Positions 1-64,000 of a stretch of 64,000 nucleotides of DNA are shown piece by piece. Numbering within the stretch: the first letter of the stretch is position 1; every line of letters starts with the position of its first letter. The translations under genes were made by a program, and so were the position numbers. This DNA is from Candidatus Pacearchaeota archaeon (GTDB lineage Archaea > Nanobdellota > Nanobdellia > Pacearchaeales > GW2011-AR1). Under the pieces are notes generated by a model. That model saw only the letters and a program-made list of their open reading frames with translations. It was not told where the DNA came from and ran no database searches. Where the stretch lies: the NCBI GenBank assembly GCA_026414385.1, contig JAOAJC010000001.1:2384-66383 (forward strand), given 5' to 3'.

Positions 1-962
1 TTTTTGCAAATTTTAAAAATCTTTGCAACCTCAAAAAGAGAACCATTTTGATTTGGTTTGATTATCATTGCATTAATTGATTTCATTTTAATTGCTTTTT
101 TTAATCTTCGGATATTGGTTGTTGTTAAATCGTCTCCGATAATAAGATGTTTTTTTACTATTTTAGAAAATCCTAAAAAATCCTCTTCATTTAATGGGTC
201 TTCAAGATAAAATAGGTCATAATCATTAATTAATGAATTCATATAATGAATTTGTGCTTCCCTATCTAATTGTTTATCTTTGTAATTATAAATTCCATTC
301 TTGAAGAAAGAAGATGATGCTACATCTATACCTATTCTTGTGTTTGTTAGATTGGAAAGAATTTCTAAAATTTCTTCATCATTTAGCGAACATTGTAAAG
401 CGCCTTCATCATTAACTTGTTTTGTATTCAATATTAATTTTAATGTTTTATAATTATCTTGCATTGATTTAACATTATCTTTGAAAGATTTTTCATTTGG
501 AATTAATAGGAATTCTTGGAAAACCGGATGTTTCTTGAATTTGGCTGAATGCAATCCGCCACCAATTGCATTGCCGACAGGAATTGGAAACTTTTTTGCG
601 TTAGGATTAATAACTTGCCATAATTCTTTTTTATTTTCTTTTGCAAGCGCCTTTAATATTGCAGATTCCAATGCGAAAAGAGCATTTGCTCCAAATTGTT
701 TTGCATCTTTTAAATTAAATTTTTTTTTGATAAGAGATTCAATTTTAGACAAATCATTAAATGAATTTATTTCAAATGGAATTTTTAATTTGTTTATTAC
801 ATTAACATTCCAATCTAAAGAAAAATTATATGATGGCGTTTCATGCTTGCCTTTTGATTTTCCTGAAGGAGATGATGCTTTTTGGTTATTAACAGAAACT
901 TCTATTGTTGGTTCGTTTCTTGAATCTTTTATTATTCTTGCCCTAACCTCTTTTATAATCAT
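1..962 (-). CDS. eno: Enolase (phosphopyruvate hydratase), truncated by the window edge (N-terminal ~320 aa present)
   Basis: Hand translation of the minus strand from ATG at 962 gives MIIKEVRARIIKDSRNEPTIEVSV...SPSGKSKGKHE, then NAIGGGLHSAKFKKHPVFQEFLLIP, IGIDVASS, YLEDPL, IIGDDLTTTN and IKPNQNGS. These are the classic enolase motifs in the correct order. The plus-strand ORF 481..999 in the track is its antisense shadow. Position next to rpoK matches the conserved archaeal rpoN-rpoK-eno-rps2 cluster. Confidence 0.85.
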   Translation of the reverse strand, partial: MIIKEVRARIIKDSRNEPTIEVSVNNQKASSPSGKSKGKHETPSYNFSLDWNVNVINKLKIPFEINSFNDLSKIESLIKKKFNLKDAKQFGANALFALESAILKALAKENKKELWQVINPNAKKFPIPVGNAIGGGLHSAKFKKHPVFQEFLLIPNEKSFKDNVKSMQDNYKTLKLILNTKQVNDEGALQCSLNDEEILEILSNLTNTRIGIDVASSSFFKNGIYNYKDKQLDREAQIHYMNSLINDYDLFYLEDPLNEEDFLGFSKIVKKHLIIGDDLTTTNIRRLKKAIKMKSINAMIIKPNQNGSLFEVAKIFKICK

Positions 963-1056
963 AAAAAAAATAAGAAAACAGAGTTTTTATAATATTTGAT
1001 TTAACCAATATATCAAAATGATTAATTTTTTAATTTAATTGGTAGAAAAATTGTGA

Positions 1057-1446
1057 TTATTCTTCTGTTGAAGAAGTTCCATTTGTGCTAATAGGTTCAT
1101 CAACATAATCCTCTATTTCGTCACCCTCAATTAAACCAAGTTCGTGCGCATCTTCTGTAAGTTCTTTTTCAACTTCTTGTTCTTTTGCAATAAGTTCTTC
1201 ATCAGAAATCTTTTCTTCTTTTACTGATAACTTTGTTTTTCTCTTTTGTGGCATTGGTCTTGTTACTGAAATTGGCAAGACATTAAGCTCAAGCTCTTTT
1301 TCAGCTATTTTAATAGGGTCAAAGTTCATTGTTTTTAATTCTTCTTCTTTGAACTTATAAAGAAATGGAGCATCCATTGCTATTTGTAGTGCTCTTGCGC
1401 CTATAATCCTTGCAATCTCATAGCGAGTAAATTTTTCGTTCTCCAT
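1057..1446 (-). CDS. rpoK: DNA-directed RNA polymerase subunit Rpo6/RpoK (omega-like) with an acidic C-terminal extension
   Basis: N-terminus TRYEIARIIGARALQIAMDAPFL is the Rpo6/RPB6 signature. Sits between eno and the exosome genes. Confidence 0.8.
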   Translation of the reverse strand: MENEKFTRYEIARIIGARALQIAMDAPFLYKFKEEELKTMNFDPIKIAEKELELNVLPISVTRPMPQKRKTKLSVKEEKISDEELIAKEQEVEKELTEDAHELGLIEGDEIEDYVDEPISTNGTSSTEE

Positions 1447-1457
1447 AGCGATATTGT

Positions 1458-2267
1458 TTAAAGAAACTTTTTAAGTTTTTCGTTCATTTCGTCAAATTTT
1501 TTTGATAGGATGTTTGTTATTTTTGAAATTTCTTCTTTTGAAAAGGATAATTCCCCTGTTTTTTGACATGAATTTACCATATATTGATTATTCCAATATG
1601 AGACTCCAAAAGTTATTCTAGCGTCGCATGCTTCCTCTTCTTCTCTTGTTGGATCCATGATAATTGAATTTCCTAATTTGTAAAAAGTAAAAGAAAAAGG
1701 ATATGTTTTTGAGAGTGGGAGTTTTTTTGTTGGTTTTTTCTCATAATCAATCATTCCTTTTTCGTCAAGAACTGGAATCATCGTGTTTTTTAGTGCGATG
1801 ATTGCCCCTATTGTAGATGCATCGATTAAATTACCATCGTCATTTATTGGATAGATGTCTATAAAAACCGTCCATACTTTTCCTTCTTCTATAAACAATT
1901 TTTCTAATTCTATCATACTTGAACCTCTTATTGCCCTATCAACTAATCTTGGAAGTTCAATCGCATAAAATCCTGGCGGGCCCATTTCAAATCTTGGAGA
2001 AGCAAGAGGAAGCAAATCACATGAAACTGATAAATTTCCTTTGTCTGGCGAATCTGGGTAAGGCTCGCCTGGAGCTAATTTAACTCCGACGATAACATCT
2101 GTTTTTCCAAGCCTTACTCTTGTAGAACCTTCTGCTTTATTTGAAACACCTATTTCTATTGAAATATCTCTGAATTCAAGAAGATTGCGTCCGTCAAATC
2201 TTTTTCCTTCTGCAAACATTTTTTTAAGAGTTTCTTTTGTTAGATTAGAGGTTTCCATTGATATCAT
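1458..2267 (-). CDS. rrp42: Exosome complex component Rrp42 (RNase PH-like, non-catalytic)
   Basis: 269 aa RNase PH-fold protein directly downstream of rrp41 with 4-nt overlap. Canonical archaeal rrp4-rrp41-rrp42 order. Confidence 0.8.
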   Translation of the reverse strand: MISMETSNLTKETLKKMFAEGKRFDGRNLLEFRDISIEIGVSNKAEGSTRVRLGKTDVIVGVKLAPGEPYPDSPDKGNLSVSCDLLPLASPRFEMGPPGFYAIELPRLVDRAIRGSSMIELEKLFIEEGKVWTVFIDIYPINDDGNLIDASTIGAIIALKNTMIPVLDEKGMIDYEKKPTKKLPLSKTYPFSFTFYKLGNSIIMDPTREEEEACDARITFGVSYWNNQYMVNSCQKTGELSFSKEEISKITNILSKKFDEMNEKLKKFL

Positions 2268-2965
2268 TTTATAATCTCCTTAAGCGCTTTTTTTTGCGCT
2301 TCATAAATTTCTTTGCAAGCGTTATCAGATAAAGAAATTAAGTCATTAATTAATTCTGGTTGAACTTTGCCATCAAATTGTAATAGAGTAAACTCGTCTG
2401 TATTTGCTATTCTTGCTATTGCAAAATCAGTAGAACCCTCTCCCTCTTCAAAATCTTCTTCTTCCTTTGTTAAATCAACGACAAGATTTTTATCCAATTT
2501 TCCAACTGCGACAGAACAAACTAAATTTTTCATCGGTATGCCTGCATGAGCAAGAGCCATTGAAGCAGCATTAATTCCTGCTGTTCTTGTTCCTGCATCT
2601 GCCTGGATTATGTAAATCTGAACATCAATTACAGTATTAGGAAAGCTTTTTAAGTCCACTACTGGAGAAAGAGCCCATTCGGTAACTTTTGAAATTTCTT
2701 GGCTTCTTCGTGACGGGCCAGGTTTTTTTCTGTCATGGACAGAGAAAGGCAATAAGTCATAATTTACACGAAGAATGCATTTAGTAGGATCTTCCATGTG
2801 CTTTGGGTGTAATAATCTTGGCCCATAAACAGCTGCAATTGCGACAGTATCTCCAAAAGCAAACATTGCAGAACCATCTGCATTTGGAATTACTCCAACT
2901 TTAGCAACTATCTTTCTTAATTCAGTTGGTTTTCTGCCATCTTTTCTCTTAAATTCTTTTGCCAT
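2264..2965 (-). CDS. rrp41: Exosome complex exonuclease Rrp41 (RNase PH)
   Basis: MAKEFKRKDGRKPTELRKI...AAVYGPR and GTRTAGINAASMALAHAGIPM are typical RNase PH/Rrp41 motifs. Confidence 0.85.
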   Translation of the reverse strand: MAKEFKRKDGRKPTELRKIVAKVGVIPNADGSAMFAFGDTVAIAAVYGPRLLHPKHMEDPTKCILRVNYDLLPFSVHDRKKPGPSRRSQEISKVTEWALSPVVDLKSFPNTVIDVQIYIIQADAGTRTAGINAASMALAHAGIPMKNLVCSVAVGKLDKNLVVDLTKEEEDFEEGEGSTDFAIARIANTDEFTLLQFDGKVQPELINDLISLSDNACKEIYEAQKKALKEIIK

Positions 2966-2966
2966 A

Positions 2967-3701
2967 TTATTTATAGTTTCTAAACCATTCCTCCATTTTT
3001 TCTGTTAGGCCCTCTATATGAACTTTTTCAACAACAAATTCTATTGCTTTTCTTGCTTTGATTTGATTATCGACTGAATCTGCTTTTATCCATATCCACC
3101 CATTCTGTCCAACAGTAATATTAGAAGAAGTATTTTCTTTTATTAAATTAATCATGCTCCCTTCTTTCCCGATTATTCTTGGGACGCGATTAGGATTTGT
3201 GTGAAAAACAAAACCCCCTTCTAATTTGCCAAGCCCTTTTCCCTTTAGAGTCAAATCTATCCCTTTTGATTTTACACCCCAGATTTTTGCAGCGACAATA
3301 TCGCCTATTGCAATAAACTGATCCATTTCTGCTTTTGAGACGAATTTAGGTGATTCTTCTATCGGCAAAAACGCTTGTGAGGCAGAACCAATATCAATAA
3401 TCCATCCGTGGAATGTAATGTCTGTAACTCTTCCTAAAACAACATTGCCTCTTCTTGGAATAAATGCGCCCGTGAGGGCTATAACTTTTATAACTCTGCC
3501 ACTTTCTTCTGCTAAACCAAACCGATTAGCGACTATATCATTCCCTTCTCTTCTTGTCCCGTCACCTGGAAGATAATCTTCTCCGCTAACTATTATCTCT
3601 CCTGGTATTACGGGTTTTCTTTTTGCGTGTTCGTATTCTTCGGAAGAAATTTCTTGTTCAGTTATTTCTTCATTAATTTTATTTTCTTTAACTTTCTTCA
3701 T
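2967..3701 (-). CDS. rrp4: Exosome RNA-binding subunit Rrp4 (S1 + KH domains)
   Basis: S1/KH-like sequence (VIPGEIIVSGEDYLPG...KIWGVKSKGIDLTLKG...KH-like tail). Start refined to the internal ATG at 3701 (MKKVKENK), which removes an implausible Cys/Phe-rich leader. Confidence 0.8.
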   Translation of the reverse strand: MKKVKENKINEEITEQEISSEEYEHAKRKPVIPGEIIVSGEDYLPGDGTRREGNDIVANRFGLAEESGRVIKVIALTGAFIPRRGNVVLGRVTDITFHGWIIDIGSASQAFLPIEESPKFVSKAEMDQFIAIGDIVAAKIWGVKSKGIDLTLKGKGLGKLEGGFVFHTNPNRVPRIIGKEGSMINLIKENTSSNITVGQNGWIWIKADSVDNQIKARKAIEFVVEKVHIEGLTEKMEEWFRNYK

Positions 3702-3888
3702 ATAATAACTTAGACAAAAGAATAATATAATTTTCTTTTTGTCTACCTTTTTCCTTTTACACAAAGTTAATAAATTGAAGATTTAAAAATGTTTCTATTA
3801 TGTTTAGGAAAAAGGAAAAACATTATTGATAGAAAGAATCTTATCAAAAATTTAGCAAATAAATAATAAAGTTTGAATCAAAAAAAGA

Positions 3889-4566
3889 TTATTTTTTTTC
3901 TGGAAGTTCTTCACTTTGTACTGCACCATGGGTTATGTTATTTAGTTTCGTATAAAAATCCATTTGCATGCCGGATGGAATATTAAGAATTACTGACAAA
4001 GAGCCATTTGGAAGCCAGTCCTCGCTTTCTTTAAAATCTTTTAAGATACCATAAACTTGTCCGGTGTATTGTGGCGGGATAGTAAGTTTAATTCTTTTTG
4101 TTTCTATCCTTATAGGTAAGATTGTTTGTATCTTTGTTATTAAATCTTGCATTTGTTGTTCTGCTGGCCTTGAATCAAAATTAAAATGAACTTCTTCTGC
4201 GGCCCTTCTTATTCTTTCTTCTGTATAAGGTCTGCCATTCTGATCAACTGCGTTCTTAACGACAAGATTAATTACTTGTTTTATTTTTGATTCTTTTTCA
4301 GCATCTCGAAATTCTTGGGTTTTTTGAACTTCTCCAGAAACAATAATTTTTTTTGCAATTTCATATAAATCTGTTGTTCCAAATGCCTCTTTTAAATCAG
4401 AAGAAGGGGCGACGTTTCCTTTTTTTATATCTGTATAAACTTGTGGTGAGTCAAGAGCAGAAATTATATCTCCTTTTCCAGATTTAACTTTAAGAGCTTC
4501 GTCTAAATCGACTCTTATCTCATAGGTTTTTCCTTTTATTTTTAATCTTGCCATAACTTTTGCCAT
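3889..4566 (-). CDS. sdo1: Ribosome maturation protein SDO1/SBDS homolog
   Basis: 225 aa with an SBDS-like N-terminal domain (KGKTYEIRVDLDEALKVKSGKGDI). Conserved neighbour of psmA and the exosome genes in archaea. Confidence 0.75.
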   Translation of the reverse strand: MAKVMARLKIKGKTYEIRVDLDEALKVKSGKGDIISALDSPQVYTDIKKGNVAPSSDLKEAFGTTDLYEIAKKIIVSGEVQKTQEFRDAEKESKIKQVINLVVKNAVDQNGRPYTEERIRRAAEEVHFNFDSRPAEQQMQDLITKIQTILPIRIETKRIKLTIPPQYTGQVYGILKDFKESEDWLPNGSLSVILNIPSGMQMDFYTKLNNITHGAVQSEELPEKK

Positions 4567-4668
4567 GATAAAAAAGAAAAGAAAGAGTTAATAAAGTTTG
4601 TTATAAATTAAATAACATAAAGCTTAAATAGAGTATTAAAAAATAAATATTATTGAGGTTATTCTAAA

Positions 4669-5394
4669 ATGGACATACCTACTGAGATGCAGCATCAAGC
4701 AATGGGATATGACAGAGCTGCAACTATGTTCTCTCCAGAGGGACATTTATTACAAGTAGAATATGCTGAAAAAACCGTAAGGTTGGGAAGTGCAAGTATT
4801 GGCATGGTTTGTTCTGATGGTGTAGTTATTATTGCGGATAGAAGAATAAGAGATAAATTGATTTCTCCCGAATCTGCAAATAAAATTTTTGAGATTGACG
4901 AACATATTGTAGCAAGCGCTGCAGGGATATTAGCTGACGCAAGAATATTAATTGAGAATGCGCAAGTGTTGGCGCAGCAAAACAGAGTTAGTTATGGAAG
5001 CCCTATTGAACCAATAGCAGTAATAAGAATGATTGCAGACAAGAAACAAATGTTTACTCAATATGGCGGGGCTAGGCCATTTGGAGTAGCGATATTATTG
5101 GGCGGAGTAAGTAAGGGAAAAGCTTATTTATATACAAGCGACGTTACTGGAAATTTTTTTGCTTATAGAGCTAATGCTATTGGAGAACATGATGAAAAGA
5201 TAAGAGAAATATTGAGGAGCGATTTTAAAGATAATATGACGATAGAGGAAGGAATTAGATTCGCATTAAAAATTTATAAAGAAATTCTTGACAAAAACTT
5301 TGACATAGAGAGATTTGACGTTGGATATGTAAAAATAAAAGAAGAAAAGCTTGTTAGATTGCACGGAGATTCTCTTAAAAAATTTTTGAAATAA
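4669..5394 (+). CDS. psmA: Proteasome alpha subunit
   Basis: GYDRAATMFSPEGHLLQVEYAEKTV is the proteasome alpha signature. 241 aa. Confidence 0.9.
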   Translation: MDIPTEMQHQAMGYDRAATMFSPEGHLLQVEYAEKTVRLGSASIGMVCSDGVVIIADRRIRDKLISPESANKIFEIDEHIVASAAGILADARILIENAQVLAQQNRVSYGSPIEPIAVIRMIADKKQMFTQYGGARPFGVAILLGGVSKGKAYLYTSDVTGNFFAYRANAIGEHDEKIREILRSDFKDNMTIEEGIRFALKIYKEILDKNFDIERFDVGYVKIKEEKLVRLHGDSLKKFLK

Positions 5395-5401
5395 AAAGTA
5401 A

Positions 5402-5809
5402 TTAAGGCAAATTAAAGATTTTTCTAAATATAATAGAGCTAAATAGGGAAGCAAAGATATAATACCATAACCAAGTTGTGGCGATTGTTGTTGCAACCAT
5501 CATATCTTTCATAAAATTAAAAAGAAAAAGTAAAGGGATGAGAGTTATAAGCATTGGTTTAAGAGAATGTCTCATTGTCTCACCCATGTGGGAAAACATC
5601 TCTTTTTGAAGCTCCATAAGTTTTTGAGGATTGTCTTTATGATTTTTCATTTCTTCCTGCAATTTTTTCTGTTTTTCTTTTATTTCACGCATTTTTTCTT
5701 TGTCAAGAACAAAATAATTTATAATAGAAATAAAAAAAGATATGAAAATAGCTAATACTATTATTGTTAGTCTGGGATATGAGGTAATTAAAGGAGTGAT
5801 TTCAACCAT
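5402..5809 (-). CDS. DUF106 family membrane protein (archaeal Oxa1/YidC/EMC3-like insertase candidate)
   Basis: TM1, a charged coiled-coil hairpin (KEKMREIKEKQKKLQEEMKNHKDNPQKLMELQKEM), KPMLITLIPLLFLF and further TM helices match the DUF106/PF01956 architecture. Located directly downstream of secY, as in many archaea. Confidence 0.55.
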   Translation of the reverse strand: MVEITPLITSYPRLTIIVLAIFISFFISIINYFVLDKEKMREIKEKQKKLQEEMKNHKDNPQKLMELQKEMFSHMGETMRHSLKPMLITLIPLLFLFNFMKDMMVATTIATTWLWYYIFASLFSSIIFRKIFNLP

Positions 5810-5848
5810 GGGAAAAAATAGATTTTTCGATATTTAAATTAAATGATT

Positions 5849-7237
5849 TTAAACAGTCATCTTTTTTATCATTGGATGCATGTCCATTGCGTGTTGATGT
5901 GCGATGTTTTGATAAAGCTGATAGATAATAGTTATTGAAAGCAAAATTGCCGTTCCAGAAGTTAGTGCACCAAGAGAATCTGTTATTGCTGCCAGTGTTC
6001 CAATTGCTATTCCACCCATAACTGTTAGAGGCATTATGTATCTTGATAAAATTGCTTCTAAAACCCTCTCGTCTTTTCTAAATCCTGGAATCTGTAATCC
6101 GGAAGCTAGAATTTTTTTTGCCTGAGATTGTGCGTCCATACCAGAAGTTTTAACCCAAAAAATAGCAAAGATTACTGAAAAGCAAACAAAGAAAATTAAA
6201 TGTGTTAAAGCTTGAAAAACATGAACAACCTGTAAGTTCCCACGAATTATTGCTTCAAGAAGATTAGAGTGTCCGAGCCAAAATGCAAATCCTGCTATTG
6301 GTTGTCCTTGGGAGAAAGTCCCTAAAAAAGTTGGATGGCCAAGCCATCTTTCCATAAGCGAGGCAAATAATTGAATGTTTGCTACAAGTGCTGCTGCTAA
6401 AATAACTGGAATGTTAGAAGTATAGAAAAATGCAAGAGGCCATTTCATAGAATACCCTCTTAATCTTTCATATGCGAGAGGAATCTCAACTTTTAGACTT
6501 TGAGCCCAAACAACTGCAAGAAAAATTAAAATTGTAACTGCTATGGCTGAAATTGCTGATAGTGCTTCTTTTGGAGCACCGCCTATGACTGCTTGAATTA
6601 TTACAAAAAGCTTTCCTGCACAAGGAGTATTCGCAAAATCAACAAAGCAATTTTCTCCGCTTGCTCCTATAAATTGAAATAAACTATTAAAAATACGCCA
6701 AGCAACTCCTGCGACTATAAAAATAGAAACTCCTGAACCAAAACCCCATTTTGTAGTAACCTCATCCATTAACATTATTGCTAATCCGCCTAGAATTAAT
6801 TGGAAGATTACTATTCCGGCGTATCCGGGAACTGCTTGGAGCCCACCCATTAAAACATAAACACACGCTTCAAAAACGATGAAAAATAAAACTCCTATTT
6901 TTTGTATTCCTTGGAAAAATCTTCTTCCATCCTCAGTATTTGTGTCTATATTTATTATACCTGAACCTACAAGTAATTGCAATATGATTGAAGCCATAAC
7001 AATTGGACCAATACCCAAAGAAATTATTGAACCAAAGTCGGTTCCTAAGATAATTGCAAGATATTCAAATCTTTCAAGAGAGTTTTGGGCAAGTCCAAAA
7101 AGTGATATGTTTGCTAATATAAAGAAAGCTACTAAAATAATAAGAGTCCATTTTAGTTTTACATTAAAACTTAATCTTTTTTCAAGAGGTTTTTTAACTT
7201 CTGGAAGAAATTTGAATAAATTTATGAGAGATTGCAT
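5849..7237 (-). CDS. secY: Preprotein translocase subunit SecY
   Basis: 462 aa polytopic membrane protein at the end of the spc-like r-protein cluster. SecY-like TM2/plug and GGxAxxxMxE-type segments. Confidence 0.9.
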
Positions 7238-7662
7238 TTTCCACCAGCCTTTTCTATTTTTTCCTTTGCGGATTTAGAAAAAGAAGATGCAGTTATTATT
7301 AATTTTTCTGTTATATCTCCATCCCCTAAAATTTTGTAACCTTTTAGGTTAATCTCATAACCATCTTTTGTTTTTTTGTATTTATCTAAGCTTGCATTAA
7401 TTTGGGACAAATTTATTATGTTGAGTTTTGGCTTAACGCGTCCTCTTCGTAAAGCTTTGTCTTTCCCAAAATATTCTGCGCCATAAAGTTTCATTACAAG
7501 GGTTTTTTTCTGTCCAGAGCGTTTTCCTGTTCCAGACATCCCTACTCCACCTTTGTTACCTAAACCCCTTGTTCTTTTTCTATGTCCTCTTCTATGAGTT
7601 TGACTTCCGCGATATCTTGTGCTTTTTTTTCGTTTTTTTATTTTCATTGTCAAATTTAACAA
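7222..7662 (-). CDS. rpl15: 50S ribosomal protein uL15
   Basis: [35 protein letters not shown] is the uL15 signature. Confidence 0.9.
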
Positions 7663-7678
7663 TTTTATTGATTAAATA

Positions 7679-8008
7679 TTATAACATCCTCCTAATTAAA
7701 TCTTCTATTTCTTTATTTTCTCCAAGAACACCTTTTGGATAGTGTAATTTTGAATTTATTCCACCTCTTGGTGGATGAAGATTTAAAACAATGGATTTTC
7801 CTTTTTTCTTATTAATCTCGTCAATAAGTTTGGGGCTAATTTCTCCATAAGAAACAAAATTCCTTATTTTATTTAAAAGTTTAAGATTTTCTTTGTTTTT
7901 TTCCATTAAAATGAGAGAGTATTTCTTCCTAAGATGAAGTCTAAATAGTGTTTCTTTTATTGAAGATGGTATTTCTACAAGTCCGGATATTCTAATAACT
8001 GCGATCAT
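7679..8008 (-). CDS. rpl30: 50S ribosomal protein uL30
   Basis: MIAVIRISGLVEIPSSIKETLFRLHL is uL30-like. Correct position in the cluster. Confidence 0.85.
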   Translation of the reverse strand: MIAVIRISGLVEIPSSIKETLFRLHLRKKYSLILMEKNKENLKLLNKIRNFVSYGEISPKLIDEINKKKGKSIVLNLHPPRGGINSKLHYPKGVLGENKEIEDLIRRML

Positions 8009-8805
8009 AGTTTCATTTTGTTTGTTTTATTTAGAGCATCAATGCAAGCTTTGGCTAAATTAAATGTAGTTCGTGTTTGTCCTCTCGCGACTCCATAGAT
8101 ATCTTTTATTCCGGCAAGCCTTAATATTTTTTTACATTCATCTCCAACAACTAAACCGGTGCCTCTTGGTGCGGGGATTAATTTTATCCTTACACTCCCG
8201 CATTTGCCGTGAACAACAAAAGGAACTGTGTGCGGAACAGAACCTGGAGCTTCTTTTGATTCAAAACCCCTCACAACTTTAATTATACTAAGTTTGGCAT
8301 TTCTTATTGCTTTTTCTCTTGCGGGTAGAGTTTCTTTTGCTTTTCCCATACCTATACCAACATGTCCGTTTTTATCTCCGACAACAGCCATACATGAAAA
8401 TGATGGAACATTTCCTTCCATTGTTTTTTTCTGAGTTTGGCGCCAAGCTCTTCTTTTTCCGCCACCAAATTTCCCTTTTGCCTGCCCAATAAGAAGCAAG
8501 TCTGATTCTAAATTGAGAAGAGAATCTACTATTTCTGGTTCAAGAATTTTTTTGTGTTTTTCTAAAATTTCATCAATATCTTTTATTTTTCCTTCTTTAA
8601 CGAGCTTTCCTAAGGAAGTTTTTGGAACCCAAGAAGCAAGTTTATCTTTTGTTTCCTCTAATTTTTTTGTTATTTCTTCTTTAATTTCAATTGGAATTTC
8701 TTCCTTGTTTTCTAATTCTGCTATTTCTTTTTCTATTCTTGCGATTTCTTCAGGCGTTGCATCATATGTTACTTTTGGTTTTGTTGGTATATCTTTTTCT
8801 GCCAT
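8005..8805 (-). CDS. rps5: 30S ribosomal protein uS5 with a charged N-terminal extension
   Basis: GGGKRRAWRQ...VVGDKNGHVGIGMGKAKE...LIPAPRGTGLVVGDE is the uS5 core. About 60 extra K/E-rich residues at the N-terminus. Confidence 0.9.
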   Translation of the reverse strand: MAEKDIPTKPKVTYDATPEEIARIEKEIAELENKEEIPIEIKEEITKKLEETKDKLASWVPKTSLGKLVKEGKIKDIDEILEKHKKILEPEIVDSLLNLESDLLLIGQAKGKFGGGKRRAWRQTQKKTMEGNVPSFSCMAVVGDKNGHVGIGMGKAKETLPAREKAIRNAKLSIIKVVRGFESKEAPGSVPHTVPFVVHGKCGSVRIKLIPAPRGTGLVVGDECKKILRLAGIKDIYGVARGQTRTTFNLAKACIDALNKTNKMKL

Positions 8806-8806
8806 T

Positions 8807-9277
8807 TTATTCTCCTATAATTTTATCAAAAATTTTGGAAATTTTTTCTTTTTTTATCATTTCCATTGGAGGCAAACAATCCGGATTGTGAGGAATTTTA
8901 AGCCCGGAATCAATTGCTCCTTTTAGAGCTGCAAATAATCTTGATTTTTGAATATTGCGATTCATCCCTATATCTAAGATTGCTGATGTGATATTTTGCT
9001 TTTGTGCCATTTTCCCAACTAAAAATCCAGTTAGGTAAGCTGCGGATAGACTCTTTAAACTTCCTGATAGTTCTCGGGGCCAACCTTTTTCGAGAAGAAC
9101 TTTTGAGGTTAAACCAACAATAATTTTATCTTGTGCTATTTCTGACACGACTATTTGTGCGATTATGTAGCGATTTGTTTTTCTTATTACTAATCTTGGT
9201 TTTTGAGATTTCAGAAGGACCAATCTATTCCTGTAATCGGTTTTTGCTTCTCTTCTTCTGCGTTTAATTGTTTTCAT
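8807..9277 (-). CDS. rpl18: 50S ribosomal protein uL18
   Basis: RRRREAKTDYRNRLVLLKSQKPRLVIRKTNRYIIAQIV is the uL18 signature. Confidence 0.9.
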   Translation of the reverse strand: MKTIKRRRREAKTDYRNRLVLLKSQKPRLVIRKTNRYIIAQIVVSEIAQDKIIVGLTSKVLLEKGWPRELSGSLKSLSAAYLTGFLVGKMAQKQNITSAILDIGMNRNIQKSRLFAALKGAIDSGLKIPHNPDCLPPMEMIKKEKISKIFDKIIGE

Positions 9278-9292
9278 TTTCTGTCTCCTGTT

Positions 9293-9700
9293 TTATTGAT
9301 TAAATAATTTAATTCTTTCTTTTAAGTGAGCTTTATCTTTAAATAAAGAAGCTCTTATTTCTTTCCTTAATTTATAATATTGCTCTTTAGTTATTTTGCC
9401 TTGTTTTTTTAATTGTTTTATATATGAACGCAGATTCCTTACCATCAAAACATATTTTCTTTTTTTGTTTTTTGGAGATTTTCTGATGCTCCCTTTTCTC
9501 CTTCTTGTTTTTCTTTTGACAATTTTCTTCCTGCCTTTTATCTCTCTTATTAAAATTGCCCCGTCATTTAATAAATCCAATATATCTTGACGAGTAAGCG
9601 CTTCTTTTATATCTGCTAATCTCTCTTTATTAAATAAAATCCTGTCTTTTCCAACTTTGAGGACTTTTGCTGCGAATATTTTTTTCTTTTTAAGATTCAT
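9293..9700 (-). CDS. rpl19e: 50S ribosomal protein eL19
   Basis: MNLKKKKIFAAKVLKVGKDRILF is the eL19 N-terminus. Confidence 0.85.
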   Translation of the reverse strand: MNLKKKKIFAAKVLKVGKDRILFNKERLADIKEALTRQDILDLLNDGAILIREIKGRKKIVKRKTRRRKGSIRKSPKNKKRKYVLMVRNLRSYIKQLKKQGKITKEQYYKLRKEIRASLFKDKAHLKERIKLFNQ

Positions 9701-10059
9701 TTTCTACCTCGCGAATTTAGATTTAAAACTTTAATTTTAAGTTCGTCAGCTTTTTTTATTAATTCTAATTTTTTCTTTGCTCCGACTCTTGCCAATATTG
9801 CGATATTATCTTTTGTAAGAGATTCTAATTCTTTTTGATTATGAACTAATTTGGGAATTAATCCGTGTATCCTTCCAGATTCTTTTTTTGGAGTTTTATA
9901 TCCGACAGAAGGCATAGGAGAATATGAAAATCTCTTTAATCTAATTTTACTAGACTTGCCTCTCGGGCGTCTCCATTTTCGCAAGCTTTTCTTTTTCTTT
10001 CCGAGCCGAAGATATCTTACAGATTCTTGCCTAACAAAAGTTGGTTTTTTCTTTTTCAT
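9697..10059 (-). CDS. rpl32e: 50S ribosomal protein eL32
   Basis: KKWRRPRGKSSKIRLK...VGYKTPKKESG is eL32-like. Confidence 0.85.
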   Translation of the reverse strand: MKKKKPTFVRQESVRYLRLGKKKKSLRKWRRPRGKSSKIRLKRFSYSPMPSVGYKTPKKESGRIHGLIPKLVHNQKELESLTKDNIAILARVGAKKKLELIKKADELKIKVLNLNSRGRK

Positions 10060-10598
10060 TTTTTAACTCCTGGTTTTTCAACTATAAAAATGCCGTCTTG
10101 AAAAATCCTTCTATCACGATTCCTAATTTTGGTTGCTCTCTCAAAATTTGCGGCTGTTTGTCCTGCTGCGTCTTTATCATGAGATGAAATTGTGATTTTT
10201 TGTCCTTTTATTTCAACATCCACATTTGGAAGAATCTCTGCGTATCTTGGAGTTTTCTCACCAAGAAAGTTATTTATTATTAGTTTATTTCCCTCTATCT
10301 TTAAAGTCATTGGAAAATGAACAAAAACAGCTTCTAATTTATATACATATTTTTCGGTTAAACCTTCAAAGAGATTTTTTATATGTGCAATAAATGATTT
10401 TATTTTTTTATAATCATTTTTATTTCCTTTTTTACAAAAAAGGATAATCTTATTATCTTTGATTGTTAAATTTATGTTTAATAAAGGCAATTTTTTTTCT
10501 AAAACGACAGAACCTTTTTTACATTTGATAGTTTTGTCAATGATTTCACACTCTATTCCCGATGGAATTTCAAGTTCTTCAACATATTGTTTTTTCAT
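10056..10598 (-). CDS. rpl6: 50S ribosomal protein uL6
   Basis: uL6 two-domain sequence. Start refined to the internal Met (MKKQYVEELEIPSGIE) so the gene abuts rather than overlaps rps8. Confidence 0.85.
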   Translation of the reverse strand: MKKQYVEELEIPSGIECEIIDKTIKCKKGSVVLEKKLPLLNINLTIKDNKIILFCKKGNKNDYKKIKSFIAHIKNLFEGLTEKYVYKLEAVFVHFPMTLKIEGNKLIINNFLGEKTPRYAEILPNVDVEIKGQKITISSHDKDAAGQTAANFERATKIRNRDRRIFQDGIFIVEKPGVKK

Positions 10599-10599
10599 T

Positions 10600-10974
10600 T
10601 TAATAGAAATATGCCAATAGGCACCCCCCGATATTTTTTTCAAAACAAGTAGTATGTGACATTAATCCTTTTGGAGTTGAAATTATAATTGTCCCTATAT
10701 CTTTTGCAGGAAGATATCTTTTAACATATTTTTCAATTTCGTCAACTCGAACAACAAACCTTGGTTTTATTGCCTTACAAAAGTTTAACTTGCCTATTTC
10801 AATCTTTAAGATATTATCTTTGACTTCATAATTAGTGATATATCCTTTCATTTTTGCCATTGCTAAAATTGAGAGCAATAGCTTTGAATATCGCTTTATT
10901 TCCAAATATTTCTTTCCCGCCCTATTGGCATTCATTATGTTATTCAATGCGTCTGAAACTACATCTTGTGACAT
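10600..10974 (-). CDS. rps8: 30S ribosomal protein uS8
   Basis: MSQDVVSDALNNIMNANRAGKKYLEI is the uS8 N-terminus. Start refined to the Met at MSQD, which ends the overlap with rps14. Confidence 0.9.
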   Translation of the reverse strand: MSQDVVSDALNNIMNANRAGKKYLEIKRYSKLLLSILAMAKMKGYITNYEVKDNILKIEIGKLNFCKAIKPRFVVRVDEIEKYVKRYLPAKDIGTIIISTPKGLMSHTTCFEKNIGGCLLAYFY

Positions 10975-10976
10975 GG

Positions 10977-11207
10977 TTAGTCGTATTTTTTGAAGCCAAT
11001 TTCTTCCGCTATTTCGCGAAAGCATTGTCTACATAAATTTAGATTATATTGTGATAAGTGGGCGCCGAATCTTCCACAACGTTCGCATTTTTTTCTGGCT
11101 AAACCAGTTGTTCTTTCTTTTGGCTTATTATGTCTTAAAAATTTCTGCATTTTTTCAGGTTTTTCTTTTAATTGTTTTAAAATTTTATTCCAATCGCTTG
11201 CTGTCAT
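10977..11207 (-). CDS. rps14: 30S ribosomal protein uS14 (zinc-binding type)
   Basis: CERCGRFGAHLSQYNLNLCRQCFRE is the uS14 Zn-ribbon. Confidence 0.9.
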   Translation of the reverse strand: MTASDWNKILKQLKEKPEKMQKFLRHNKPKERTTGLARKKCERCGRFGAHLSQYNLNLCRQCFREIAEEIGFKKYD

Positions 11208-11208
11208 T

Positions 11209-11712
11209 TTAAATAAATTTTGTTTTAAAAACCTCCTTCATATAATTGATAATTTCGTCTTTTGAGACAAATTGTTTTTTTGGAATTTTTCCCTTTTTTA
11301 TTTTTTTTCTCTTTACTCTTAAACCAGGTCTAGCAAAAACAACCGTAACATTAAAACCGCGAATACCGATATCTCGTTGGTATTCTATTCCTGGAATTTC
11401 TATATACTCTTTTATACCGAAAGAAAAATGGTTTTCCGAAACTTGTTTTTTCTTTAGTGTATTGTTTATTGAAGCTAACAATTTTTTTAGCAATTCTATT
11501 GCTTCTTTACCTCTTAATGTAACTCTTGTTCCTACTTCTAAACCCGGACGAACGTCAAATTCTGGAATTCTTTTTGTTGAGATAATTTTTTGTGCTTTTT
11601 TCCCCGAAATAAATTCTAAAAGCTTTTTTTCTTTTTCTAAATCTTGCGAAACAGCACCACCGCTAAGAACAACCTTCTCTATAGCAATAGTTCTCATTAT
11701 ATTTTCACTCAT
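11209..11712 (-). CDS. rpl5: 50S ribosomal protein uL5
   Basis: IAIEKVVLSGGA...RGFNVTVVF is uL5-like. Confidence 0.9.
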   Translation of the reverse strand: MSENIMRTIAIEKVVLSGGAVSQDLEKEKKLLEFISGKKAQKIISTKRIPEFDVRPGLEVGTRVTLRGKEAIELLKKLLASINNTLKKKQVSENHFSFGIKEYIEIPGIEYQRDIGIRGFNVTVVFARPGLRVKRKKIKKGKIPKKQFVSKDEIINYMKEVFKTKFI

Positions 11713-12326
11713 AGTGCAATTACCTCGCTTTCCGGGATTATCGTAGAAATATCATTAATTTTTATTTTTATTTTTTTATCATCAATTGATTCGACTTTTG
11801 CTTTATTTCCAGCGTATTTTCCCTTGAATATGAATACTTCTGAATTTTTTGCAAGAGGAACATGGGATTTTATTTTTCCATTAAAATCAATGTAAAGAGA
11901 GTCACCTATTGGAATTTGTTGGGAAGTTAATATATTTGAACCATCATGAAGGTGATATTGAACTTTCCCTTTCTTTTGCAATGTTTTACCAACAACTTTA
12001 CATAATTTCATTTTTTCATTTGTTTCTTCAAAATGAAATTTTTTTGTTGGTAATATTGTTAAACGATAGGTTTTATCTGCTTCAAGAATATTAAATAATT
12101 TAATTGCCTCATTAAAATGAGATGCTTTTTTTCCATTGATTTTTAATAAACCAGAGTTAATCATTTTTTTGACTTCTTTTGTTGTTTTTGCCAACTTTAA
12201 AATGTCTCTTATTGCTATTACGAGGGGAACTGAGTTTTCAATATCTGACGAAGCTCTTGCTAAATATTTAGTTCCTTTTTTTGGAATTGGAAGTTTTGTC
12301 GGACTTGCTTTTCTTGTTAAGTGCAT
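11709..12326 (-). CDS. rps4e: 30S ribosomal protein eS4
   Basis: MHLTRKASPTKLPIPKKGTKYLAR is the eS4 N-terminus. Start refined to that Met. Confidence 0.85.
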   Translation of the reverse strand: MHLTRKASPTKLPIPKKGTKYLARASSDIENSVPLVIAIRDILKLAKTTKEVKKMINSGLLKINGKKASHFNEAIKLFNILEADKTYRLTILPTKKFHFEETNEKMKLCKVVGKTLQKKGKVQYHLHDGSNILTSQQIPIGDSLYIDFNGKIKSHVPLAKNSEVFIFKGKYAGNKAKVESIDDKKIKIKINDISTIIPESEVIAL

Positions 12327-12327
12327 T

Positions 12328-12738
12328 TTATGTTTTGAGTTGAGAAGTTTTAGAAGAAGTCTTTCTTTGCAAAATTGCAAGCCTTTTTTTGTCGTCTAAA
12401 TTTAGGGCTTGTATTTGCAATACAGACGGATGGAAATAGACGTTCACTTTTGTTCCGTCTTTCTTTGTCCTCTGTATATTTTCGAGAGAGATGCGATTAT
12501 GCTTTAAATCCACAAAGGATACTTTGGCTTTCTTTTTCTTAAAAGAGCCACGCATAACAAGCACCTCATCCCCTTTTCGAAGGGGAAGACTTCTCTTGCC
12601 ATACTTCTCTCTCAAAGATTTTGATAAATTAGCACTTAAAAACTTATGCTTTTTATGAAGCGGGGCGTTTGCTAAATATTTTCGTTGTTTTCTTGGTTGT
12701 TTGCTACAAACCCATGATAGAGAGAATTCTTTCTTCAT
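12328..12738 (-). CDS. rpl24: 50S ribosomal protein uL24
   Basis: SKQPRKQRKYLANAPLHKKHK...GDEVLVMRGSFKKKKAKV is uL24 (KOW). Confidence 0.85.
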   Translation of the reverse strand: MKKEFSLSWVCSKQPRKQRKYLANAPLHKKHKFLSANLSKSLREKYGKRSLPLRKGDEVLVMRGSFKKKKAKVSFVDLKHNRISLENIQRTKKDGTKVNVYFHPSVLQIQALNLDDKKRLAILQRKTSSKTSQLKT

Positions 12739-12775
12739 TTTTTTAGTTTTAAAGATTTATTTAAAATTTTTCTCA

Positions 12776-13177
12776 TTATAGAACATATTGAGCGATTTTT
12801 GCAACTTGCGACCATCGCTCTTGAACCTCCCTTGCAACTGGACCTTTAATTTGAGTGCCTTTTGGATTTCCTTTCTCGTCTTTTAATAACGCAACTGCAT
12901 TATCTTCAAAACAAACTCGTTCCCCGGTTAATCTCCTGTATGGTTTTTTAACTCTGATTATGACAGCATCAAAAACTTGTCCTTTCATGTCTGGCTTTCC
13001 TTCTCTCACAGATACTTTAACCCAGTCAGAGATTTTTGCAAAATTTTGTCTACCTTTCGTTGATTTCCCGCCTTTTATACTCACTATTTTTACAATTCTT
13101 GCTCCGCTATTATCAGAAGCTAAAACTTTGCTCCCTATGTTTAATCCGCGTGTTGCCTTTGCTGTTAGTGCTTTCAT
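12776..13177 (-). CDS. rpl14: 50S ribosomal protein uL14
   Basis: LASDNSGARIVKIVSIKGG is the uL14 signature. Confidence 0.9.
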   Translation of the reverse strand: MKALTAKATRGLNIGSKVLASDNSGARIVKIVSIKGGKSTKGRQNFAKISDWVKVSVREGKPDMKGQVFDAVIIRVKKPYRRLTGERVCFEDNAVALLKDEKGNPKGTQIKGPVAREVQERWSQVAKIAQYVL

Positions 13178-13488
13178 TTTTCCGCTCCTTTTATAACCTT
13201 TCCGATTACTATAAAATGAACTAATTTACTTATTGGACGGCACTCTGCAACTTTTATTAAATCTCCAATAGCGACATCGATGTTGGAAGGTAATCTTGCG
13301 TGAAGCCGTGTTTTTTTCTTGTAAAATCTTTCATATTTTGGAACATAAACTGTTCTTTCAAATTCTATCACGACTCTTGATGGAAATTTCTTTACAACTT
13401 TTCCTTCAAATACCCTACCATGAGTTAAGATCGGAGTTCCATCTATCATTTTTAATTCTACTTCTTTTTGCTCATTTTTCTTTGTCAT
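13174..13488 (-). CDS. rps17: 30S ribosomal protein uS17
   Basis: GKVVKKFPSRVVIEFERTVYVPKYERF is uS17-like. Confidence 0.85.
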   Translation of the reverse strand: MTKKNEQKEVELKMIDGTPILTHGRVFEGKVVKKFPSRVVIEFERTVYVPKYERFYKKKTRLHARLPSNIDVAIGDLIKVAECRPISKLVHFIVIGKVIKGAEK

Positions 13489-13494
13489 TTTTCT

Positions 13495-13791
13495 TTAATC
13501 GATTATTGAATCTTCTGGAAAACCAAGCTTTACCAAGATTGGCTTAACTTGTTTTTGATGATTGCCTTGCAGTTCTATGACATTGTCTTTGACTGTCCCG
13601 CCACATGCAAGTTTCTCTTTCAGGTGTTTTGCTGTTCCTTTGATATCAAAGCTTTTGTTAAACCCTGATATAAGGGTTATGATTTTTCCATATCTTCTGG
13701 AAACTGTTGAGACAGTTATCTTTTGCTTGGATTTATCTATCTCTTTGAAGATATCTTGCGTTGGTAACCCGAATGTGTCTTCTATGTTCAT
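13495..13791 (-). CDS. eif1: Translation initiation factor SUI1 (aSUI1/eIF1 family)
   Basis: ITVSTVSRRYGKIITLISGF...KLACGGTV is the SUI1 fold signature. Usual location between rpl29 and rps17. Confidence 0.8.
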   Translation of the reverse strand: MNIEDTFGLPTQDIFKEIDKSKQKITVSTVSRRYGKIITLISGFNKSFDIKGTAKHLKEKLACGGTVKDNVIELQGNHQKQVKPILVKLGFPEDSIID

Positions 13792-13793
13792 AT

Positions 13794-13997
13794 TTATTTT
13801 GTCTTTTCATTAACTCCTTTTTTGGAATTAATGAACGTAAGTATGCGCGAAATTGCCTTTTTAATTTCTTTGGTTTTCGCGTTTTGTTTTTGCGAAGTTA
13901 TATTTGCTTTTATTAATTCGATTTTTAAATCTTTTAGTTTTGACTCTAGTTCTTTTTTATCCATTTTTGCAATCTCTTTGAATTTTAAAATTGCCAT
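13794..13997 (-). CDS. rpl29: 50S ribosomal protein uL29
   Basis: 67 aa helical protein (ELESKLKDLKIELIKAN) between rps3 and sui1. Confidence 0.8.
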   Translation of the reverse strand: MAILKFKEIAKMDKKELESKLKDLKIELIKANITSQKQNAKTKEIKKAISRILTFINSKKGVNEKTK

Positions 13998-14683
13998 TAT
14001 TTTTTAATCTCCTTTTTTTCTTTTTTTCTTGATTTTTTTTGCGGTTTTTCTTCTGCTTTTTCCGACGAGAGAATAATTTGTTTTTTTAATTCGTCGGTTA
14101 TAGTAATTTTGTCGTGAATTGGTGCTTCTGGCGGCAAAATTGAAACTTTAATTCCTACCACACCAGGAATTGTTATTGCTTGTGATATTGCCCTATCTAC
14201 AACCTGCGCAGGATTTCCTGTTTTTTTCAAATAACCTTGCGCAAATCTCCATGAGCGCGCTCTCTCACTAGGTAATTTCCCGGAGAGAACAATTTCTGCT
14301 CCTAAAGCCCCTGCATCCATTATTTGCGTCAACATCTTATATGCAATTATTTTAAATTTCAAAGCACCCTGTCTCTCTAATAAGATTGCTATTTCGTCTG
14401 CAACAAGCTTTGCATCTAAATATGGATTCTTAATCTCTCTTATTTCAATATGAGGATTTTCAAGATGAAAGTTTTTCTTTAGAATCTTTGTCAAATCTTC
14501 TATTTTTTCACCCCTCTTTCCGATAATGAGTCCTGGTTTTGGTGTAGAGATTATTATTTTTTCTCCAACTGGAGTGTATTCTATGGAAACGTTACTGATT
14601 TTACCCTTACCCATAGAAGATTTTATATATTCTTTAACGCCTAATTCTTCTTTCTTAAAATTAACAAATTTTTTTTCTTCCAT
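13997..14683 (-). CDS. rps3: 30S ribosomal protein uS3
   Basis: KH-domain region IISTPKPGLIIGKRGEKIEDL plus a C-terminal lysine-rich tail. Confidence 0.9.
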   Translation of the reverse strand: MEEKKFVNFKKEELGVKEYIKSSMGKGKISNVSIEYTPVGEKIIISTPKPGLIIGKRGEKIEDLTKILKKNFHLENPHIEIREIKNPYLDAKLVADEIAILLERQGALKFKIIAYKMLTQIMDAGALGAEIVLSGKLPSERARSWRFAQGYLKKTGNPAQVVDRAISQAITIPGVVGIKVSILPPEAPIHDKITITDELKKQIILSSEKAEEKPQKKSRKKEKKEIKK

Positions 14684-15213
14684 TATTTATTTTCTCCAAA
14701 ATTTTTATTTTCTGTTGAATTTTCAATTAATTTCGCTTTAATTAAAATGTTTGCTCGTTTAAACCTTCTTCCTCCGCGTTTAGGTGGGCGAGAAGCACGA
14801 TTCGCAGACGCAAAATAAATTTTAGTTTTATCCAAATCCATTCCAGAAGATAGTGCGTTTCCCTTCAATCCTTTTAGAACAGAAATTACTAATTTTGAGG
14901 CATTGATTGGATATCTTCCGGACATCATTCCTTTTCTGTGAGGTATTTCTCCCTTAAAAGGAATTGGTTTTTTTAATTTTATAACTTCTTCCAAATCTTG
15001 AATTGCGGAATCAATTGTTTTGTTTTTAATAAATCTTGAAATATACATTAAGTGTTTTTTTGATGCGTGAAGATTTAATCCTCTTGCTATGACTTCTGTT
15101 TTTGTTGGTTTTTTGTCTTCATTTTTTTTCTCTGTTTTTAATTCTTGTTTTTTCTCTTCTTGCTTTGTTTCTTTGTTTTCTTCAATTTTTGTTTTTTTAT
15201 CTTTTTCTGTCAT
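14683..15213 (-). CDS. rpl22: 50S ribosomal protein uL22 with a K/E-rich N-terminal extension
   Basis: ARGLNLHASKKHLMYISRFIKNKTIDSAIQDLEEV is the uL22 core. Confidence 0.85.
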   Translation of the reverse strand: MTEKDKKTKIEENKETKQEEKKQELKTEKKNEDKKPTKTEVIARGLNLHASKKHLMYISRFIKNKTIDSAIQDLEEVIKLKKPIPFKGEIPHRKGMMSGRYPINASKLVISVLKGLKGNALSSGMDLDKTKIYFASANRASRPPKRGGRRFKRANILIKAKLIENSTENKNFGENK

Positions 15214-15214
15214 T

Positions 15215-15622
15215 TTATTTCTTCTGCGCAGAAGCCGAGCTCTTTGTAGCTCCTATGCCCGGCGCCCCGTGCTGAACTTTAGCTCGCGTTAGTGCAAACT
15301 CCCCTAATCTATGTCCAATCATCTTATGAGATATTATAACATCTACAAATTGTTTTCCATTATGAACTGCAATTTGCATACCCACCATATGAGGAACTAT
15401 AACAATATCCCTTAAATGAGTCCTAATTTTTTTCTTTTGGGATATACTTTCATTGCATCTTTTAACAAACTTCTCTATTTTTTGAAAATTTCTTAAAACT
15501 GTTCTTCTTGAACGAGAAGGTAGGTATTTGGCACACTCTCTTATATCAAGAGCTTTAAGCTCATCAAGAAGCTTTCCGCGATATAATATTTCTTTTGATT
15601 TTACGACAGATTCCTCTACCAT
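15215..15622 (-). CDS. rps19: 30S ribosomal protein uS19
   Basis: HLRDIVIVPHMVGMQIAVHNGKQF is the uS19 signature. Confidence 0.9.
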   Translation of the reverse strand: MVEESVVKSKEILYRGKLLDELKALDIRECAKYLPSRSRRTVLRNFQKIEKFVKRCNESISQKKKIRTHLRDIVIVPHMVGMQIAVHNGKQFVDVIISHKMIGHRLGEFALTRAKVQHGAPGIGATKSSASAQKK

Positions 15623-15715
15623 TTTATTTGTTATATACCTCCTTAAAATTCTGAATTATTGTTTTTTTGTTTAATCCATAATTAATTATTTTTGTGTGTA
15701 TTTCTTTGAATTCCA

Positions 15716-16414
15716 TTATTTCCTCCTTCCTGTGCGTCTTGGCCTTAGATGCCCGACTTTTGCGCCTGCAGGAGCATTTCTCTTTGCAATTTTTGATTTA
15801 ATTCTTTTTCCTCTGCCAGAACCAAATGGATGGTCTACAATATTCATCTTTACTGCAGATGTTCTTGGCCAGAGTTTGTTTCTTGTTTTCATTTTATAAA
15901 ATTTCCTTCCTGCTGTCATAAATGGCTTTAAAACTCTGCCACCACCAGCGATTATTCCAAGGGTTGCTCTACAATTCCCGTCAAATATTACTTCTTTTTT
16001 GTTTGGCATAATTAACGAAACTTTATTGTTCTCAAGTTTTTTTGAAACAATTGCGAAAGAACCGCTTGTCCTTATAATTTTTCCTCCATCTCCAGGATTT
16101 CTTTCAATATTATAAACATTTGAACTGACTGGGATGTTTTTTAACATTAAAATATTTCCATCTTTTATTTCATTTCCACCAACCATTATTTTTTGTCCTT
16201 CAAAAGCGTTGTTAAAAGCAGGAATGAAGAAAATTTCTTTTCCTAACTTTGCTTTTATTAAAGGCGCTGAATGCGCTGCAGAGTGAATTATTTTTTGTAT
16301 TTCTGCTTCGCCTTCACCTTGGGGATATTGAATTTTATAAATAAAGGATTTTTTCTTTGCCTGATAGGTTAGGCTTCCATGTCCTCTCGCTTGTGAGATT
16401 ATTCTTTTTCCCAT
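15716..16414 (-). CDS. rpl2: 50S ribosomal protein uL2
   Basis: IVDHPFGSGRGKRIKSKIAKRNAPAGAKVG is the uL2 C-terminal signature. Confidence 0.9.
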   Translation of the reverse strand: MGKRIISQARGHGSLTYQAKKKSFIYKIQYPQGEGEAEIQKIIHSAAHSAPLIKAKLGKEIFFIPAFNNAFEGQKIMVGGNEIKDGNILMLKNIPVSSNVYNIERNPGDGGKIIRTSGSFAIVSKKLENNKVSLIMPNKKEVIFDGNCRATLGIIAGGGRVLKPFMTAGRKFYKMKTRNKLWPRTSAVKMNIVDHPFGSGRGKRIKSKIAKRNAPAGAKVGHLRPRRTGRRK

Positions 16415-16418
16415 TTTA

Positions 16419-16661
16419 TTATATCATCCCAAGTTTAGTTGCTACATCAATTGCTGGATTCTCCTTTTTTAATTTGACATAGACAAATTTTTTGTTTTGC
16501 CTGATAAGAGTTCTTATTTTTTCTACTTTTATTGCGAACAATTTTTCTATTTCTTTTTTAATTTCTGTTTTTGTTAGGTTTCTATCTGTTTCGAACAAAA
16601 GCGTATTTTCTAAATCAATTAATTTTACTGCTTTTTCTGTTGTTATTGGCTTAAGCAACAT
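16419..16661 (-). CDS. rpl23: 50S ribosomal protein uL23
   Basis: KPITTEKAVKLIDLENTLLFETD is uL23-like. Confidence 0.85.
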   Translation of the reverse strand: MLLKPITTEKAVKLIDLENTLLFETDRNLTKTEIKKEIEKLFAIKVEKIRTLIRQNKKFVYVKLKKENPAIDVATKLGMI

Positions 16662-17430
16662 TTTTATTTTCCTCCAAATCTTTTATTGCTTTTTTAGTAT
16701 AGATTGTTAATCTTCCTAAAGGGTATAAATCCGAAATTGATAATTCGTTTGATTTAACAATATCAATTCCTTTAAATTTAGCATGTTCATCTTTCCCTAT
16801 TACTATTAAAAGTCCGGCATTTGATTTGTATTTTCTTCCTCTTGCTTTGCCTTTTCCTGCTCTAACTTTTTTGTTTTTCATTGCTATTGAAAATGCACTT
16901 CCAAAAATCTTTTCTAATGAAGCAATCAAATCTTTTGTTTTTGAAGGTAGTTCCTCTATAACATAAGGAGGATTAATTTCTTTTAGAGAAGAATATCTTG
17001 ATAGGATAATTTGTTTGTTTGCCGTTGATGCAATTGCAGAAGCAATTGCCAATTTAATTTCGTTTTTGTTTATCTTTTTTAATTTTTTTATTAATTTGGG
17101 AGGGTGGGCTCTTCTTCCACCACGAACAGAGGAAACCTCTGCAGCAATCCAATAAAATTGGTTTCCGCGCCTCCACATTTTTTTTCTTGGGACTCTGGAA
17201 ATGCCTTTTCCATAAGAACCTTTCCATTTGTGCCTTCTTTTTGAGATTGTGCCGGAGGCAGAGTGCCTTTTCCCTGCTTCTGCAAAAGGAGCATATGGTT
17301 GAATTTCCTTTGTTGCTTCAAATAACTTTGCGCAAATATCTTCTCTTATTTTTGATGAAAATATTTCTGGAAGAGAAATTTCTTCTTTTTTAGTTCCGGC
17401 TGAGGAATATAAAGTAGTTTTTATTGTCAT
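16651..17430 (-). CDS. rpl4: 50S ribosomal protein uL4
   Basis: 259 aa, conserved position between rpl3 and rpl23. uL4-like GRRAHPPK motif. Confidence 0.85.
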   Translation of the reverse strand: MTIKTTLYSSAGTKKEEISLPEIFSSKIREDICAKLFEATKEIQPYAPFAEAGKRHSASGTISKRRHKWKGSYGKGISRVPRKKMWRRGNQFYWIAAEVSSVRGGRRAHPPKLIKKLKKINKNEIKLAIASAIASTANKQIILSRYSSLKEINPPYVIEELPSKTKDLIASLEKIFGSAFSIAMKNKKVRAGKGKARGRKYKSNAGLLIVIGKDEHAKFKGIDIVKSNELSISDLYPLGRLTIYTKKAIKDLEENKNVA

Positions 17431-18374
17431 GTTAGTGATATAAATTCATATTTTAGTTTTGATTGAGATTTTGTTTTTCTAAAAGAAGGAGTTAATAAAA
17501 TTGCTCTTTTTTGCGGGCCTTGAACAGAACCTTTTAGAATAAGGTAATTTGATTTAATTTTTCCAAAATGTGGGAAGCCTTCGTTAGGATTAATGTTTTT
17601 TTCTGTAATTGAGCCAAATGAAATAACTTTTGAATTATATTGAACTCTTGTAAAAAATCCTAATTGTCCTGCTTGAGCAACTCTAAAAGAAGTGTGGGCA
17701 GGATGCCATGGGCCTAATGTTCCGGGGCGCCTAACTCCTTTTTCAGTTTTATGTGATTTTTTTCCTATACCGAATCTCGCTATTGGACCAGAAGTTCCCT
17801 TCCCTTTTGTAATGCCCCTTAAATCTAAAAGAGGGAATTTAAGAAAATCTTTTAATGTTATTTCTTTTCCAATTAAAGATTTAGCAAATTCTATTTTGTT
17901 TTTTGCTTCAATCGCTACTTCAACTAAATCAGGAGTTTTTTTAATTGATGTTTGCGAAGGAATGGAATAGACAATTAACCTTATATCATCATACTCTTTC
18001 GGAATTTCTTCATCAAATTTTTTAAGAGTTTTAGGAACATTAAGTTTTCTTTTTAATTCCTTGTCATTTGAAACAATAATGTCTTTTGTAACAATACCTT
18101 TATTATAAAATCTTATTGAGAAAACTTTCATATTTGGTGCTTCAAGAATTGTAACCGGAACATAAATTTTCTTATTTTGAGTTAGAGATTTTTCAGTCAT
18201 ATCCTTAACCAGAGCAGATGACATTCCTACCTTGTATGCAATAAATCCAAGTAAAGAATCAGTTTTTCCATCACCCTTAACTATTTTCCAATTTACTCTC
18301 GGGATAAGCTTATTAGTCCTCTTTCTAGGCCAAAACTGCAAACTTCCGTGCCTTGGACTTCGTTTTGTCGGCAT
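17427..18374 (-). CDS. rpl3: 50S ribosomal protein uL3
   Basis: MPTKRSPRHGSLQFWPRKR...ARFGIGKKSHKTEKGVRRPGTLGPWHP is archaeal uL3. Confidence 0.9.
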   Translation of the reverse strand: MPTKRSPRHGSLQFWPRKRTNKLIPRVNWKIVKGDGKTDSLLGFIAYKVGMSSALVKDMTEKSLTQNKKIYVPVTILEAPNMKVFSIRFYNKGIVTKDIIVSNDKELKRKLNVPKTLKKFDEEIPKEYDDIRLIVYSIPSQTSIKKTPDLVEVAIEAKNKIEFAKSLIGKEITLKDFLKFPLLDLRGITKGKGTSGPIARFGIGKKSHKTEKGVRRPGTLGPWHPAHTSFRVAQAGQLGFFTRVQYNSKVISFGSITEKNINPNEGFPHFGKIKSNYLILKGSVQGPQKRAILLTPSFRKTKSQSKLKYEFISLT

Positions 18375-18498
18375 TTTTATTAGTTATTAATTTTGTTTGA
18401 TAAGTGCAACTCAGACTTAGTTTAAACAACAGAAGCGTTATCAACGCATGTTGTTTTAGTTCTTTTGATTCTACACCAATATTTGATAAAAATAAGGG

Positions 18499-18506
18499 TT
18501 TATAAA
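18499..18506 (-). promoter_or_regulatory. Candidate BRE/TATA box (TTTATAAA) for the rpl3 to secY operon, about 125 nt upstream of the rpl3 start codon
   Basis: AAGGGTTTATAAATTTG in the 286-nt gap upstream of rpl3. This is the only strong archaeal TATA-like element in the gap. Confidence 0.3.
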
Positions 18507-18660
18507 TTTGATGGGGCGCGATTAAAAGCCAAAATTTATTGAGATTACCTAAAATCATACTCTCGAGATATTAGATATAATTGACTCGAGAAAAAGCCCT
18601 TATGAGGGGAGAAAAGAGAGTTAAATTATATTCAGATATCGGATAACTAAATAAGAGGGG

Positions 18661-19407
18661 TTATTCCTCTTGTTCTATTCTTGGGGCTAAAACAAAAGAT
18701 AAAAGAACATCGCCTGTTGAGAAGTTTATCCTCATCGGGTGATTGTCAGAGAAATTTATTGCTACTCTTGAAGATATTTTTGCCCCTTTTATGAATTTGT
18801 TTAGATATTCAAGAGAAAATCTTGCCATGCTGTTATCTGAATGAATTTCAACTTCGTCTGATGAGAATTCTATTTTTGCAGAGTTTAAACCCTTTGCTTC
18901 AATTACGAAAGAGGTTGGATTTGCCATAAATGTGCAAGCATCCGACACAATTGAACAATCCTCAATTGCTTCTACAAAAGACATTGAGTCCATTTTTATT
19001 ACAGATTTAAATTCCCATTGAGGCATCTCTTTTTCTTCACCCTCTATGTCTATCAATGCCAGATTGAATTCTCTTCTTATTTTGTCTTGGATACCTAATT
19101 TTAGAAGATTATCTTCACGAGATATTGTTAGAGAAGAACCTTGCAAACATCTTCGCAAGACGTTTTTTAAGTTTTCAAGATTAATGCCAAGAGTTTCGTC
19201 TTTTTCGACTTCAAATTGAGAAAAAAGAGAAGAAGGCATCTTAAAATAAACCATTGCTACATTAGCAGGATCTATTGCAGTTATGCTCATTCCGTCTTTT
19301 TTTATTTTTAACCTAACTTCTGTAACTAATTCTGAAATTATTGAAATAATGTCTGATAATAATCTTGGACTATCTAATTTTAATAACATAATTTTGGATA
19401 ACAACAA
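18661..19407 (-). CDS. pcna: DNA polymerase sliding clamp PCNA
   Basis: 248 aa. N-terminal MLLSKIM...VTEVRLKIKKDGMSITAIDPANVAMV and two-domain layout are typical PCNA. Confidence 0.85.
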   Translation of the reverse strand: MLLSKIMLLKLDSPRLLSDIISIISELVTEVRLKIKKDGMSITAIDPANVAMVYFKMPSSLFSQFEVEKDETLGINLENLKNVLRRCLQGSSLTISREDNLLKLGIQDKIRREFNLALIDIEGEEKEMPQWEFKSVIKMDSMSFVEAIEDCSIVSDACTFMANPTSFVIEAKGLNSAKIEFSSDEVEIHSDNSMARFSLEYLNKFIKGAKISSRVAINFSDNHPMRINFSTGDVLLSFVLAPRIEQEE

Positions 19408-19476
19408 CGACTTTTAAGGTTTGTTGTGATAAAATAGAATAGATAGATTATAAAAGAGAATTATTGTTAATAAAAG

Positions 19477-19490
19477 TGTGAATTTTCACA
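19477..19490. promoter_or_regulatory. Inverted repeat TGTGAA-tt-TTCACA in the divergent pcna/priS promoter region
   Basis: Perfect 6-bp arms with a 2-nt spacer in the 170-nt intergenic region between two divergent replication genes. Confidence 0.3.
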
Positions 19491-19576
19491 ACAAAAATAT
19501 CTAAATTAGAACAGAGTGAAATTTATTATTCTCAAAAAACAATAATTATTATAAGACGGCTAATTAATAAAATGAA

Positions 19577-21112
19577 ATGGGAAAAGAAGAGAGAATAAAG
19601 GCGATAACGCAATTGTATTATTCAAATCCAAAGGTTCTTGAAGCAATGATGATGTTTTCGATTGATAGGGAAGTTATTCCAAGATATTTTGAAATTTTTG
19701 GGAAAAGGCCTGACAAGATTCAATACCCTTCTGACATTCTTGGAATGGTGAAAAAAGGAGCAACCTCTTTTCATGTATCAGAAGAGTTGTGGAATGATGT
19801 TATGGCTTTAAGTTCTGATTTGAAAACGGAAGAGTTAAATGAGTTGAGAAAAGGATGGGATTTATTAATTGATGTAGATTCGCCTTTTCTTGATTTGTCA
19901 AAAATTGCAACAAAGTTATTATTAAATGCTTTAAAAGAACACGGAATTAAAAATTATGGATTAAAATTTTCTGGAAACAAAGGATTCCATATTATTGTTT
20001 CTAACAAGGCTTTTCCAAAAATTTATGATGGGAAGGAAACGAGAAAAATGTTTCCTGACTGGGCAAGAGCTATCTGTGAATATTTAACAAACTACATAAG
20101 AAAGGATTATTATTTGGAGGCAGGCAAAATATTAACAAACAGCGAAATAGAAAAAAACACTGGATTAAAGGAAGAGCCAAACATTATATGTAAAAAGTGT
20201 GGGAAAAAAGCGCGTGTTGGAGATTTGATTAATTTTAAATGTCCGGTGTGTAACATGGAAATATCAAGAAAAGATGTTAAGATAACAAAGAGAAAATTAA
20301 GATGTTTAAACGAAAAATGTGCAGGTTTTTTTGAAATCATAAATGAAAAAAAATATTATTATTGCGAGTATTGTAAAGAGAGGGATAATGAAAAAATGAA
20401 ATTAAATTCTGAAAAAAATCCTGAAAATTTTGAAGAATTAAGAGGAGTTAATGTTGAGAAGATTGCCAAATTAGATTTAGTGCTTGTTTCTCCAAGACAT
20501 TTATTTAGAATGCCATATTCTTTACATGAAAAGACGGCGCTTGCGAGCATTACAATAAAAGAGGAAGATATTGATAAGTTTATGCCGAGAGATGCAAATC
20601 CGTTAAGTGTGAAAATAATAGAGTTTATGCCAAACAATGAAGAAAATGAAGCAAAATATCTTTTGAGCAATGCAATAGAGTGGAAAAAAACGCAAGAAGA
20701 GACAAATGAAAATAGTTGGAAAAAAATTGATGAAAATGAATTTAGAGAGGTTGATTTTAGAAAAATAAAAGAAGAAATGTTTCCAGAATCTATAAAAAAA
20801 TTATTAAGAGGACTAAAAGACGGGAGAAAACGAGGGTTATTTGTATTAATTACTTTTTTGAGGGCGTTGAATTTTCCTGCAGATTATATAAATAAAAGAA
20901 TAAGAGAATGGAATAAATTGAATGACCCACCATTAAAAGAAGGGTATATTAAAGCACAAATTGATTGGCATCTAAAACAAAAGAAGAAAATATTACCACC
21001 CAATTATTCAAATGATGCATTTTATAAAGACATAGGATTAATTAATGAGATTCCTAAATTAAAAAACCCTCTTTCTGAGATTGCAAGAAAATTAAAGGAG
21101 AATAAAAAATAA
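19577..21112 (+). CDS. priS: DNA primase small (catalytic) subunit PriS with tandem Zn-ribbons and a C-terminal PriCT/PriL-CTD-like helical domain (possible fused primase)
   Basis: AEP catalytic motifs (DLLIDVDSPF, KFSGNKGFHIIV), eight Cys in two CxxC...CxxC ribbons, and a C-terminus GRKRGLFVLITFLRALNFPADYINKRIREWNKLNDPPLKEGYI matching the PriCT-1-type pattern. Confidence 0.75.
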   Translation: MGKEERIKAITQLYYSNPKVLEAMMMFSIDREVIPRYFEIFGKRPDKIQYPSDILGMVKKGATSFHVSEELWNDVMALSSDLKTEELNELRKGWDLLIDVDSPFLDLSKIATKLLLNALKEHGIKNYGLKFSGNKGFHIIVSNKAFPKIYDGKETRKMFPDWARAICEYLTNYIRKDYYLEAGKILTNSEIEKNTGLKEEPNIICKKCGKKARVGDLINFKCPVCNMEISRKDVKITKRKLRCLNEKCAGFFEIINEKKYYYCEYCKERDNEKMKLNSEKNPENFEELRGVNVEKIAKLDLVLVSPRHLFRMPYSLHEKTALASITIKEEDIDKFMPRDANPLSVKIIEFMPNNEENEAKYLLSNAIEWKKTQEETNENSWKKIDENEFREVDFRKIKEEMFPESIKKLLRGLKDGRKRGLFVLITFLRALNFPADYINKRIREWNKLNDPPLKEGYIKAQIDWHLKQKKKILPPNYSNDAFYKDIGLINEIPKLKNPLSEIARKLKENKK

Positions 21113-21184
21113 TAAAAAGATTTGGTTAATTTATTAAATTAAAATGATAGGGAATGTTTTTAAAGATGTAAGCTATATAATTTT

Positions 21185-23011
21185 ATGCGTAAAAGAGGAT
21201 ATGTTATCAGCATAATAATTGTTTTTGCAATATTAATGGCAAACTTTTCAATTGCTGCAACTAATGAGAGTGAGGTAGTTAGTGTTGATAAGGCTTATAA
21301 ATGCCTAAATGAGCAAATTAAAAAAGTTGGTTCAAATATCGGATTCCAAGACGCGATTTTTGCACAGCTTGCAATTGGTTCAGTAAAAGAAACAAGAGAA
21401 AAAATTGAGAGCGAAAAAAGTTCTACTGAAAATTGTTGGCCAAAAGCAGGATGTAAGATAAAAGAAACAGCACAGGTAATGTTGGCTTATGATAGGGTAG
21501 GAAAGAGCACTTCTGAAATAAGAAAATGGCTAATGTCAAAAAATGCGAGCGCAAGTGAGTTAATATGGTTTTTAGAAATTGATATAACAAACAAAGAAGT
21601 TTCAACATGTAGTTTGAAATACGATGGAGTTCAATATAGCATAAAAGTAAATGAGGAACAAAAAATATCTGGGAATGCTGGAAATTGTTTTGTAATTGCG
21701 AATAATGGTTATATGTTAAGAGTTAGCAATAATTGTATTGGAAAAGAGTTTGAAATATCTTGCGACAAAGATTTTGTAACAGCTATGATTTATCAATCAA
21801 GTACTGGAAAAACATTATTTATTCCGCCAAAAGCGACAGGCGCATCTGGTGGCGGGACAACAAAAGAAAAAGCTATTTCGCAATGTTTTAAGACAACAGG
21901 AGCAGGGTGCGATTATGAAGGGACATTATGGGCAGTCCTTGCTCTTGAAAAATTGGGCGAGGAGACAGATGCATTTTTACCATACCTTTATGCATTTGCT
22001 GATTCTAATAAAAGATATTTTCCATCTGCATTTTTGTACATGATTACAAGTGGTGAGGACCAATATGATTCTATAATTTCTTTGCAAAAACAAGGAAAAT
22101 ATTGGGAAATTGCGGGAAGTCCTTATAATAAATATTATGATAGCGCACTGGCGTTAATGGCATTAAGCAAAACGACATCGCAAGAGGCAGAAAACGCAAA
22201 AGCAAATTTATTAACAATACAAACTCCTGATGGGTGTTGGAATAATAACAATATAAGAGATAGCGGATTTATATTATATGCAGGGTTTACGAAGAGTGTT
22301 GGGAGAGAGGGTGGAGGAGAGGTTCCAAAATGCACTGCACCATTTTCATGTACAGGTTTATTTGATTGTGAAAAAGCTGGTGGGACAAGACAATATAATT
22401 ATGATTGTTCATCAGAGGGGGCTACAAAGATATGCTGTTCAATAAGTGTTGTTGAAGAAACTTGTAGTAAAAAGGGAGGGGTGTTATGTGGTGCAAATGA
22501 ACAATGCACTGGTAGAACAGAACCGTCAAAAGATGGAAGTTGTTGTATGAGTGGTTTTTGTGAAGAAATCCCGGTTGTAGAGGACTTGTGTAGTAAAGCG
22601 GGAGGGACGTGTAAATTTGTGTGTGAGGAAGGGGAAGAAAAAAGTAGCGAAACATGCGCAAACACAGAAGAAGTTTGTTGTGTTAAAAAAGGAACAAGCA
22701 TTTGGTTTTGGATTGTATTACTAATAATATTAATTGCACTAACAATAGTCGGGATTGTTTATAGAAATCAGCTAAGATTATTTTGGTTTAAAATTTGGCC
22801 AAAAATAAAAGAGAAATTCATGGGAAAGAAAGTTGAGAGTAAAGCTATGCCTACAACGCAACCAACAACAAAAGCCCCTATTATGACGCCACAAAGAATG
22901 ATGCCAAGGCCAGCTTATCCAATATCGCAAAGAAGTCCGGGAATAGCAAAATCTTCAAAGGAAAAAGAAATAGAAGAAACATTAAGAAAACTAAAAGAGA
23001 TGGGAAAATAA
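21185..23011 (+). CDS. Secreted membrane-anchored surface protein with a toroid-like domain and three Cys-rich modules
   Basis: N-terminal signal/TM. The N-terminal alpha-repeat domain has a QW-like motif (LLTIQTPDGCWNNN). Three tandem Cys-rich modules (C..GG..C......CC) precede a single TM (IWFWIVLLIILIALTIVGIVY) and a basic/Pro-rich cytoplasmic tail. Confidence 0.6.
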   Translation: MRKRGYVISIIIVFAILMANFSIAATNESEVVSVDKAYKCLNEQIKKVGSNIGFQDAIFAQLAIGSVKETREKIESEKSSTENCWPKAGCKIKETAQVMLAYDRVGKSTSEIRKWLMSKNASASELIWFLEIDITNKEVSTCSLKYDGVQYSIKVNEEQKISGNAGNCFVIANNGYMLRVSNNCIGKEFEISCDKDFVTAMIYQSSTGKTLFIPPKATGASGGGTTKEKAISQCFKTTGAGCDYEGTLWAVLALEKLGEETDAFLPYLYAFADSNKRYFPSAFLYMITSGEDQYDSIISLQKQGKYWEIAGSPYNKYYDSALALMALSKTTSQEAENAKANLLTIQTPDGCWNNNNIRDSGFILYAGFTKSVGREGGGEVPKCTAPFSCTGLFDCEKAGGTRQYNYDCSSEGATKICCSISVVEETCSKKGGVLCGANEQCTGRTEPSKDGSCCMSGFCEEIPVVEDLCSKAGGTCKFVCEEGEEKSSETCANTEEVCCVKKGTSIWFWIVLLIILIALTIVGIVYRNQLRLFWFKIWPKIKEKFMGKKVESKAMPTTQPTTKAPIMTPQRMMPRPAYPISQRSPGIAKSSKEKEIEETLRKLKEMGK

Positions 23012-23063
23012 ATTGAGAGAACATAAAAGATAATAATAAAAAGGTTAAAAATTAATTAATTTT

Positions 23064-23996
23064 ATGAAAAAGATTGTGCTTTTAGTATTTTTTGTTTTTC
23101 TATCTAGCAGTGTGTTCGCCATAAGCGTTGATATAAAAAATAATTATTTACCAAGGCAAACAGTTATAGCGAAGATATCTGGTGAGGTTTTAGATATTTT
23201 AACAAAAGATAATATTCAATTCAGGAGAGGACATGTTGCGATTCCATTAGAACATGATTTAAAAAAAATAGGGGAAGAGTATTATATTTGGTTTATAACT
23301 CCATTTTTAGAGAACAACTATACGATTATAATAAAAAATATTGCTACAACTGTTGGCGGTTTTGTGAAAAGAATAGATTATGAAAAAAATTTCTCTGTGA
23401 TTGGAAATGCGAGCTATTCAATAAAGCCAGGTTTTGTTTATGCGACAAAAGATTTTGAAATAGCAGTGTTATTATATGAAGATGAAAGAAAGCAAATAAA
23501 AGTTAATTTTTTAGATGAACAGGAGATTGTTTTAAAGCCAGGAAATAATTTATTAAAATTTTCAATAGGAAGCATAAATGAGAGTGGATTTTATAACTTG
23601 ACAATAGGAGAGTATAATGTTCCAGCATACATAATTCCAAACAAGACATTTTATAAAAAGATAAATGAAACAAATGTTACGGCAAAAAACATCATTATTG
23701 AATATGAAATTAAAAATAAGACAAAAATAAACGAGACAAAAAAATTTGAAGTGTATTGTTATGAATATCCTGGGAAAATATGTGGAAATGAAGAAATTTG
23801 TGATGGTGAGACAAGAGAAACAATTGACGGATTTTGTTGTATTGGAACATGTAAGGGAAAAGAAAAGCAAAGTTCTGCATTATGGGGGTATTTATTAATT
23901 ATTGTTGTGGTTGCAATTTTAGGATATATTGGATGGAAATATTATAAAACAAAAGAAGAAAGAAAAAATATATTGCAAAAAAATGTGGCAAAATAA
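23064..23996 (+). CDS. Secreted surface protein with a Cys-rich juxtamembrane module and C-terminal TM anchor
   Basis: Signal peptide MKKIVLLVFFVFLSSSVFA. Module CYEYPGKICGNEEICDGETRETIDGFCCIGTCKG aligns with the modules of the upstream gene, then a TM and a KKTKEERKN tail. Confidence 0.55.
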   Translation: MKKIVLLVFFVFLSSSVFAISVDIKNNYLPRQTVIAKISGEVLDILTKDNIQFRRGHVAIPLEHDLKKIGEEYYIWFITPFLENNYTIIIKNIATTVGGFVKRIDYEKNFSVIGNASYSIKPGFVYATKDFEIAVLLYEDERKQIKVNFLDEQEIVLKPGNNLLKFSIGSINESGFYNLTIGEYNVPAYIIPNKTFYKKINETNVTAKNIIIEYEIKNKTKINETKKFEVYCYEYPGKICGNEEICDGETRETIDGFCCIGTCKGKEKQSSALWGYLLIIVVVAILGYIGWKYYKTKEERKNILQKNVAK

Positions 23997-24000
23997 AGAA

Positions 24001-24519
24001 TTAATCTTTTTTTGTTTTTGATTTTTTTTCAGGTTGTTGATTTTTGGCTTCGTTTTTTTGAGTTTCTTTGTTAATTTCTTCTTCAAGAGAAGGTTTTTTA
24101 AACAAATGAGGAGCATATTTTTTAAGCTCATTTAGAGCGATGTTTCTCTCGACAATTATTTTTTTTGTTATTGCGTCATAATCATGAAGTCTTGCGATAA
24201 GTTTATTTCCCAACTCGTTTAATTCTGCATTAGAAAGTTCGATTTTTTCTGGGGATATTAGTTCGACATTTGCAGGCATGTATGCAAACAATATTCCAAA
24301 AAAAGAAGACAAGGAGTCAAGCTCGAGAGAAACTTCTGCAAAAGAAGTAAACAAATCTTTCTTGTTTTCAATCTCTTTTGCTTCGTGTATTTTTTGACTT
24401 ATGATTTTAACTCCTTTTTCTTTGCTTAATCTTTCTATTAGTTGTTCAAGCGCGGTTTTTATGTAATCTTTAGGTCTTCCTAATATTTCAAGAACAATAT
24501 CAACTTGAAGGTTTTTCAT
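24001..24519 (-). CDS. Hypothetical protein with an acidic/lysine-rich tail
   Basis: 172 aa ORF in a clean gap. No recognisable motif. Confidence 0.4.
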   Translation of the reverse strand: MKNLQVDIVLEILGRPKDYIKTALEQLIERLSKEKGVKIISQKIHEAKEIENKKDLFTSFAEVSLELDSLSSFFGILFAYMPANVELISPEKIELSNAELNELGNKLIARLHDYDAITKKIIVERNIALNELKKYAPHLFKKPSLEEEINKETQKNEAKNQQPEKKSKTKKD

Positions 24520-24544
24520 AAATATATGCTATTAAAGTTGGCTT

Positions 24545-25225
24545 TTAAATCCTTCTCAAAATGAGATAAATAAGAATTAAAACAAAAATAATCAAAAATG
24601 CGTAAAAAAAATAAAACCACAATTTTAGTTTGTGGGTTGTTTGAGTATTTGTTTTTTTATTGAGATGGATTTTTTCGTTGCTTTTCGGTTGTTCTTCGTC
24701 TATTTTTTTTGGCATCTCTTCTTTTAGTGGAACGAAATCAGAAATAGAAGTTGTTAATTTTGGTGATTCGGATTTGGAAAAAGAATCTAATGATTGAGTT
24801 GGGGAGGAATTTGTTGTTTTTGATTCTTGTTTTTTTTCATTTGGTAAAATTGTTATCGGATTGCAAACTTCTGAAAAAGAGGAAGAGTTTGTTTTTCTTA
24901 ATCTCGCACAAATATTTGTTGCTCCGACATAATATGATTTAATCTTAAACTCTTTTGTTTTTGGAAAAACTTCTTTTAGATAATAGAATGGGTTGTTCCA
25001 TTTACCATCATAATAGATTTCGGAAAATTCTTTTGAATCATCATTTATAAATATTTTAACATCATAATTATTTGTTATAGAGGAAGATGTTGAAATAGAA
25101 ACAGAAAAGCTTTCATTAACGATTGATGATGATGGAGATATAAATTGAAATTCTAATGAAGATGATAGATTAATGGAAATTATCAAAATAATTAAATAAA
25201 GAACATTAATAACCATAGCTTTCAT
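24545..25225 (-). CDS. Ser/Thr-rich secreted protein with N-terminal signal and C-terminal TM anchor
   Basis: Start refined to MKAMVINVLYLIILIISINL (signal). Ser-rich ectodomain and a C-terminal TM LWFYFFYAFLIIFVLILIYLIL. Immediately downstream of the nuclease gene on the same strand. Confidence 0.45.
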   Translation of the reverse strand: MKAMVINVLYLIILIISINLSSSLEFQFISPSSSIVNESFSVSISTSSSITNNYDVKIFINDDSKEFSEIYYDGKWNNPFYYLKEVFPKTKEFKIKSYYVGATNICARLRKTNSSSFSEVCNPITILPNEKKQESKTTNSSPTQSLDSFSKSESPKLTTSISDFVPLKEEMPKKIDEEQPKSNEKIHLNKKTNTQTTHKLKLWFYFFYAFLIIFVLILIYLILRRI

Positions 25226-25952
25226 AGTGAGCAATTCCTCCGTTGTTATCAAATAGATATAAGCTATCCCTATCATTATTCCATATGTCAGTTTTTGAAT
25301 TCCAAAAAATATCTGTTGAATTATCTTTACCTATATTAGAATGGAGAGTAATTTTTGAAAAACTAATGTTTTTGAATGAATAGATCTTTCTACTCTCGTC
25401 CTTTATTGTAAAGCCAGTCATTGAAATGTTGCAATTGTTTATTATTATTATTTTTTCTTCTTTCGGGTTTATGTCTGTGCTAAAACAATTATAATAAATA
25501 GAAGGTTTCCATATTCCCAAATGATTTTTAATTGCGTTTTTTTCTGCATTTGAAAATAATTTTAGCTCTGATTCTTGAACAAGAAATTTTGATGCAAGGC
25601 CAAGTTCAACAATCCTTAAATTTAAGTATTCGGGAACATAAATTCTTGCAAGATATCTGTTATATTTATCTATGTCAATTATTTCTATATTGACTGACTT
25701 ATTTTCATAAGATTTAAGAAAACCTATTGCTAAATTTGATATTTGTAGATTTTTTTCTGGGGAGTTGATATTAATGAGACGGATTGTTCTATTATCTTCT
25801 AAAATTAGAGTATCGCCATCAATAACTCTTGAAATTACCACACTTTCTATTTTTTTATTTTTTTCGGAAATTAGAAGTGAAGAAAGGTGAAAAAGTGCAA
25901 AAACAAATAAAGTTATAAAAAATGCTAATAAAAAAGCGTATTTTTTATTCAT
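25206..25952 (-). CDS. Membrane-anchored extracellular thermonuclease (staphylococcal nuclease fold) fused to a lamin-tail domain (LTD)
   Basis: N-terminal TM anchor. SNase motifs VIDGDTLILEDNRTIRLININSPE, DKYNRYLARIY and KNHLGIWKP. C-terminal region ...IINNCNISMTGFTIKD...IWNNDRDSLYLFDNNGGIAHYESYGY fits the LTD pattern (W-N-N-x-G-D...L.D..G..VD...Y). Confidence 0.7.
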   Translation of the reverse strand: MNKKYAFLLAFFITLFVFALFHLSSLLISEKNKKIESVVISRVIDGDTLILEDNRTIRLININSPEKNLQISNLAIGFLKSYENKSVNIEIIDIDKYNRYLARIYVPEYLNLRIVELGLASKFLVQESELKLFSNAEKNAIKNHLGIWKPSIYYNCFSTDINPKEEKIIIINNCNISMTGFTIKDESRKIYSFKNISFSKITLHSNIGKDNSTDIFWNSKTDIWNNDRDSLYLFDNNGGIAHYESYGY

Positions 25953-25958
25953 TGTAAA

Positions 25959-26426
25959 TCAAATTATTTCTATCTTGCATTTTAAGGATGAGATAAATTT
26001 TTTAAGATTATTATTATCTAAAACGATTGTTTCTGTGTTTATGTTTGGATGAAATCCAATCAAATCTGACTCAATAACTTCTTTGTCAATGAAAAGCGTT
26101 ACGGAAGAAGAATAAATCATACCAAACAAAGAAACAGAACCAGGTGTTAAATTTATTTGTTGTTTTAATTCTTCTGGAGAAGCGAATTGTAGTTTTTTGC
26201 TGGCTATTCTTTTTTTTAAGGATTTTATATCTAATCTTTTTTTCCCAGGCATGCAAACTAAATAAAATTTACCTTTATCGTCTTTTAAAAAAAGGCTTTT
26301 TGTTCTCAATCCCGGAATGTTTTTTATTATCTTTGATGACTCTTCTACTGAAAAAACTGGTGGATGTGAGTATAATTCATATTTTATATCATATTTGGTT
26401 AGGTAATTTTTTAGATTCTCGTCCAT
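25959..26426 (-). CDS. YbaK/ProX-type aminoacyl-tRNA deacylase (trans-editing domain)
   Basis: 155 aa. KYELYSHPPVFSVEES...GSVSLFG matches the YbaK/ProX editing-domain family. Confidence 0.6.
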   Translation of the reverse strand: MDENLKNYLTKYDIKYELYSHPPVFSVEESSKIIKNIPGLRTKSLFLKDDKGKFYLVCMPGKKRLDIKSLKKRIASKKLQFASPEELKQQINLTPGSVSLFGMIYSSSVTLFIDKEVIESDLIGFHPNINTETIVLDNNNLKKFISSLKCKIEII

Positions 26427-26516
26427 TAGATAACTGAAAAAATAGGGTTAATATAATTTTAGATTTTAATTTGTGGATAAAGCAAATTTAATAAACTCAA
26501 GAAAACAGATAGAGGT

Positions 26517-27449
26517 ATGGTAAAAGAATATGATTTTATTATCATTGGAGCAGGGGTTGCGGGTTTGTCTGCTGCGATGTATGCTGGTAGATTAGGACTC
26601 AAAACATTATGTCTTGGTGCAAGTTCTGTTGAAGAGAAAGCAATTGGCGGCATAATAACAACAACAGATGATATTGAAAATTTTCCAGGATACATAAAAA
26701 TTTCAGGAGTGGAATTAGCTGAGAAAATAGAAAAACACGCCAGAGAATACAATGTTGAAATAAAAGAAGAAAGAGTTGAAAAAATTGTAAAAAAAGAAAA
26801 AAAATTTATTATAAAAACTAAAAAAAATGATTATGTTGCGAAAACAATATTAATCGCGACAGGAACTGAGAGAAGAAAATTAGAAGCAAAAAATGCTGAT
26901 AAATTTGAGAGAAAAGGTGTTGTATATTGTGCATTGTGTGACGCAGGATTATTTAAAGATAAAATCGTGGCAATTGTTGGTGGTTCAAATGCTGCTGCCA
27001 AAGATGCGTTGCTCTTGGCAAATAAAGCAAAAAAAGTTTATATTATTTACAGAAAAGAAAAATTGAGGGCAGAGGAAGATTATAGGAAAAAAGTAGAGGC
27101 AAATCAAAAGATAGAGATAATAAACAATGCAACGATTTTAGAGATTAGTGGAAAAGAAAAAGTTGAAGAGCTTGTTTTAGATAGGGAATATAAAGGAAGC
27201 AATAAATTAAAAGTTGATGGGGTTTTTGTTGCAATTGGGGGGAATGCAGCTTCTGAAATTGCGATTGAGTTGGGATTAGAATTAAATGAGAAAAATGAGA
27301 TAATAACAAACAAAAATTGTGAGACAAACATTGGTGGAGTTTATGCAGCAGGAGATGTAACTGATAGGGAATGGAAACAAGCGATAACTGCTGTTGCAGA
27401 GGGATGTATCGCGGCTTATTCTGCATTTAGATATTTAAGTAAAAGATAG
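26517..27449 (+). CDS. trxB: Thioredoxin-disulfide reductase
   Basis: FAD motif DFIIIGAGVAGLSAAMYAGR, redox-active CALCDAG, and NADPH motif GGSNAAAKDALLLA. Confidence 0.85.
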   Translation: MVKEYDFIIIGAGVAGLSAAMYAGRLGLKTLCLGASSVEEKAIGGIITTTDDIENFPGYIKISGVELAEKIEKHAREYNVEIKEERVEKIVKKEKKFIIKTKKNDYVAKTILIATGTERRKLEAKNADKFERKGVVYCALCDAGLFKDKIVAIVGGSNAAAKDALLLANKAKKVYIIYRKEKLRAEEDYRKKVEANQKIEIINNATILEISGKEKVEELVLDREYKGSNKLKVDGVFVAIGGNAASEIAIELGLELNEKNEIITNKNCETNIGGVYAAGDVTDREWKQAITAVAEGCIAAYSAFRYLSKR

Positions 27450-27525
27450 AACATTAATAGAGTATGATTTAATTGAGATTTTCTAACTTAATAAGGTTTT
27501 TAAAGTTCATATAAGTAATAAAATA

Positions 27526-27981
27526 ATGAAAAGAATTGCTAAAAGAGGGTTGTCGCCAATTATTGCGACAACATTGTTAATCTCGCTTGTGGTTATATTA
27601 TCAACAGTAATATTCATATGGGCGAGATCTTATTTTGGAGAGCAAATAACAAAGTTTGGTGGGCCTATTGAAGATTCGTGTAAAAATGTTGATTTCAGCG
27701 TAAGTTTTTCTGGGGGGATTTTAAGCATTGCAAATAATGGAAATGTTCCGATTTATGGAGTTAAGATATATGAAGAAGGAACTTTTGGAACAAATGATTT
27801 GGGAGATATAACAACCAAGGTTATTTTTCCTGGAAAAACAGGAGAGATGAGAGCAAATATGATTAATAATAACAATGTTAATAAAATTGTCGTTGTTCCA
27901 ATTTTGTTAGGAGTTATTGAAGAAAAAGAAGAGACAAAAGCATTTGCTTGTGATATTAATTATGGCAAAAACATAGGATAG
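27526..27981 (+). CDS. Archaeal type IV pilin (PF07790-like N-terminus, class III signal peptide)
   Basis: MKRIAKRGLSPIIATTLLISLVVILSTVIFIW matches the [KR]G-x-SP[IV][IV]AT-x-L[LI] archaeal pilin N-terminus. Confidence 0.75.
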   Translation: MKRIAKRGLSPIIATTLLISLVVILSTVIFIWARSYFGEQITKFGGPIEDSCKNVDFSVSFSGGILSIANNGNVPIYGVKIYEEGTFGTNDLGDITTKVIFPGKTGEMRANMINNNNVNKIVVVPILLGVIEEKEETKAFACDINYGKNIG

Positions 27982-27985
27982 AACA

Positions 27986-28525
27986 ATGGACAAAAAAAGA
28001 GGCATGTCGCCTATTGTTGCCACGGTTTTGATTGTTATGTTAACTATTGCAGGTGTTGCAGCAATTGCGAGCTTTGTTATTCCATTTATTAAAAAAAATT
28101 TGGAAAGTGGAAGTGAGTGTAAAGATTATGAAGATTATTTTGTTTTTGACGAGAGTTATAGATATAATTGCTATACTGGTAGCGGAAACAACACGGTTTA
28201 TGGATTTTCTGTAAAAGCGAAAGCTGATACAAAATCTTATCAAAATTTGAAAGGTTTTGTTATTGTGTTAAGAGCAAATGACGGAACATCAAAGAGCTAT
28301 GAAATAGTAAATGGTAGTCAGGCAGGGGAGATAAAAACCTGTGGAAAAACAAAAGTTGAATTGCCATATTCTGGTGGAATAAAAACATATGGATTTCGGA
28401 AAGAAAACATAGTTTCTGCAATAATCCAAACAAAACTTAAATCAGGAAAAATCTGTAAAGAAGCAGATAAAATAGATTTTTATAGGTGCGAATATTCAAT
28501 TGGAGAGACGCTGAAAACATGCTAG
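27986..28525 (+). CDS. Archaeal type IV pilin (PF07790-like N-terminus)
   Basis: MDKKRGMSPIVATVLIVMLTIAGVAAIASFVIPFI is the same class III signal motif. Confidence 0.75.
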   Translation: MDKKRGMSPIVATVLIVMLTIAGVAAIASFVIPFIKKNLESGSECKDYEDYFVFDESYRYNCYTGSGNNTVYGFSVKAKADTKSYQNLKGFVIVLRANDGTSKSYEIVNGSQAGEIKTCGKTKVELPYSGGIKTYGFRKENIVSAIIQTKLKSGKICKEADKIDFYRCEYSIGETLKTC

Positions 28526-29046
28526 TAAAAAAAGGACAGGTTTGGCTTGAAACGGTTTTATACACTTTAATAGGGCTTGTATTAATTGGAATGGTTCTTG
28601 CGTTTGTTATGCCAAAAATTAATGAGGTAAGAGATAGGGCGCTTGTTGAGCAAGCAATATCAACATTTAGTTTGTTGGACGAGAAAATAAATGAAGTTTT
28701 ACAAAAAGGAGCGGGAAATACGAGGAAAATTGATTTTATAATGAAAAAAGGCGAACTCTATTTTAATATGAGTAATGATGAAATTGTTTTTGTGATAAAA
28801 GAATTATCAAAACCATATTCAGAACCTGGAATAGAAATAGAACGAGGAAATATGAAAATATTGAGTTTGCAAAAAGCAAAAACAAATGAAGTGTATTTAA
28901 AATTGAAATATGACTCAAATCTAACATATTCTGGCAGCGATAACTTAAAAAAATTGACTTCTGCATCAACTCCTTATAAGATTTTTATTGAAAATAAAGG
29001 TGTTGTTGGGGAAAGAGAGTGGATAAACATAGAAGAGGTTTCTTAA
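28519..29046 (+). CDS. Pilin-like protein with class III signal and Glu at +5
   Basis: Start refined to the overlapping ATG (ATGCTAG) giving MLVKKGQVWLETVLYTLIGLVLIGMVLAFV. KKG then QVWLE places a Glu five residues after the predicted cleavage site. Confidence 0.55.
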   Translation: MLVKKGQVWLETVLYTLIGLVLIGMVLAFVMPKINEVRDRALVEQAISTFSLLDEKINEVLQKGAGNTRKIDFIMKKGELYFNMSNDEIVFVIKELSKPYSEPGIEIERGNMKILSLQKAKTNEVYLKLKYDSNLTYSGSDNLKKLTSASTPYKIFIENKGVVGEREWINIEEVS

Positions 29047-29101
29047 TAAAAAAAGATAGGTTTAAATAAATCTTTTCTCTGATTAGTAGTAATAAAAAAA
29101 G

Positions 29102-30625
29102 ATGGTTCAAAAGATAAATTTAAATCCTGCAATTCCAAAGCTTCAAAAATTTGAAGATAAAAAAAAGATAGATGTTAGATATGCCCTTATTTCCCCATAT
29201 GCATTCGCGCATATCTATTGGAGAGAGGACATAGGCGAGGTAGTTTATGAGATTGAAGAACCGGTATTAAATGAAAAGGAAAGAGCTTCTCTTGAAAAAT
29301 TAGAAAATGCAATGCTTGAACTGATAAACATAAATGTGGCTGTTGAAAAAACATTGGAAGCGACAACAGAATATATTGATAAAACAGCAAAATTACTTAT
29401 TGCAGAACTTAATTTAAATATTAGTGATGAAACTTACGAAAAATTGTTTTATTATTTGTTTAGAAACTTTATAGGGCTAAATGAGATTGAACCATTATTG
29501 AGAGATTATTATATTGAAGATATTGAGTGTAACGGGGTGAATACCCCGGTTTATGTCGTGCATAGGGTTTTTAGAAATTTAAGAACAAATTTGACTTTTA
29601 AAGACATGGATAAAGCAGCGAGCTTTGTAGAGAAGCTTGCGCAGAGATGCGGAAGATATATTTCTTATGCACAACCATTGCTCGATGGAACATTGCCTGA
29701 TGGTTCAAGAGTAAATGCAACATATACAAAAGAGATAACTTCAAAAGGGCCAACATTTACAATAAGAAAATTTACGAAAATACCTTGGACTCCAACGCAA
29801 TTAATAGCATTTAATACGATGAGTGCTGAAATGGCTGCGTATTTTTGGATTCTTATCCAATATAAATCGAGTATTGTTGTTGCGGGAGGAACTGGTTCGG
29901 GAAAAACTACTTTCTTAAATGCGATGGCTTTTTTTATTCCGCCAGAGGCAAGAGTAGTCAGCATAGAAGATACGAGAGAAATAAACTTACCAAGAGAAAA
30001 TTGGTTACCTTCTGTTGCGAGGCCATCAATTGGGGTTGGAAAGGTTGGCGAAATTGATTTGTTTGAATTATTAAAAAGTTCATTTAGACAAAATCCAGAT
30101 TATATTATTGTGGGAGAAGTGAGGGGGAAAGAAGCATTTGTGCTTTTTCAAGGAATGGCTTCTGGACATGCTTCTTTGAGTACAATGCACGCAGATTCTG
30201 TTGAAACAATGGTTAGAAGATTAGAAACTCCGCCAATAGAACTCTCTCCAACATTAGTAAATACACTTGATTGTGTTGCTGTTGCTGCGAAAGCATTGAT
30301 AGGGCAGCAAGAGTCAAGAAAAATAAGAGAAGTTTCTGAAATTGTTGAAGTTAATAAAGATGGCAGTGTTATAATAAATACCCCTTTAATTTGGGATCCG
30401 AAAACAGACAAATTTCTTTTTAGAAAAGAGAGCAAAGTATTTGAAAAAATAGCAGGAAGATTTGGAATGACTATTGATAATTTGTACAAAGAATTCACGA
30501 TAAGAACAAAATTACTTTACGAATTAGCAAGAAGAAAAGTGTTTGGATTTGAAGAGATACAAAGAATAATAAACGATTATTATAAAAATCCTGCAGAAGT
30601 GTTAAGTAGATATGGAATAGGTTAA
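29102..30625 (+). CDS. Type IV pilus/secretion assembly ATPase (FlaI/TadA/PilB family)
   Basis: Walker A VAGGTGSGKTTFLNAM, Asp box, Walker B DYIIVGEVRGKEA, and His box GHASLSTMHADS. Confidence 0.85.
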   Translation: MVQKINLNPAIPKLQKFEDKKKIDVRYALISPYAFAHIYWREDIGEVVYEIEEPVLNEKERASLEKLENAMLELININVAVEKTLEATTEYIDKTAKLLIAELNLNISDETYEKLFYYLFRNFIGLNEIEPLLRDYYIEDIECNGVNTPVYVVHRVFRNLRTNLTFKDMDKAASFVEKLAQRCGRYISYAQPLLDGTLPDGSRVNATYTKEITSKGPTFTIRKFTKIPWTPTQLIAFNTMSAEMAAYFWILIQYKSSIVVAGGTGSGKTTFLNAMAFFIPPEARVVSIEDTREINLPRENWLPSVARPSIGVGKVGEIDLFELLKSSFRQNPDYIIVGEVRGKEAFVLFQGMASGHASLSTMHADSVETMVRRLETPPIELSPTLVNTLDCVAVAAKALIGQQESRKIREVSEIVEVNKDGSVIINTPLIWDPKTDKFLFRKESKVFEKIAGRFGMTIDNLYKEFTIRTKLLYELARRKVFGFEEIQRIINDYYKNPAEVLSRYGIG

Positions 30626-30687
30626 AATGTGAAAATTTCTTAAGCCATATTGATTAAATTTAATAAGATTGAAAAATAAATATAATT

Positions 30688-30849
30688 ATGAAAAAAGAGG
30701 ACATTAATTTAATTGCCAGAGTATTGACGGACATGAAAGATTCTTTAACTGAAATTGAAAATGCGTTGAAAAATAAAGACATTGGAAAATTAAATGAAGC
30801 AAAATCAAAGATTTTGAGGTTGCAAATAGAGATAGATAAAAGAATATGA
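30688..30849 (+). CDS. Small coiled-coil ORF (53 aa) between the ATPase and the membrane platform gene
   Basis: MKKEDINLIARVLTDMKDSLTEIENALKNKDIGKLNEAKSKILRLQIEIDKRI, with a stop codon overlapping the next ATG (ATGA). Below the ORF-track size cutoff. Confidence 0.3.
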   Translation: MKKEDINLIARVLTDMKDSLTEIENALKNKDIGKLNEAKSKILRLQIEIDKRI

Positions 30850-32138
30850 TAACCCAAATAGAACAACTAAAAAAGAACATAGATGGTGAAATAAAGATAT
30901 TAGGAGAGATTTCTAATTTATTTGTTAGGTTTGAAAATAGCACTGGAGAAGAAAGAAGAATAATTCTTAGTACAATTGATTCACTATCTAAAAATATGAA
31001 GATGATAAACCGAGCGATTCCAAAAATTCTTGAGAGTATTGTCATTGAGGAAAGAAAAGAAAAGAAAGAAGACAAACTTGAGAGAATAGAAGAAGGAATT
31101 GCGGAGGGGGTTGTTTTGAAACTAGAGGACAAGGAAAAATTCTTAACAGAATTAAACATAAATGAAGAGTTTATTAAAAAATTAAAGAAAAAGAAAAGTG
31201 AGGGTGAAGAAAAATATGAAGAATTCAAAAAAGCAAGAGGTTATTTGAAACTTGCAAATAGGTTTTTTTTAGAAAGTTCTATTAGTATGGTAAAGAAAGG
31301 ATATTTCAGTGATTTATACAATGATTTAAAAAAATCAAATTTAAACATTCTTCTTGAAGGATATGTTGCGATGATGCTTTTAACAAGCGTTATTGCGTTT
31401 TGTTTGGGGGTTTTTTTGTTTGTTTTTTTTATGTTATTTGATATTAGTTTTTCGATGCCTTTAATAAGTGCCTATAAAGGCGGGTTTTTTCCGAGATTTT
31501 CAAAAATAATATGGCTACCTTTAATTATGCCATTGATAACTTTTATAGCACTCTATATTTACCCATCAACAGAGGCAAAATCAATTGAAAAAAATATAAA
31601 CGAAGAATTACCATTTGCTGTGGTGCATATGAGTTCTATATCAGGTTCTGGGATAGCGCCTGTGGAAATTTTCAAAATTATTGGGAATAGCAAAGATTAC
31701 CCATATCTAAAAAGAGAGTTAAGAAAAGTGTTAAACCAAATCAACATATATGGATATGATTTAGTTAGCGCATTAAATAATGTCTCAAAAAGTACACCAA
31801 GTGCAAAATTAAGTGCCTTGATGGCTGGATTATCAACTACAATAAATACTGGTGGAAATTTGAGCGATTTTTTTCAGAAAAGAGCTGATTCATTGCTATT
31901 AGAGTACAAGTTAGATAAGGAAAAATTCATAAAAGTTGCAGAGACATTTATGGACATTTACATAAGCGTCGTAATTGCTGCACCAATGATAATTATGTTG
32001 TTGTTAATAATGATATCAATATCGGGATTACAAACAGGATTCTCGCCATATCAATTAACATTCATCACAATAGCAGGAGTAGCTTTTGTTAATATTATAT
32101 TTTTAGCATTTTTACAAACAAAGAAAGGAATTGCATAA
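30846..32138 (+). CDS. Pilus assembly membrane protein, FlaJ/TadC-like, N-terminal half (T2SS-F domain)
   Basis: Cytoplasmic coiled-coil N-terminus, then TM helices and a T2SSF-like domain (ELPFAVVHMSSISGSGIAPVEIFKIIG...LSALMAGLSTTINTGGNLSDFF). Confidence 0.7.
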   Translation: MITQIEQLKKNIDGEIKILGEISNLFVRFENSTGEERRIILSTIDSLSKNMKMINRAIPKILESIVIEERKEKKEDKLERIEEGIAEGVVLKLEDKEKFLTELNINEEFIKKLKKKKSEGEEKYEEFKKARGYLKLANRFFLESSISMVKKGYFSDLYNDLKKSNLNILLEGYVAMMLLTSVIAFCLGVFLFVFFMLFDISFSMPLISAYKGGFFPRFSKIIWLPLIMPLITFIALYIYPSTEAKSIEKNINEELPFAVVHMSSISGSGIAPVEIFKIIGNSKDYPYLKRELRKVLNQINIYGYDLVSALNNVSKSTPSAKLSALMAGLSTTINTGGNLSDFFQKRADSLLLEYKLDKEKFIKVAETFMDIYISVVIAAPMIIMLLLIMISISGLQTGFSPYQLTFITIAGVAFVNIIFLAFLQTKKGIA

Positions 32139-32986
32139 TGAAAATAAATAGAACAAAATTGCTTGGAATTATAGCAGGAATAATTGTGATAGTTGTTGAT
32201 TTAATATTTTTCTTTGGTGAAAAAGCATTTATGTTTATCATCGGCATAGCAATTGTTGTAGCATTAACACCTTTTATAATTGAAATAGTAAGGGAGGGAA
32301 AAAGGGCAGAGGATATCGAAGAGAAATTTCTTGAATTTTCAAGAAATCTTGCAGAAAGCGTAATGACTGGAACTCCGATAAGTAAAAGTATTGTGAATAT
32401 ATCAAAAAAGAATTATGGTGCTTTGACTCCCCACGTGCAGAAATTATCAAATCAAATTCAATTAGGAATACCATTAAGTAAGGCATTGCAAATATTTGCA
32501 AATGATATTGATAATGTTGTTATAACTAGAGCAATAGCACTAATAAGTGAGGCTGAAAAAGCTGGTGGAGAAATTGATTATATTCTCGATTCTGTTGCTA
32601 AATCAATTGCAGAAACAGAAAAACTAAAAAAAGAAAGAAAATCTGCAATATTTAATCTTGTAATGCAAGGATATATTATATTCTTTATATTTATAGGAAT
32701 AATGCTCGTAATGGAGTTTAAAATATTGCCACTTGCGACAGGAATTGGTGGGGGGGGCATTTCTGGAGTAGAAATTGGTGGAATGATACCTGTTGGAGGA
32801 CAAACAATGAATCCTGAAGAGATATCAAATTTATTCTTATACTTGCTTTTAACACAAGGATTTTTTGCAGGATTGACTATTGGAAAATTGAGCGAGGGTT
32901 CTATAAAAGCTGGGATTAAACACTCGTTTATACTTGTTATTGCAGCATTTTTAATATCAACGGGAGTAAGAGCTTTGTTTGTTTAA
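32138..32986 (+). CDS. Pilus assembly membrane protein, FlaJ/TadC-like, C-terminal half (second T2SS-F domain)
   Basis: TAATG overlap with the upstream half. TM, then T2SSF-like IEEKFLEFSRNLAESVMTGTPISKSI...LISEAEKAGGEIDYILDSVA, then TMs. Confidence 0.65.
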   Translation: MKINRTKLLGIIAGIIVIVVDLIFFFGEKAFMFIIGIAIVVALTPFIIEIVREGKRAEDIEEKFLEFSRNLAESVMTGTPISKSIVNISKKNYGALTPHVQKLSNQIQLGIPLSKALQIFANDIDNVVITRAIALISEAEKAGGEIDYILDSVAKSIAETEKLKKERKSAIFNLVMQGYIIFFIFIGIMLVMEFKILPLATGIGGGGISGVEIGGMIPVGGQTMNPEEISNLFLYLLLTQGFFAGLTIGKLSEGSIKAGIKHSFILVIAAFLISTGVRALFV

Positions 32987-33046
32987 AAACATAATTGAAC
33001 TTTGTTATAAAGCAAATTTAATAAACTAAAAAAAATTAAGAAAGAT

Positions 33047-33745
33047 ATGAAAAAGAGAGGGGCGAGCAATATAGAGTTTATACTTGCATTTGTATTGTTT
33101 GTCGGATTTGTAGCAACGATTTTTTATTTTTTTAATCCTATTAGAAATGTTAATTATATGGAATCATCTTTAAACTATGTTATTGGAGCGATAGAGAAAA
33201 ATGTAACTAGTGAGATTGATGAAGTTGGGATATTAATTAAAGGTTCAAGTTCGGGGGGCAATATTGCAAAGGTTAAGATAAAAGACATTTCAAATGATAA
33301 AAAAGTTGATGCAAGAGATTATTATGGATTTCGATTTGATGCAAAAAGAAATGGTGAAGAAGTTTATATTGATTTAAAAAATAGAGGAACAAATAACAAT
33401 TTTATAATATTTAGGTTTAATGAGGAATTTAATGAGGAAACAATTTCTAGTGGCCAAGAAAGAGAATATACAATATCAACAAAAGATTCAAGAAAAATTG
33501 TTTCTGAAAAAAAAATAAAGCAATTAAGCGAGAGATACGCAAATAATTATTTAAAATTGAAAGAAGAACTAAAAATTCCTGCGAACATTGATTTTTCATT
33601 TTCGTTAGAATTGCAAGACAGAAAAATAGAAGTAACAAAAGATATTCCTGCAAGAGCAGAAGTATTTGCAAAGGGAAAATTAATTGAAGTATTAAAAGAA
33701 AATGAGGTGACTGAAACCGGATATTTAACAATAAGAATATGGTAA
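33047..33745 (+). CDS. Pilin-like/minor pilin protein (class III signal, Glu+5)
   Basis: MKKRGASNIEFILAFVLFVGFVATIFYFF. If cleaved after RG, Glu is at +5. Confidence 0.5.
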   Translation: MKKRGASNIEFILAFVLFVGFVATIFYFFNPIRNVNYMESSLNYVIGAIEKNVTSEIDEVGILIKGSSSGGNIAKVKIKDISNDKKVDARDYYGFRFDAKRNGEEVYIDLKNRGTNNNFIIFRFNEEFNEETISSGQEREYTISTKDSRKIVSEKKIKQLSERYANNYLKLKEELKIPANIDFSFSLELQDRKIEVTKDIPARAEVFAKGKLIEVLKENEVTETGYLTIRIW

Positions 33746-34167
33746 ATAAAAAAGGAATAGTTAGAATAATTGAAGCCAGTGTTGCAATATTAATTATATT
33801 GTCTGTAGTATTAGTGGTTTCTGAAAGAAAAAAATTGCAAATTGAGAGCGATTTAAGTGAGAGAATAACTCCATTGTTAGAAGAAATAGCAAAAAATGGG
33901 AGTATGAGAGAAGCGATAATAAGAGATAATGAAACGAATAATGATGCTGAAAATCTTGTTATGGATTTTTTGAAACAAAGAATAAAAGAGACATTTATAG
34001 GTTATAATGTAACAATATGTAACTATACTCTTGTTTGTGGATTAAGAACATATCCAACAGAAGCAAAAGGCAACATTTATTCTGGAGAGAGAGTGATTAG
34101 CACAACATTAGAAAATAGACAGTTCAATCCAAAAAAAATAAAGATTTTCTTATGGATTAAAAGATAA
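33739..34167 (+). CDS. Pilin-like protein (class III signal)
   Basis: MVNKKGIVRIIEASVAILIILSVVLVV. Confidence 0.45.
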   Translation: MVNKKGIVRIIEASVAILIILSVVLVVSERKKLQIESDLSERITPLLEEIAKNGSMREAIIRDNETNNDAENLVMDFLKQRIKETFIGYNVTICNYTLVCGLRTYPTEAKGNIYSGERVISTTLENRQFNPKKIKIFLWIKR

Positions 34168-34299
34168 AACTGGTTTGCAATAGATTAAATTAAAAAATTT
34201 TGCATAAAATAGAATAACTTAAATCTTATGTTTGGGCGCGCATTTGTATAGATTAAGGAGTACAGGTAATTTTATAAACTCCATTTCTTTAAAAAAGAT

Positions 34300-35907
34300 A
34301 TGAAAAGAGAGGTTTTTTTTATCGGATTTGTAATATTTATAATAACGTTTGCAAGCGCTATTTGCAATGATGAGAATCAGGTTATTTTAAGATTATACAG
34401 AGAGAATAACTCTCATGCGGCAATATGGTCAAATACAACTTATAGCGAAAAAGTGTGTTTTAATGATATTTTTGGACTAAATTATTCAGGAACAAATCCA
34501 CACGATTGTAATAGTGATAATAGTAATGTTGTTTTAAAGCTAAATCAAGAGTTTAATGCGCATGCTGCACTGCCAACTCTTCCAGATAGTGTTGTTGGAT
34601 TCCCAATAAAAGTTTGTTATAAGGGAGTAAAAAAATGTGAATTGTTTGATAATGATAATTGCAGAGCAAATCAGAAAGCAATTCTTTATTTTAATAGCGT
34701 GATTAACTCTCATCTTTCAAAAAATTATGGAGGGGATTTTACAAAAACATTGTGTTGTTATAGATATGATGCGATAATTCATCCGGAATGGTGTTTTGCA
34801 AATAACATTAGCAGTTGTGATAGATATAATAGTCAAACTAATTGCACTCAAGATTTATGTAATGCCTCATTAGTAGATCCAAATTGTCCTCTCGGAGCAA
34901 CTTGTAATTGTGCTTGGGAAAATAATCAATGCAAATTAAAAGTAATAACCACTCCTCCAGCCCCGCCATTTTGTTCTACTATAAATTCATGTGGAGATTA
35001 TAAAGAACAAAGTAAATGTTCTGAAGATATGTGTAACGTTTCTGGGACAGGATATAAGTGTGAGTGGAATATCGCAGATGGAAAGTGTGAGAAAGTTCAA
35101 ATCCCTGGATGGTGTTCTGTAATTAGTAGTTGTAGTAATTATACAACGCAAGCAAATTGTAGCGCGAATCCTTGTTTGGAGGGAAAAGCATGTTATTGGA
35201 ATAATAGTGTTTGTAAAGATTATAAAGCAGATGATAAATGTAGAATAAATAATATAACGAAATGTGCAAATTATGTGGACAAAGATCCGTGTAATGATGA
35301 TGCTTGTAATGTATCTATAATTGGTTGTTCTCCTAATCAGTTATGTTGGTGTGCTTGGGAAAATAATAAGTGTGAGAAAAGAGAAAAAGATAGAGAAGAA
35401 AAAAGAGATTTTTGCGATTATATAGATTCTTGTAGTGATTATGATACTTCAAATAAGTGCGAAAATGATAATTGTGGAATTGCAGATTATGATGAGAATT
35501 GTCCTATTGGTAGAGATTGTTCGTGTAAGTGGATAAGTAATGTTGGTTGTGGAGTATCATTTGAGAGTGGGGGAGGGAGTGGTGGCAGGATGCCTCCTGG
35601 TTCAGGTGGGTGGGGCAATCCAGGTTGCAAATATAATTGTACAATTAATACAAAACAAGGAGAGTGTAAAGAAGGATTTATGGATGTGATAGTAAATGCA
35701 GAAACTAGGATAATACAAGGATGTACAGGAGCAACAGGAAGTCCACTAGATTGTCAAACTAAAACAATAAAGGGAGTTCCGTGTGCATTAGCAGAAACAG
35801 AATTGCCTTTTTTTGAATTTTGGCAAATCCTCATTTCTATTGTGGGGATTGTATTTGTCTATTTGTTTTTATTAAAAAATTGGGAAAAAATAAAAAAGCA
35901 TATATAA
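34300..35907 (+). CDS. Secreted Cys-rich repeat protein (five ~40-aa C-x-x-Y/x-x-x-x-C-x-x-D-x-C-N-x-S...C-x-W-x-N-x-x-C modules) with C-terminal TM anchor
   Basis: Signal peptide. Repeats CDRYNSQTNCTQDLCNAS...CNCAWENNQCKLK, CGDYKEQSKCSEDMCNVS...CEWNIADGKCEKV, CSNYTTQANCSANPC...CYWNNSVCKDY, CANYVDKDPCNDDACNVS...CWCAWENNKCEKR, CSDYDTSNKCENDNCG...CSCKWISNVGCG. Many N-x-S/T sequons. Gly-rich linker and TM at the end. Confidence 0.6.
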   Translation: MKREVFFIGFVIFIITFASAICNDENQVILRLYRENNSHAAIWSNTTYSEKVCFNDIFGLNYSGTNPHDCNSDNSNVVLKLNQEFNAHAALPTLPDSVVGFPIKVCYKGVKKCELFDNDNCRANQKAILYFNSVINSHLSKNYGGDFTKTLCCYRYDAIIHPEWCFANNISSCDRYNSQTNCTQDLCNASLVDPNCPLGATCNCAWENNQCKLKVITTPPAPPFCSTINSCGDYKEQSKCSEDMCNVSGTGYKCEWNIADGKCEKVQIPGWCSVISSCSNYTTQANCSANPCLEGKACYWNNSVCKDYKADDKCRINNITKCANYVDKDPCNDDACNVSIIGCSPNQLCWCAWENNKCEKREKDREEKRDFCDYIDSCSDYDTSNKCENDNCGIADYDENCPIGRDCSCKWISNVGCGVSFESGGGSGGRMPPGSGGWGNPGCKYNCTINTKQGECKEGFMDVIVNAETRIIQGCTGATGSPLDCQTKTIKGVPCALAETELPFFEFWQILISIVGIVFVYLFLLKNWEKIKKHI

Positions 35908-35949
35908 AGGAATCAGTAATTTTTTAAACATAATTTTATTAATAAAATA

Positions 35950-38649
35950 ATGAATAAAAAAAGAGTGAGCGTTGTTTTTTGTTTTATATTCTTATTAGTT
36001 ATTATTAGTTTTGTTTCTGCATCTTTTAGTTTTAAAAATGAAAATTTGCAAAGAACATATGTTGGTGGAGAGATGATTAAGGGATTTATAAACATAAGTT
36101 TCTCAAATGAGAATGCACATAGTTTATTAACTAGTAATTTTAATGGAACAATAACATTAATTGAATTATTGAAAAAAAATAACTTTATCGAAAATAATGA
36201 TTACATATGTTCTAGAAAAAAATGCGAAATTGATTATAAAGCAGACGAAGAAATAAACAGTTTAAATTTAAATGATGATGATAGTAAAATAATTGGCTTT
36301 AAATTAACTGGAAATAATGTAGAAATAAGTTCGTTAAAATTATCTTTGGCAACAAATGCAGATGCTTCGTGCGAGAGAGAAATTTTGATAGATGTTCTTG
36401 ATAGAAACGAGAGTTTTATACAGAGCACAAAAAAAACAAAGGATATTTGTGAAGAAGAGTATTTTGGTTGTTTTGACGAAAACGAAGATACAAGTTATGT
36501 AATTATATCAGAATCAGGATATTGTGAAAAGATTGAATTGCCGCCAGCACCTGCATATATGATAGGAGCAAAAGTAAAAAATGGAACAGCGACAGCAAAA
36601 TTAACAATGAAATTATATGATGGTTCATGGAATGAGTTGGGTGAATGTGAATTACCAAAAAACTCACAAAATATTGAAAAACTGACATGCCAAGTTAATT
36701 ATTCAAATAAAGAAAAGAAAGAATTTATGATTTGCATTTCTTCTTCATCAGAAGACGCAGAATATCAGATAAGGAGTGAAGAATCTAGAGAAACATGCGG
36801 AACGGATAATATGGGTAGCTCTTATAATATTGATTTTGAGATATTTGCAAAAAAAGTTAAATTTGCTCCGATAGGGATATTATCAATAAATGAGACGACT
36901 TTTTCAGAACAAAATGATGGAAATAACTTAAATGATTATATAGATAGTTATATAGAAGAAAAATATGAAAGAAATTGTTCAAATGGGTGCATAATTCCGT
37001 TTAGGATTTATGGGAATAGTCAGACAATTACAAAAGAAAGTGCAACATTAAAATATAGAGAAGGTAGTGGTAGAGTGTTGCGTACGACAGGTGCTATTTA
37101 TTCTATTGAAAAAGAAGATGCAAAAATAACTACAAAAAGAGCATTAAACATAAATATTGAAAAGGCAGGTTTTTTCATACCTCTCTTATCAACAGCAAAA
37201 CAATTATTAATTTATTTGGACAATAAGATGATATTGCCAAAAGCTATTCCGATAAATGTTACAAAAGGATTTGATTTTGATATTTCACCAAAAGAAGTTA
37301 GCATTGGTATAGTAACTTATTTTAATATAATAACAACTGAGAATATAACTTCGTCCAAGTGGAATTTTGGAGATGGAACAATTGAAACATTTGATGGAAA
37401 AGGAGCCGTACATAAATATGTTGGATTACCAATTGGAACAAATGAGTATAGTGTTGAAGTAATCGTAACAAGAAAAGATGGAGTAATATCAAAAAAAATA
37501 TTTAAAATAGGGATTGAGCCATTGTCAGAAAGCGCAAAAACCTTGCTTAATATATCAAATTCAAAAATAACAAAATTAAACTCAAAAATAAACTCTTATC
37601 CTGAGTGGATTGGAGATTTAATAAAAACAAAATTGAATTTTGATAATATGAATTCTGTTATTACGAAAGGAAAAATTGCTATTTTGAATGCTTCAACTAA
37701 TGATGATTATATGGCAATAATAAATCAAATGTTAGGATTAGAAATTCCCGATGAAATAATTTCAAAAGAGATTGGAAAGGATATTAATCCTGTTGTTGGA
37801 TTTGAAAAAATAGAAACGTCTGCCATTGAACAGATATCAAATAAAAAGGTAAGCTCAGATAAAAAAGCAGAACTAAAAGAAGCGATTATTAAATGGATGG
37901 CGAGAAATGCAAACATGAAATTAGAGTATGAAAAGATATTTCAGATAGATGAAAATGGGGAAAAAATTTTACTTAGTAAATTGGTGATAGATGTTAATCC
38001 AAAAGAAAAAGCTTATTTGATAATAAATTATCCACTCAACAGCATAAAATTCAATGGAAATTATTCTGAAAGTGCAATTGGTTCTTTTAGTTATATCCCT
38101 ATAAAAGAACCAAAAATAATAGAATTTGCAATTATGGATAATGTTAATGTTGGGGATTTAGGTATTTATCTATCGCCAACAATTGATAAAGTTTATGTAC
38201 AAGCAGAAGTTGTTAAGGAAGAATTTAATTGGAGTAGATTTATAACGTGGATGATTGTTTTGTTCGTAATTGCTTTTATAATATACATTGTAATGCAAGA
38301 ATGGTACAAAAGATATTACGAAAAATCATTATTTAAAAATAAAGATGACTTGTATAATTTAATTAATTTTATTTATAATGCAAAAAAAGCAGGAATGAAA
38401 GATGAAGAATTAAGAAATAAGTTGAGTGATGCAAAATGGAAAGGCGAACAAATAACATATGCTCTAAGAAAAGCAGAAGGAAAAAGAACTGGGATGTGGG
38501 AAATACCAATATTTAAATATTGGGAACAAATGGAAATAAAAGCAGAGATTGCAAAAAGAGTGGGTGAGCAAAAAACAAGCGCGCAACAACAGTCAAATTC
38601 AAAAATGCATAATATAAAAACTGGGACACAACAAAGTTTATTAAAATAA
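35950..38649 (+). CDS. Large secreted surface protein with a PKD domain and C-terminal TM anchor
   Basis: Signal peptide. PKD motif WNFGDGTIETFDGKGAVHKYVGLPIGTNEYSVEVIVTRKDG. TM FITWMIVLFVIAFIIYIVMQEWY. 899 aa. Confidence 0.6.
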   Translation: MNKKRVSVVFCFIFLLVIISFVSASFSFKNENLQRTYVGGEMIKGFINISFSNENAHSLLTSNFNGTITLIELLKKNNFIENNDYICSRKKCEIDYKADEEINSLNLNDDDSKIIGFKLTGNNVEISSLKLSLATNADASCEREILIDVLDRNESFIQSTKKTKDICEEEYFGCFDENEDTSYVIISESGYCEKIELPPAPAYMIGAKVKNGTATAKLTMKLYDGSWNELGECELPKNSQNIEKLTCQVNYSNKEKKEFMICISSSSEDAEYQIRSEESRETCGTDNMGSSYNIDFEIFAKKVKFAPIGILSINETTFSEQNDGNNLNDYIDSYIEEKYERNCSNGCIIPFRIYGNSQTITKESATLKYREGSGRVLRTTGAIYSIEKEDAKITTKRALNINIEKAGFFIPLLSTAKQLLIYLDNKMILPKAIPINVTKGFDFDISPKEVSIGIVTYFNIITTENITSSKWNFGDGTIETFDGKGAVHKYVGLPIGTNEYSVEVIVTRKDGVISKKIFKIGIEPLSESAKTLLNISNSKITKLNSKINSYPEWIGDLIKTKLNFDNMNSVITKGKIAILNASTNDDYMAIINQMLGLEIPDEIISKEIGKDINPVVGFEKIETSAIEQISNKKVSSDKKAELKEAIIKWMARNANMKLEYEKIFQIDENGEKILLSKLVIDVNPKEKAYLIINYPLNSIKFNGNYSESAIGSFSYIPIKEPKIIEFAIMDNVNVGDLGIYLSPTIDKVYVQAEVVKEEFNWSRFITWMIVLFVIAFIIYIVMQEWYKRYYEKSLFKNKDDLYNLINFIYNAKKAGMKDEELRNKLSDAKWKGEQITYALRKAEGKRTGMWEIPIFKYWEQMEIKAEIAKRVGEQKTSAQQQSNSKMHNIKTGTQQSLLK

Positions 38650-38668
38650 ATAGAATCATTTTAGAAAA

Positions 38669-39307
38669 ATGTTAAAGATATTAAAAAGTTTTGCGAAGAG
38701 AATTCTGAAAAGCATTTTTAAAAAAAGAGATGAAATAAAAATTGGATTTTATGGGCCACCAAATGCTGGTAAGACATCTATTGCAAACAAAATATGTAAA
38801 GATTGGACTGGAGAGGAAATAGGGAAAGTTAGTAAAATACCTCATGAGACAAGAAAAGTGCAATTCAAAGAGAAAGTTGAAATTGAACACAAAGGGAAAA
38901 AACTAACATTTAAAATAGCAGATACTCCAGGAATTGCCACAAGAATTGATTATGAAGATTTTTTAAAACATGGGTTAAATAAAGGGATTGCAAAAAAAAG
39001 AGCAAAAGAAGCTACGCAGGGAGTTATAGAATCAATAAAATGGCTTGATGATATGGATGCTGTTATTGCTGTTTTAGACGCAAGTGAGAATCCATATTCG
39101 CAAGTAAATGTTACAATATTAGGAAACATTGCTGCGAGAAACATTCCTGTTCTTGTTGTAGCAAATAAGATTGATTTAAAAAAAGCAGACATTAATCAAA
39201 TAAAAGCAGCTTTTCCAGATTATGAAGTTATTGGAATAAGCGCAAAAGAGGGAACAAATTTTGACGAATTTTATGAATCGTTATTTAAATTAGCAAAGCA
39301 GATTTAA
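38669..39307 (+). CDS. Small GTP-binding protein (P-loop GTPase)
   Basis: G1 GPPNAGKTS, G3 DTPG, G4 ANKID, G5 SAK. Confidence 0.75.
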   Translation: MLKILKSFAKRILKSIFKKRDEIKIGFYGPPNAGKTSIANKICKDWTGEEIGKVSKIPHETRKVQFKEKVEIEHKGKKLTFKIADTPGIATRIDYEDFLKHGLNKGIAKKRAKEATQGVIESIKWLDDMDAVIAVLDASENPYSQVNVTILGNIAARNIPVLVVANKIDLKKADINQIKAAFPDYEVIGISAKEGTNFDEFYESLFKLAKQI

Positions 39308-39313
39308 GATAAA

Positions 39314-39706
39314 ATGGTAAAAGAAAAAAAAATAAAAGGATTGAGTTTGCAACTAATTCCATTTTCAGAGCTAAGCGGGCTTGGAATATCAGAAAGAGTA
39401 AAAAAAGTGTTGTCTTTGGTATTAGATAATAAAATAGCCATAATCCAGGGGAGATTAAGGGCTGAAGAAGAAGCAAGATTAATTGAGGATACAATGGTTT
39501 TAGTGGATAGAGTAAAAAATTTTAAAGGTATAGAGTTGGCTGTGATTGAACCTGACTTAAAAGATGCTGGAATTTTTATGAAAGCTAAGCAGGCAATTGC
39601 AAATTCTCTAACTGGCAATAACAACGCCCTAACAGTCGTCGGTCCAGCTTCAATAATAAAAGAAATAAAAAGAAATCCAAAGAAGATTGAACTGATGCTA
39701 AAATAA
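39314..39706 (+). CDS. Archaeal conserved protein, DUF2073-like
   Basis: 130 aa. It is the conserved downstream partner of this GTPase in archaeal genomes (recalled from memory, not searched). Confidence 0.4.
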   Translation: MVKEKKIKGLSLQLIPFSELSGLGISERVKKVLSLVLDNKIAIIQGRLRAEEEARLIEDTMVLVDRVKNFKGIELAVIEPDLKDAGIFMKAKQAIANSLTGNNNALTVVGPASIIKEIKRNPKKIELMLK

Positions 39707-39727
39707 ATAAAACTTTATTAATCCATA

Positions 39728-40123
39728 TTGCTGATTTTTTGTATGCCATATAGGTGCGTACATTGTTCGGTAGTTTATGAAGATAGTGCAGAAGAACTAA
39801 TGCGTGGTTGCTCTAATTGTAAAAGCAAGTTCTTTTTTTATATAAAACCAGAGAAATTAAAGGAAATTGCAGAAAATGAGAGAGAAGAGAATTTTACAAA
39901 AGAAGAAAAAGAAAAAATGGAAAAAGATATAAGAGAGATTGTTGGGATAACTAATGAAGAAAAGCCAGTATTTTTAGATTTTGAAAGTATAAAAGTAATA
40001 AGACATGGAAAATATCTTATTGACTTACCAAAATTATTTGATTTAAAAAAACCAAGAGTTTATAGTTTAGAAGATGGAAAGTATATTATTGATTTAAACG
40101 TTCTAATGAAACCATCAAAATAA
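39728..40123 (+). CDS. Zn-ribbon-containing protein (DUF2072-like)
   Basis: CVHCSVVYED...CSNCKSKFFF ribbon at the N-terminus followed by an acidic coiled region. Third member of the conserved triad. Confidence 0.4.
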   Translation: MLIFCMPYRCVHCSVVYEDSAEELMRGCSNCKSKFFFYIKPEKLKEIAENEREENFTKEEKEKMEKDIREIVGITNEEKPVFLDFESIKVIRHGKYLIDLPKLFDLKKPRVYSLEDGKYIIDLNVLMKPSK

Positions 40124-40162
40124 AAAGACAAGAGTTAAAAACATATTTTTATTAGGAATTGT

Positions 40163-41428
40163 ATGAGTTTAAAAAAATTTCTTGACAAATTGAATTTTTT
40201 ACCATCAAATGAGGAATTAAAAAAAATACGGGAAGAAACAAAAAAAGTTGTGGAAATATTGAAAAAAAATGCGACTATGCAAAAAATTGATGTTGAGATT
40301 TTTGTAGGCGGAAGTTTAAAAAAGGGAACGATTATGAGAAATGACGAATATGACATTGATATTTTTGCAAGATTTTCAACAAAATATGAGGAAAAGATAA
40401 TTTCAGATTTATTGGAAAAAATTTTAGACGAAATTGGAAAAAAAGAAAAAATACATGGCAGTAGAGATTATTTTAGAATAAAAAAAGAAAATATAGTTTT
40501 TGAGATTATCCCTGTAATAAAAATAAAAAAACCAAATGAAGCGAAGAATGTGATGGATTTAAGCTATTTTCACGTAAATTATGTGAAAAAAAGAGCAAAA
40601 AACAAAAAAATATTAAGAGAGATCGTATTAGCAAAAAAGTTTTGCAAAGCCAATAGAATTTATGGTGCAGAAAGTTATGTGCAAGGATTTTCTGGATATG
40701 CGTTAGAGTGTTTAATAATTTATTATAGGACATTTGAAAAAATGTTAAGAGAAATCGCAAAAGCAAAAGATAAAATAATTATTGATATTGAGAAAAAATA
40801 CAAAAATAAAGATGAGGTAGCGATTCGTATGAATGCTAGCAAGATAAAAAGTCCAATTGTTCTTGTTGATCCAACTTACAAGGAAAGAAATGTAACTGCA
40901 TCTTTAAGTTGGGAGACATTTAATAAATTTAAAAAAATTGCAAAAAAATTCCTAAAGAAGCCGACAAAAAAATTCTTTGAATTTGAGGAGTTAGATGAAA
41001 ATAAGATGAAGAATGAAGCAAAAGAGCAAAAAGCAGAATTCATAAAAATTATATTAAAAACAGATAGACAAGAAGGCGATATTGCTGGAACGAAAATGAA
41101 AAAATTTGCGAATTTTCTTGAAAGAGAGGTTAGTAAATATTTCAAAATAATAAGGAGTGAATTTGACTATAATGGCGGAAAAGAAGGAAGTTTATATTTA
41201 ATCGGTAAAACGAAAAACGAGATTTTAAGAAAGGGTCCGCCATTGAAAATGAAGGAAAATGCGGAGGTTTTCAAAAAGATAAATAAAGAGGTAATAATAA
41301 AAAAAGGCGTTCTTTATGCAAAAATAAAAATTAATTTTTCTTTAGAAGAGTTTATAGAAAAATTTTATAAAGAGAGGGAGAAGCAAGCAAGAGAGATGGG
41401 AATAATAGAGCTAATAATAAAGAGATAG
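40163..41428 (+). CDS. cca: CCA-adding enzyme (archaeal class I tRNA nucleotidyltransferase)
   Basis: GGSLKKGTIMRNDEYDIDIF (GS...D.D nucleotidyltransferase motif) and RIYGAESYVQGFSGYALECLIIYYRTF typical of archaeal CCA enzymes. Confidence 0.8.
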   Translation: MSLKKFLDKLNFLPSNEELKKIREETKKVVEILKKNATMQKIDVEIFVGGSLKKGTIMRNDEYDIDIFARFSTKYEEKIISDLLEKILDEIGKKEKIHGSRDYFRIKKENIVFEIIPVIKIKKPNEAKNVMDLSYFHVNYVKKRAKNKKILREIVLAKKFCKANRIYGAESYVQGFSGYALECLIIYYRTFEKMLREIAKAKDKIIIDIEKKYKNKDEVAIRMNASKIKSPIVLVDPTYKERNVTASLSWETFNKFKKIAKKFLKKPTKKFFEFEELDENKMKNEAKEQKAEFIKIILKTDRQEGDIAGTKMKKFANFLEREVSKYFKIIRSEFDYNGGKEGSLYLIGKTKNEILRKGPPLKMKENAEVFKKINKEVIIKKGVLYAKIKINFSLEEFIEKFYKEREKQAREMGIIELIIKR

Positions 41429-41439
41429 AAGATGAAAAA

Positions 41440-42222
41440 TTAGTCATCTAATTTAATAGACCTTTCAATTATGTTTGAGAGGGAATTTGTAAAAAATTGT
41501 GAATCTAACCAAATCCCAATCTCATCCTCTATTGTTTCAGGAGTTATCATAAAAAGAAGTTCTTTTTTGTCCGCAATAAAAACTCTTGTTGGAGTATCAA
41601 AAACTTTTGCTTTTAGTTTGTATTTATTATTTATTTTTTTTATTTTTTCTGCGTCGCCTGATAAAATCAATTTAATTTTTATGTTTGATTTGTTTAATTT
41701 TTCTATAGACGGCATTAAAACACGAATTTTATCTTCAAAATCATCAATAGAGGTGCAGATAAGAACCTCTTTTGTGGCATTATTGAGTAATTCTCTTATT
41801 CTTGATAGAATGTTTGCTCTTCCTTTAATGGAACCTATTATCTCATGGGCTTTTATTGGAGAAATTCCTGCATTATGCAATTCCTCGAGCTCTTTGTATT
41901 CTTGTGTTGATTTTAAATTTGAGAGAGATTTAACTTTTTCTTGTGCATCTTGTAAGGTATTTGCTTTTATTTTTTCAATTACTTCGGTTGGTTTTACGGC
42001 AATATATTTAACAGGTTTTCCTATTTTAACTATCGCAAAACCTGATTTTTCTAAAGATTCAAGAACGTCATAAGTCCTGGATCTTGGAACGCCAGATAAA
42101 TCTGCAATCTCCCCGGCAGAAGCTATACCTTTTGATAATAGAGCAAGCCATACTTTAGTTTCGTAAATATTTAATCCAAAAAATTCTTTTATTCTCTTTA
42201 CTAATTCAGGTTTTAGTATCAT
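41440..42222 (-). CDS. TrmB-family transcriptional regulator
   Basis: N-terminal wHTH YETKVWLALLSKGIASAGEIADLSGVPRSRTYDVLESLEKSGF plus a TrmB-like C-terminal domain. Confidence 0.75.
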   Translation of the reverse strand: MILKPELVKRIKEFFGLNIYETKVWLALLSKGIASAGEIADLSGVPRSRTYDVLESLEKSGFAIVKIGKPVKYIAVKPTEVIEKIKANTLQDAQEKVKSLSNLKSTQEYKELEELHNAGISPIKAHEIIGSIKGRANILSRIRELLNNATKEVLICTSIDDFEDKIRVLMPSIEKLNKSNIKIKLILSGDAEKIKKINNKYKLKAKVFDTPTRVFIADKKELLFMITPETIEDEIGIWLDSQFFTNSLSNIIERSIKLDD

Positions 42223-42276
42223 ATAGAGACAACAAATAAAGGATATTTAAAGGTTTCTATTGTATTTATTTAATAG

Positions 42277-43170
42277 TTACAACAAAAATAAATATTTAAG
42301 GATGTAGACAAGGCTTAATGCGATAAAACAACCAGCTGATATAAACGGCATAGCAGGGTAAAACTTACCTTTTTTTGAAAAGATGAATAAAATAAACAAT
42401 GAGAGTGTTGCTCCAATTATAGTTATTAATGATGGGACAAAACCAAATGTTCTAAGAATGACGCCTGCAAATATTATTGGAAAAACGACATCGCCTCCGC
42501 CGAGGATTGCAAGATTCAATTTTATTTTCTTTTCTTTTATGTTATTCTTTTTCATTTTAACGATTATTGCTTTTTCCTTTGCACCGATATAAGGAACAAA
42601 GAAGCCGGAAAACATTTTTAATTTTTGGATTTGATATTTTGCCATTCTTTGCATAAAGCCAGAGTGCCAAACTGCATAAATATCATAAATTGAAAGTATT
42701 AGAAAAAGAAGAATAATCGTAAAAACATTTAATAGAGGAACAAATATTGCTGCAATCCCAGGATAGATTAATAATTCCGTGAAATTGTGTATCAGAATAT
42801 TTTGCCTAAATATTTTTAGTATTGCAAGAATTATTGCAATCAATAGTGCGATAATAGAAGAATTTGGCAAACCAAAAAGAACAGAATTTATTGTAATTGC
42901 GATTGCAATTGTAATAACAAACATAAACCATAACTTAAGTAAGAACTCTATATTAAATCGCATAATTATGAGCATTATAAAAACTGCAAAAATAATCGCT
43001 ATAATAATTGAGACAAAACTAATTTCGGGCGAAATATTTTTTGGAGGAGCCATCCCGTATGGGAGCGCATCGTTATTAATAGAATATGAATAAACAACTG
43101 CAATTCCAATTAATTGGGTTATTAAAAACATAAAAAGTAAAATTGCAACGATTTTAATAGAGTGTTTCAT
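42277..43170 (-). CDS. Presenilin/signal-peptide-peptidase-like intramembrane aspartyl protease (A22 family)
   Basis: Polytopic membrane protein with intramembrane YD (LILSIYDIYAVW), GxGD (LAILGGGDVVFPIIFAG) and PAL-like (KFYPAMPF) motifs in the canonical order and spacing. Confidence 0.6.
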   Translation of the reverse strand: MKHSIKIVAILLFMFLITQLIGIAVVYSYSINNDALPYGMAPPKNISPEISFVSIIIAIIFAVFIMLIIMRFNIEFLLKLWFMFVITIAIAITINSVLFGLPNSSIIALLIAIILAILKIFRQNILIHNFTELLIYPGIAAIFVPLLNVFTIILLFLILSIYDIYAVWHSGFMQRMAKYQIQKLKMFSGFFVPYIGAKEKAIIVKMKKNNIKEKKIKLNLAILGGGDVVFPIIFAGVILRTFGFVPSLITIIGATLSLFILFIFSKKGKFYPAMPFISAGCFIALSLVYILKYLFLL

Positions 43171-43211
43171 AAGTATAATTGATTTTTTGCGTTTATAATA
43201 TTTATCCTCGT

Positions 43212-45092
43212 TTATTTTAATCGAATTGTTTCTAAATTTTTAGGAACATTTGTTTCTATTTTATAGGTTTTGTAAATGGAAGATGCTAAATCCAAACATC
43301 TCGAAGCTTCGCCGTGATTGATGATAATTTTCTTTGGCTTTGGAACAATTCTATTAATATATTGTAATAGTTCGTTTCTTCCGGAGTGAGATGATAAACC
43401 AGCTAACTCTTCAACTTGCATTTTAACATTTATTTTTTCGTTAGATATCATTACTTCTTTTGCCCCATCTTGAACTATTTTTCCCAAAGAACCAGCTGCT
43501 TGATAACATCCAAAAACAATTAAATTATTTGGATTATCTGCAAGATTTTTGAAATATTCAACAGATGCTCCGCCAACTAACATTCCAGAAGTTGCTATAA
43601 TAATGCAAGGCCCGCCTTCAAGAACTTGCTTTCTCTCTTGGGGAGAACCAACTCTTTTAAGAATATCTGATAAAAAAGGATTAACATCTTGAAAAATTTG
43701 ATTTCTTACGGAACTGCTTAGAAAATCTGGATAGGCGGTATGAATTGCATTAATATCCCATACCATACCATCAAGATAAACTGGAACATTCGGTAGCTCG
43801 CCAGAAGCAATTGCTTCAACAACACGGAGAGTTGTTTCTTGCGCGTGTCCTAACCCTAATTCTGGTAAGAGAATTTTTCCTTTCCTCTCTATTGTTTTTT
43901 TTGCGAGTTCAATAAATTTTTTTTCAGCTTCCTGTCTTGGTGGAAGAATGTTTTCTTTTCCACCATAGGTTGATTCAATAATTAACGTTTCAACTCTTGG
44001 AAAGTGATTAATCGCAGGATCTAATAACCTTGTTTTTGAATATTTCATGTCTCCGGTATAAACAAGATTATGCAAACCATTACCAATATTGATATGAACT
44101 TCTGAAGAGCCTAGAACATGTCCTGCATTATAAAAAGTTATTCTTATATCGGGAGTTATGTCATGAACTTCATTATATTCAAGACAAATAGAGTGTCTTA
44201 CCATTTCTGTTATGTCCTCTGTTTTGTATAGGGGGGAAGCTGCTTGCTTATATGCCACTCCAATGAAATCAAGAGCGAGAAGAGCTGCAATATCTCTTGT
44301 TGGAGCAGTCATATAAACAGGGCCTTTATAACCTAGTTTGTAAAGATAAGGTATCAGAGCACTATGATCTAAATGTGCATGAGATAAGATTATTGCGTCT
44401 ATAGAGTTTAAATCCCCGATTTCTGGAACATTTAGATATGGAAATTTTTCAGAACCTTCATCTATTGCAGGATTAATACCACAATCAAGAAGGATTTTTG
44501 ATTTCGGTGTTTGAAGAAGAAAACAAGAACGCCCGACTTGCCTACCACCGCCAAGACAAGTAATTCTTACCCAAATATCCATCTTTTCGGAAGTCCATTC
44601 TGAATAAATCTTTTTTCCGATTTCATTTAAAAATTTTCTTCTGTAAGTGTTGTTTGCATATAAAACAGAACGAATTTTTTCAGTTATTTTAGACGGAATT
44701 GCTGAGCTTCTTTGAACAACAGGTGCCCACATTGTTGATTTTTTAATATCATTTAAAACAGAACCTTGTTTTCCGATTACTAGGCCAGGTTTTTTTGCTT
44801 CTATAATCACAACGCTTCTTTGAACATCAAAAATAATATTCGTAATACCTGCCTCTTCCGGAACAAGAGCACGAATTGTTTTTTCAGTGTCGCTCTCGGA
44901 AGCTAAAATTGATTTGTCTGCCCTTAGCTCAACTCTTTTTTTAATCTTATCAACTATCTCTTTTATTTTTGAATCTCCTGTTTTGAAAAATTCTTTGTTT
45001 TCTGTATAAAGAACTATATTTGCTCCTTCGAACATCGCATCAGTTATTAATTTTGGCAATTCTTCTTTTATATTCTTTAAAATGTCCGCCAT
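43212..45092 (-). CDS. fttA: aCPSF1/FttA beta-CASP ribonuclease (N-terminal KH domains plus metallo-beta-lactamase and beta-CASP)
   Basis: 626 aa. KH region, HxHxDH motif ILSHAHLDHSALIPYL, and the conserved C-terminal HGE motif. Confidence 0.85.
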   Translation of the reverse strand: MADILKNIKEELPKLITDAMFEGANIVLYTENKEFFKTGDSKIKEIVDKIKKRVELRADKSILASESDTEKTIRALVPEEAGITNIIFDVQRSVVIIEAKKPGLVIGKQGSVLNDIKKSTMWAPVVQRSSAIPSKITEKIRSVLYANNTYRRKFLNEIGKKIYSEWTSEKMDIWVRITCLGGGRQVGRSCFLLQTPKSKILLDCGINPAIDEGSEKFPYLNVPEIGDLNSIDAIILSHAHLDHSALIPYLYKLGYKGPVYMTAPTRDIAALLALDFIGVAYKQAASPLYKTEDITEMVRHSICLEYNEVHDITPDIRITFYNAGHVLGSSEVHINIGNGLHNLVYTGDMKYSKTRLLDPAINHFPRVETLIIESTYGGKENILPPRQEAEKKFIELAKKTIERKGKILLPELGLGHAQETTLRVVEAIASGELPNVPVYLDGMVWDINAIHTAYPDFLSSSVRNQIFQDVNPFLSDILKRVGSPQERKQVLEGGPCIIIATSGMLVGGASVEYFKNLADNPNNLIVFGCYQAAGSLGKIVQDGAKEVMISNEKINVKMQVEELAGLSSHSGRNELLQYINRIVPKPKKIIINHGEASRCLDLASSIYKTYKIETNVPKNLETIRLK

Positions 45093-45120
45093 TTTGTTTT
45101 TATTTTAGAACTTTTTTAGT

Positions 45121-45774
45121 TTACTTGTATTCTGCTATAATTTCTTCTGAAACAACATGTTTTATCCCTTCTTTTGAAATTGTAAAGATATCTATCCCGT
45201 TACCAGAACCAATATCTCTTTGAGTAGAAGATTTAAGACACTCTTTTGCGAGCTCAACCCCCTCTTTTAGAGTGATGTCTTTTCTATATTGCCTTTCTAA
45301 TAGTCCAAGAATATACGGCATTCCTGAAGAAAAATTTGCATCATAATCTTTTACTTCTATTACGGAGCCAGAAGGTTCTATTGTATAAAGTTCTGTTGTT
45401 CCATCCTCATTAACTCCCCCTATGAGTAATCCCACAACACTGGGTATCATTGCGGGTGTTCTTATGTTCCTAAAAATCATTAAGGCAACTAAGTTTGCTG
45501 CTTCTTTTACAGTTGGGCGAGATTTTGTTTTTAATTCTTTTAATCTTAATTCTGCTGCAATTATTTTATGAGTTAGTTGTGCATCAGAAACAACTCCTGT
45601 CCAAGATGAAAGAATGTAATCGTTTATAGGAATTACTTTTTGTTCTGTTTTACTCATAACTATATTTCCTGCGGTAACTCTTCTATCTCCACCCATTACT
45701 ATGCCGTCTTTACAAACAATTCCAACTAAGGAAGTGTTAGATTTTAAGATATTGTTTTGAATTTCTGCGTTCAT
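45121..45774 (-). CDS. psmB: Proteasome beta subunit (with propeptide)
   Basis: ...NTSLVGIVCKDGIVMGGDRRVTAGN... with a Thr after the propeptide. Start refined to MNAEIQ. Confidence 0.85.
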   Translation of the reverse strand: MNAEIQNNILKSNTSLVGIVCKDGIVMGGDRRVTAGNIVMSKTEQKVIPINDYILSSWTGVVSDAQLTHKIIAAELRLKELKTKSRPTVKEAANLVALMIFRNIRTPAMIPSVVGLLIGGVNEDGTTELYTIEPSGSVIEVKDYDANFSSGMPYILGLLERQYRKDITLKEGVELAKECLKSSTQRDIGSGNGIDIFTISKEGIKHVVSEEIIAEYK

Positions 45775-45833
45775 TTTTATGAGAATAATCAAAAGATATA
45801 AAGACGCGGGGTATTTAAGTTTTATGATTTTTC

Positions 45834-47903
45834 TCAAAAAGACAGAATTCGGCCAACATCGACTTTTGAGATATCATTTTCTTTTTTAAGTCTAATAACA
45901 TTATCAACGAATCCTTCTATTTTTTGTTCGTGACTTACAATGATTAATTGGGTAAGTTTTAATTCTTCAAAAACGTCACGCATTTTTTCTAATTGCGCCT
46001 CTGAGAAACCATCTGTCGGTTCATCAAGTATGACGATGTCTTTTGTTTTAATATTGCTAAGAATGGAATTTATTGTTTGATTAAGTGCTAACCTATATGC
46101 TAACGCAACTGCTGTTCTTTCCCCGCCGGAAAGAAAAGAATATTCCATTTCATTTTCACCCTGGATTATGAGTGGCGTAAAATTCTCGTCTAATTGCACT
46201 TCAAAAGAATCTTGTGGCATAAGCATATGAAACCATTTTCCAAATAATTTTGAGAATTCCAACCTTAGTTTTATCAAAATATTTCTTTCAGTAAAATCAA
46301 TTAAGTTTATAAATTGAGAGGAGAGCCAATCTGTCAATTCTAAAAGTGCGAGAAGCTTCTTCTTTGACTCCTCTTTCTTTTTTATTTCTTCCGCCAGTGA
46401 AGAGATTTGTTTTTTTGTCAATTCAATCTCTTTTTTTAACTCTGCTAGCGAAATTTCCGAAATTTTTTCGATATTAAATGCATTCTTTAATTCGTCTTGT
46501 TTAGATTTTAGAAGATTTATGAATTTTGACAATTTAGAAGCTTCTTGTTTAAGATTTTCTATATGGTTAGATAATAAAATAATATCCTTCTCTAAAGTTT
46601 CTGTTAACTTTTTTATTTCTTCCATTCTTGTAATTGATCTTTGAATAATTATCATTTTTGTTTTTAAATTCTCGAGGTTTAACTTTTCTTCTTCGAGATT
46701 TGATAGAGTGTCTTTTTCTTTTTCCAACAAAAGTTTTATATTGGATTGTTCGTCTCTTAAAGAGTTTAATTTTTTTGTTATTGAAGATATCTCTTGTTCG
46801 GTTTTATTCAGAATATTATGTTTGTGAGTTTCTGAAACATCTTGAAGACAAGTCGGACAAAATTTCAGATTGAGGATCCTCTCTTTTTCAGAAACAAAAG
46901 AAAGCTTATTTGAGTTTAATGAATTAATTGTTGTTGATATCTCAATTAATTTTGAATTTAGTTTTTCAACTTCGCTTTTCTTAGAAAGAATTTCGTTTTT
47001 TATATTTATTAATTTTTGTTCGTCAAAATTTTCTTTTGCTTCTACAACATTTTTATTTAAATTATTAAATTCTTTTTGTAATGACAGAAGATGTTCTCTT
47101 TTTGAACTTATCATAATTTTTGTTTTCTCTATTTCTTTTTCTAACATTTCTTTTTCTTTTATTTTTTTCTCCAATTCAAAAACTTCTGTCTCTATATTTT
47201 TTCTTTTTTCTTTGTTTAGAGAAACCTCTTTTTCTTTATCAATAATTTTTTGTTCCATTGAAATTAGTGATTCGTTTATTGATTTTAGTCTTTCTTTATC
47301 AGAATCAAGAGTTTTTATTTCGCCTTGAAGAAGTTTTGCTTCTTCTTTCATTTTATTCAAAAAAATAGTTAAGTTATCTCGTATTTTTTTATATTTATCT
47401 ATGCCAAAAGTATGCCTCAAAACATTTAACCTTGTTTCCGCATCTTCTGTAATAATTTGCTTCATCTGTTCTTGCGGAGTATAAACTGTAAATCTATAAA
47501 GAATGTTGTTCTTTTTTATAAATTCTGATGGGTAGTGTAAAATAGACAAAACTTTTGATTTTAATTCTGTAACTGACAATTCTTCTTTCTGTCCGTTGAT
47601 AGTAATTGCTGAATAATCATTAATTACGGAATTTCCTTCTCTTTTTAATCTTCTCTCGATTATAATGTCATTATTATCTATATTAAATTCCAATAAAACT
47701 TCTCCGAAATTTGAATTATTTCTTAAAAGAAAAGAACCTTTTTGTCCAGGTTGTAATCCAAAAAGAGCATATTCTAATGCGAACAATATTGAAGATTTTC
47801 CAGAACCTATATCTCCGGAAAGAAGAGTAGAACCTGTTGGAAATTCTATCTCTTGATTTTCGTAACTCCTTATATTAATTAGTTTAATTCTTTTTATTAT
47901 CAT
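45834..47903 (-). CDS. rad50: Rad50 ATPase (short coiled-coil version with CxxC zinc hook)
   Basis: Walker A GDIGSGKSS, zinc hook CPTCLQ, signature LSGGERTAVALAYRLAL, and Walker B VILDEPTDG. 689 aa. Confidence 0.85.
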   Translation of the reverse strand: MIIKRIKLINIRSYENQEIEFPTGSTLLSGDIGSGKSSILFALEYALFGLQPGQKGSFLLRNNSNFGEVLLEFNIDNNDIIIERRLKREGNSVINDYSAITINGQKEELSVTELKSKVLSILHYPSEFIKKNNILYRFTVYTPQEQMKQIITEDAETRLNVLRHTFGIDKYKKIRDNLTIFLNKMKEEAKLLQGEIKTLDSDKERLKSINESLISMEQKIIDKEKEVSLNKEKRKNIETEVFELEKKIKEKEMLEKEIEKTKIMISSKREHLLSLQKEFNNLNKNVVEAKENFDEQKLINIKNEILSKKSEVEKLNSKLIEISTTINSLNSNKLSFVSEKERILNLKFCPTCLQDVSETHKHNILNKTEQEISSITKKLNSLRDEQSNIKLLLEKEKDTLSNLEEEKLNLENLKTKMIIIQRSITRMEEIKKLTETLEKDIILLSNHIENLKQEASKLSKFINLLKSKQDELKNAFNIEKISEISLAELKKEIELTKKQISSLAEEIKKKEESKKKLLALLELTDWLSSQFINLIDFTERNILIKLRLEFSKLFGKWFHMLMPQDSFEVQLDENFTPLIIQGENEMEYSFLSGGERTAVALAYRLALNQTINSILSNIKTKDIVILDEPTDGFSEAQLEKMRDVFEELKLTQLIIVSHEQKIEGFVDNVIRLKKENDISKVDVGRILSF

Positions 47904-49042
47904 AGTCCGATTATTTTTTTGATTTCTGAGATTAATCTTTCTTCAAATATCAAAGATTTTTCATCATCAAGCTTTTCCATTTGTAAAGTTTTTAATAATG
48001 TTGGAATGAGAAAGTTGTATTTATTTGGGTTTTTTTCCTCAAATTTCTTAATTATTGCTAACTCCATATTAGAAGAATCTGTTATATCTATCTTAATTTC
48101 TGGTTCTGGCAAATGCAATTTTGAGGTGGATTTTAGAAAAGAGTATGCTTGTTGTTTTTTTACATAATCCTCTATTTTTTGGAAATCTATATCAGTACTT
48201 TTCCCTTTTTCAAGAACACCATATAGTTTTAGAATTACAATTTTGTTTTTAAGATTCTCTTTCTCTAAATTTTTTATTATCTCTTCTGTTGCGGTTAGTG
48301 CGTTTTTGATTTCAATGTTAAAAGTTATTACATCGTGTAATTTTATCTCTTCTCTCTTAATCTGCCAAAAATTTACAATACAAAAAGAACCTGCGCCGAG
48401 TTCTTCTAATTCTGAGATGTTGTTCGGAAAGATTGGACCAGAATAAACGAATTTTCCTTTTTGATATTTAATATGGAGGTGGGAGAGAGCAACGTAATCT
48501 ACTTTTGGAAGAGCATCTTGATTAACTGCTTCAATTGGCAGAGAAGAAACAGCATCCTTAATCGAAGTATGCAAGAGGAGAATTTTAAATAAAGGAGAAT
48601 CTTGTAATGAAATTCTTGAGAGTTCTTCAACCTCTAAAGAAGATTTTTTTCCAGGGTAACCGTAAATTGCGATGTTTTTATAGATCGTTGGTTCTAAAAC
48701 TATTTTATTATTTTTTTCTTCAAAAACAGCTACATTTTTGCAAAAACCTGCTTTTTCTAAAACATCAAGAAAAGTTTTGCCAGATACAGAATAATCATGA
48801 CTTCCTGCTATAAGAAAAACAGGTATATTTGCTTCTTTTAGTTTTTTAAATTCGTGAAAAGTATCTTTTAAAATATCTATTGGAGGGTATGCAGAATCAA
48901 ATAAGTCGCCAGATATGAGGATAAAATCCACTTTTTCACGAATGCACTTGTCTATTGCGTATTGAAAACTTTTAAGATTTAGTTCTTTTAATTCTGGTTG
49001 TCTCCATGAACCTAAATGACAATCACCCAAATGTGCAAATTT
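47900..49042 (-). CDS. mre11: Mre11 nuclease
   Basis: MKFAHLGDCHLG...ILISGDLFD are the phosphoesterase motifs. Overlaps the rad50 start. Confidence 0.85.
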   Translation of the reverse strand, partial: KFAHLGDCHLGSWRQPELKELNLKSFQYAIDKCIREKVDFILISGDLFDSAYPPIDILKDTFHEFKKLKEANIPVFLIAGSHDYSVSGKTFLDVLEKAGFCKNVAVFEEKNNKIVLEPTIYKNIAIYGYPGKKSSLEVEELSRISLQDSPLFKILLLHTSIKDAVSSLPIEAVNQDALPKVDYVALSHLHIKYQKGKFVYSGPIFPNNISELEELGAGSFCIVNFWQIKREEIKLHDVITFNIEIKNALTATEEIIKNLEKENLKNKIVILKLYGVLEKGKSTDIDFQKIEDYVKKQQAYSFLKSTSKLHLPEPEIKIDITDSSNMELAIIKKFEEKNPNKYNFLIPTLLKTLQMEKLDDEKSLIFEERLISEIKKIIGL

Positions 49043-49087
49043 CATAAAAACCAAAGCAAAACAAAATTATTTATAGATTATTGTAAT

Positions 49088-49558
49088 TTATTTACACTCA
49101 ATTGGTTGTGAAATTATTGCTTTTTCACATACTATTGCTTTATTATTAATAACATCAATTGGCACGATTTCTAAATTATATGAACCCGGGGGGAAATTTC
49201 TTGTAGGAATTTTAAATGGGCGCGAATATGTATTACCTGGACTTAATCCTACAGAACTACCTTCATAGAAATATTGGTTTGCCTCATTTAAAGTTGTTTT
49301 TGATGTTGAATTTCCGATTCTTATATATGCTCCTTTTACTTTAAACAATCCCTTATTTGTCAAAGATAAATGCAATATCCCTTTTTGGATGTCACATACA
49401 TAATTGTTAAGAATTAAATTTATTTCTTCTTGGCAAGAGGGTTGTGATTTTGGGAGATAAACTTTTATGTATGCATAAACCATAACAGACATTACAACAG
49501 CGATTACAATTAATAATACATAACTTATCATTTCGCTGATTGCTTTTTTGTTTTGCAT
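49088..49558 (-). CDS. Pilin-like protein (class III signal-like N-terminus)
   Basis: MQNKKAISEMISYVLLIVIAVVMSVMVYAYI. Confidence 0.4.
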   Translation of the reverse strand: MQNKKAISEMISYVLLIVIAVVMSVMVYAYIKVYLPKSQPSCQEEINLILNNYVCDIQKGILHLSLTNKGLFKVKGAYIRIGNSTSKTTLNEANQYFYEGSSVGLSPGNTYSRPFKIPTRNFPPGSYNLEIVPIDVINNKAIVCEKAIISQPIECK

Positions 49559-49559
49559 T

Positions 49560-50087
49560 TTATTTGATTGCTACAATCTCCTCTTCCCTTACTTTCTTTT
49601 TTAAAATAACATAAAAATTCTGCCCTTCAGTGATATTAAAATCAAAAGAAATATCATCAGAAAGTTTTACTTTTATTTTTTTATCTTGTTGAGGAATTTG
49701 GACTTGTGTTCTGCTGTATTTTTTTGTTGATGTTGAGATAGTGCTACCAGGAATTCCAACGCTACCGGTTTCTGTTGCGGTATAATTAATAAGATATAAA
49801 TTATTTATATCTCCATAAACAACAATAAAATCTGCTTCAGGATTTAATGTCGAGTAATTTGATAGAAGTTGAGTGATGCGAGTATCTATTTCTTGTTTAT
49901 TATTAGCATTGAATATTCCATTATCTATAACTTGGTTGGATTCTATTTTTATTTCTTCTGATAAATCATAGATTGCAGTTTCTGGAATTTTTTCAGTTGT
50001 TTTTTCGATATAAACTGCACTAATAGTTATAATAATAAGCGAGATTATTATTGCAGCCATAAGAAAAAATTGTCCTCTTTTATCCAT
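49560..50087 (-). CDS. Archaeal pilin-like protein (KRGQ class III signal)
   Basis: MDKRGQFFLMAAIIISLIIITISAVYI. Confidence 0.55.
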   Translation of the reverse strand: MDKRGQFFLMAAIIISLIIITISAVYIEKTTEKIPETAIYDLSEEIKIESNQVIDNGIFNANNKQEIDTRITQLLSNYSTLNPEADFIVVYGDINNLYLINYTATETGSVGIPGSTISTSTKKYSRTQVQIPQQDKKIKVKLSDDISFDFNITEGQNFYVILKKKVREEEIVAIK

Positions 50088-50111
50088 AAATAAATAATAT
50101 AAGATGGGTTT

Positions 50112-50570
50112 TTATTTATTTTGATTTGTAATTTCTTCTGGCGTGGCTTCATAATCGTTTTTATGAATAGCGGATTTAGAAAGAATTGTCCTTCCATGAT
50201 AAATTATGAGTAAATCTTCGTTTTCTGATGTCGGAGTTTGAAGAATTTCTATTAGTTGATAGATTCTTGAACGATTGACAAAATATCTACCTTTTGCAGT
50301 TTTATTGCGAAGACAATATTCGAGTGTTGGTAGTTCTCTGTCTCCTAAATGTTCCCACAAATTTAGGGTTGTCTCGTTACCAGAACTTAAATCTCTTATT
50401 GATAGATTATCATCAATATCAAAATTATTGAATAGCGGTTCTTTGATTATTTCATAATTAAAATAAAAAATTTTGCCGTTGATTTCTTTTAGATGGGCGA
50501 AACGCCTACCTTCAAGCGATTTTTTTCTTGCAATATAATCTTGAACTGAATCTCTATCTCGTTTTATCAT
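50112..50570 (-). CDS. Hypothetical protein
   Basis: 152 aa ORF with no recognisable motif. Co-directional with the pilin pair. Confidence 0.35.
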   Translation of the reverse strand: MIKRDRDSVQDYIARKKSLEGRRFAHLKEINGKIFYFNYEIIKEPLFNNFDIDDNLSIRDLSSGNETTLNLWEHLGDRELPTLEYCLRNKTAKGRYFVNRSRIYQLIEILQTPTSENEDLLIIYHGRTILSKSAIHKNDYEATPEEITNQNK

Positions 50571-50574
50571 TAAA

Positions 50575-50845
50575 GGTGTAGGCAGGGAGTTTGCTCAAAA
50601 AACCCATTGCAGAACCCTCTTGCCTTTCTCAGTTTTGCAACCCTGAAAGCATCTTGTTTCCTGATTAGGGCTGCTCCGATCAAGGCCTGACCCGATTCAC
50701 AGGAGCAAGATCGAACAGGACAAAACATCAACGTCCGGCAAAAGACTGCAAAGAGTCTTTCTCACTCGCTCCTTTAAGCTTGCCATGAAGCCCGCTTGCA
50801 TGACGGCGCAGGGCTAGCGCGCCAGCTTGCCTACATCATAAAGAA
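50575..50845 (-). ncRNA. ffs: Probable signal recognition particle RNA (7S/SRP RNA)
   Basis: A ~270-nt GC-rich island in an AT-rich genome with no ORF. The minus-strand reading contains GGUCAGG-CC-uugauc-GG-AGCAGCC (forward coordinates 50668..50693). This is the conserved SRP RNA helix-8 pattern (GGUCAGG...AGCAGCC flanking a short stem-loop). Confidence 0.5.
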
Positions 50846-50917
50846 TAAATAATCCTTTATAAACATAATGAAAATGTTCTTTAAAATTTAATAAATTTTT
50901 AATTAAATAGTTGAAAG

Positions 50918-51106
50918 TTATAAAATCTGTTCTTTTATGTGTTTGACATCTTCGTCAATATAAGATTGTTTTCTTGGCTCGTAATCATCATATTCGTTAA
51001 ATTCATTATATGCGAAGTTATTTTTTCTTGAGAGCAAGATTAAAAACATAAGAAGAACTAAAAGCAATATTGAATTTGAAAAAAACATAAATATTAATAA
51101 CTCCAT
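50918..51106 (-). CDS. Small hypothetical membrane protein (62 aa)
   Basis: Single TM (LLLVLLMFLILL) followed by an acidic tail. Confidence 0.25.
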   Translation of the reverse strand: MELLIFMFFSNSILLLVLLMFLILLSRKNNFAYNEFNEYDDYEPRKQSYIDEDVKHIKEQIL

Positions 51107-51145
51107 TTTTAAACGAGACGTAAAGAATATTTAAAGATTTATTTT

Positions 51146-52819
51146 TTACATTCTATTAATTACTGAAATTCCTAATAGAGACAGTGCGTTCTTTAAAACT
51201 TGTGAGAAAGCATCAACGAGGGCAAGACGGAATGACTCATTATCTGAGCCTATAACTTTATTTGAGTGATAAAATTCGTTAAAGGTTTGTGCAAGGTGCA
51301 AAGCATAGTTTGCAATTAAATTCGGAGAAAACGAATTAAAAGAATCTTTTATTATCGAGGGAAAAAGATTCATTTGAAGAAGAAGATTTTTTTCTAAATC
51401 GTTTATTTCGCCAATTTTGAATTGATTAAGTTTTGACTTTGATTTTTTTAGAATGTTTCTTGCCCTTGCATAAGTGTATAAAAGATAAGGGCCAGTGCTT
51501 CCCTCAAATGATAGAAATTTTTCTATATCAAAAACAATATCATTTTGTCTATAATTTTTAAGATCCCCATAGATAATTGCAGAAAGAGCTATTTTTTCTG
51601 CCCTGTCATTTAAATCTTTTTTCGCAATATTTTTTTCCCGTTTTTCAATTTCTTTTTTTGCTAAAGCAATCGTTTCGTTTAAAATATCCTCCATGAAAAT
51701 AGTTTTGCCTTGTCGTGTTGAGAGTTTTTTTCCGTCTTTATCAAGATAAAGTCCGTGAGAGAGATGAATACAATTTTTTGCCCAATCAAAACCTAAAAGC
51801 TCAAGAATCTTAAATAATTGCCTAAAATGAAGATTTTGTTCAGAACCAACTTCATAAATCATTTTATCAAATTTATATTTTTTGTATCTATCAATAGCGG
51901 CAGCTATATCTCTTGTAATGTATGGTTTTGTCCCATCCGATTTTTTGATTATTACGTTTGGAAGAGAGTATTTTTCAAGTTCTATAACTAAAGCCCCTTG
52001 GCTTTTTTTGAGAAGTTTTTGTTTTTGCATTAATGTAATTACATTGTTTGCTTTTTTCCCGTATAGTGATTCTCCAGAAATTTCATCAAAATTTATATTA
52101 AGCATAGAATAAATTTTATTAAAATCTTTAATACTAAGAGCGCGGAATAATTTCCAAAGTTTTATGGCTTCTTTATTGCCTCTTTCAAGTTTTTTAAACC
52201 ATTTTCTTGATTCGTCTTCCAACTCTGGAAGATTGTTTATTTTAACATAAATCTCAAAAAGATGCTTTATTGGTTCTTTTTTTAATTTTTGATAATTTCC
52301 AAATTTTTTATAAGCCACAATAAGCTTTCCAAATTGTGTGCCAAAATCTCCGAGATAGTTTATTTTAATTGTTTTGAAACCCAAAGTTGAACAAATGTTA
52401 GCAATTGAATTACCTATGATTGTTGAACGTAAATGCCCTATTCCGAAAGGTTTTGCGATATTTGGAGAAGACATATCGATTAGAATTGTTTTTCCTTTAC
52501 CGATATCCGAACAGCCAAATTTATTTTTTTCTTTTTGGATTCTTTTTATAACATTTTCTGCCAAAATATTTCTGTTTAAAAAAATATTAAGATATCCATT
52601 GATTGGTTCAATTTTTTCAAATTCAAGGACATTTTTAAGTTTAGATGCAATCTCTTTTGCGATAATGTCTGGATTTTTCTTTTGAATTTTAGATAAGAAA
52701 AAGCAAGGAAAAGCAAAATCCCCTAATTTTGAATCTTTTGGGATTTCCAATAAATTAATTATTTCTTCTTTTTTTAAATTTAAAAAATGGTTTAATATTT
52801 CTGCTATTAACTCTTTCAT
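51146..52819 (-). CDS. argS: Arginine--tRNA ligase
   Basis: HIGH-region equivalent PNIAKPFGIGHLRSTIIGN and C-terminal DALR/anticodon-binding domain (ANYALHLAQTFNEFY). Confidence 0.85.
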   Translation of the reverse strand: MKELIAEILNHFLNLKKEEIINLLEIPKDSKLGDFAFPCFFLSKIQKKNPDIIAKEIASKLKNVLEFEKIEPINGYLNIFLNRNILAENVIKRIQKEKNKFGCSDIGKGKTILIDMSSPNIAKPFGIGHLRSTIIGNSIANICSTLGFKTIKINYLGDFGTQFGKLIVAYKKFGNYQKLKKEPIKHLFEIYVKINNLPELEDESRKWFKKLERGNKEAIKLWKLFRALSIKDFNKIYSMLNINFDEISGESLYGKKANNVITLMQKQKLLKKSQGALVIELEKYSLPNVIIKKSDGTKPYITRDIAAAIDRYKKYKFDKMIYEVGSEQNLHFRQLFKILELLGFDWAKNCIHLSHGLYLDKDGKKLSTRQGKTIFMEDILNETIALAKKEIEKREKNIAKKDLNDRAEKIALSAIIYGDLKNYRQNDIVFDIEKFLSFEGSTGPYLLYTYARARNILKKSKSKLNQFKIGEINDLEKNLLLQMNLFPSIIKDSFNSFSPNLIANYALHLAQTFNEFYHSNKVIGSDNESFRLALVDAFSQVLKNALSLLGISVINRM

Positions 52820-52882
52820 ATAAAATAAAATCATAGATAATTAATAAATCTATCTTTATAAGATTATTAATTTATTATTAAA

Positions 52883-53176
52883 CTATCTTAATTTTGTACC
52901 GCACTCTGTGCAAAATCTCTCTTTTTCACTTATTTCTTTTTGGCATGTCGGGCAATTTGTGAGAGGAACTATCATTTTTCCGCCACAATCTGGACAGAAT
53001 TTATCTTCGGGATTTCCAATCTTTGTGCATTTCTCGCATTTTGGTGGGAGCTTTTTCCTTTCAATAATTGTTTTATAACCCGGCTTACCACCGGATACAA
53101 CTTTTGAAAAAGCATCTTCTATTGCGAGAGCATCTTTTCCGCTTTGAAATTTTCTTAAATCTAAATTACTTCCCAT
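52883..53176 (-). CDS. Double zinc-ribbon protein
   Basis: CEKC...CPDCGGK and CPTC...CTECGTK, i.e. four CxxC pairs in 97 aa. Confidence 0.45.
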   Translation of the reverse strand: MGSNLDLRKFQSGKDALAIEDAFSKVVSGGKPGYKTIIERKKLPPKCEKCTKIGNPEDKFCPDCGGKMIVPLTNCPTCQKEISEKERFCTECGTKLR

Positions 53177-53320
53177 TTTTCCTCTTTTGATTTAGAATTT
53201 TATATCTTATGATATATAAATATTTTGATGGTAAAAAAATTTATGTTAGTTATCTTTGATTCACTCTTGTCTTAAAGCTTCTCGCTTACGCTGCGAGCTT
53301 TAATCCTGCGGTGAACAAAG

Positions 53321-53394
53321 AGCCTCTGAGGAGATTTGAACTCCCGACCCCGAGTTTACGAAACTCGTGCTCTAACCAGCTGAGCTACAGAGGC
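53321..53394 (-). tRNA. tRNA-Thr (anticodon CGU)
   Basis: Minus strand reads GCCUCUG UAGCUCAGCUGGUUAGAGCA CGAGU UUCGUAA ACUCG GGGUC GGGAGUUCAAAUCUCCU CAGAGGC U. It has a 7-bp acceptor stem, D-arm, CGU anticodon, T-arm GGGAG/UUCAAAU/CUCCU. No encoded CCA. Confidence 0.85.
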
Positions 53395-53407
53395 ATAATA
53401 TTATTTT

Positions 53408-55615
53408 GTGAAAATTACTTATAAATATGTTTATAAATTAGATTTCGTTGATTATCTAATGAAAAAAAAGGGGTTTGTGTTTTTGATTGGGATTTATGTG
53501 TTAATTTTTAGTATGGTTATATCTAGCGCAACGATTACATTTAATAATGTTTACCTAAATGATACGGATAATTTTTATTCAAACTATAGTGGGAATAATA
53601 TAATTAATGTTAGAGTAAATGTTACAAATACTTCAAGAATAGTTTCTTTTTTTGCGAATTTTTCAAATCTAACAACCTCTTGTGGTGCTGGTGGGATTGT
53701 TAATTTTAGTTATCTAGGGGATAATATATGGAATGCTTCGTGTAATGTTGGCAACCAGGCAGCGATTTCTAATTTTGTTGGTGGGCCGATAATTGTTGTC
53801 GCAATTAATCAAACAGGAAGCGTAACAACAGATAATTCATTGAGAGTTGTTTTGTACAATTTTAGCGTTCCAGTAATGCCGCAAGGATGTCAGAGATTTG
53901 GTCCATTAACAACAAATTTTACTAGTGTTTTGGATTTTGCAAGAGTAAATTTTGTAATCCATGTACAAAATAATTTTACATGCATGATACAGCAAATGGG
54001 GGTTTCTGGGCCACCAACTCTTTCAGCAAGTTATATTGATGTAATGATAATGAATATGACTTCTGTTAATCTTTCTGATAGAGAACAAGCACAAAAATTA
54101 TCAAATCTTCCTTCATATTTAAGATTAAATCTAAGCCAGCCAAAAGCTTTTCCAAACATAGTAAGAATATTTGTTAATGCATCTGCTTTTGCAGCGCTTG
54201 ACACAAATACTTCAATAAAATTGTTAAATCTTCCTTTTATTACAAAGCCAAATGTTAGCGCGGATAATCCTGACGAGATATTAAATATATTATGGGAGTC
54301 AAATGGATATGACAACGGTTTTCAAGTAATCACTGGAAACCTTACTATTAATGTTTTGGGATTTAGCGAATATAATGCTACAGACATAATTGCTCCGACA
54401 ATAAACATAATTTCCCCCAAATATGGAAATTATTATGCAGTTGGAACAAACAATTTTATTATTAACATATCATTGAATGGGACAGGAACAGAGATAAGCA
54501 AATTTATATTAAATATCACAAATTCAACAGGACAAGTTAATTACACAATATATAACTCAAGTATTAATAGTGCTAATTGCAAAAACATCAGTTTAGGAGG
54601 AGAATTTTATTATTGTGAATTAAATATAACATTGGCAGATGGAATTTATACAATAAATGCAACTGCTTATGATTATGGGGTGGAAAGTCCTGGAAATTAT
54701 TATTCTATTTCACAAGAATTAATAGTGGATACATCATATCCAAAAATAACATTGATAAGTCCAAATGATGATGCTAAATGGGGGAGTTCAAATAGTGTAA
54801 AATTCAAATTTAATGTTAGTGATATAAAGATAGCGAATTGCACATTGTATATTACCGGAGATGCGACAAAAGAAAAAACAGATGATTCTATTGATGTTAA
54901 TGATGGTGAAATAATAATAACACAATCTTTAGAGAATGGAAATTATGAGTGGTATATAAAATGCACTGACTATGTTGGAAAGACCAATTCAAGCGCGACA
55001 AGAGATTTAAAAGTAGATTATATGGATGAAGAAGATGATAGGGAGAGCGACTCGGTTGATACTTCTTCATTTTGGACAAATACATACTCTCCAACTGATG
55101 AGGCATTTCGGGTAGGATATACAAAAGAGCTTGAAAAAGGAGAGAGAGTGAGAATAAAAATTGGAAGTGAGACACATTATGTTGGAGTGATAAAAGTAAG
55201 TTCAAATAAAGTTATTATAAATGTAAGTTCAACACCTCAACAAGCAGAGTTGAGCATAGGGGAAGAAAAGAAATTTGAGGTAACGAATGACAATTATTAT
55301 GATATAAGTGTGAGATTAAACAACATTATCAATAAGACAAAGGCGAATTTGACAGTATTATATCTGCATGAAACAATTATAAAAAACATAACTCAAACAG
55401 AAACTAACAAAACAACAAACATAACAAAAATTAACGAGACAATAAAAACCGAAGAAAAAATAGAGAAAACAAAAATCTCGATGAAAACAAAAATAATTTT
55501 GACAATAATTTTAATTATAATAATTGGAGCAGTTATATTTTATTATAGGGAAGAGATTTCAGAATGGGTAAGAAAAAGAAAAATAAAAATTAAAAATAAC
55601 CTACATAAGCATTAG
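53408..55615 (+). CDS. Large secreted, sequon-rich surface protein with C-terminal TM anchor (S-layer/adhesin candidate)
   Basis: Signal/TM FVFLIGIYVLIFSMVISSA. Very many N-x-S/T sequons. C-terminal TM KTKIILTIILIIIIGAVIFYY and a basic tail. Probable true start at MKKKGFV (53459). Confidence 0.55.
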   Translation: MKITYKYVYKLDFVDYLMKKKGFVFLIGIYVLIFSMVISSATITFNNVYLNDTDNFYSNYSGNNIINVRVNVTNTSRIVSFFANFSNLTTSCGAGGIVNFSYLGDNIWNASCNVGNQAAISNFVGGPIIVVAINQTGSVTTDNSLRVVLYNFSVPVMPQGCQRFGPLTTNFTSVLDFARVNFVIHVQNNFTCMIQQMGVSGPPTLSASYIDVMIMNMTSVNLSDREQAQKLSNLPSYLRLNLSQPKAFPNIVRIFVNASAFAALDTNTSIKLLNLPFITKPNVSADNPDEILNILWESNGYDNGFQVITGNLTINVLGFSEYNATDIIAPTINIISPKYGNYYAVGTNNFIINISLNGTGTEISKFILNITNSTGQVNYTIYNSSINSANCKNISLGGEFYYCELNITLADGIYTINATAYDYGVESPGNYYSISQELIVDTSYPKITLISPNDDAKWGSSNSVKFKFNVSDIKIANCTLYITGDATKEKTDDSIDVNDGEIIITQSLENGNYEWYIKCTDYVGKTNSSATRDLKVDYMDEEDDRESDSVDTSSFWTNTYSPTDEAFRVGYTKELEKGERVRIKIGSETHYVGVIKVSSNKVIINVSSTPQQAELSIGEEKKFEVTNDNYYDISVRLNNIINKTKANLTVLYLHETIIKNITQTETNKTTNITKINETIKTEEKIEKTKISMKTKIILTIILIIIIGAVIFYYREEISEWVRKRKIKIKNNLHKH

Positions 55616-55636
55616 TTGTTTAATTACAAATAGGTA

Positions 55637-56347
55637 GTGATTTTACGAAGAAAAGAATATATATCAAAGAATTGTGTAAAGAGTATGATAAAAAGCATTA
55701 AAAAACTAATTCTTGGTGAAAAGAATAATAAATATATTTTTAACAAAAACGAGAAACCGGATGCAATTATTCTTGCGGCAGGAATGCTTGGAAGAAAAAA
55801 TTTGTATCCGAAAGCGCTTATAGAATATGGTGGAAAACCAATAATTGAACATCAAATTAATTGGTTAAAACCATTTGTTAATAAAATAATAATCGCGTGT
55901 CATAAAAAAGAGTGCGAACAAATATCAAATATCGTGGGACATTATGAAGGAATTGAATTTTCTACAGAAACCAGATTATTAGGAACAGCTGGCGCGACGA
56001 AAAAAGCCGCTGAAAAATCAAAAGCAGATTCAGTTATTATCGTAAATGTTGATGACATAACTGACATTGATTTGAATGCATTAATAAATTTCGGAACAGA
56101 TACTATATGCGTATCAAATCCGCGCGTCAATTTTGGAATTATTGAGACAGAAGGATTTGATATAAAACAATTTAGGGAAAAACCTATTTTGAAAAACATA
56201 TGGGCGAGCTGCGGTGTTTATTATTTGAGTAAAAAGACAATTAGCAAAATGCCTGATTATGGCACATTAGAACAAGATGTTTGGCCTTATATTAATATAA
56301 GGGCGTTTAAACATTTTGGGACATGGAAGACATTTAATAGAAACTAA
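55637..56347 (+). CDS. Sugar-phosphate nucleotidyltransferase (NTP-transferase family)
   Basis: AIILAAGMLGRK...PKALIEYGGKPIIEHQINWL...LLGTAGA...VNVDDITDID are nucleotidyltransferase motifs. Confidence 0.6.
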   Translation: MILRRKEYISKNCVKSMIKSIKKLILGEKNNKYIFNKNEKPDAIILAAGMLGRKNLYPKALIEYGGKPIIEHQINWLKPFVNKIIIACHKKECEQISNIVGHYEGIEFSTETRLLGTAGATKKAAEKSKADSVIIVNVDDITDIDLNALINFGTDTICVSNPRVNFGIIETEGFDIKQFREKPILKNIWASCGVYYLSKKTISKMPDYGTLEQDVWPYINIRAFKHFGTWKTFNRN

Positions 56348-56453
56348 TAATTATTTTTATTAAAATATTATATTTGTTAAGGTTAAATATTAGATAAAGC
56401 GAAGATGTGCGGTTTATAACAGATTTCTTTAAAAATTAAGAATATATAGAAAT

Positions 56454-56687
56454 TTGATGAAAAATTTGTTAGAAGATATTTTATTTTTGCAAGTCTTTAG
56501 TTATAAGAATCATAATAGAGTTCATCCTTTTTATAAATTAGTGATTTTTTCTTTGTTTTTATTAATATTTGGATTGATTTTTTGGGTTCCTTTTATAATG
56601 TTTTTTTGTCTCTTGATGTTCGCTATAATTTTGATTTTTATTTATTTTTGGAAGAATCCTCTTGAAATTTGTGGGATAAAAATTTAA
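56454..56687 (+). CDS. Small hypothetical membrane protein
   Basis: Two predicted TM helices, 77 aa. Confidence 0.25.
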   Translation: MMKNLLEDILFLQVFSYKNHNRVHPFYKLVIFSLFLLIFGLIFWVPFIMFFCLLMFAIILIFIYFWKNPLEICGIKI

Positions 56688-56688
56688 A

Positions 56689-57027
56689 ATGAAAAATTTG
56701 GAACAATTGTCTGATTTTGATTTGGGTGGCTATAAATTTTGGTATATATTAGAGGAATTAAGAAAAGACTATAGCAGATTTGTGCATGATGATTTTCCAG
56801 ATGAAGTAATTGCAGGGGCGATTCAAGGGATTAAGAATATAAGAGAGGTTTCTAAACAAGTAAGAAGTTTAGAACAAAATTCAAGAGAAGAAGCAGAAAG
56901 ATTTAAACAACAAATTTTATTAGAACATTGTGGATATATTTATTTGATACATCTTATAATAGGAAGGGAAAGAGATTTTAAATTTTCTGAGATATATAAT
57001 TCTATTAAAAATAAAGATATTAATTAG
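56689..57027 (+). CDS. Hypothetical protein
   Basis: 112 aa ORF, no motif recognised. Confidence 0.3.
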   Translation: MKNLEQLSDFDLGGYKFWYILEELRKDYSRFVHDDFPDEVIAGAIQGIKNIREVSKQVRSLEQNSREEAERFKQQILLEHCGYIYLIHLIIGRERDFKFSEIYNSIKNKDIN

Positions 57028-57086
57028 AGAGAGTGCGCTAAAAAGTTTGAGCAAAAAGAAAAAAAGAAAAATAAAAATTATGCAGA

Positions 57087-57206
57087 TTATTCTGAATCTG
57101 CTGATTCTGCAGTTAATTCAGTATTTTCTGTTTGAGTTTCTTCTGTCTTAACTGGAGAAACTTTTTCAGTTGTCTTTTCTGATTTTTTTGGCCTTCCTCT
57201 TGGCAT
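57087..57206 (-). CDS. Tiny ORF (39 aa) with an N-terminal AT-hook-like motif
   Basis: MPRGRPKKSEKTTEKVSPVKTEETQTENTELTAESADSE, found by hand translation. RGRP core then an acidic tail. Confidence 0.25.
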   Translation of the reverse strand: MPRGRPKKSEKTTEKVSPVKTEETQTENTELTAESADSE

Positions 57207-57686
57207 ATTATTAACCTCCTCTAATAAAAAAATTAAATTAAAAGAGTATTTAATTATTGAGAAAGGCTTTTAAACTATCTAAGTAGTGCCATAATAGTGA
57301 TAAATTTATTTAAATTTTTATTAATCCGAACTTTAATTATATGCTGAAACTTTTTATTTTTGATTAAAACTTACTGCATTTGATAATAAGTTCGTGTTAA
57401 TTAAAAGATTAATTTTAAAAAGGCTCAGAAATTTAAGGTAAGATGTCATATGTTATGCCTGGAATGTTTCCAGTTGGGCAGATATGGAGTGTTTCAAAAT
57501 TGTACCTAAGATGGGCATCTTATTTAGCCAGTGCTGTCAAAAATAAGATAATTAAGAATATTGTTAATAAAGAGATTATTTTTAATGTTTTAAATTAGTC
57601 AAAAACCAGAGTTTTTTTTGATTTTTTAGCTGTTTTTGGCTTCGTTTAATGTATCTTGTGCGAACAATAGGCACAAGATTAAGGGT

Positions 57687-57908
57687 TTAAGGCGCAAATG
57701 CTCTATAACCCGGGGAATTATCGAAATCTTGATACAATTTTACAAATTCTTGACGCATTTTTGAGATTATTTGCTCTCTTGACTCTTTTGAATTATCAAA
57801 TCCTGCAAGCGATAGTAAAATGGCTTGTGCAAATAATGTTGCTATAAATAACCCGTTTCCCTTTTCAACATATTCTTCTTCTTCTGTTTTTTGTTCTAGA
57901 TTTTCCAT
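57687..57908 (-). CDS. Hypothetical small protein
   Basis: 73 aa ORF with a hydrophobic core segment. Confidence 0.3.
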   Translation of the reverse strand: MENLEQKTEEEEYVEKGNGLFIATLFAQAILLSLAGFDNSKESREQIISKMRQEFVKLYQDFDNSPGYRAFAP

Positions 57909-58002
57909 GATTTTTTGATGCTTTCTTAGTATTTATAGTTTGCTATTTTATAAAAATCATTAGCTATAAGTTTTTGGAAATAATTGAAAGTTTTCGCTAT
58001 TT

Positions 58003-58146
58003 TTATAGATAGATATTAATTATTTGTAAAATTCCGTAAATTATTAAGTAAAATCCTAGTATCCATCTAACTAATCTTGGAAATAAGAGGACTAAGATTC
58101 CCAATAATATTGCGAGAATTGCAATAATTGTTAAGGATATTGCCAT
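58003..58146 (-). CDS. Tiny hydrophobic membrane protein (47 aa)
   Basis: Hand translation gives MAISLTIIAILAILLGILVLLFPRLVRWILGFYLIIYGILQIINIYL. Confidence 0.3.
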   Translation of the reverse strand: MAISLTIIAILAILLGILVLLFPRLVRWILGFYLIIYGILQIINIYL

Positions 58147-58173
58147 TTTGAAATTACCTCCTTTCAATTGTTA

Positions 58174-58422
58174 TTAATCTTGTAAGAGTTTTGAGGTGAA
58201 AAAGATAAAAATCACTCCAAAAATAGTTATTGAAATTGCAGTATATGTTTCGGTAAGATAGTGCTCTGGGTGAATGTTTATTAGTTTTAGTGTTAAATCT
58301 TGAAATAAGTTAAAAATTGCATTGCGCCAGGCCCAGGCAATAGTGAAACCGACAGCTGCGACTATTGCAAGCCGAATTTGTCGTTTAAATTCTAATTTGA
58401 AAGTTCTTTTTACATTAAACAT
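58174..58422 (-). CDS. Small membrane protein (82 aa)
   Basis: Two TM segments (LAIVAAVGFTIAWAW; AISITIFGVIFIFF). Confidence 0.35.
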   Translation of the reverse strand: MFNVKRTFKLEFKRQIRLAIVAAVGFTIAWAWRNAIFNLFQDLTLKLINIHPEHYLTETYTAISITIFGVIFIFFTSKLLQD

Positions 58423-58502
58423 GGTTTTCCCTAAATAAAAGACTGGAAAACAAAACCAGTTCTTTTATAATAAAACAAATAAAAAATCAAAAGTTTTTAA
58501 GT

Positions 58503-58679
58503 TTATTTCCTCTTTTTGACTGGGGCTTGATAGTTTCTAACAAGCTTACCGATACCTATAACTAATACTGCCAATGGGATAAGCCATTTTGAGAGTGCGT
58601 CTAACTGAGAGACTCCAAGCAAAGGCAGGACAAGTAAGACACCGATAAGAGTTACAAGCCATGCTGTTAATTTGGCCAT
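58503..58679 (-). CDS. Tiny hydrophobic membrane protein (58 aa)
   Basis: Hand translation gives MAKLTAWLVTLIGVLLVLPLLGVSQLDALSKWLIPLAVLVIGIGKLVRNYQAPVKKRK. Confidence 0.3.
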   Translation of the reverse strand: MAKLTAWLVTLIGVLLVLPLLGVSQLDALSKWLIPLAVLVIGIGKLVRNYQAPVKKRK

Positions 58680-58835
58680 TTTTACCTCCTTTTTAATTTA
58701 GTTTGTGATTTTATTAAAAATTATAGGAATTTGGAGTTTATAAGCTTTTCTTTTTTTATTTTTGGTTAAATTTAATGGCCGGGTGCGTTCGGCGCTTCGC
58801 GCCTCACATATTATTGAGGTTGTATTTTTTTAATT

Positions 58836-58925
58836 ATTCCACTTTTTTGGAATTTTGATAAGATTTTTTTTAAAATTCCATTATTTATGTGTAATAATTA
58901 ATATGGAATTTTTTAAAAATTCCAT
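58836..58925. promoter_or_regulatory. Cluster of TGGAAT/ATTCCA dyad elements (three inverted-repeat sites, one a perfect 23-nt palindrome)
   Basis: ATTCCA-cttttt-TGGAAT (58836..58853). TGGAATTTT-N15-AAAATTCCA (58848..58880). ATGGAATTTTT-T-AAAAATTCCAT (58903..58925, perfect). Confidence 0.4.
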
Positions 58926-59038
58926 ATGCAATAAAGGGGTGCTAAAAGTTGTTGTTTTTTATTAAAAATTTAAGCAAAAATTGTTAAAATATTGGCATTT
59001 TTTGTAAAAATTTTATATTTTTTAAGTGTTTTTTGGTG

Positions 59039-59056
59039 TTTAAACAGCTGTTTAAA
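59039..59056. promoter_or_regulatory. 18-bp perfect palindrome TTTAAACAGCTGTTTAAA flanked by TGGTGTTTAAA direct repeats
   Basis: Direct repeats at 59034..59044 and 59068..59078. Lies in a 510-nt intergenic region upstream of the wHTH gene at 59194. Confidence 0.4.
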
Positions 59057-59193
59057 ATTTAAATAATGGTGTTTAAAGTTTATTTTTTGGGTTTTTGCTT
59101 GTTTGTTTTTTGTTTGTTGTGTAACTTTTAAGTTGTGGTTTTTAAGGCTTAAAAAAACGAAATATTTATAAATTAGAGTTTTTTGAATATATT

Positions 59194-59859
59194 ATGTTTG
59201 ATTGGATATTTGGAAAGAGGTGGAAGAGGGTTGAGGAAGAAACAAAAAAAGGATTTAATGCAGTGAGAGAAGATATTGAAGCAATAGGAAAGTGGATAAA
59301 ACATCTTGATGGGGAAGATAAACAGCTGTTTATGATTATTTCTGAATTAAAAAATGAAATAAACGCGTTAAAAAGCGAATTATTAGAGTTAAAGAATGGA
59401 TTAGAGGTTGCTGAAGAAAGTCAAAAAATTGTGCCAAAATTTAAAAAATTGCCAGTTGTTGGTAAACAAACAGGTGTTGAGGTTGTTCAAAAAGTTGTTC
59501 AAACACCTGTTCAAACAGGCAATTTTTATGATATTTTTAAAAGTTTGAGTGCTAATGAGAGATTAATTGTTTTTACATTAATGAATAGTGAGCTAAAATT
59601 AAGTTATGAGGATTTGGCTTTGCTGTTAGGGAAAGAGAGAGCAACTATAAGAGGGCAGATAAATGCAATAAAACAGAAAAGTGAGGGTTTAATTGAGGAG
59701 ATAATTGAAAAAAATGGGAAAAAAAGAGTGTTTATTCCAGATGAAATAAAGGTAAAATTAGCAAAATATGCAAAAGTGAGAGTTAAGAGTGAGAAAAAAA
59801 TGTTAGAAAATGAGAATTTCAGTGAAAAAAGTGAAGGAGAGCAAAAAAATGAGAGTTAG
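59194..59859 (+). CDS. Coiled-coil plus C-terminal winged-helix (MarR-like) protein
   Basis: N-terminal heptad-rich region (ELKNEINALKSELLELKNGLE), Q/V/T-rich linker, and wHTH ERLIVFTLMNSELKLSYEDLALLLGKERATIRGQINAIKQKSEGLIEEI. Confidence 0.5.
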   Translation: MFDWIFGKRWKRVEEETKKGFNAVREDIEAIGKWIKHLDGEDKQLFMIISELKNEINALKSELLELKNGLEVAEESQKIVPKFKKLPVVGKQTGVEVVQKVVQTPVQTGNFYDIFKSLSANERLIVFTLMNSELKLSYEDLALLLGKERATIRGQINAIKQKSEGLIEEIIEKNGKKRVFIPDEIKVKLAKYAKVRVKSEKKMLENENFSEKSEGEQKNES

Positions 59860-60012
59860 AAATCTATATTAATTTGGCCTGTAAATTTTGGAGGTGAGAG
59901 TAAAAATTAAAACGAACCTAAAAAACAACGAGAATGGGGGAAGAAAAAAAAGAAACAACAAAAGATTAAAAGTTGTTGGAAAAAAACAAGAGTTTATCGG
60001 TTAAACGAAAAT

Positions 60013-60642
60013 TTATAACTCTCTGAGAGATAAAATAGTTTGTAAAGAGGCGATTTTTTTAAGTTCGGGGGAGATTGAGAGAACAATTTTTTTGTTGTTG
60101 TGTTTGGTTTTTATGACAGGAATCCCTTTTTTAATAAGTTTTAAGACATAATCTCTTATTGAACTTTCAGTTAAGGAGAGTTTTTTTGAGATAAGAGAGT
60201 AATCGACTATAAAACCCTCTTCTTCGAGTTGATAGATTGTTGAGAAAACTAACATTTCTTGATTTGTTAGGTGCTTAAAAGTAGAACGAATGTCTTTTTT
60301 TATAGAGTCAAGAGAGTTTAGGATCTGTGAAAGATGTTCTATTTTTGATATTTTATCAATGTGTTGGATTGTCTGTCTGTTTGTCTGTCTGTCTGTTGGA
60401 ACCCCATTATTTCCTGTGGAAACTTCATTATAATTGGTTATTGGGCTGTATAAATGAGATTTATTTGTTGGATTTGATAAAATAGTGGTATTTTGCGGTA
60501 GGGATTTATTTATTTGTTGGTTGTCTGTTGGTTTGTCTGTTTGTTGGATTGAGTTTAAAGTTCGTTTAATTTCATTTATTTGTTCTTTTATTTCTTGAAT
60601 CTCTATTTTTACTTTTGCAAATGCTTCTTTTATAGGATCCAT
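60013..60642 (-). CDS. Paralogous coiled-coil plus C-terminal winged-helix protein with a Q/T/N-rich linker
   Basis: MDPIKEAFAKVKIEIQEIKEQINEIKRTL. Linker PTDRQTNRQT / QTDKPTDNQQ encoded by (TGTC/TGTT)n repeats. wHTH NQEMLVFSTIYQLEEEGFIVDYSLISKKLSLTESSIRDYVLKLIKKG. Confidence 0.5.
   Translation of the reverse strand: MDPIKEAFAKVKIEIQEIKEQINEIKRTLNSIQQTDKPTDNQQINKSLPQNTTILSNPTNKSHLYSPITNYNEVSTGNNGVPTDRQTNRQTIQHIDKISKIEHLSQILNSLDSIKKDIRSTFKHLTNQEMLVFSTIYQLEEEGFIVDYSLISKKLSLTESSIRDYVLKLIKKGIPVIKTKHNNKKIVLSISPELKKIASLQTILSLREL
60371..60396. repeat. Tetranucleotide (GTCT/GTTT)n microsatellite inside the coding region (second copy 60515..60550)
   Basis: gtctgtctgtttgtctgtctgtctgtt, and further on ttgtctgttggtttgtctgtttgttgg. 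Confidence 0.6.
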
Positions 60643-60704
60643 AAATAAATTAGATTAAAAAGAATTAATAAGTATTGTTGTGAATTAGAATAATTAAAAA
60701 TGAA

Positions 60705-61028
60705 TTAGGGGGAATCTCTGAAGAGATTTGGGAGAGAGGAGTTTGTATTTGAGAGATTTTGTTGGTGTTTTTTATATACTTCATAAGTTTTATTAGAGAG
60801 GCGCCAGCGCTGCCTTTTTATATAATTGTTACCCTTTGGGTTCTTATTTATTTCAACAACAAGAGATTTAGATTTTAATTCAAGAAGTAAAGATTTTGTA
60901 AATTCTTCATCTCGGGCAATTTCTCGGCTGATATCTGAAGTGAATTTGGATTCTGGGGATATGGAAAAAAGATAGTGAAGGATTTGTTCTGCTATTTTAT
61001 CTTTTTTTTCTTTTGATAGTTTTGGCAT
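60705..61028 (-). CDS. Small putative DNA-binding (wHTH-like) protein
   Basis: Start refined to MPKLSKEKKDKIAEQILHYLFSISPE...SREIARDEEFTKSLLLELKSKSLV, resembling a MarR/PadR-type HTH. Confidence 0.35.
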   Translation of the reverse strand: MPKLSKEKKDKIAEQILHYLFSISPESKFTSDISREIARDEEFTKSLLLELKSKSLVVEINKNPKGNNYIKRQRWRLSNKTYEVYKKHQQNLSNTNSSLPNLFRDSP

Positions 61029-61206
61029 GATAACAAAAACTAAATAAATTATATAAATATTTAGTATTTTTGAATTAAAAGAAAAAAATAACAAAAAAGT
61101 AGAGTAAAAATAGATAATAAAATTTATAAATTTATAGAAAGAGTTTTATTTGGCCTGTATGCTCTCTGTTTTGTAGTTGGAATAATAAAATTTAGATTAG
61201 GTAAAA

Positions 61207-63804
61207 ATGAGTTTTATAAAATACATAGAAAAGAACAAAGCTGAAGAGATAGAAAATATATTAAATCCAATTGTTAGAGAGTGGTTTTTTTCGAAGTTTA
61301 AAGAGTTTTCATTGACACAACTTTATGGGGTAAAAAACATAAATGATAGAAAAAACATTCTTGTGTGCGCACCTACAGGAGGGACAAAAACATTAACTGC
61401 TTTTTTACCAATTATTAATTATTTAGTGGAATTGGCTTTAAAAAAAGAGTTGGAAAATAAGGTTTATGCTGTTTATTGTTCGCCATTAAAAGCGTTGACA
61501 AATGATATTTATATAAATTTAATAAAGCCGCTTGAAGAGATTGGAGAGATAGCAAAGAAAAAAGGAAAAGAAATGCAGGAAATAAGAGTGGGTTTAAGGA
61601 CCGGAGATAGTGAACAAAAAGAGAGACAGAAAATGACAAAAAAAAGTCCCCATATTCTTGTTACTACGCCTGAAAGTTTTGCTATAGTTATGACATCAAA
61701 AAAATTTATTGAGAATTTAAGAGGGGTAGAATATGTTATTGTTGATGAGATACACGCACTAACTAATAAAAGAGGAGTTTATTTGTCTTTAACTTTGGAG
61801 AGATTGAGTGATATAAGCATAATCGAGCCTGTAAGAATTGGATTAAGCGCGACTATTGCACCGCTTGAGGAAATTGCTCGTTTTTTAGTTGGGGTTGGTA
61901 GAGAGTGCCTTATTGCAGATGTAAAATTAATGAAAAAAGTTGAGATTGGATTAAATTTTCCAGGGGGGAACATAATTGAAGCTGAGAGCATAGAAAATCA
62001 GAGGGAACTTTATTATATTCTTGATGAGTTAATATGGAAGCATAAGACTACATTAATATTTACCAATACAAGAGCTGCAACAGAAAGAATTATTCATTAT
62101 CTTGATTTGCATTTTCCTGGGAAATATGTAGGATTAATAGGTGCGCATCATTCTTCAATGAGCAAAGAAAAAAGATTTGAGATTGAAGAGAAACTAAGAA
62201 AAGGGGAGTTAAAGGTAGTGGTAAGTTCAACTTCTTTAGAATTGGGAATTGATATAGGAAGTATTGATTTAGTAATTATGTTGAGAAGTCCAAAGAGCGT
62301 TTCAAGAGCGTTACAAAGAATAGGAAGGGCGGGACATAAGTTACACGAAAACCCGAAAGGAGAGTTTTTAGTGTTGGATAGAGATGATTTAATTGAGTGC
62401 GGGGTAATGAGAAAAGGAATGATAGAGGGGAAGATTGATTTAGCAGAAATTCCAAAAAATTGTTTGGATGTTTTGAGTCAACAAATTTATGGTATGGCTA
62501 TAACAAGAGTGTGGAATGTTGATGAGTTATTAAAACTCATAAGGAGAAGTTATTGCTATGAGAATTTGACAAAAGAGGACTTTTATTCTGTTATTAGTTA
62601 TCTTGCAGGAGATTATGCATTAGAACACAGAAATGTTTATGCAAAAATTTGGTATGATGCTGAAAAAAAGCTTATAGGAAAAAGAGGAAAGATGGCAAGA
62701 GTAATTTATTTGACAAATTTAGGAACGATTCCAGGAGAGGAAAGTGCGAGTGTCATAATCGGTACAGGAGAGAGAAAAGGAAGCGTTGTAGGGAAGATTG
62801 ACGAATCATTTTTGGAGAAAATGAAAAGAGGAGATGTTTTTGTTTTGGGAGGGAATAAATATCAGTTTTTATATGCGAGGGGGTTAAAAGCGTTTGTTTC
62901 TGCAGATGTTTCAAAAAATCCTACTATTCCTTCTTGGTTTTCTGAGATATTACCTTTGAATTTTGAGTTAGCGAAAGAGATAGGAAGGTTTAGAAAATTG
63001 GTGAAGGAGAGGTTGCAAGAGAAAGAGAGGTGTATTGAGTGGATAATGAGTTATTTATATTGCAAGAGAGAGATTGCAAATGAGATTTATGATTATTTTT
63101 GGCAACAAGATAAATTTTCTGAGATCCCTGATGAAAAAACATTAGTTGTGGAGAAATATAAGGAAAATAAAGAGTATTTAATGTTTCATAGTTTGTATGG
63201 TAGAAGAGTAAATGATGTATTAGCAAGAGCTTATGCCTATGCTGCTGCAAGATTAAAGCATAGAGATGTAGAAATAGGTGTTGGCGATAATGGGTTTTAT
63301 ATTGCTGGTGAAAGTTTGGATGAAAATAAAATAATAAATTGGGTAAAATCAAAAGATTTGGAAAAAATAGTAAAAGAAGCTATTGAAAAGACAGAAATTT
63401 TAAGAAGAAGATTTAGGCATTGTGCTGCAAGAGCTTTAATGATATTGAGAAATTATAAAGGGAGGGAGAAAAGTGTTGGAAAACAGCAAGTGCATAGTGA
63501 GTTTTTGTTTGTTGCTGTAAAAAAATTAAGTGATGATTTTCCAATATTAAGGGAGGCAAGAAGAGAGGTAATAGAGGATTTAATGGACATAAAAAATGCA
63601 AAAAAAGTATTAGAATGGATTGAGAGAGGTGAAATAAAGATAAAAATAAAAAAATTACCTTTGGTTTCGCCGTTTGGTTTAAATTTGAGTTTGCAGGGAA
63701 AGAGTGATTTAATTAAAATGGAAGATAGAGTGAGTTTTTTAAAAAGAATGTATGAGATACATATGAGAACAATAAATAATAAAGAGGAATTTAAAATTAT
63801 ATAA
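61207..63804 (+). CDS. lhr: Lhr-like ATP-dependent helicase (superfamily 2, COG1201-type with C-terminal DEAD/H-associated domain)
   Basis: Motif I CAPTGGTKT, motif II VIVDEIH, motif III SAT, motif VI QRIGRAGH. A ~350-aa C-terminal extension typical of Lhr-core proteins. Confidence 0.75.
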   Translation: MSFIKYIEKNKAEEIENILNPIVREWFFSKFKEFSLTQLYGVKNINDRKNILVCAPTGGTKTLTAFLPIINYLVELALKKELENKVYAVYCSPLKALTNDIYINLIKPLEEIGEIAKKKGKEMQEIRVGLRTGDSEQKERQKMTKKSPHILVTTPESFAIVMTSKKFIENLRGVEYVIVDEIHALTNKRGVYLSLTLERLSDISIIEPVRIGLSATIAPLEEIARFLVGVGRECLIADVKLMKKVEIGLNFPGGNIIEAESIENQRELYYILDELIWKHKTTLIFTNTRAATERIIHYLDLHFPGKYVGLIGAHHSSMSKEKRFEIEEKLRKGELKVVVSSTSLELGIDIGSIDLVIMLRSPKSVSRALQRIGRAGHKLHENPKGEFLVLDRDDLIECGVMRKGMIEGKIDLAEIPKNCLDVLSQQIYGMAITRVWNVDELLKLIRRSYCYENLTKEDFYSVISYLAGDYALEHRNVYAKIWYDAEKKLIGKRGKMARVIYLTNLGTIPGEESASVIIGTGERKGSVVGKIDESFLEKMKRGDVFVLGGNKYQFLYARGLKAFVSADVSKNPTIPSWFSEILPLNFELAKEIGRFRKLVKERLQEKERCIEWIMSYLYCKREIANEIYDYFWQQDKFSEIPDEKTLVVEKYKENKEYLMFHSLYGRRVNDVLARAYAYAAARLKHRDVEIGVGDNGFYIAGESLDENKIINWVKSKDLEKIVKEAIEKTEILRRRFRHCAARALMILRNYKGREKSVGKQQVHSEFLFVAVKKLSDDFPILREARREVIEDLMDIKNAKKVLEWIERGEIKIKIKKLPLVSPFGLNLSLQGKSDLIKMEDRVSFLKRMYEIHMRTINNKEEFKII

Positions 63805-63858
63805 TTTATATTTTTGAGAACAATAGATTTTATTAAGAGGATTAATAAATAAGAAAAG

Positions 63859-64000
63859 ATGAGTGTTGATAGAAATTTGGTTGGGAGAAGAGAGTATGTT
63901 TCTCCTATTTATACAGCTAATGTGAGTAATGGGGGAGGTTTAGATGAGAGAGATGATTTTGAAAATTGGTTAAGAGACGAAAAAAATAGTTTAGGAAAAA
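63859..64000 (+). CDS. Start of an uncharacterised ORF (partial at the window edge)
   Basis: ATG at 63859 (MSVDRNLVGRREYVSPIYTANVSNGGG...) running off the end of the window. Confidence 0.3.
   Translation, partial: MSVDRNLVGRREYVSPIYTANVSNGGGLDERDDFENWLRDEKNSLGK

Follow-up and report, generated by a model that had tools for sequence, protein, structure and literature searches.

A probably surface-displayed SNase-type nuclease with a lamin-tail domain, an asparagine at a metal-ligand position and an overlapping partner gene in Candidatus Pacearchaeota

We analysed a nuclease gene and its neighbours in a 64,000-nucleotide stretch of Candidatus Pacearchaeota DNA (the window). The gene is followed by a co-directional gene, here termed the partner, whose start codon lies within the nuclease coding sequence. 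The features referred to below are as follows.

24001..24519, minus strand: MJ0538-like gene, downstream and co-directional, encoding 172 amino acids without a signal peptide; orthologues carry PF27325:MJ0538.
24545..25225, minus strand: partner gene, 226 amino acids, co-directional and downstream of the nuclease gene.
25206..25225, minus strand: 20-nt overlap between the nuclease stop and the partner ATG, which lies within the ...Y-E-S-Y-G-Y* codons.
25206..25952, minus strand: nuclease gene, an ATG-to-TAA open reading frame of 248 amino acids with an N-terminal hydrophobic helix, an SNase domain and a lamin-tail domain (LTD).
25209..25490, minus strand: lamin-tail (Ig-like) domain, residues 155-248, with a conserved Cys156/Cys174 pair.
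25503..25853, minus strand: SNase (OB-fold thermonuclease) catalytic domain, residues 34-150.
25656..25667, minus strand: K96-Y97-N-R99 (SNase K84-Y85-G-R87), the phosphate-binding residues and second catalytic Arg.
25755..25781, minus strand: R58-L-I-N-I-N63-S64-P-E66 (SNase R35...D40-T41-P-E43, from alignments).
25764..25766, minus strand: codon AAC, read from the sequence, specifying Asn63 at the position of the Ca2+ ligand Asp40 of SNase.
25809..25820, minus strand: D45-G-D47-T48 (SNase D19-G-D21-T22), with D47 as the first metal ligand.
25860..25946, minus strand: N-terminal hydrophobic helix, residues 3-31, a probable uncleaved type II signal-anchor (AF2 model and composition).
25959..26426, minus strand: YbaK/tRNA-editing-domain gene, upstream and co-directional (Pfam tRNA_edit, E 2.4e-29).

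NCBI lists a 248-amino-acid protein, 100% identical to the predicted nuclease, under the name 'thermonuclease family protein [Candidatus Pacearchaeota]'. Residues 56-149 match the Pfam SNase family (PF00565) with 49.2 bits (cut-off 21; E 8e-13), PDB thermonuclease chains match residues 34-149 with E about 1e-6 (phmmer), and the domain has the OB-fold tertiary structure of SNase. Against the NCBIfam equivalogs NucI and EcnA the protein scores far below the cut-offs, so it is a member of the SNase family but neither of these specific equivalogs. The C-terminal domain is an Ig-like beta-sandwich of the lamin-tail type. By sequence alone it is sub-threshold for Pfam LTD (PF00932; 24.3 bits, below the 34.3 cut-off; E 4.3e-5), and most of the 120 closest homologues carry precomputed PF00932 matches. 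Profile and fold matches therefore bear out the initial annotation, which had proposed an SNase core fused to an LTD; both strings that it quoted can be read in the open reading frame, RLININSPE as residues 58-66 and WNNDRDSLYLFDNNGGIAHYESYGY at the C-terminus. The LTD carries a conserved Cys pair, as would suit a location outside the cytoplasm, and probably helps in substrate or surface binding.

Residues 3-31 form a single continuous helix in the AF2 model. The best 19-residue window of this helix has a KD hydropathy of 2.38, the uncharged N-terminal run is 25 amino acids long (family median 24), and the N-flank carries a net charge of +2 (+1 or +2 in 107 of 120 family members). No Cys is found within the first 40 residues of the nuclease or in the 15 family N-termini inspected, and thus there is no lipobox and attachment, if any, would be through the transmembrane (TM) helix. 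Of the N-terminal TM anchor suggested initially, the hydrophobic helix is confirmed, and anchoring, judged from these heuristics and the modelled helix, is probable; the segment is most likely a signal-anchor that stays in the membrane. Alternatively, it could be a cleaved Sec signal peptide, with the enzyme soluble and secreted as is Staphylococcus aureus Nuc, which is exported via a cleaved signal (PMC3994088). Consistent with release, an Asp or Glu interrupts the uncharged run at just 15 residues, in the signal-peptide range, in 23 of the 111 members scored. However, the median run length and the unbroken helix argue for retention, and the nuclease has no consistent small-x-small cleavage motif, whereas the partner has a clear site between ...S-S-A/S and L-E-F. 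We consider release rather unlikely.

The partner consists of a cleavable-type signal peptide, a beta-sandwich ectodomain with two invariant Cys, a low-complexity linker rich in Ser, Thr and Asn, a conserved juxtamembrane motif and a C-terminal TM helix, in agreement with the Ser-rich anchored neighbour described initially. The overlap between the two genes measures 20 nt in 25 related loci and 11 nt in 10, and all 65 overlapping start calls (64 in related loci and the one in the window) share the same relative frame. The ectodomain is swapped between lineages, and in some an LTD takes its place. A translationally overlapping, C-terminally anchored beta-sandwich partner is conserved, which is a mildly new point, and the protein, which would be translationally coupled to the nuclease, is probably its neighbour on the membrane. 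A toxin/immunity or inhibitor role was set aside because the partner is exported and membrane-anchored; to our knowledge, the known nuclease inhibitors (barstar, NuiA) are cytoplasmic, unlike the partner.

The gene context was drawn from homologues and GTDB loci. Relatives of the nuclease are present in at least 167 species-level DPANN genomes, in which the family is part of the core and keeps its synteny, the order of genes being nearly fixed. The YbaK-like gene stops 6 nt ahead of the nuclease ATG and is missing between the thioredoxin reductase gene (TrxR) and the nuclease gene in some loci (e.g. L002, L004 and L020); it is probably co-transcribed with the nuclease without a functional link. 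The MJ0538-like gene is kept downstream in nearly all loci that reach far enough. The syntenic region also holds genes for PCNA, primase and ribosomal proteins, and with synteny this rigid across the lineage, the neighbours of a gene are a poor guide to what it does. The nuclease gene has no nucleotidase, nucleoside transporter or ABC importer next to it, and no ABC transporter was detected in the window's Pfam-scanned open reading frames or in 83 related loci, which were screened solely with the window's neighbouring genes as queries. A scan for sigma-70 promoters and terminators around the operon gave nothing above shuffled expectation, using a model that does not apply to archaea.

At a distance of 1.6 kb from the nuclease gene is a type IV pilus operon (27526-32986) for three pilins with class III signals, two T2SSF proteins and a T2SSE ATPase; its relative position is maintained in most of the 83 loci. 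The nuclease might thus be the DNA-processing part of a pilus-based, competence-like uptake system, in which pili capture DNA, the nuclease trims it and the fragments are imported; in other DPANN, it has been suggested that pili bring in DNA which a nuclease then digests (PMC7414124). However, the operon is on the opposite strand with housekeeping genes (thioredoxin reductase and the YbaK-like gene) in between, adjacency within so rigidly syntenic a region is not specific, and no ComEC-like channel was detected within the window. Moreover, the products of SNase-type cleavage are short and 3'-phosphorylated, not long single strands. A part in pilus-based uptake is therefore improbable.

The nuclease could also serve mainly in interaction or conflict, by degrading the nucleic acids of a host or competitor where symbiont and host meet, or by reshaping extracellular DNA (eDNA) in the biofilm matrix. 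Surface-attached and secreted SNases of staphylococci and mycoplasmas act on biofilm eDNA and NETs (PMC3994088, PMC12115388), the LTD and the partner ectodomain have adhesion-type Ig-like folds, and the exchange of that ectodomain might suit a host- or substrate-facing surface. However, this core gene evolves slowly, with 52-73% identity between many species, which is unlike typical conflict genes, and such a role is compatible with scavenging. There is little probability that interaction or conflict is its main function.

Alignments place residues D19, D21, T22, R35, D40, T41, E43, K84, Y85 and R87 (S. aureus numbering) at D45, D47, T48, R58, N63, S64, E66, K96, Y97 and R99 of the nuclease, respectively, while Leu124 stands in for Tyr113 and a gap takes the place of Tyr115. 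The catalytic equivalents of D21, R35, E43 and R87 are all present, and the loss of several catalytic residues that the initial annotation had named as the mark of a non-enzymatic protein is not seen. Its description of the Arg and Tyr residues as conserved is correct for Arg and for Tyr85, and incorrect for Tyr113 and Tyr115. The D45-G-D47-T48 motif is unchanged in 120/120 homologues and, save one T-to-S change, in 109/109 distant representatives (100 N-type and 9 D-type, named for the residue at position 40). R, P and E are invariant in the motif at 25755..25781, where the catalytic Arg and the general-base Glu flank the second metal-ligand position. In the K96-Y97-N-R99 motif, homologues conserve R in 120/120, Y in 119/120 and K in 114/120 cases. 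Overall, the equivalents of D19, D21, R35, E43 and R87 are invariant in the 120 homologues (52-73% identity) and 99-100% conserved in the 109 distant representatives (~30-55% identity). This invariance of the catalytic constellation both near and far indicates purifying selection on it.

The SNase position 40 is the exception. From the canonical Ca2+ ligand set of D21, D40 and T41, the nuclease retains D47, but Asn63 and Ser64 occupy the other two positions and the strict motif fails. Thr41 in SNase is a backbone ligand, and the strict PROSITE thermonuclease active-site pattern ends D-x-P-E, requiring Asp at position 40. This position is Asn in 120/120 closest homologues; among the best 150 of 3,024 cluster representatives it is Asn in 117, Asp in 11 and Glu in one. 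A sequencing error behind Asn63 is ruled out by the family-wide invariance of Asn. The D-to-N change noted at the metal site is thus real, but it is not the oddity that was implied, as Asn is the norm in the close family and the majority state in the SNase-LTD clade. Proteins with Asp and with Asn are mixed within a single clade, and their active sites are the same in all other respects, as would be expected if the two metal ligands were interchangeable. A cluster look-up of distant 'GIN' representatives found almost entirely metagenome proteins and one D-type protein from Aenigmarchaeota. The conservation of Asn63 indicates a selected family trait and not decay.

The Mycoplasma and plant SNase-type enzymes that we examined all keep Asp at position 40. 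No assayed N-type member came to light in the literature: searching for staphylococcal nuclease with the D40N change returned no relevant paper, and searching for characterised archaeal thermonucleases returned only a paper on plant CAN. A tblastn search of phage genomes with the SNase domain, aimed at the characterised YokF of Bacillus subtilis SPbeta, found only Staphylococcus and Anoxybacillus phage nucleases at ~30% identity. In S. aureus nuclease, substitutions of Asp40 reportedly cut both Ca2+ affinity and rate by about one order of magnitude (work attributed to Serpersu, Shortle and Mildvan in the 1980s). The Asn-for-Asp metal ligand is a variant that is widespread, conserved and, it appears, uncharacterised, and is a further mildly new point.

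It is very improbable that loss of Asp40 from the Ca2+ site has left a non-catalytic OB-fold/Ig-fold nucleic-acid binder or adhesin, despite the absence of Tyr113 and Tyr115 from the nucleotide pocket and the presence among the top structural matches of Tudor-SN, the best-known case of inactive SNase-like domains: a single metal or catalytic position differs, the Asn carbonyl oxygen can still ligate a metal, D-type and N-type proteins share a clade, and hundreds of sequences, down to ~30% identity, show no change at the D21, R35, E43 and R87 equivalents, which is more than a mere binder would require.

Among the closest known enzymes is S. aureus nuclease A (Nuc, SNase; PDB 1STN/1STA; PF00565, COG1525). 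In contrast to it, the Pacearchaeal protein has Asn for Asp40, no Tyr113 or Tyr115, an extra C-terminal LTD and an anchor-like N-terminus rather than a cleaved signal and propeptide, and its host is an archaeon. [quoted passage not shown] In Archaea, Hvo_1477 of Haloferax volcanii is a surface-attached SNase with a C-terminal LTD (PMC3929857; PMC5118699), for which genetic evidence shows a need in growth on extracellular DNA (PMC3929857). The order of export signal, SNase and C-terminal LTD is the same in both proteins (compared via PMC3929857 Table 5). However, Hvo_1477 is a lipobox-attached lipoprotein of 327 amino acids from a free-living haloarchaeon, and it matches PROSITE PS01123 whereas the Pacearchaeal nuclease fails the strict motif (compared by description). 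PS01123 is the thermonuclease active-site pattern with Asp at position 40.

The membrane SNase nucleases of Mycoplasma (mhp379, MG_186, Mpn133 and MAG_5040) supply nucleic-acid precursors (PMC12115388, PMC3585158), and are similar in being surface-attached in genome-reduced organisms that depend on outside precursors. They differ in being lipoproteins with a canonical Asp-Asp-Thr metal site and no LTD, and their genes are often in an operon with an ABC transporter, whereas none adjoins the Pacearchaeal gene. An LTD is also fused to the extracellular or envelope-associated nucleases ExeM of Shewanella (PMC6085458) and of Izemoplasmatales (PMC8289736), and its deletion from ExeM reduced but did not abolish activity in vitro (PMC6085458). 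In these much larger proteins, however, the LTD is N-terminal, and the catalytic part of ExeM consists of EEP and OB folds rather than SNase. The SNase-LTD architecture had been described initially as that of bacterial secreted enzymes but with an anchor; the architecture stands, but it is not unusual, given Hvo_1477 in Archaea and the anchored Nuc2.

Because the enzyme class, architecture, surface attachment and scavenging logic are known from Staphylococcus, Mycoplasma and Haloferax, and the protein is annotated, the nuclease is a catalogue entry. It is an ordinary, previously annotated member of a large family of putative cell-surface enzymes that cut DNA and RNA and that extend throughout one group of tiny symbiotic archaea (DPANN), and completes a catalogue rather than raising a new question. 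The mildly new points are limited to two, the Asn metal-ligand variant and the conserved overlapping partner gene. The initial annotation was correct in observation and reasonable in interpretation, and the novelty of what it described is low.

We propose that the protein is probably an active SNase-type endo/exonuclease that depends on a divalent metal, does not discriminate by sugar and is displayed outside the Pacearchaeal (DPANN) cell. The N-terminal helix would direct passage through the Sec pathway and then stay as a type II signal-anchor, with the SNase and Ig-like lamin-tail domains facing outward. Asp47, the Asn63 side chain through its carbonyl and the Ser64 backbone would bind a metal ion, the attacking water would be activated by Glu66, and the scissile phosphate would be held by Arg58 and Arg99. 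Cleavage of DNA and RNA from the environment or a host is predicted to release 3'-phosphorylated mono- and oligonucleotides that would serve the cell's nucleotide and phosphate needs. The suggestion in the initial annotation that the organism appears unable to make nucleotides agrees with the general literature, in which Pacearchaeota and DPANN are reported to be without nucleotide biosynthesis (PMC11537232, PMC8091004), although many nucleotide-biosynthesis genes, particularly for pyrimidines, are also described from some Pacearchaeota (PMC11537232).

A more speculative proposal, which we consider unlikely, is that the Asn-type site marks an unassayed SNase class and that the Pacearchaeales nuclease and its partner form an obligate surface module, the main nucleotide-harvesting device of these cells. 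Such a class ('RLxGIN[AT]PE'), large and mostly LTD-fused, may differ from the classical Ca2+ enzyme in its metal dependence, for example by binding Ca2+ more weakly or by working with Mg2+ or Mn2+. The exchangeable ectodomain of the partner, an LTD or another beta-sandwich depending on the lineage, may tether a substrate or the host surface.

Nucleotide acquisition by DPANN, which are reported to be without many biosynthetic pathways, has so far been inferred from genomes alone. A core, outward-facing SNase-type nuclease would be a sensible and testable candidate for its first step.

The nuclease is encoded on the minus strand of the window (25206..25952) by an open reading frame of 248 codons running from ATG to TAA, whose translation contains both peptide strings quoted in the initial annotation. 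We found a staphylococcal-nuclease (SNase) domain at residues 56-149 (Pfam, E 8e-13, 49.2 bits against a cut-off of 21) and a sub-threshold lamin-tail domain (LTD) at residues 175-242 (Pfam, E 4.3e-5, 24.3 bits against a cut-off of 34.3). In a phmmer search of all PDB sequences, residues 34-149 align with S. aureus thermonuclease chains (E ~1e-6). The AlphaFold2 model, which took 120 homologues as input (mean pLDDT 92, pTM 0.80), consists of an N-terminal helix followed by an OB-fold domain and a C-terminal beta-sandwich, and Foldseek matches it to SNase variants with a target-normalised TM of 0.81. Together these matches place both domains far beyond chance and bear out the SNase and LTD assignment made earlier from the sequence. 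Profile, fold and catalytic residues all assign the protein to the SNase family; it fails only the strict Asp40 motif, and its predicted fold includes an LTD.

Alignment with the S. aureus enzyme pairs D19 with D45, D21 with D47, T22 with T48, R35 with R58, D40 with N63, T41 with S64, P42 with P65, E43 with E66, D83 with D95, K84 with K96, Y85 with Y97, and R87 with R99. This mapping shows that ININSPE had been correctly aligned with LLVDTPE. The claimed conservation of Tyr holds for Tyr85 but fails at Tyr113, which is Leu124, and at Tyr115, which falls in a gap. The residue at the Asp40 position is encoded by the following codon:

25764-25766, minus strand: codon 63 of the nuclease, AAC (Asn63)

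All 120 of the closest homologues, at 52-73% identity and almost without exception 242-260 aa long, carry Asn at this position, and in them the equivalents of D19, D21, T22, R35, P42, E43 and R87 are likewise invariant. When 1.84 billion cluster representatives were searched exhaustively with HMMER, 3,024 proteins were found at E <= 1e-3 (368 at E <= 1e-10). Among the best 150 of these 3,024 representatives, the motif R-x4-[N/D/E]-x-P-E carries N in 117, D in 11 and E in one, usually in the form RLxGIN[AT]PE. Finally, a divergent sample of 109 full-length representatives (~30-55% identity) comprised 100 N-type and nine D-type proteins, with Asn and Asp respectively at the Asp40 position; conservation at the positions equivalent to D19, D21, R35, E43 and R87 is 99-100% in either type.

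Because the catalytic constellation is invariant across such divergence, the alignments indicate that the nuclease is an active enzyme. The same invariance argues against a pseudo-enzyme and contradicts the non-enzymatic OB-fold binder that the initial annotation had named as its alternative. N-type and D-type proteins intermingle within one clade, which indicates that Asn and Asp are functionally interchangeable metal ligands, as Asn can bind a divalent ion through its side-chain carbonyl. Judged from these samples, Asn63 is not special to the nuclease. Decay and sequencing error are both excluded as its source by the invariant catalytic set and the mixture of N and D in one clade. In S. aureus mutants studied by Serpersu, Shortle and Mildvan in the 1980s, loss of the Asp40 carboxylate reportedly lowered Ca2+ affinity and rate about tenfold. 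A literature search found no assayed N-type enzyme.

The nuclease N-terminus (MNKKYAFLLAFFITLFVFALFHLSSLLISEKNKK...) has an n-region of net charge +2, an uncharged stretch of 25 residues (family median 24) and a KD hydropathy of 2.38 in the best 19-residue window. It contains no Cys, hence no lipobox, and no convincing signal-peptidase motif, and AlphaFold2 models residues 3-31 as one continuous helix. These features favour a type II signal-anchor that stays uncleaved, like that of S. aureus Nuc2. A soluble form, secreted after cleavage of a signal peptide, would fit the shorter uncharged run (15 residues) in 23 of the 111 family members scored, about a fifth; however, the long uncharged stretch, the helix and the missing cleavage motif argue against it for the nuclease. 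Whether anchored or cleaved, the protein is predicted to be exported. Cys156 and Cys174 of the LTD are each kept in 87 of 110 representatives, a pair compatible with an extracytoplasmic LTD and a putative disulfide.

The gene downstream of the nuclease, here called the partner, is co-directional with it:

24545..25225, minus strand: partner, 226 aa, with signal peptide, beta-sandwich, linker, juxtamembrane motif and C-terminal TM helix

The partner ATG falls within the final nuclease codons (...Y-E-S-Y-G-Y*). The two genes overlap by 20 nt in 25 related loci and by 11 nt in 10, and all 65 overlapping start calls (64 related loci and the window) lie in the same relative frame. This conserved overlap in a single frame suggests that the two genes are translationally coupled, and the junction is more specific than the adjacency to the pilus operon.

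The partner signal peptide has a clear small-residue cleavage motif (...S-S-A/S followed by L-E-F). The beta-sandwich (residues 25-128, pLDDT >90) carries two invariant Cys and the linker is disordered and Ser/Thr/Asn/Lys-rich; a conserved juxtamembrane motif then precedes a TM helix closing on basic residues. In 12-13 more divergent loci, the gene in the same position encodes a signal peptide and a recognisable LTD ('RINEVELNP.G...'; Pfam LTD E 2.2e-5 for the protein at locus L077), whereas the window-type ectodomain is a non-LTD beta-sandwich. The C-terminal 47-residue module, comprising the juxtamembrane motif and TM helix (...KI.LN.K...T..K.R...Y.F....IIILLALRKL), is homologous between both types (hhalign probability 98.5%, E 2.5e-15). 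The partner is therefore a membrane stalk, orthologous between the two types, on which the ectodomain has been swapped. It is dispensable, since it is missing from five of the 83 loci examined. An ectodomain difference downstream of the nuclease was noted at loci L007, L009, L061, L066, L070 and L075-L083.

Gene order around the nuclease is near-fixed across the 83 loci. One strand carries T2SSF, the T2SSE ATPase, three pilins and thioredoxin reductase; the opposite strand then carries a YbaK-like gene, the nuclease, the partner and an MJ0538-like gene; and the last block, back on the first strand, comprises genes for two Cys-rich surface proteins with membrane anchors, then a primase-like gene. 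The window includes:

24001-24519, minus strand: MJ0538-like protein, 172 aa, with a Lys-rich tail, conserved directly downstream of the partner
21185-23011 and 23064-23996, plus strand: conserved surface proteins of 608 and 310 aa, syntenic with the nuclease in almost all loci

About 13 genes (window 19577-32986) share order and orientation in nearly all of these loci (L001-L083), which come from different DPANN species, even where nuclease identity falls to 40-45%. Such synteny is unusually rigid for genomes so divergent. The 608- and 310-aa proteins have N-terminal signal sequences and Cys-rich modules directly before a near-C-terminal TM helix, and matched no Pfam family. The MJ0538-like protein, whose orthologues are tagged PF27325 (MJ0538), is without a signal peptide. 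In the most divergent loci (L076-L083), an opposite-strand insert of ~1.5 kb separates the partner from the MJ0538-like gene; at the one locus inspected (L077, 7345-8834, minus strand) it encodes a 143-aa class-III-signal pilin-like protein and a 356-aa HEFGH metalloprotease-motif protein.

The exported, probably membrane-tethered nuclease would be a metal-dependent, sugar-non-specific enzyme digesting environmental or host DNA and RNA. Asp47, Asn63 and the Ser64 backbone would bind the metal, with Glu66 serving as the general base and Arg58 and Arg99 holding the phosphate. The LTD plausibly aids binding to substrate or cell envelope; in Shewanella ExeM, where the role of the LTD is described as still unresolved, its deletion lowers in vitro activity without abolishing it (PMC6085458).

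Of the physiological roles considered, acquisition of nucleotide and phosphate precursors would best fit the lineage's biology. De novo nucleotide synthesis is reported to be missing from Pacearchaeota and other DPANN (PMC11537232; PMC8091004), although some Pacearchaeota are also reported to have many genes for nucleotide biosynthesis, particularly those for pyrimidine (PMC11537232). Among the membrane SNase nucleases of Mycoplasma this logic of precursor acquisition is well established (PMC12115388, PMC3585158), and the surface SNase-LTD lipoprotein Hvo_1477 of Haloferax volcanii is required for growth on eDNA (PMC3929857). No nucleotidase or transporter was found among the genes adjoining the nuclease. 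The neighbouring pili could point to a competence-like role, but their adjacency is weak evidence of a functional link because housekeeping genes are interleaved and the whole block is rigid. Action in host interaction or biofilm is a further, less likely reading.

In its probable anchoring the nuclease resembles Nuc2, a type II signal-anchor protein (PMC3994088); its architecture and its domain of life recall Hvo_1477, and its ecological logic recalls the Mycoplasma nucleases. Its attachment device, Asn ligand and lack of a linked transporter set it apart from each of them.

When one genome per GTDB species was scanned, 167 loci proved to encode a nuclease relative. The best 80 all come from MAGs under the labels Pacearchaeota, Woesearchaeota, Nanoarchaeota or unclassified archaeon, which places them in DPANN. 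The window is ordinary core chromosome. It also encodes ribosomal proteins L2/L3/L4, PCNA, a primase-like protein, a type IV pilus operon, OapB/OapC, CCA-adding enzyme, aCPSF1/FttA, a proteasome subunit, Rad50/Mre11, ArgRS, Lhr helicase, SRP RNA and one tRNA. The OapB and OapC genes (39314-40123, plus strand) share the window with PCNA and the primase-like gene (18661-21112), and a replication origin may lie near these genes. The SRP RNA (50578-50834, minus strand) best matches the Rfam model 'Bacteria_large_SRP' (71.4 bits). A weaker hit overlapping it, to a second family in that clan, was suppressed by the search tool; the outcome probably reflects clan competition in an AT-rich genome. A region of ~2.8 kb (56350-59190) contains just one ORF of 100 aa or more (56689-57027), and nothing in it matched Rfam at the gathering threshold. 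Immediately after the ATPase and platform genes of the type IV pilus come:

33047-38649, plus strand: four ORFs of 232, 142, 535 and 899 aa

These have no Pfam match at E <= 1e-4 and may be lineage-specific pilus or surface components.

An identical 248-aa protein is present in NCBI on a 76.8-kb contig ('MAG: thermonuclease family protein [Candidatus Pacearchaeota archaeon]'), and automatic annotation had already named it correctly. The observation and interpretation in the initial annotation hold, although its interest was overrated. What novelty remains lies in a large conserved clade of Asn-type SNases, apparently without an assayed member, and in a conserved partner gene that overlaps the nuclease and whose ectodomain can be swapped.

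Follow-up and report, generated by a model that had tools for sequence, protein, structure and literature searches.

A conserved type IV pilus locus with Glu-less and Glu-bearing pilin-like proteins and a two-gene platform in Candidatus Pacearchaeota

Organization and Conservation of the Locus

The genome of a Candidatus Pacearchaeota archaeon, a tiny symbiotic member of the DPANN available as a MAG, harbors a type IV pilus gene cluster within the 64-kb stretch of DNA analyzed here (the window). The cluster comprises two PilA-type pilins (A and B), three further pilin-like proteins (C, D, and E), an AfGspE-like ATPase, a 53-aa protein, and a platform encoded by two genes. It is probably a conserved part of the core genome of Pacearchaeota and related DPANN that serves the biogenesis of an archaeal TFF, and its predicted product is a non-archaellum, non-rotating adhesion pilus for attachment to surfaces or hosts. 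The components required of a TFF were identified as an ATPase of the FlaI/GspE/VirB11 family (PF00437, with a full-length match to AfGspE), a T2SSF platform of the FlaJ/TadC/PilC family (two ORFs, each above the PF00482 cut-off), and one or more pilins bearing a class III signal (TIGR02537 above cut-off for A and B).

An ORF check of the window recovered, each in its place, all the ORFs and sequence features listed in a preliminary description of this DNA. The gene order TrxR–A–B–C–ATPase–53aa–platform N-half–platform C-half–D–E is kept across 83 loci at 30–70% protein identity. The sequence motifs and gene junctions repeat in 65–80 of the orthologous loci even though the proteins are just 30–70% identical, and hence their recurrence exceeds chance. 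Relatives of the platform N-half are present in 366 species-level genomes. The gap between the platform genes and D/E is longer than 300 nt in 66 of 69 relatives (median 821 nt), and in loci L001–L003 a methyltransferase gene on the opposite strand occupies this position.

PilA-Type Pilins A and B

Pilin A (151 aa; 27526..27981, + strand) begins with MKRIAKRG/LSPIIAT, a class III signal, and pilin B (179 aa; 27986..28525, + strand) with MDKKRG/MSPIVAT, the slash marking the predicted cleavage site. Both are devoid of the Glu and are candidate major subunits, B being alternatively a candidate for an alternative subunit. The motifs KRG/LSPVIAT (A) and KRG/MSPIVAT (B) are each kept in 67 orthologues. 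The two N-termini had been described as of the PF07790 type; the motifs are present and both proteins pass TIGR02537 (arch_flag_Nterm; 24.8 bits against a cut-off of 20), but PF07790 itself stayed below its Pfam threshold (16–17 against 25.2 bits). Pilin A also showed a weak match to UpsA in NCBIfam. A and B are paralogues (hhalign, 98.7%). All five small proteins, A to E, carry the class III motif, i.e., [KR][KR]G ahead of a hydrophobic helix, which is kept in 66–69 orthologues of each.

Glu-Bearing Pilin-Like Proteins C, D, and E

Protein C (175 aa; 28519..29046, + strand) has the N-terminus MLVKKG/QVWLE (KKG/QVWLETVLYTLIG), with Gln+1, Trp+3, and Glu+5, and is a candidate minor or priming pilin. 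Its ATG at 28519 lies in an ATGCTAG overlap with the stop codon of pilin B, as noted earlier, and the NCBI annotation gives an identical start and a length of 175 aa. Its predicted model has the "lollipop" shape of a pilin (pLDDT 91), and the named sources of its relatives are archaeal only. C is the best conserved of the pilin-like proteins, with a median identity across relatives of 48% compared with 34–37% for A and B, and may therefore serve as a core structural subunit and not as a minor pilin.

Protein D (232 aa; 33047..33745, + strand) begins with MKKRG/ASNIE and is a candidate minor pilin, its Glu+5 being conserved in 66 of 69 orthologues. The D family comprises 2,006 clusters at 50% identity, of uniform length (~230–250 aa) among the 150 clusters listed, and no Pfam or NCBIfam family was found for it. 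An AF2 model of D (pLDDT 80) showed an N-terminal helix followed by a mixed domain. Fold searches with C and D returned weak or uninformative matches, none of them informative for D, and neither protein matched the bacterial pilin models (GspG/PulG, ComG) above cut-off. Protein E (142 aa; 33739..34167, + strand), likewise a candidate minor pilin, begins with MVNKKG/IVRIIEA and has Arg/Lys at +3 and Glu at +6, the latter in 63 of 66 orthologues. Its start overlaps the end of D, and in relatives the spacing between D and E has a median of −7 nt. E lies inside the coordinates of the preliminary description and is missing from its list of genes.

Comparison by hhalign placed C, D, and E in separate families, mutually unrelated and distinct from A/B. 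None of the three has a Pfam or NCBIfam model, the matches to DUF7289 and DUF7285 being weak. The pair of ORFs with KKG/QVWLE and RG/ASNIE had been recognized correctly, but their Glu+5 had been termed "bacterial-style," which is a misnomer since Gly-1/Gln+1/Glu+5 is the signature of the archaeal Epd pilins of Methanococcus (PMC3875500).

Assembly ATPase, 53-aa Protein, and Two-Gene Platform

The 507-aa assembly ATPase, a secretion ATPase of the hexameric type in the AfGspE/FlaI family (29102..30625, + strand), matched Pfam T2SSE (PF00437) with an E-value of about 1e-31 to 3e-31, and its median identity across relatives is 71%. It aligned over its full length with AfGspE of A. fulgidus (2OAP) at 387 bits, compared with 283 bits for the crystallized FlaI and 174 bits for CpaF, and scored 405.8 bits against a cut-off of 550 for the FlaI equivalog of NCBIfam. 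Judged by sequence, it is nearer to the non-archaellar AfGspE than to FlaI. AfGspE has been assigned to clade 2, arCOG01817 (PMC4858521); a putative clade 2 placement of the ATPase follows from this best solved-structure match, in a comparison in which no solved Epd-type (system 1) ATPase was matched.

The 53-aa ORF described ahead of the platform genes is present at 30688..30849 (+ strand). It encodes a cytoplasmic protein that is helical, charged, and devoid of TM segments, and is coupled to the platform N-half by an ATGA start–stop overlap. An ORF of ~53 aa with the pattern LAQLLxxMKD...KKD...AKKEIL..Q was found in about 76 of 79 loci, with the ATGA overlap in 50, and the protein had no family match in Pfam or NCBIfam.

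The platform N-half (430 aa; 30846..32138, + strand) consists of a ~170-aa cytoplasmic extension followed by TM segments and one T2SSF domain (PF00482, 1e-17), and the C-half (282 aa; 32138..32986, + strand) contains one T2SSF domain (PF00482, 4e-17). On the FlaJ profile (555 positions), the two halves align consecutively and colinearly to positions 41–245 and 265–536, with ArlJ/FlaJ equivalog scores of 91.7 and 54.3 against a cut-off of 550. The TAATG junction between the two ORFs was confirmed. The halves are separate in 80 of 80 related genomes and fused in none (0/80), most pairs being 1 nt apart or overlapping by 1 nt; the best 120 N-half homologues are all ~430 aa long with a single T2SSF domain; and the median identity across relatives is 49% and 58% for the two halves. 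A frameshift artefact joining the two halves had been named as an observation that would change the interpretation. Since two ORFs are retained in all 80 related genomes and at least 100 N-half homologues measure ~430 aa, the split is not an artefact; it is an old, fixed gene fission. It is not unusual, however, as the earlier emphasis on it implied, as precedents exist in clade 2, in Epd/Tad systems, and in DPANN. The clade 2 locus of Aciduliprofundum has an ATPase followed by TadC proteins of 332 and 290 aa (PMC4858521, supplement), the two-gene platform of Epd/Tad is an ancient fission (PMC6668835), and two-gene platforms have also been recorded in DPANN (2026 preprint).

Absence of Archaellum Genes and Genes Adjacent to the Locus

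The window ORFs outside the ~7.2–16.7 kb region were scanned for an A24 peptidase and for archaellum accessory genes, and none were detected among them. The ORFs at ~7.2–16.7 kb are mostly small with at most one predicted TM segment, are flanked by SecY and the ribosomal proteins L4/L3, and were taken as a ribosomal-protein cluster. Apart from the two platform halves, SecY and a homologue of presenilin/SPP are the sole polytopic proteins of the window, and in 83 relatives no polytopic candidate peptidase ORF occurs at a distance of up to 8 kb from the locus. For archaellin, ArlF/ArlG, ArlH (FlaH), and ArlCDE/ArlX, Pfam and NCBIfam likewise gave no match within the locus or among the scanned window ORFs. 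The reported absence of prepilin peptidase and flaCDEFGH thus holds among the scanned ORFs. It had been taken to argue for an adhesive pilus; the absence of archaellum genes supports this, but that of the peptidase is uninformative, because the genes for class III signal peptidases are usually unlinked.

Downstream of E, a Cys-rich surface protein of 535 aa (34300..35907, + strand) has an N-terminal signal and a C-terminal TM anchor, and may be an adhesin or envelope protein; 34 loci contain syntenic homologues, which evolve fast. It is followed by an 899-aa surface protein (35950..38649, + strand) with a C-terminal TM anchor and a weak, sub-threshold PKD_4 match (21 against 27 bits), possibly an adhesin or an S-layer-like protein. 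Syntenic proteins of 873–911 aa with PKD matches are encoded in L001–L003. By their position, the Cys-rich and PKD-like proteins are possibly tied to the pilus locus. Just upstream of the locus, relatives share a syntenic gene for a membrane-anchored nuclease of the SNase type, on the other strand and with unrelated genes between.

Comparison With Known Systems

The clade 2 (AfGspE-type) euryarchaeal T4P (Makarova, Koonin & Albers, 2016) resemble the present locus in an ATPase that aligns full length with AfGspE/2OAP and in the combination of PilA-type pilins with additional pilin-like and large surface proteins. In Aciduliprofundum (arCOG02911 pilin–ATPase–TadC–TadC), the ATPase is likewise followed by two TadC genes of similar sizes. 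Clade 2 systems built on PilA and accompanied by additional minor pilins and adhesins have been published, and nanoarchaeal ATPases are already placed inside clade 2 in the published tree (PMC4858521). The Pacearchaeota locus deviates from the clade 2 arrangement in its longer N-half (430 aa against 332 aa in Aciduliprofundum), which has an extra cytoplasmic extension, in the conserved 53-aa gene between ATPase and platform, and in proteins C, D, and E with their near-invariant Glu+5/+6 and no Pfam or NCBIfam model.

Similar to A and B, the pilins of Haloferax volcanii (PilA1-6/PilB3-PilC3) and of the Sulfolobus Ups/Aap pili have PilA/UpsA-like N-termini without Glu+5, and these systems reportedly lack any Glu+5 pilins (PMC3875500). 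They serve non-motile adhesion, as inferred here, but their best-known loci contain a single platform gene, compared with two in the present locus. In the bacterial Tad (Flp) system TadA–TadB–TadC, the platform consists of two single-T2SSF proteins that arose by ancient fission (PMC6668835), as here, and CpaF/TadA is related to the ATPase of the locus, as seen from its 174-bit match. In tad operons, TadB, the half resembling the C-terminal domain, lies ahead of TadC, the half resembling the N-terminal domain. In the present locus, by contrast, the halves are colinear with FlaJ, and Flp-type short pilins, a secretin, and TadZ are absent from the locus.

Alternative Readings of the Locus

The likelihood that the split platform stems from a frameshift introduced during sequencing or assembly, or marks a pseudogene in a decaying locus, is negligible. 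A TAATG junction by itself could be created by a single-base error, but such an origin is refuted by the two ORFs in 80 of 80 independent assemblies and by the uniform ~430-aa, one-T2SSF N-half homologues, and both halves are well conserved. That the genes specify an archaellum for rotary motility is very improbable as well. The top NCBIfam names are FlaI for the ATPase and ArlJ/FlaJ for the platform, but the scores fall far below the equivalog cut-offs (406, 92, and 54 against 550), matches to archaellin, FlaF, FlaG, FlaH, FlaX, and FlaCDE are absent among the scanned ORFs, and the ATPase is nearer to AfGspE. The identification as a type IV pilus locus distinct from an archaellum, made earlier, is in agreement with these results.

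Descent shared with the Methanococcus Epd pilus ("system 1," Tad-related), with a dedicated EppA-type peptidase for the Glu-bearing subunits, appears unlikely. The Epd pilus of M. maripaludis is adhesive, as inferred here, and has two single-T2SSF platform genes (PMC6668835) and Gly-1, Gln+1, Glu+5 pilin-like proteins comparable to C (PMC3875500), and DPANN are among the system 1 carriers in a 2026 preprint. The gene order, however, is ATPase, N-half, C-half rather than the platform–platform–ATPase of Epd (PMC6668835), the ATPase–TadC–TadC order is known from clade 2 Aciduliprofundum loci, and the ATPase aligns full length with clade 2 AfGspE. Moreover, the leading pilins are Glu-less and of the PilA type. 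The locus is without the ~70-aa major pilins that lack a globular domain, and the window yielded no short (~70 aa) Epd/Flp-like pilin ORF; EppA and a MinD/FleN (TadZ-like) ATPase had no match among the locus and scanned window ORFs, with no polytopic candidate near the loci of the 83 relatives; DUF2341 adhesins are absent from the locus; and PF04021 (DUF361) was not matched in C and 41 homologues (42 members). A short pseudopilus or uptake pilus (T2SS-/Com-like) with a PulG-like C as its main subunit, used at the site of host contact to scavenge DNA or nutrients or to export proteins, is still less to be expected. It would accord with C being the most conserved pilin-like protein, with the weak matches of its N-terminus to the GspG and ComGE models, with the JGI label "pseudopilin PulG" on many C homologues, and with the syntenic nuclease. 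Against this, the matches of C to the GspG and ComGE models (E about 0.01) cover N-terminal segments only (residues 12–56 and 16–84) and lie far below cut-offs, the locus contains no ComEC-like channel and no secretin-like partner, two PilA-type pilins lead the operon, and the nuclease lies on the opposite strand beyond unrelated genes.

Proposed Working and Significance of the Pilus

For the adhesion pilus favored here, an unlinked class III signal peptidase would cleave the subunits after Gly/Ala-1. The Glu-less paralogues A and B would then polymerize into the filament body, and C, D, and E would be minor pilins of low abundance, with a role in priming assembly or in capping the filament. 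The division into A/B paralogues and separate C, D, and E families agrees with one pair of major subunits and a heterogeneous set of minor pilins, and these roles are candidate assignments from family resemblance and analogy. The buried Glu of C, D, and E may pair with the N-terminal amine of a neighboring subunit, as in bacterial and Epd pilins. The two platform halves could form a pseudo-symmetric platform on which the ATPase docks, the 53-aa protein and the ~170-aa N-half extension may be accessory or regulatory parts, and the downstream Cys-rich and PKD-like anchored proteins may function as adhesins or envelope proteins. Pacearchaeota have been reported to be strongly host-attached, and pili-like appendages have been observed on ultrasmall cells from groundwater that are likely CPR or DPANN (PMC7906910).

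Two-gene platforms and archaeal pilins with Glu+5 are both in the literature, so that nothing is overturned and the locus is a variation on described features of archaeal pili. The new aspects are modest and consist of the pairing of Glu-less with Glu-bearing pilins throughout the lineage, the 53-aa component, and the unannotated families, that of D with ~2,000 clusters. We tentatively put forward a bolder possibility, in which one machine obligatorily pairs Glu-less PilA-type subunits with three unrelated buried-Glu (+5/+6) proteins, and the locus with its 53-aa partner and adjacent adhesins serves Pacearchaeota as the organelle of host attachment. Should C, D, and E assemble into a complex that primes the filament or sits at its tip, similar to that of the bacterial minor pilins, initiation dependent on Glu would be an ancestral, cross-domain trait of type IV filaments and not a bacterial or Epd speciality. 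The coexistence of Glu-bearing and Glu-less subunits in one system provides a natural test of the purpose of the conserved pilin Glu. Among the uncultivated archaea that depend on a host, Pacearchaeota and their relatives rank with the most abundant, and to our knowledge the genes behind their host attachment have not yet been dissected. This single core-genome locus with its strict synteny is a candidate for the attachment organelle and has a defined parts list that includes several large protein families without annotation.

Organization and Conservation of the Pilus Locus

Nine genes, all in the same direction, fill positions 27526-34167 of the window. The Glu-less PilA-type pilins A (27526-27981, +; N-terminus MKRIAKRG/LSPIIAT, the slash marking the predicted cleavage site) and B (27986-28525, +; MDKKRG/MSPIVAT) are followed by the Glu-bearing pilin-like protein C (28519-29046, +; MLVKKG/QVWLE), the start ATG of which sits within an ATGCTAG overlap with the stop of B. 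The ATPase gene (29102-30625, +; 507 aa), which matched PF00437 in the Pfam profile search, precedes a charged 53-aa ORF (30688-30849, +) that overlaps the start of the platform N-half (30846-32138, +) by ATGA. The N-half and the platform C-half (32138-32986, +), both of the FlaJ/TadC family, carry one PF00482 domain each and meet at a TAATG junction. Two further Glu-bearing pilin-like proteins, D (33047-33745, +; MKKRG/ASNIE) and E (33739-34167, +; MVNKKG/IVRIIE), complete the locus, E being absent from the list in the preliminary description. TATA-like TTTAATAA/TTTTTAAA boxes are found before A, D, the ATPase, the 53-aa gene and the downstream PKD gene, at a distance of ∼25-40 nt, and suggest, weakly in a genome of 30% GC, several transcription units. 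The GC skew is strongly positive over 20-42 kb and follows the coding strand.

A one-genome-per-species scan yielded 366 loci with a relative, 80 of which were fetched; the records of the relatives were labelled Pacearchaeota, Woesearchaeota or Nanoarchaeota. Gene order was found to be invariant across 83 loci. The three related loci on long contigs (L001-L003) share an order that starts with thioredoxin reductase, 3-4 pilin genes, the ATPase, the 53-aa ORF and platform halves N and C, and ends with a ∼230-aa gene, a ∼145-aa gene, large surface proteins and OapA/B/C. The median identity of the window protein to its counterparts in relatives was 71% for the ATPase, 58% for the platform C-half, 49% for the N-half, 48% for C, 45% for the 53-aa protein, 36.5% for A, 36% for E, 34% for B and 30.5% for D. 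More than 300 nt (median 821) separate the platform C-half from D in 66/69 related loci, and this interval contains an opposite-strand FmrO-type methyltransferase gene in L001 (11185-11946), L002 (11576-12304) and L003 (11098-11865). The corresponding spacer in the window is only 60 nt (32987-33046), indicating that the methyltransferase gene was either lost or relocated in this genome.

Downstream of the pilus genes lie a Cys-rich repeat surface protein (34300-35907, +) and a PKD surface protein with a weak PKD-domain match (35950-38649, +), each carrying an N-terminal signal and anchored by a C-terminal TM segment. Both are fast-evolving, and their homologues in relatives vary in size and number (317-771 aa; ∼870-910 aa). 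The pilus and adhesin genes are immediately followed, at 38669-40123 (+), by genes for an OapA-type GTPase (MMR_HSR1 match; named from its position beside OapB/OapC) and the origin-associated proteins OapB and OapC, and then by a putative CCA-adding enzyme. The pilus-Oap arrangement is syntenic in L001-L003, which places the pilus locus in a fixed core-genome neighbourhood. On the upstream side, a 608-aa protein starting MRKRG/YVISIIIVFAIL (21185-23011, +), with an N-terminus closer in appearance to a Sec than to a class III signal peptide, and its 310-aa two-TM partner (23064-23996, +) are syntenic in L001-L003. A homologue of staphylococcal nuclease, anchored in the membrane and bearing a lamin-tail domain (25206-25952, -), is likewise syntenic upstream in relatives. 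It could take part in scavenging DNA outside the cell; its link to the pilus is by position only, and it lies on the opposite strand.

The Platform Protein Is Encoded by Two Genes

The N-half has a 100% identical counterpart in a Candidatus Pacearchaeota MAG. Alignment to the FlaJ profile (555 positions) showed that the N-half covers positions 41-245 and the C-half 265-536; by their predicted domains, both ORFs together correspond to an ordinary platform protein with two domains, divided at the boundary between them. A frameshift or pseudogene was considered as the origin of the split and rejected. A fused gene was found in 0/80 loci holding both halves. The best 120 matches to the N-half, at 48-79% identity, each contain a single T2SSF domain and, with the sole exception of a 339-aa protein from a 1.4-kb contig, range from 411 to 441 aa (411-441 aa). 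At the junction, the halves are 1 nt apart or overlap by 1 nt in 57/80 loci. An ORF of the size of the 53-aa gene, with a conserved two-helix pattern, was present in ∼76 of the 79 loci holding both flanking genes; in 50 of these, it shares an ATGA with the start of the platform gene. As the 80 relatives are unfused, the gene order is invariant and the 53-aa ORF is kept in nearly all, a frameshift artefact is excluded, and the split reported in the preliminary description is genuine.

Pilin-Like Proteins and Their N-Termini

A and B reached the TIGR02537 cut-off, and their PF07790 matches fell under its cut-off. Orthologue N-termini aligned on the predicted cleavage site gave the Glu-less consensus sequences KRG/LSPVIAT for A and KRG/[LVI]SxVVAT for B. 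The consensus was KKG/QVWIETVLYTLIG for C (Gln+1 and Glu+5, each in 63/68), KRG/xSHIE for D (Glu+5 in 66/69) and KKG/WLRIVEA for E (Arg/Lys+3; Glu+6 in 63/66), the few exceptions in each case probably reflecting a misplaced register from the simple cleavage-site finder. Profile-profile comparison showed A and B to be paralogues (98.7%) and C, D and E to be separate families with only the N-terminal segment in common.

At least 288 homologues of C were found, and its Gln, Trp and Glu are invariant in an alignment of 42 sequences. The predicted structure of C (pLDDT 91) has a classic pilin shape, with a 62-residue N-terminal helix and then a beta domain; a Foldseek search of the PDB gave no match under E 0.1. 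For D, a word-indexed search gave 6 proteins, and an exhaustive profile search revealed a large family: 50% identity clustering gives 2,006 clusters, of which 1,671 reach E<=1e-10, the best 150 of the 2,006 being mostly 225-260 aa long. No Pfam or NCBIfam model exists for this unannotated family, which could receive one, and fold searches with the D model (pLDDT 80) were uninformative. C and D match DUF72xx Pfam families weakly; a literature search found no published work on these families.

A stand-alone pilin-like pair adjoins Mre11/Rad50 (49088-49558, - and 49560-50087, -; MQNKKA/ISEMISYVLL and, with Gln+1 and without Glu+5, MDKRG/QFFLMAAII). The pair may supply this pilus machine with subunits encoded in trans.

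Archaellum Components and Prepilin Peptidase

No match to archaellin, FlaF/G/H, FlaX or FlaCDE was found in the locus or the scanned window ORFs, and the ATPase and platform scores were far under the FlaI and ArlJ equivalog cut-offs. The ATPase aligned over its full length with the non-archaellar GspE of Archaeoglobus fulgidus (2OAP) at 387 bits, compared with 283 for FlaI and 174 for CpaF. Judged by its gene content, the locus is not an archaellum; lacking these components and with an ATPase nearer AfGspE than FlaI, it bears out the earlier reading as a pilus.

The preliminary description had also counted the lack of a prepilin peptidase against an archaellum. Indeed, no A24 peptidase was found among the scanned window ORFs, and SecY, a presenilin/SPP homologue and the two platform halves are the only polytopic proteins of the window. 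However, no polytopic candidate peptidase ORF was found within 8 kb of the locus in 83 relatives; the lineage thus seems to encode its peptidase away from the locus, and the lack of one in the window carries no functional information. The window encodes a single GxGD-type intramembrane protease (42277-43170, -; 297 aa, 9 TM segments; YD, GGGD and PAM motifs). It was considered as the missing peptidase and rejected, as its matches are to presenilin/SPP models, covered from end to end (38.5 bits for Pfam SPP; 60 bits for NCBIfam PSH, under the cut-off of 125), and not to A24.

Discussion

AfGspE belongs to clade 2, the AfGspE-type euryarchaeal pili, in which many loci have two tadC-like genes, and nanoarchaeal ATPases fall in the Aciduliprofundum/clade 2 neighbourhood of the published tree (Makarova et al., 2016; PMC4858521). 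The Aciduliprofundum loci tabulated there consist of a pilin, an ATPase and two TadC proteins of 332 and then 290 aa, in the gene order also seen in the window locus. The single-T2SSF platform genes of Epd and Tad systems have been derived from fission of a two-domain gene (Denise et al., 2019; PMC6668835), and a 2026 preprint describes two platform genes in DPANN systems, the present lineage not being named there. Gly-1/Gln+1/Glu+5 is the signature of Methanococcus Epd pilins, Glu+5 being reported absent from Sulfolobus and Haloferax pilins (Nair et al., 2013; PMC3875500). Both seemingly unusual features hence have archaeal precedent. A bacterial origin of the Glu+5 proteins was rejected as unsupported, since the GspG/ComGE matches are weak and far under cut-off, those relatives of C that carry a name come from archaeal MAGs, and archaeal Epd pilins bear the same signature. 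Several traits of the locus fit the Epd/Tad-like class (system 1) poorly: gene order differs, short major pilins, EppA, MinD and DUF2341 proteins are lacking, and DUF361 has no match. The locus encodes an archaeal type IV pilus of a known kind, in a lineage-specific form. The initial observation is thus confirmed and extended as regards a pilus with a truly split platform, while the oddity of the split was overstated, two-gene platforms being already on record in archaea, and "bacterial-style" was the wrong label for the Glu signal peptides.

Sequence comparison establishes the components and their conservation, and the following working is proposed. An unlinked class III signal peptidase would remove the short leader, and the platform halves would associate to rebuild the usual platform under a hexameric ATPase, with the 53-aa protein and the cytoplasmic extension of the N-half as likely accessory components facing the cytoplasm. 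A and B would form the fibre, and C, D and E may be low-copy subunits that start or cap assembly via the buried Glu. This major/minor pilin assignment is the main uncertainty of the model, and the high conservation of C leaves room for a pseudopilus-type reading. In the proposed pilus, the anchored Cys-rich and PKD-like downstream proteins would act as adhesins or envelope proteins. Pacearchaeota have been reported to attach strongly to their hosts, and imaging has shown pili-like appendages on ultrasmall cells from groundwater (PMC7906910), both of which fit an attachment role. The locus is a well-defined candidate for a DPANN attachment organelle and a source of unannotated families.

Follow-up and report, generated by a model that had tools for sequence, protein, structure and literature searches.

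Archaeal type IV pilus loci often hold a C-terminally TM-anchored, Cys-containing ‘S-layer-like’ protein together with a large signal-peptide protein, and such families (e.g. arCOG05471) occur in Thermoproteales and euryarchaea (Makarova et al., 2016; PMC4858521). The analyses presented here concern a 535 aa protein of a Pacearchaeota (DPANN) archaeon, encoded on the + strand at 34300–35907 of a 64,000 nt window (the whole stretch of DNA that was analysed, to which all positions refer). The protein falls into this ‘S-layer-like’ class, which is descriptive and implies no homology: it shares the signal peptide, the single TM segment at the C terminus and conserved Cys residues presumed to be disulfide-bonded, and its gene lies beside those for an ATPase, TadC, pilins and another large signal-peptide protein. 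It differs in possessing an N-x-H head of its own, in its apparent restriction to DPANN and in having no arCOG, Pfam or NCBIfam assignment. In architecture it also resembles eukaryotic type I receptors in which EGF-like, TNFR Cys-rich or PSI modules act as tandem spacers that separate a ligand-binding head from the TM anchor, and this likeness extends to module length (36–49 aa), three to four disulfides per module, a C-x-W aromatic beside a Cys, and N-glycan sequons. We establish below the domain layout and repeats, how large the family is and in which taxa it occurs, the variation in copy number, the fission of head and anchor genes, the synteny, confident fold models and the lack of matches to known families. 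Our best reading, made from the sequence, is of a membrane-anchored, disulfide-rich head–stalk–anchor surface protein, and we suggest, with a probability of about 0.55, that this type I membrane protein serves attachment or recognition alongside the pilus and the surface protein encoded downstream.

The ORF is a real gene, and its product, which contains 50 Cys (9.3 %), is identical to the NCBI MAG protein N3D20_00270 (Candidatus Pacearchaeota archaeon). A TATA-box-like TTTTATAAA (34270–34278, + strand), read from the sequence and centred ~26 nt 5' of the ATG, could be the gene’s own promoter and give a leaderless mRNA, although its weight as a promoter is low since such strings are frequent in a genome of 30 % GC; TATA-like elements suggest that the gene may be transcribed separately and not with the pilus genes. 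Hydropathy reveals two hydrophobic segments, one N-terminal (aa 3–22) and one C-terminal (the TM segment, ~aa 504–526). According to sequence rules, the N terminus is a Sec-type signal peptide (aa 1–20; 34300–34359, +) composed of MKRE, a hydrophobic core and A-S-A, with I-C following; the sequence reads MKREVFFIGFVIFIITFASA before the IC and carries an A-x-A cleavage site, and the signal consensus G-x-A-S-A-x-C is kept across family members. A cell-surface location, as put forward in the preliminary description, agrees well with the predicted Sec-type signal and its A-S-A site, the disulfide-rich ectodomain and the C-terminal TM anchor, and we infer that the protein is displayed at the surface.

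To define the family an exhaustive HMMER search was required, as a word-indexed homologue search twice returned only three proteins and, when given the module alignment, returned nothing. The exhaustive search recovered 564 protein clusters at E ≤ 1e-3 and 362 at E ≤ 1e-10. Every cluster that is named or located comes from a DPANN archaeon, as do 14/14 genome loci, and the cluster names are all ‘hypothetical’, from Nanoarchaeota or Pacearchaeota; as far as sampled, the family appears to be DPANN-restricted. No relatives were found among the INPHARED phages or in IMG/VR, and a viral origin of the protein was rejected on this ground. A literature search for a description of the N-x-H head family found nothing specific. 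The usual member (~310 aa) consists of a signal peptide, the N-x-H head, one Cys module, a C-domain and a TM segment. All of the top 150 relatives contain the head, 94 the C-module and 89 the Cys module (a single one in 86); multiple Cys modules occur only in the 535 aa protein, its closest relative and one other (three). The count varies with method, the 535 aa protein having five copies by alignment and repeat HMM vs four by iterated profile, and the closest relative four vs two by iterated profile. The C-module, which runs from a Cys unit through a Cys/beta domain and L-P-F-F-x-x-W-Q to the TM helix, is matched by the family profile at aa 377–519 of the 535 aa protein. It aligns with the ~310 aa members, and in the alignment the protein’s last repeat (R5) is the counterpart of their single Cys module.

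Outside these shared parts the family is far from uniform: the middle regions are highly variable, lengths range from 300 to 1700 aa and tandem paralogues occur. In the closest relative (L001) two module copies share 96 % of their DNA sequence across 85 nt. The window gene, by contrast, has no long DNA repeats, direct or tandem, within R1–R5, which rules out recent DNA-level tandem duplication there. Amplification of the Cys module is ongoing, with a recent duplication in the closest relative and copies in the window protein that are old at the DNA level. The five-fold repeat, taken in the preliminary description to be the essence of the protein, may be better understood as a lineage-specific amplification of a spacer. 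Overall identity to the orthologue is 38 % (46 % in the head domain), compared with 60–94 % for the neighbouring genes, and such fast evolution would be typical of interaction proteins. In four loci (L008, L010, L012 and L014) head and anchor are separate, adjacent genes, and this pattern of fusion and fission argues that the C-module tethers the head.

Of the alternatives to an attachment or recognition protein, a structural one survives best, in which the protein forms or tethers an S-layer-like envelope coat and the number of repeats sets the thickness of that coat; even so, we consider it unlikely. The two-component S-layers of Sulfolobales are made of SlaA and SlaB, and the separate head and anchor genes invite comparison with them, while the ~310 aa core form is indeed widespread and uniform. 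The C-terminal TM anchor, the richness in Cys, the sequons and the position at a pilus locus also match the ‘S-layer-like’ proteins (PMC4858521). Against this stand the absence of any recognized lattice-forming domain and an orthologue that evolves far faster than its neighbours; together with the variable middle regions, the length range and the tandem paralogues, this suits an interaction protein better than a lattice subunit.

Judged by sequence conservation, the family-defining and most conserved part of the protein is the head domain (aa 21–160; 34360–34779, +), composed of three ~48 aa repeats with the pattern h-h-L-x-L-x4-N-[AS]-H ... V-C-[FY]. The three N-x-H motifs lie at N37 and H39 (34408–34416, +), N86 and H88 (34555–34563, +) and N136 and H138 (34705–34713, +). 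Among 135 family representatives the Asn is present in 133 at each motif and the His in 133, 135 and 133, respectively, so that all six residues are 99–100 % conserved and exceed the cysteines in conservation; the family HMM matches aa 18–154 of the 535 aa protein with all six present. The three repeats that make up the head are modelled (pLDDT 95.6, pTM 0.89) as one compact beta domain. Its best structural match is the C-terminal Cys/His-rich domain of PCSK9 (PDB 4k8r and 7anq; 103–104 of 142 residues at 3.7–3.8 Å), which likewise combines Cys and His with three repeats; on the strength of the model we regard the head as a confidently predicted domain that seems to have no structural relative. 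Sequence searches of the PDB with the 535 aa protein and with profiles of the head and of the module found no relative, and the matches to arenavirus GP1 and alpha-lactalbumin (E about 0.01–0.2) were rejected as Cys-pattern noise. The preliminary description did not mention this ~140 aa domain.

The invariant six-residue motif points to a binding site, and the head is likely to be the ligand-binding part of the protein. What it binds bears on function: three invariant His and Asn pairs in a three-fold pseudo-symmetric arrangement could be imagined in a receptor that coordinates a metal ion or captures a nutrient or signal, concerned with uptake or sensing instead of adhesion. To this we give rather little credence, and continue to favour a protein that is probably an adhesin.

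Between head and anchor lies the R1–R5 array of Cys repeats (34789–35553, +), consisting of R1 (aa 164–212; 34789–34935), R2 (aa 224–264; 34969–35091), R3 (aa 271–306; 35110–35217), R4 (aa 313–359; 35236–35376) and R5 (aa 371–418; 35410–35553), all on the + strand. R2 and R3 are of a short form with 6 Cys each; R1, R4 and R5 are of a long form with 8 Cys and an extra C-P-x-G-x-x-C loop. R1 is recognized by the repeat HMM with a domain E value of 2e-23. R4 and R5 are separated by the Lys/Glu/Arg linker KREKDREEKRD (35377–35409, +), encoded by low-complexity A/G-rich DNA and modelled at pLDDT <50 at aa 364–369. R5 is modelled well (pLDDT 90–96), whereas R1–R4 reach only 54–90 (R1 54–78, R2 81–90).

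That there are five repeats, as first proposed, is confirmed by their self-alignment, in which C, I, C, Y, C, C, C, W and C are invariant, and by shuffling. Pairwise Smith–Waterman scores among R1–R5 are 2.8–12.7 SD above those of composition-preserving shuffles, and for eight of the ten pairs the score was reached in 0/1000 shuffles; since the scores lie so well above the shuffles, the register is no by-product of Cys richness, and the repeats cannot be put down to chance or low complexity. The proposed signature C-x-x-Y-x5-C-x-x-D-x-C-N-x-S holds exactly in R1, R2 and R4 and partially in R3 and R5, and C-x-W-x(4-6)-C fits 5/5 repeats. Across the family the number of Cys is even in 39 of 43 modules, and optional Cys residues are gained or lost pairwise (phi 0.95 and 0.76); we infer from these sequence patterns that the Cys of the modules pair as disulfides. 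The protein carries 13 N-x-S/T sequons, two-fold more than in shuffled sequences (6.6 ± 2.3; P about 0.007), with at least one in four of the five repeats, in keeping with the claim that sequons are abundant and occur in most repeats; the combination C-x-W-N-x-S/T is present in 14/43 modules. Going by the sequon count, the stalk is probably N-glycosylated. No oligosaccharyltransferase gene was found within the window.

On the C-terminal side of R5 follows a Gly-rich flexible hinge, FESGGGSGGRMPPGSGGWGNPG (aa 421–442; 35560–35625, +; pLDDT <50 at aa 426–437), which is 82 % identical in the closest relative and missing from most ~310 aa family members. The preliminary description had this linker lead into a TM anchor; both features are real, but a conserved Cys/beta domain of ~55 aa intervenes (aa 443–495; 35626–35784, +), with six Cys and three long strands in the model (444–453, 460–473 and 488–494; pLDDT 84–93). 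Together, R5 and this membrane-proximal domain are modelled at pLDDT 84–96, the linkers at <50. Next come the juxtamembrane E-L-P-F-F-E-F-W-Q and the TM helix (aa 501–526 by hydropathy; 35800–35877, +; model helix 507–534). Family members keep L-P-F-F-G-x-W-Q almost unchanged, and L-P-F-F-x-x-W-Q was found in no other ORF of the window; the TM helix also shows a conserved Phe...Tyr spacing, which resembles the ordinary aromatic belt of other TM anchors in the window. The gene closes with a short basic tail on the cytoplasmic side (NWEKIKKHI), followed by the stop codon (35878–35907, +), and relatives are likewise basic-tailed. By eye, this order of motif, TM helix and basic tail recalls substrates of archaeosortase or exosortase (PGF-CTERM, PEF-CTERM), a possibility rejected since no CTERM model matched: ten family C-termini compared with NCBIfam (E ≤ 10) gave one Loki-CTERM match (E 0.82, 10 bits, cutoff 19.9).

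The statement that the repeat belongs to no recognized family stands. Pfam and NCBIfam searches with the 535 aa protein, 15 relatives and 43 isolated modules gave nothing above cutoff except a borderline Paramecium_SA, and the Pfam models for EGF-like, TNFR Cys-rich, GCC2_GCC3 and furin-like repeats gave no match at all. The PSI domain (PF01437) stayed below its cutoff of 23.1 bits, with at best 11.1 bits (E 0.26–0.54, in 2/43 modules). Paramecium_SA (PF01508) scores 16.0 bits on the whole protein (E 0.017), below the gathering cutoff of 21.2, and 17.1 bits on the five-repeat region alone; R3 alone, with 22.3 bits, is the only single repeat to pass. Matches occur in 10/43 modules, and short-form copies checked singly fall on profile positions 23–58, where convergence of the Cys pattern is possible. 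If the likeness, namely a periodic Cys repeat of ~40–60 aa in a surface protein, reflected true homology, the protein could be a variable surface-coat antigen that provides a changeable coat for evading viruses or grazers, and the rapid change in copy number and fast sequence divergence would suit such a role. We nonetheless think this improbable, considering that the whole protein remains under the cutoff and 33/43 modules have no match, that short Cys-rich patterns are prone to convergent matches, and that the family-defining head is unrelated to ciliate antigens. Moreover, the long form with its C-P-x-G loop and the D-P motif falls outside the profile, the repeat comes from an archaeon, and its protein has a TM anchor whereas ciliate surface antigens are GPI-anchored.

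As noted in the preliminary description, the gene directly follows a type IV pilus gene set (27526–34167, +), which we identified from Pfam and NCBIfam matches and class III-like N-termini. The set comprises three pilins (27526–27981, 27986–28525 and 28486–29046, +), the second of which matches NCBIfam arch_flag_Nterm at 24.8 bits (cutoff 20), a T2SSE ATPase (29102–30625, +; Pfam T2SSE 2.9e-31), two T2SSF/TadC proteins (30846–32138 and 32138–32986, +; Pfam T2SSF 1e-17) and two further pilin-like ORFs (33047–33745 and 33739–34167, +), which start with KRG before A and KKG before I, respectively, and continue with a hydrophobic stretch. Downstream lies p899 (35950–38649, +), whose product has a signal peptide, a large ectodomain that matches PKD weakly, a TM helix and a cytoplasmic tail of ~130 aa; when 15 distinct loci were compared, 10 had a p899 homologue downstream of the head-domain gene. 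The pilus gene order is shared with L001, L005, L007, L012 and L013, and the head gene lies directly 3' of the pilus genes in the window and in L001, L005, L007 and L013, with one small gene between them in L012. In L008, L009, L010, L014, L016 and L017 the pilus genes are separated from it or replaced by housekeeping genes (e.g. RtcB). The linkage to the pilus locus is therefore conserved, not universal, among genome loci that were found with a narrow alignment and are biased towards close relatives. It is also partly confounded, because the housekeeping flanks TrxR and GTPase–OapB–OapC are likewise conserved, as expected of general gene-order conservation.

A class III (prepilin) signal, [KR][KR]G followed by a hydrophobic segment, is present in all five pilin-like neighbours and absent from the 535 aa protein, which also matches neither Pilin_N (Pfam) nor arch_flag_Nterm (NCBIfam), unlike the neighbour at 27986–28525. 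An archaeal type IV pilin or minor pilin is ruled out by the Sec-type signal together with the protein’s own C-terminal TM helix and basic tail. Incorporation as a minor-pilin adhesin into the tip of the upstream-encoded pilus, which the preliminary description had considered, is thus very improbable, since, for all that the gene directly adjoins the pilus genes in an order conserved in several genomes, the signal is of the Sec/SPase I type (MKRE, hydrophobic core, ASA), homologues lie away from pilus genes in several genomes, and a protein with its own C-terminal TM anchor and no prepilin signal cannot be a pilin-type subunit.

We therefore return to a head–stalk–anchor protein for attachment or recognition. 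Exported through Sec, it would become a type I membrane protein on the Pacearchaeota cell surface. Its anchor would comprise a disulfide-knotted Cys unit (two short helices and a beta-hairpin with C-x-W), the Cys/beta domain, L-P-F-F-x-x-W-Q and the TM helix. Tandem amplification of the Cys unit to five copies, with Pro-rich, charged and Gly-rich linkers, may have produced a longer, hinged and probably N-glycosylated stalk that keeps the head farther from the membrane. Its most likely role would then be to attach to or recognize a partner cell or surface, together with the type IV pilus and p899.

Finally, we advance more tentatively, and with some doubt, the suggestion that the head is a new fold, a three-fold pseudo-symmetric beta domain with a single His/Asn site, and acts as the host-recognition module of a DPANN-specific adhesin system used with type IV pili, the stalk module being quickly amplified so as to tune reach; the three invariant His/Asn pairs would in that case share one binding site, with which episymbiotic archaea recognize and hold their hosts. 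Abundant but uncultured, DPANN archaea of the Pacearchaeota and Woesearchaeota kind are thought to be cell-attached, and very little is known of their contact molecules. The family described here, of at least 564 clusters, found in DPANN only as far as sampled and without annotation in any database, could yield two or three new domain models for use in annotation. Its stalk and anchor are modular and vary between close relatives, and its conserved ~140 aa head is a concrete, expressible candidate for host or ligand binding.

The best-supported reading of the 535-aa protein encoded at 34300–35907 (+) is that of a head–stalk–anchor surface protein. It carries 50 Cys, a hydrophobic N-terminal segment, a C-terminal TM segment and 13 N-x-S/T sequons, about twice the composition expectation (6.6 ± 2.3, P ~0.007). 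The preliminary description had proposed a five-fold Cys-rich repeat protein, possibly a pilus tip or surface adhesin. The repeats are real: R1–R5 (aa 164–212, 224–264, 271–306, 313–359 and 371–418, + strand) share an invariant register of Cys, Tyr and Trp positions, and their pairwise local alignments score 2.8–12.7 SD above composition-preserving shuffles that keep the Cys content. R2 and R3 have six Cys and R1, R4 and R5 eight, and the copies are old at the DNA level. A surface protein of unrecognised family is likewise borne out by the Sec-type signal, the TM anchor and the failure of any Pfam or NCBIfam model to pass on this protein, 15 relatives or the relatives' C-termini.

Pfam models for EGF, TNFR, GCC and furin-like domains did not match the protein or its modules at all, and the PSI model reached only E 0.26–0.54 on isolated Cys modules. 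The one recurrent near miss was Pfam Paramecium_SA, matched by 10 of 43 isolated Cys modules, with short-form copies examined singly falling on profile positions 23–58; R3 alone scored 22.3 bits (cutoff 21.2) and the whole protein 16 bits. This may reflect distant homology or convergent Cys spacing. Searching PDB sequences with the protein, a head profile and a module profile found nothing, and Foldseek against the PDB gave no match at E ≤ 0.001.

Two parts were absent from the preliminary description. The first 140 mature residues (the head, aa 21–160) are built from three additional repeats with the pattern h-h-L-x-L-x4-N-[AS]-H ... V-C-[FY], and a further Cys/beta domain of ~55 aa (aa 443–495) sits between a Gly-rich hinge and the TM helix. 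Across 135 head domains of <50% mutual identity, N37/H39, N86/H88 and N136/H138 are conserved at 99–100%, above the head cysteines (88–99%), which points to a putative functional site or else to an exceptional structural network. In an AlphaFold2 full-length model built with an 89-row alignment, pLDDT was 94–98 for the head, 90–96 for R5, 84–93 for the Cys/beta domain, 54–90 for R1–R4 and <50 for the linkers; the head modelled alone gave pLDDT 95.6 and pTM 0.89. For each Cys unit the predicted fold is a pair of short helices and then a beta-hairpin bearing C-x-W. Since Cys counts are even in 39 of 43 module copies and two optional Cys pairs are gained or lost jointly (phi 0.95 and 0.76), the modules bear the signature of disulfide partners.

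A word-indexed protein search returned three proteins, with only two relatives, and an exhaustive HMMER scan across 1.84 billion cluster representatives raised the count to 564 at E ≤ 1e-3 (362 at E ≤ 1e-10); negatives from indexed searches are thus no proof of rarity for Cys-rich, fast-evolving proteins. The head is present in all 150 best matches, and 94 of them carry a C-module, in which a single Cys unit is followed by the Cys/beta domain, an L-P-F-F-G-x-W-Q motif, the TM helix and a basic tail. The commonest form (~310 aa) is head plus C-module and nothing else; longer members have variable middle regions inserted, such as PKD in P0003. The juxtamembrane motif, TM helix (together at 35800–35877, +, in the window) and basic tail are nearly invariant across family C-termini; the motif occurs in no other ORF of the window. 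This layout resembles a sorting signal, and none of the CTERM sorting-signal models was matched by it.

Among the 150 best relatives the Cys unit was found in 89, its usual place being beside the membrane-proximal domain. It is single in 86 and multiple only in the window protein (five), its closest relative P0002 (four) and P0069 (three), although the iterated profile recovered just four of the window protein's units and two of P0002's; the five-fold repeat is therefore a lineage-specific expansion of a normally single module. In the P0002 locus (L001), two adjacent copies (10625–10709 and 10754–10838) are 96% identical at the DNA level over 85 nt, which indicates a recent tandem duplication with a unit of ~129–138 nt, so that amplification is ongoing in the lineage of these two proteins. 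All source names of relatives read "hypothetical protein", Nanoarchaeota or Pacearchaeota, and every one of the 14 loci located in species-representative genomes belongs to DPANN (Pacearchaeota, Woesearchaeota, Nanoarchaeota and one with the label Aenigmarchaeum). Phage and viral collections yielded no relatives.

The window protein itself is identical to a "hypothetical protein" in a Candidatus Pacearchaeota MAG, and the archaeal housekeeping genes (SecY, PCNA, primase, FttA, Rad50/Mre11, ArgRS, Lhr and the OapB/OapC pair with a neighbouring GTPase) and a GC content of 27–34% mark the window as normal chromosomal DNA of a DPANN archaeon. Strand and GC skew change sign near 18–20 kb, between PCNA (18661–19407, −) and primase (19577–21112, +); this region (~16000–21000) and the GTPase–OapB–OapC (origin-associated protein) trio at 38669–40123 may lie near a replication origin. 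Two secreted proteins (21185–23011, +, with a Pro/Lys-rich cytoplasmic tail, and 23064–23996, +) each have a TM helix preceded by a C-terminal Cys-rich region of another type, with no Pfam match.

The Cys-repeat gene is preceded by genes for three pilins, a T2SSE ATPase and two T2SSF/TadC proteins, then by two additional pilin-like ORFs, p232 (33047–33745, +; KRG/ASNIEF...) and p142 (33739–34167, +; KKG/IVRIIEA...). All five pilin-like ORFs begin with [KR][KR]G and a hydrophobic stretch, class III-like; p232 and p142, without any family match and kept after TadC in related loci, are probably minor pilins, judging by their N-termini. TATA-like strings upstream of the Cys-repeat gene and of p899, spaced as expected for leaderless transcripts, hint weakly at promoters in this AT-rich genome. 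Three loci (L001, L005, L013) keep the block TrxR–pilins–ATPase–TadC x2–p232–p142–head protein–p899–GTPase–OapB–OapC, and L007 keeps its left half from TrxR to the head gene, where the contig stops. L012 keeps the pilus part with different flanks and has a small 140-aa gene inserted after the last pilin-like gene, before the head gene; housekeeping genes intervene in L009 and L014, and L008, L010, L016 and L017 have no pilus gene within 10 kb upstream. By eye, RtcB-like tRNA ligase genes recur beside head/anchor genes that pilus genes do not adjoin (in L008, L010, L014 and L016 on the upstream side of the head gene; also L012 9283–9705 and 12497–13873, with an archease-like gene in its flanks).

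The pilus genes are less constant neighbours than p899 (35950–38649, +; 899 aa, signal peptide, weak PKD match, TM helix near the C-terminus, ~130-aa cytoplasmic tail), which has a homologue downstream of the head-domain gene in 10 of the 15 loci compared. Head and anchor, fused in the window, are adjacent separate genes in L008 (9929–12308), L010 (9929–12246), L012 (9902–12347) and L014 (9947–12283), encoding head proteins of ~450–530 aa without TM and anchors of ~290–330 aa (Cys unit, Cys/beta domain, TM helix); this split supports a C-module that tethers the head.

We suggest that the conserved, putatively ligand-binding head would be displayed on a disulfide-knotted, probably glycosylated stalk of adjustable length, below which would follow a flexible Gly hinge, the membrane-proximal domain and the TM anchor. 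A purely structural coat is a serious rival. We favour attachment or recognition because of fast divergence (38% identity to P0002, 46% for the head by itself, against 60–94% for its neighbours), variable middles and paralogy, changes in repeat number from one close relative to another, association with genes for pili and other surface proteins, and the episymbiotic lifestyle that DPANN archaea are inferred to have. The N-x-H triad may alternatively serve metal or ligand capture. A pilus tip subunit, the part of the preliminary description that did not hold, is contradicted by the MKRE, hydrophobic core and A-S-A signal (A-S-A being family-wide), which together with the protein's own TM anchor marks a Sec substrate and no pilin-type subunit.

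This kind of protein is familiar, since TM-anchored, Cys-containing "S-layer-like" proteins, alike in anchor, Cys and pilus locus, are already reported from archaeal pilus loci (PMC4858521). What is new is the domains of the head–stalk–anchor family, their fold and their DPANN-wide distribution, and the main weight falls on a head domain not described before and on how large its family is, less on the five-fold repeat.
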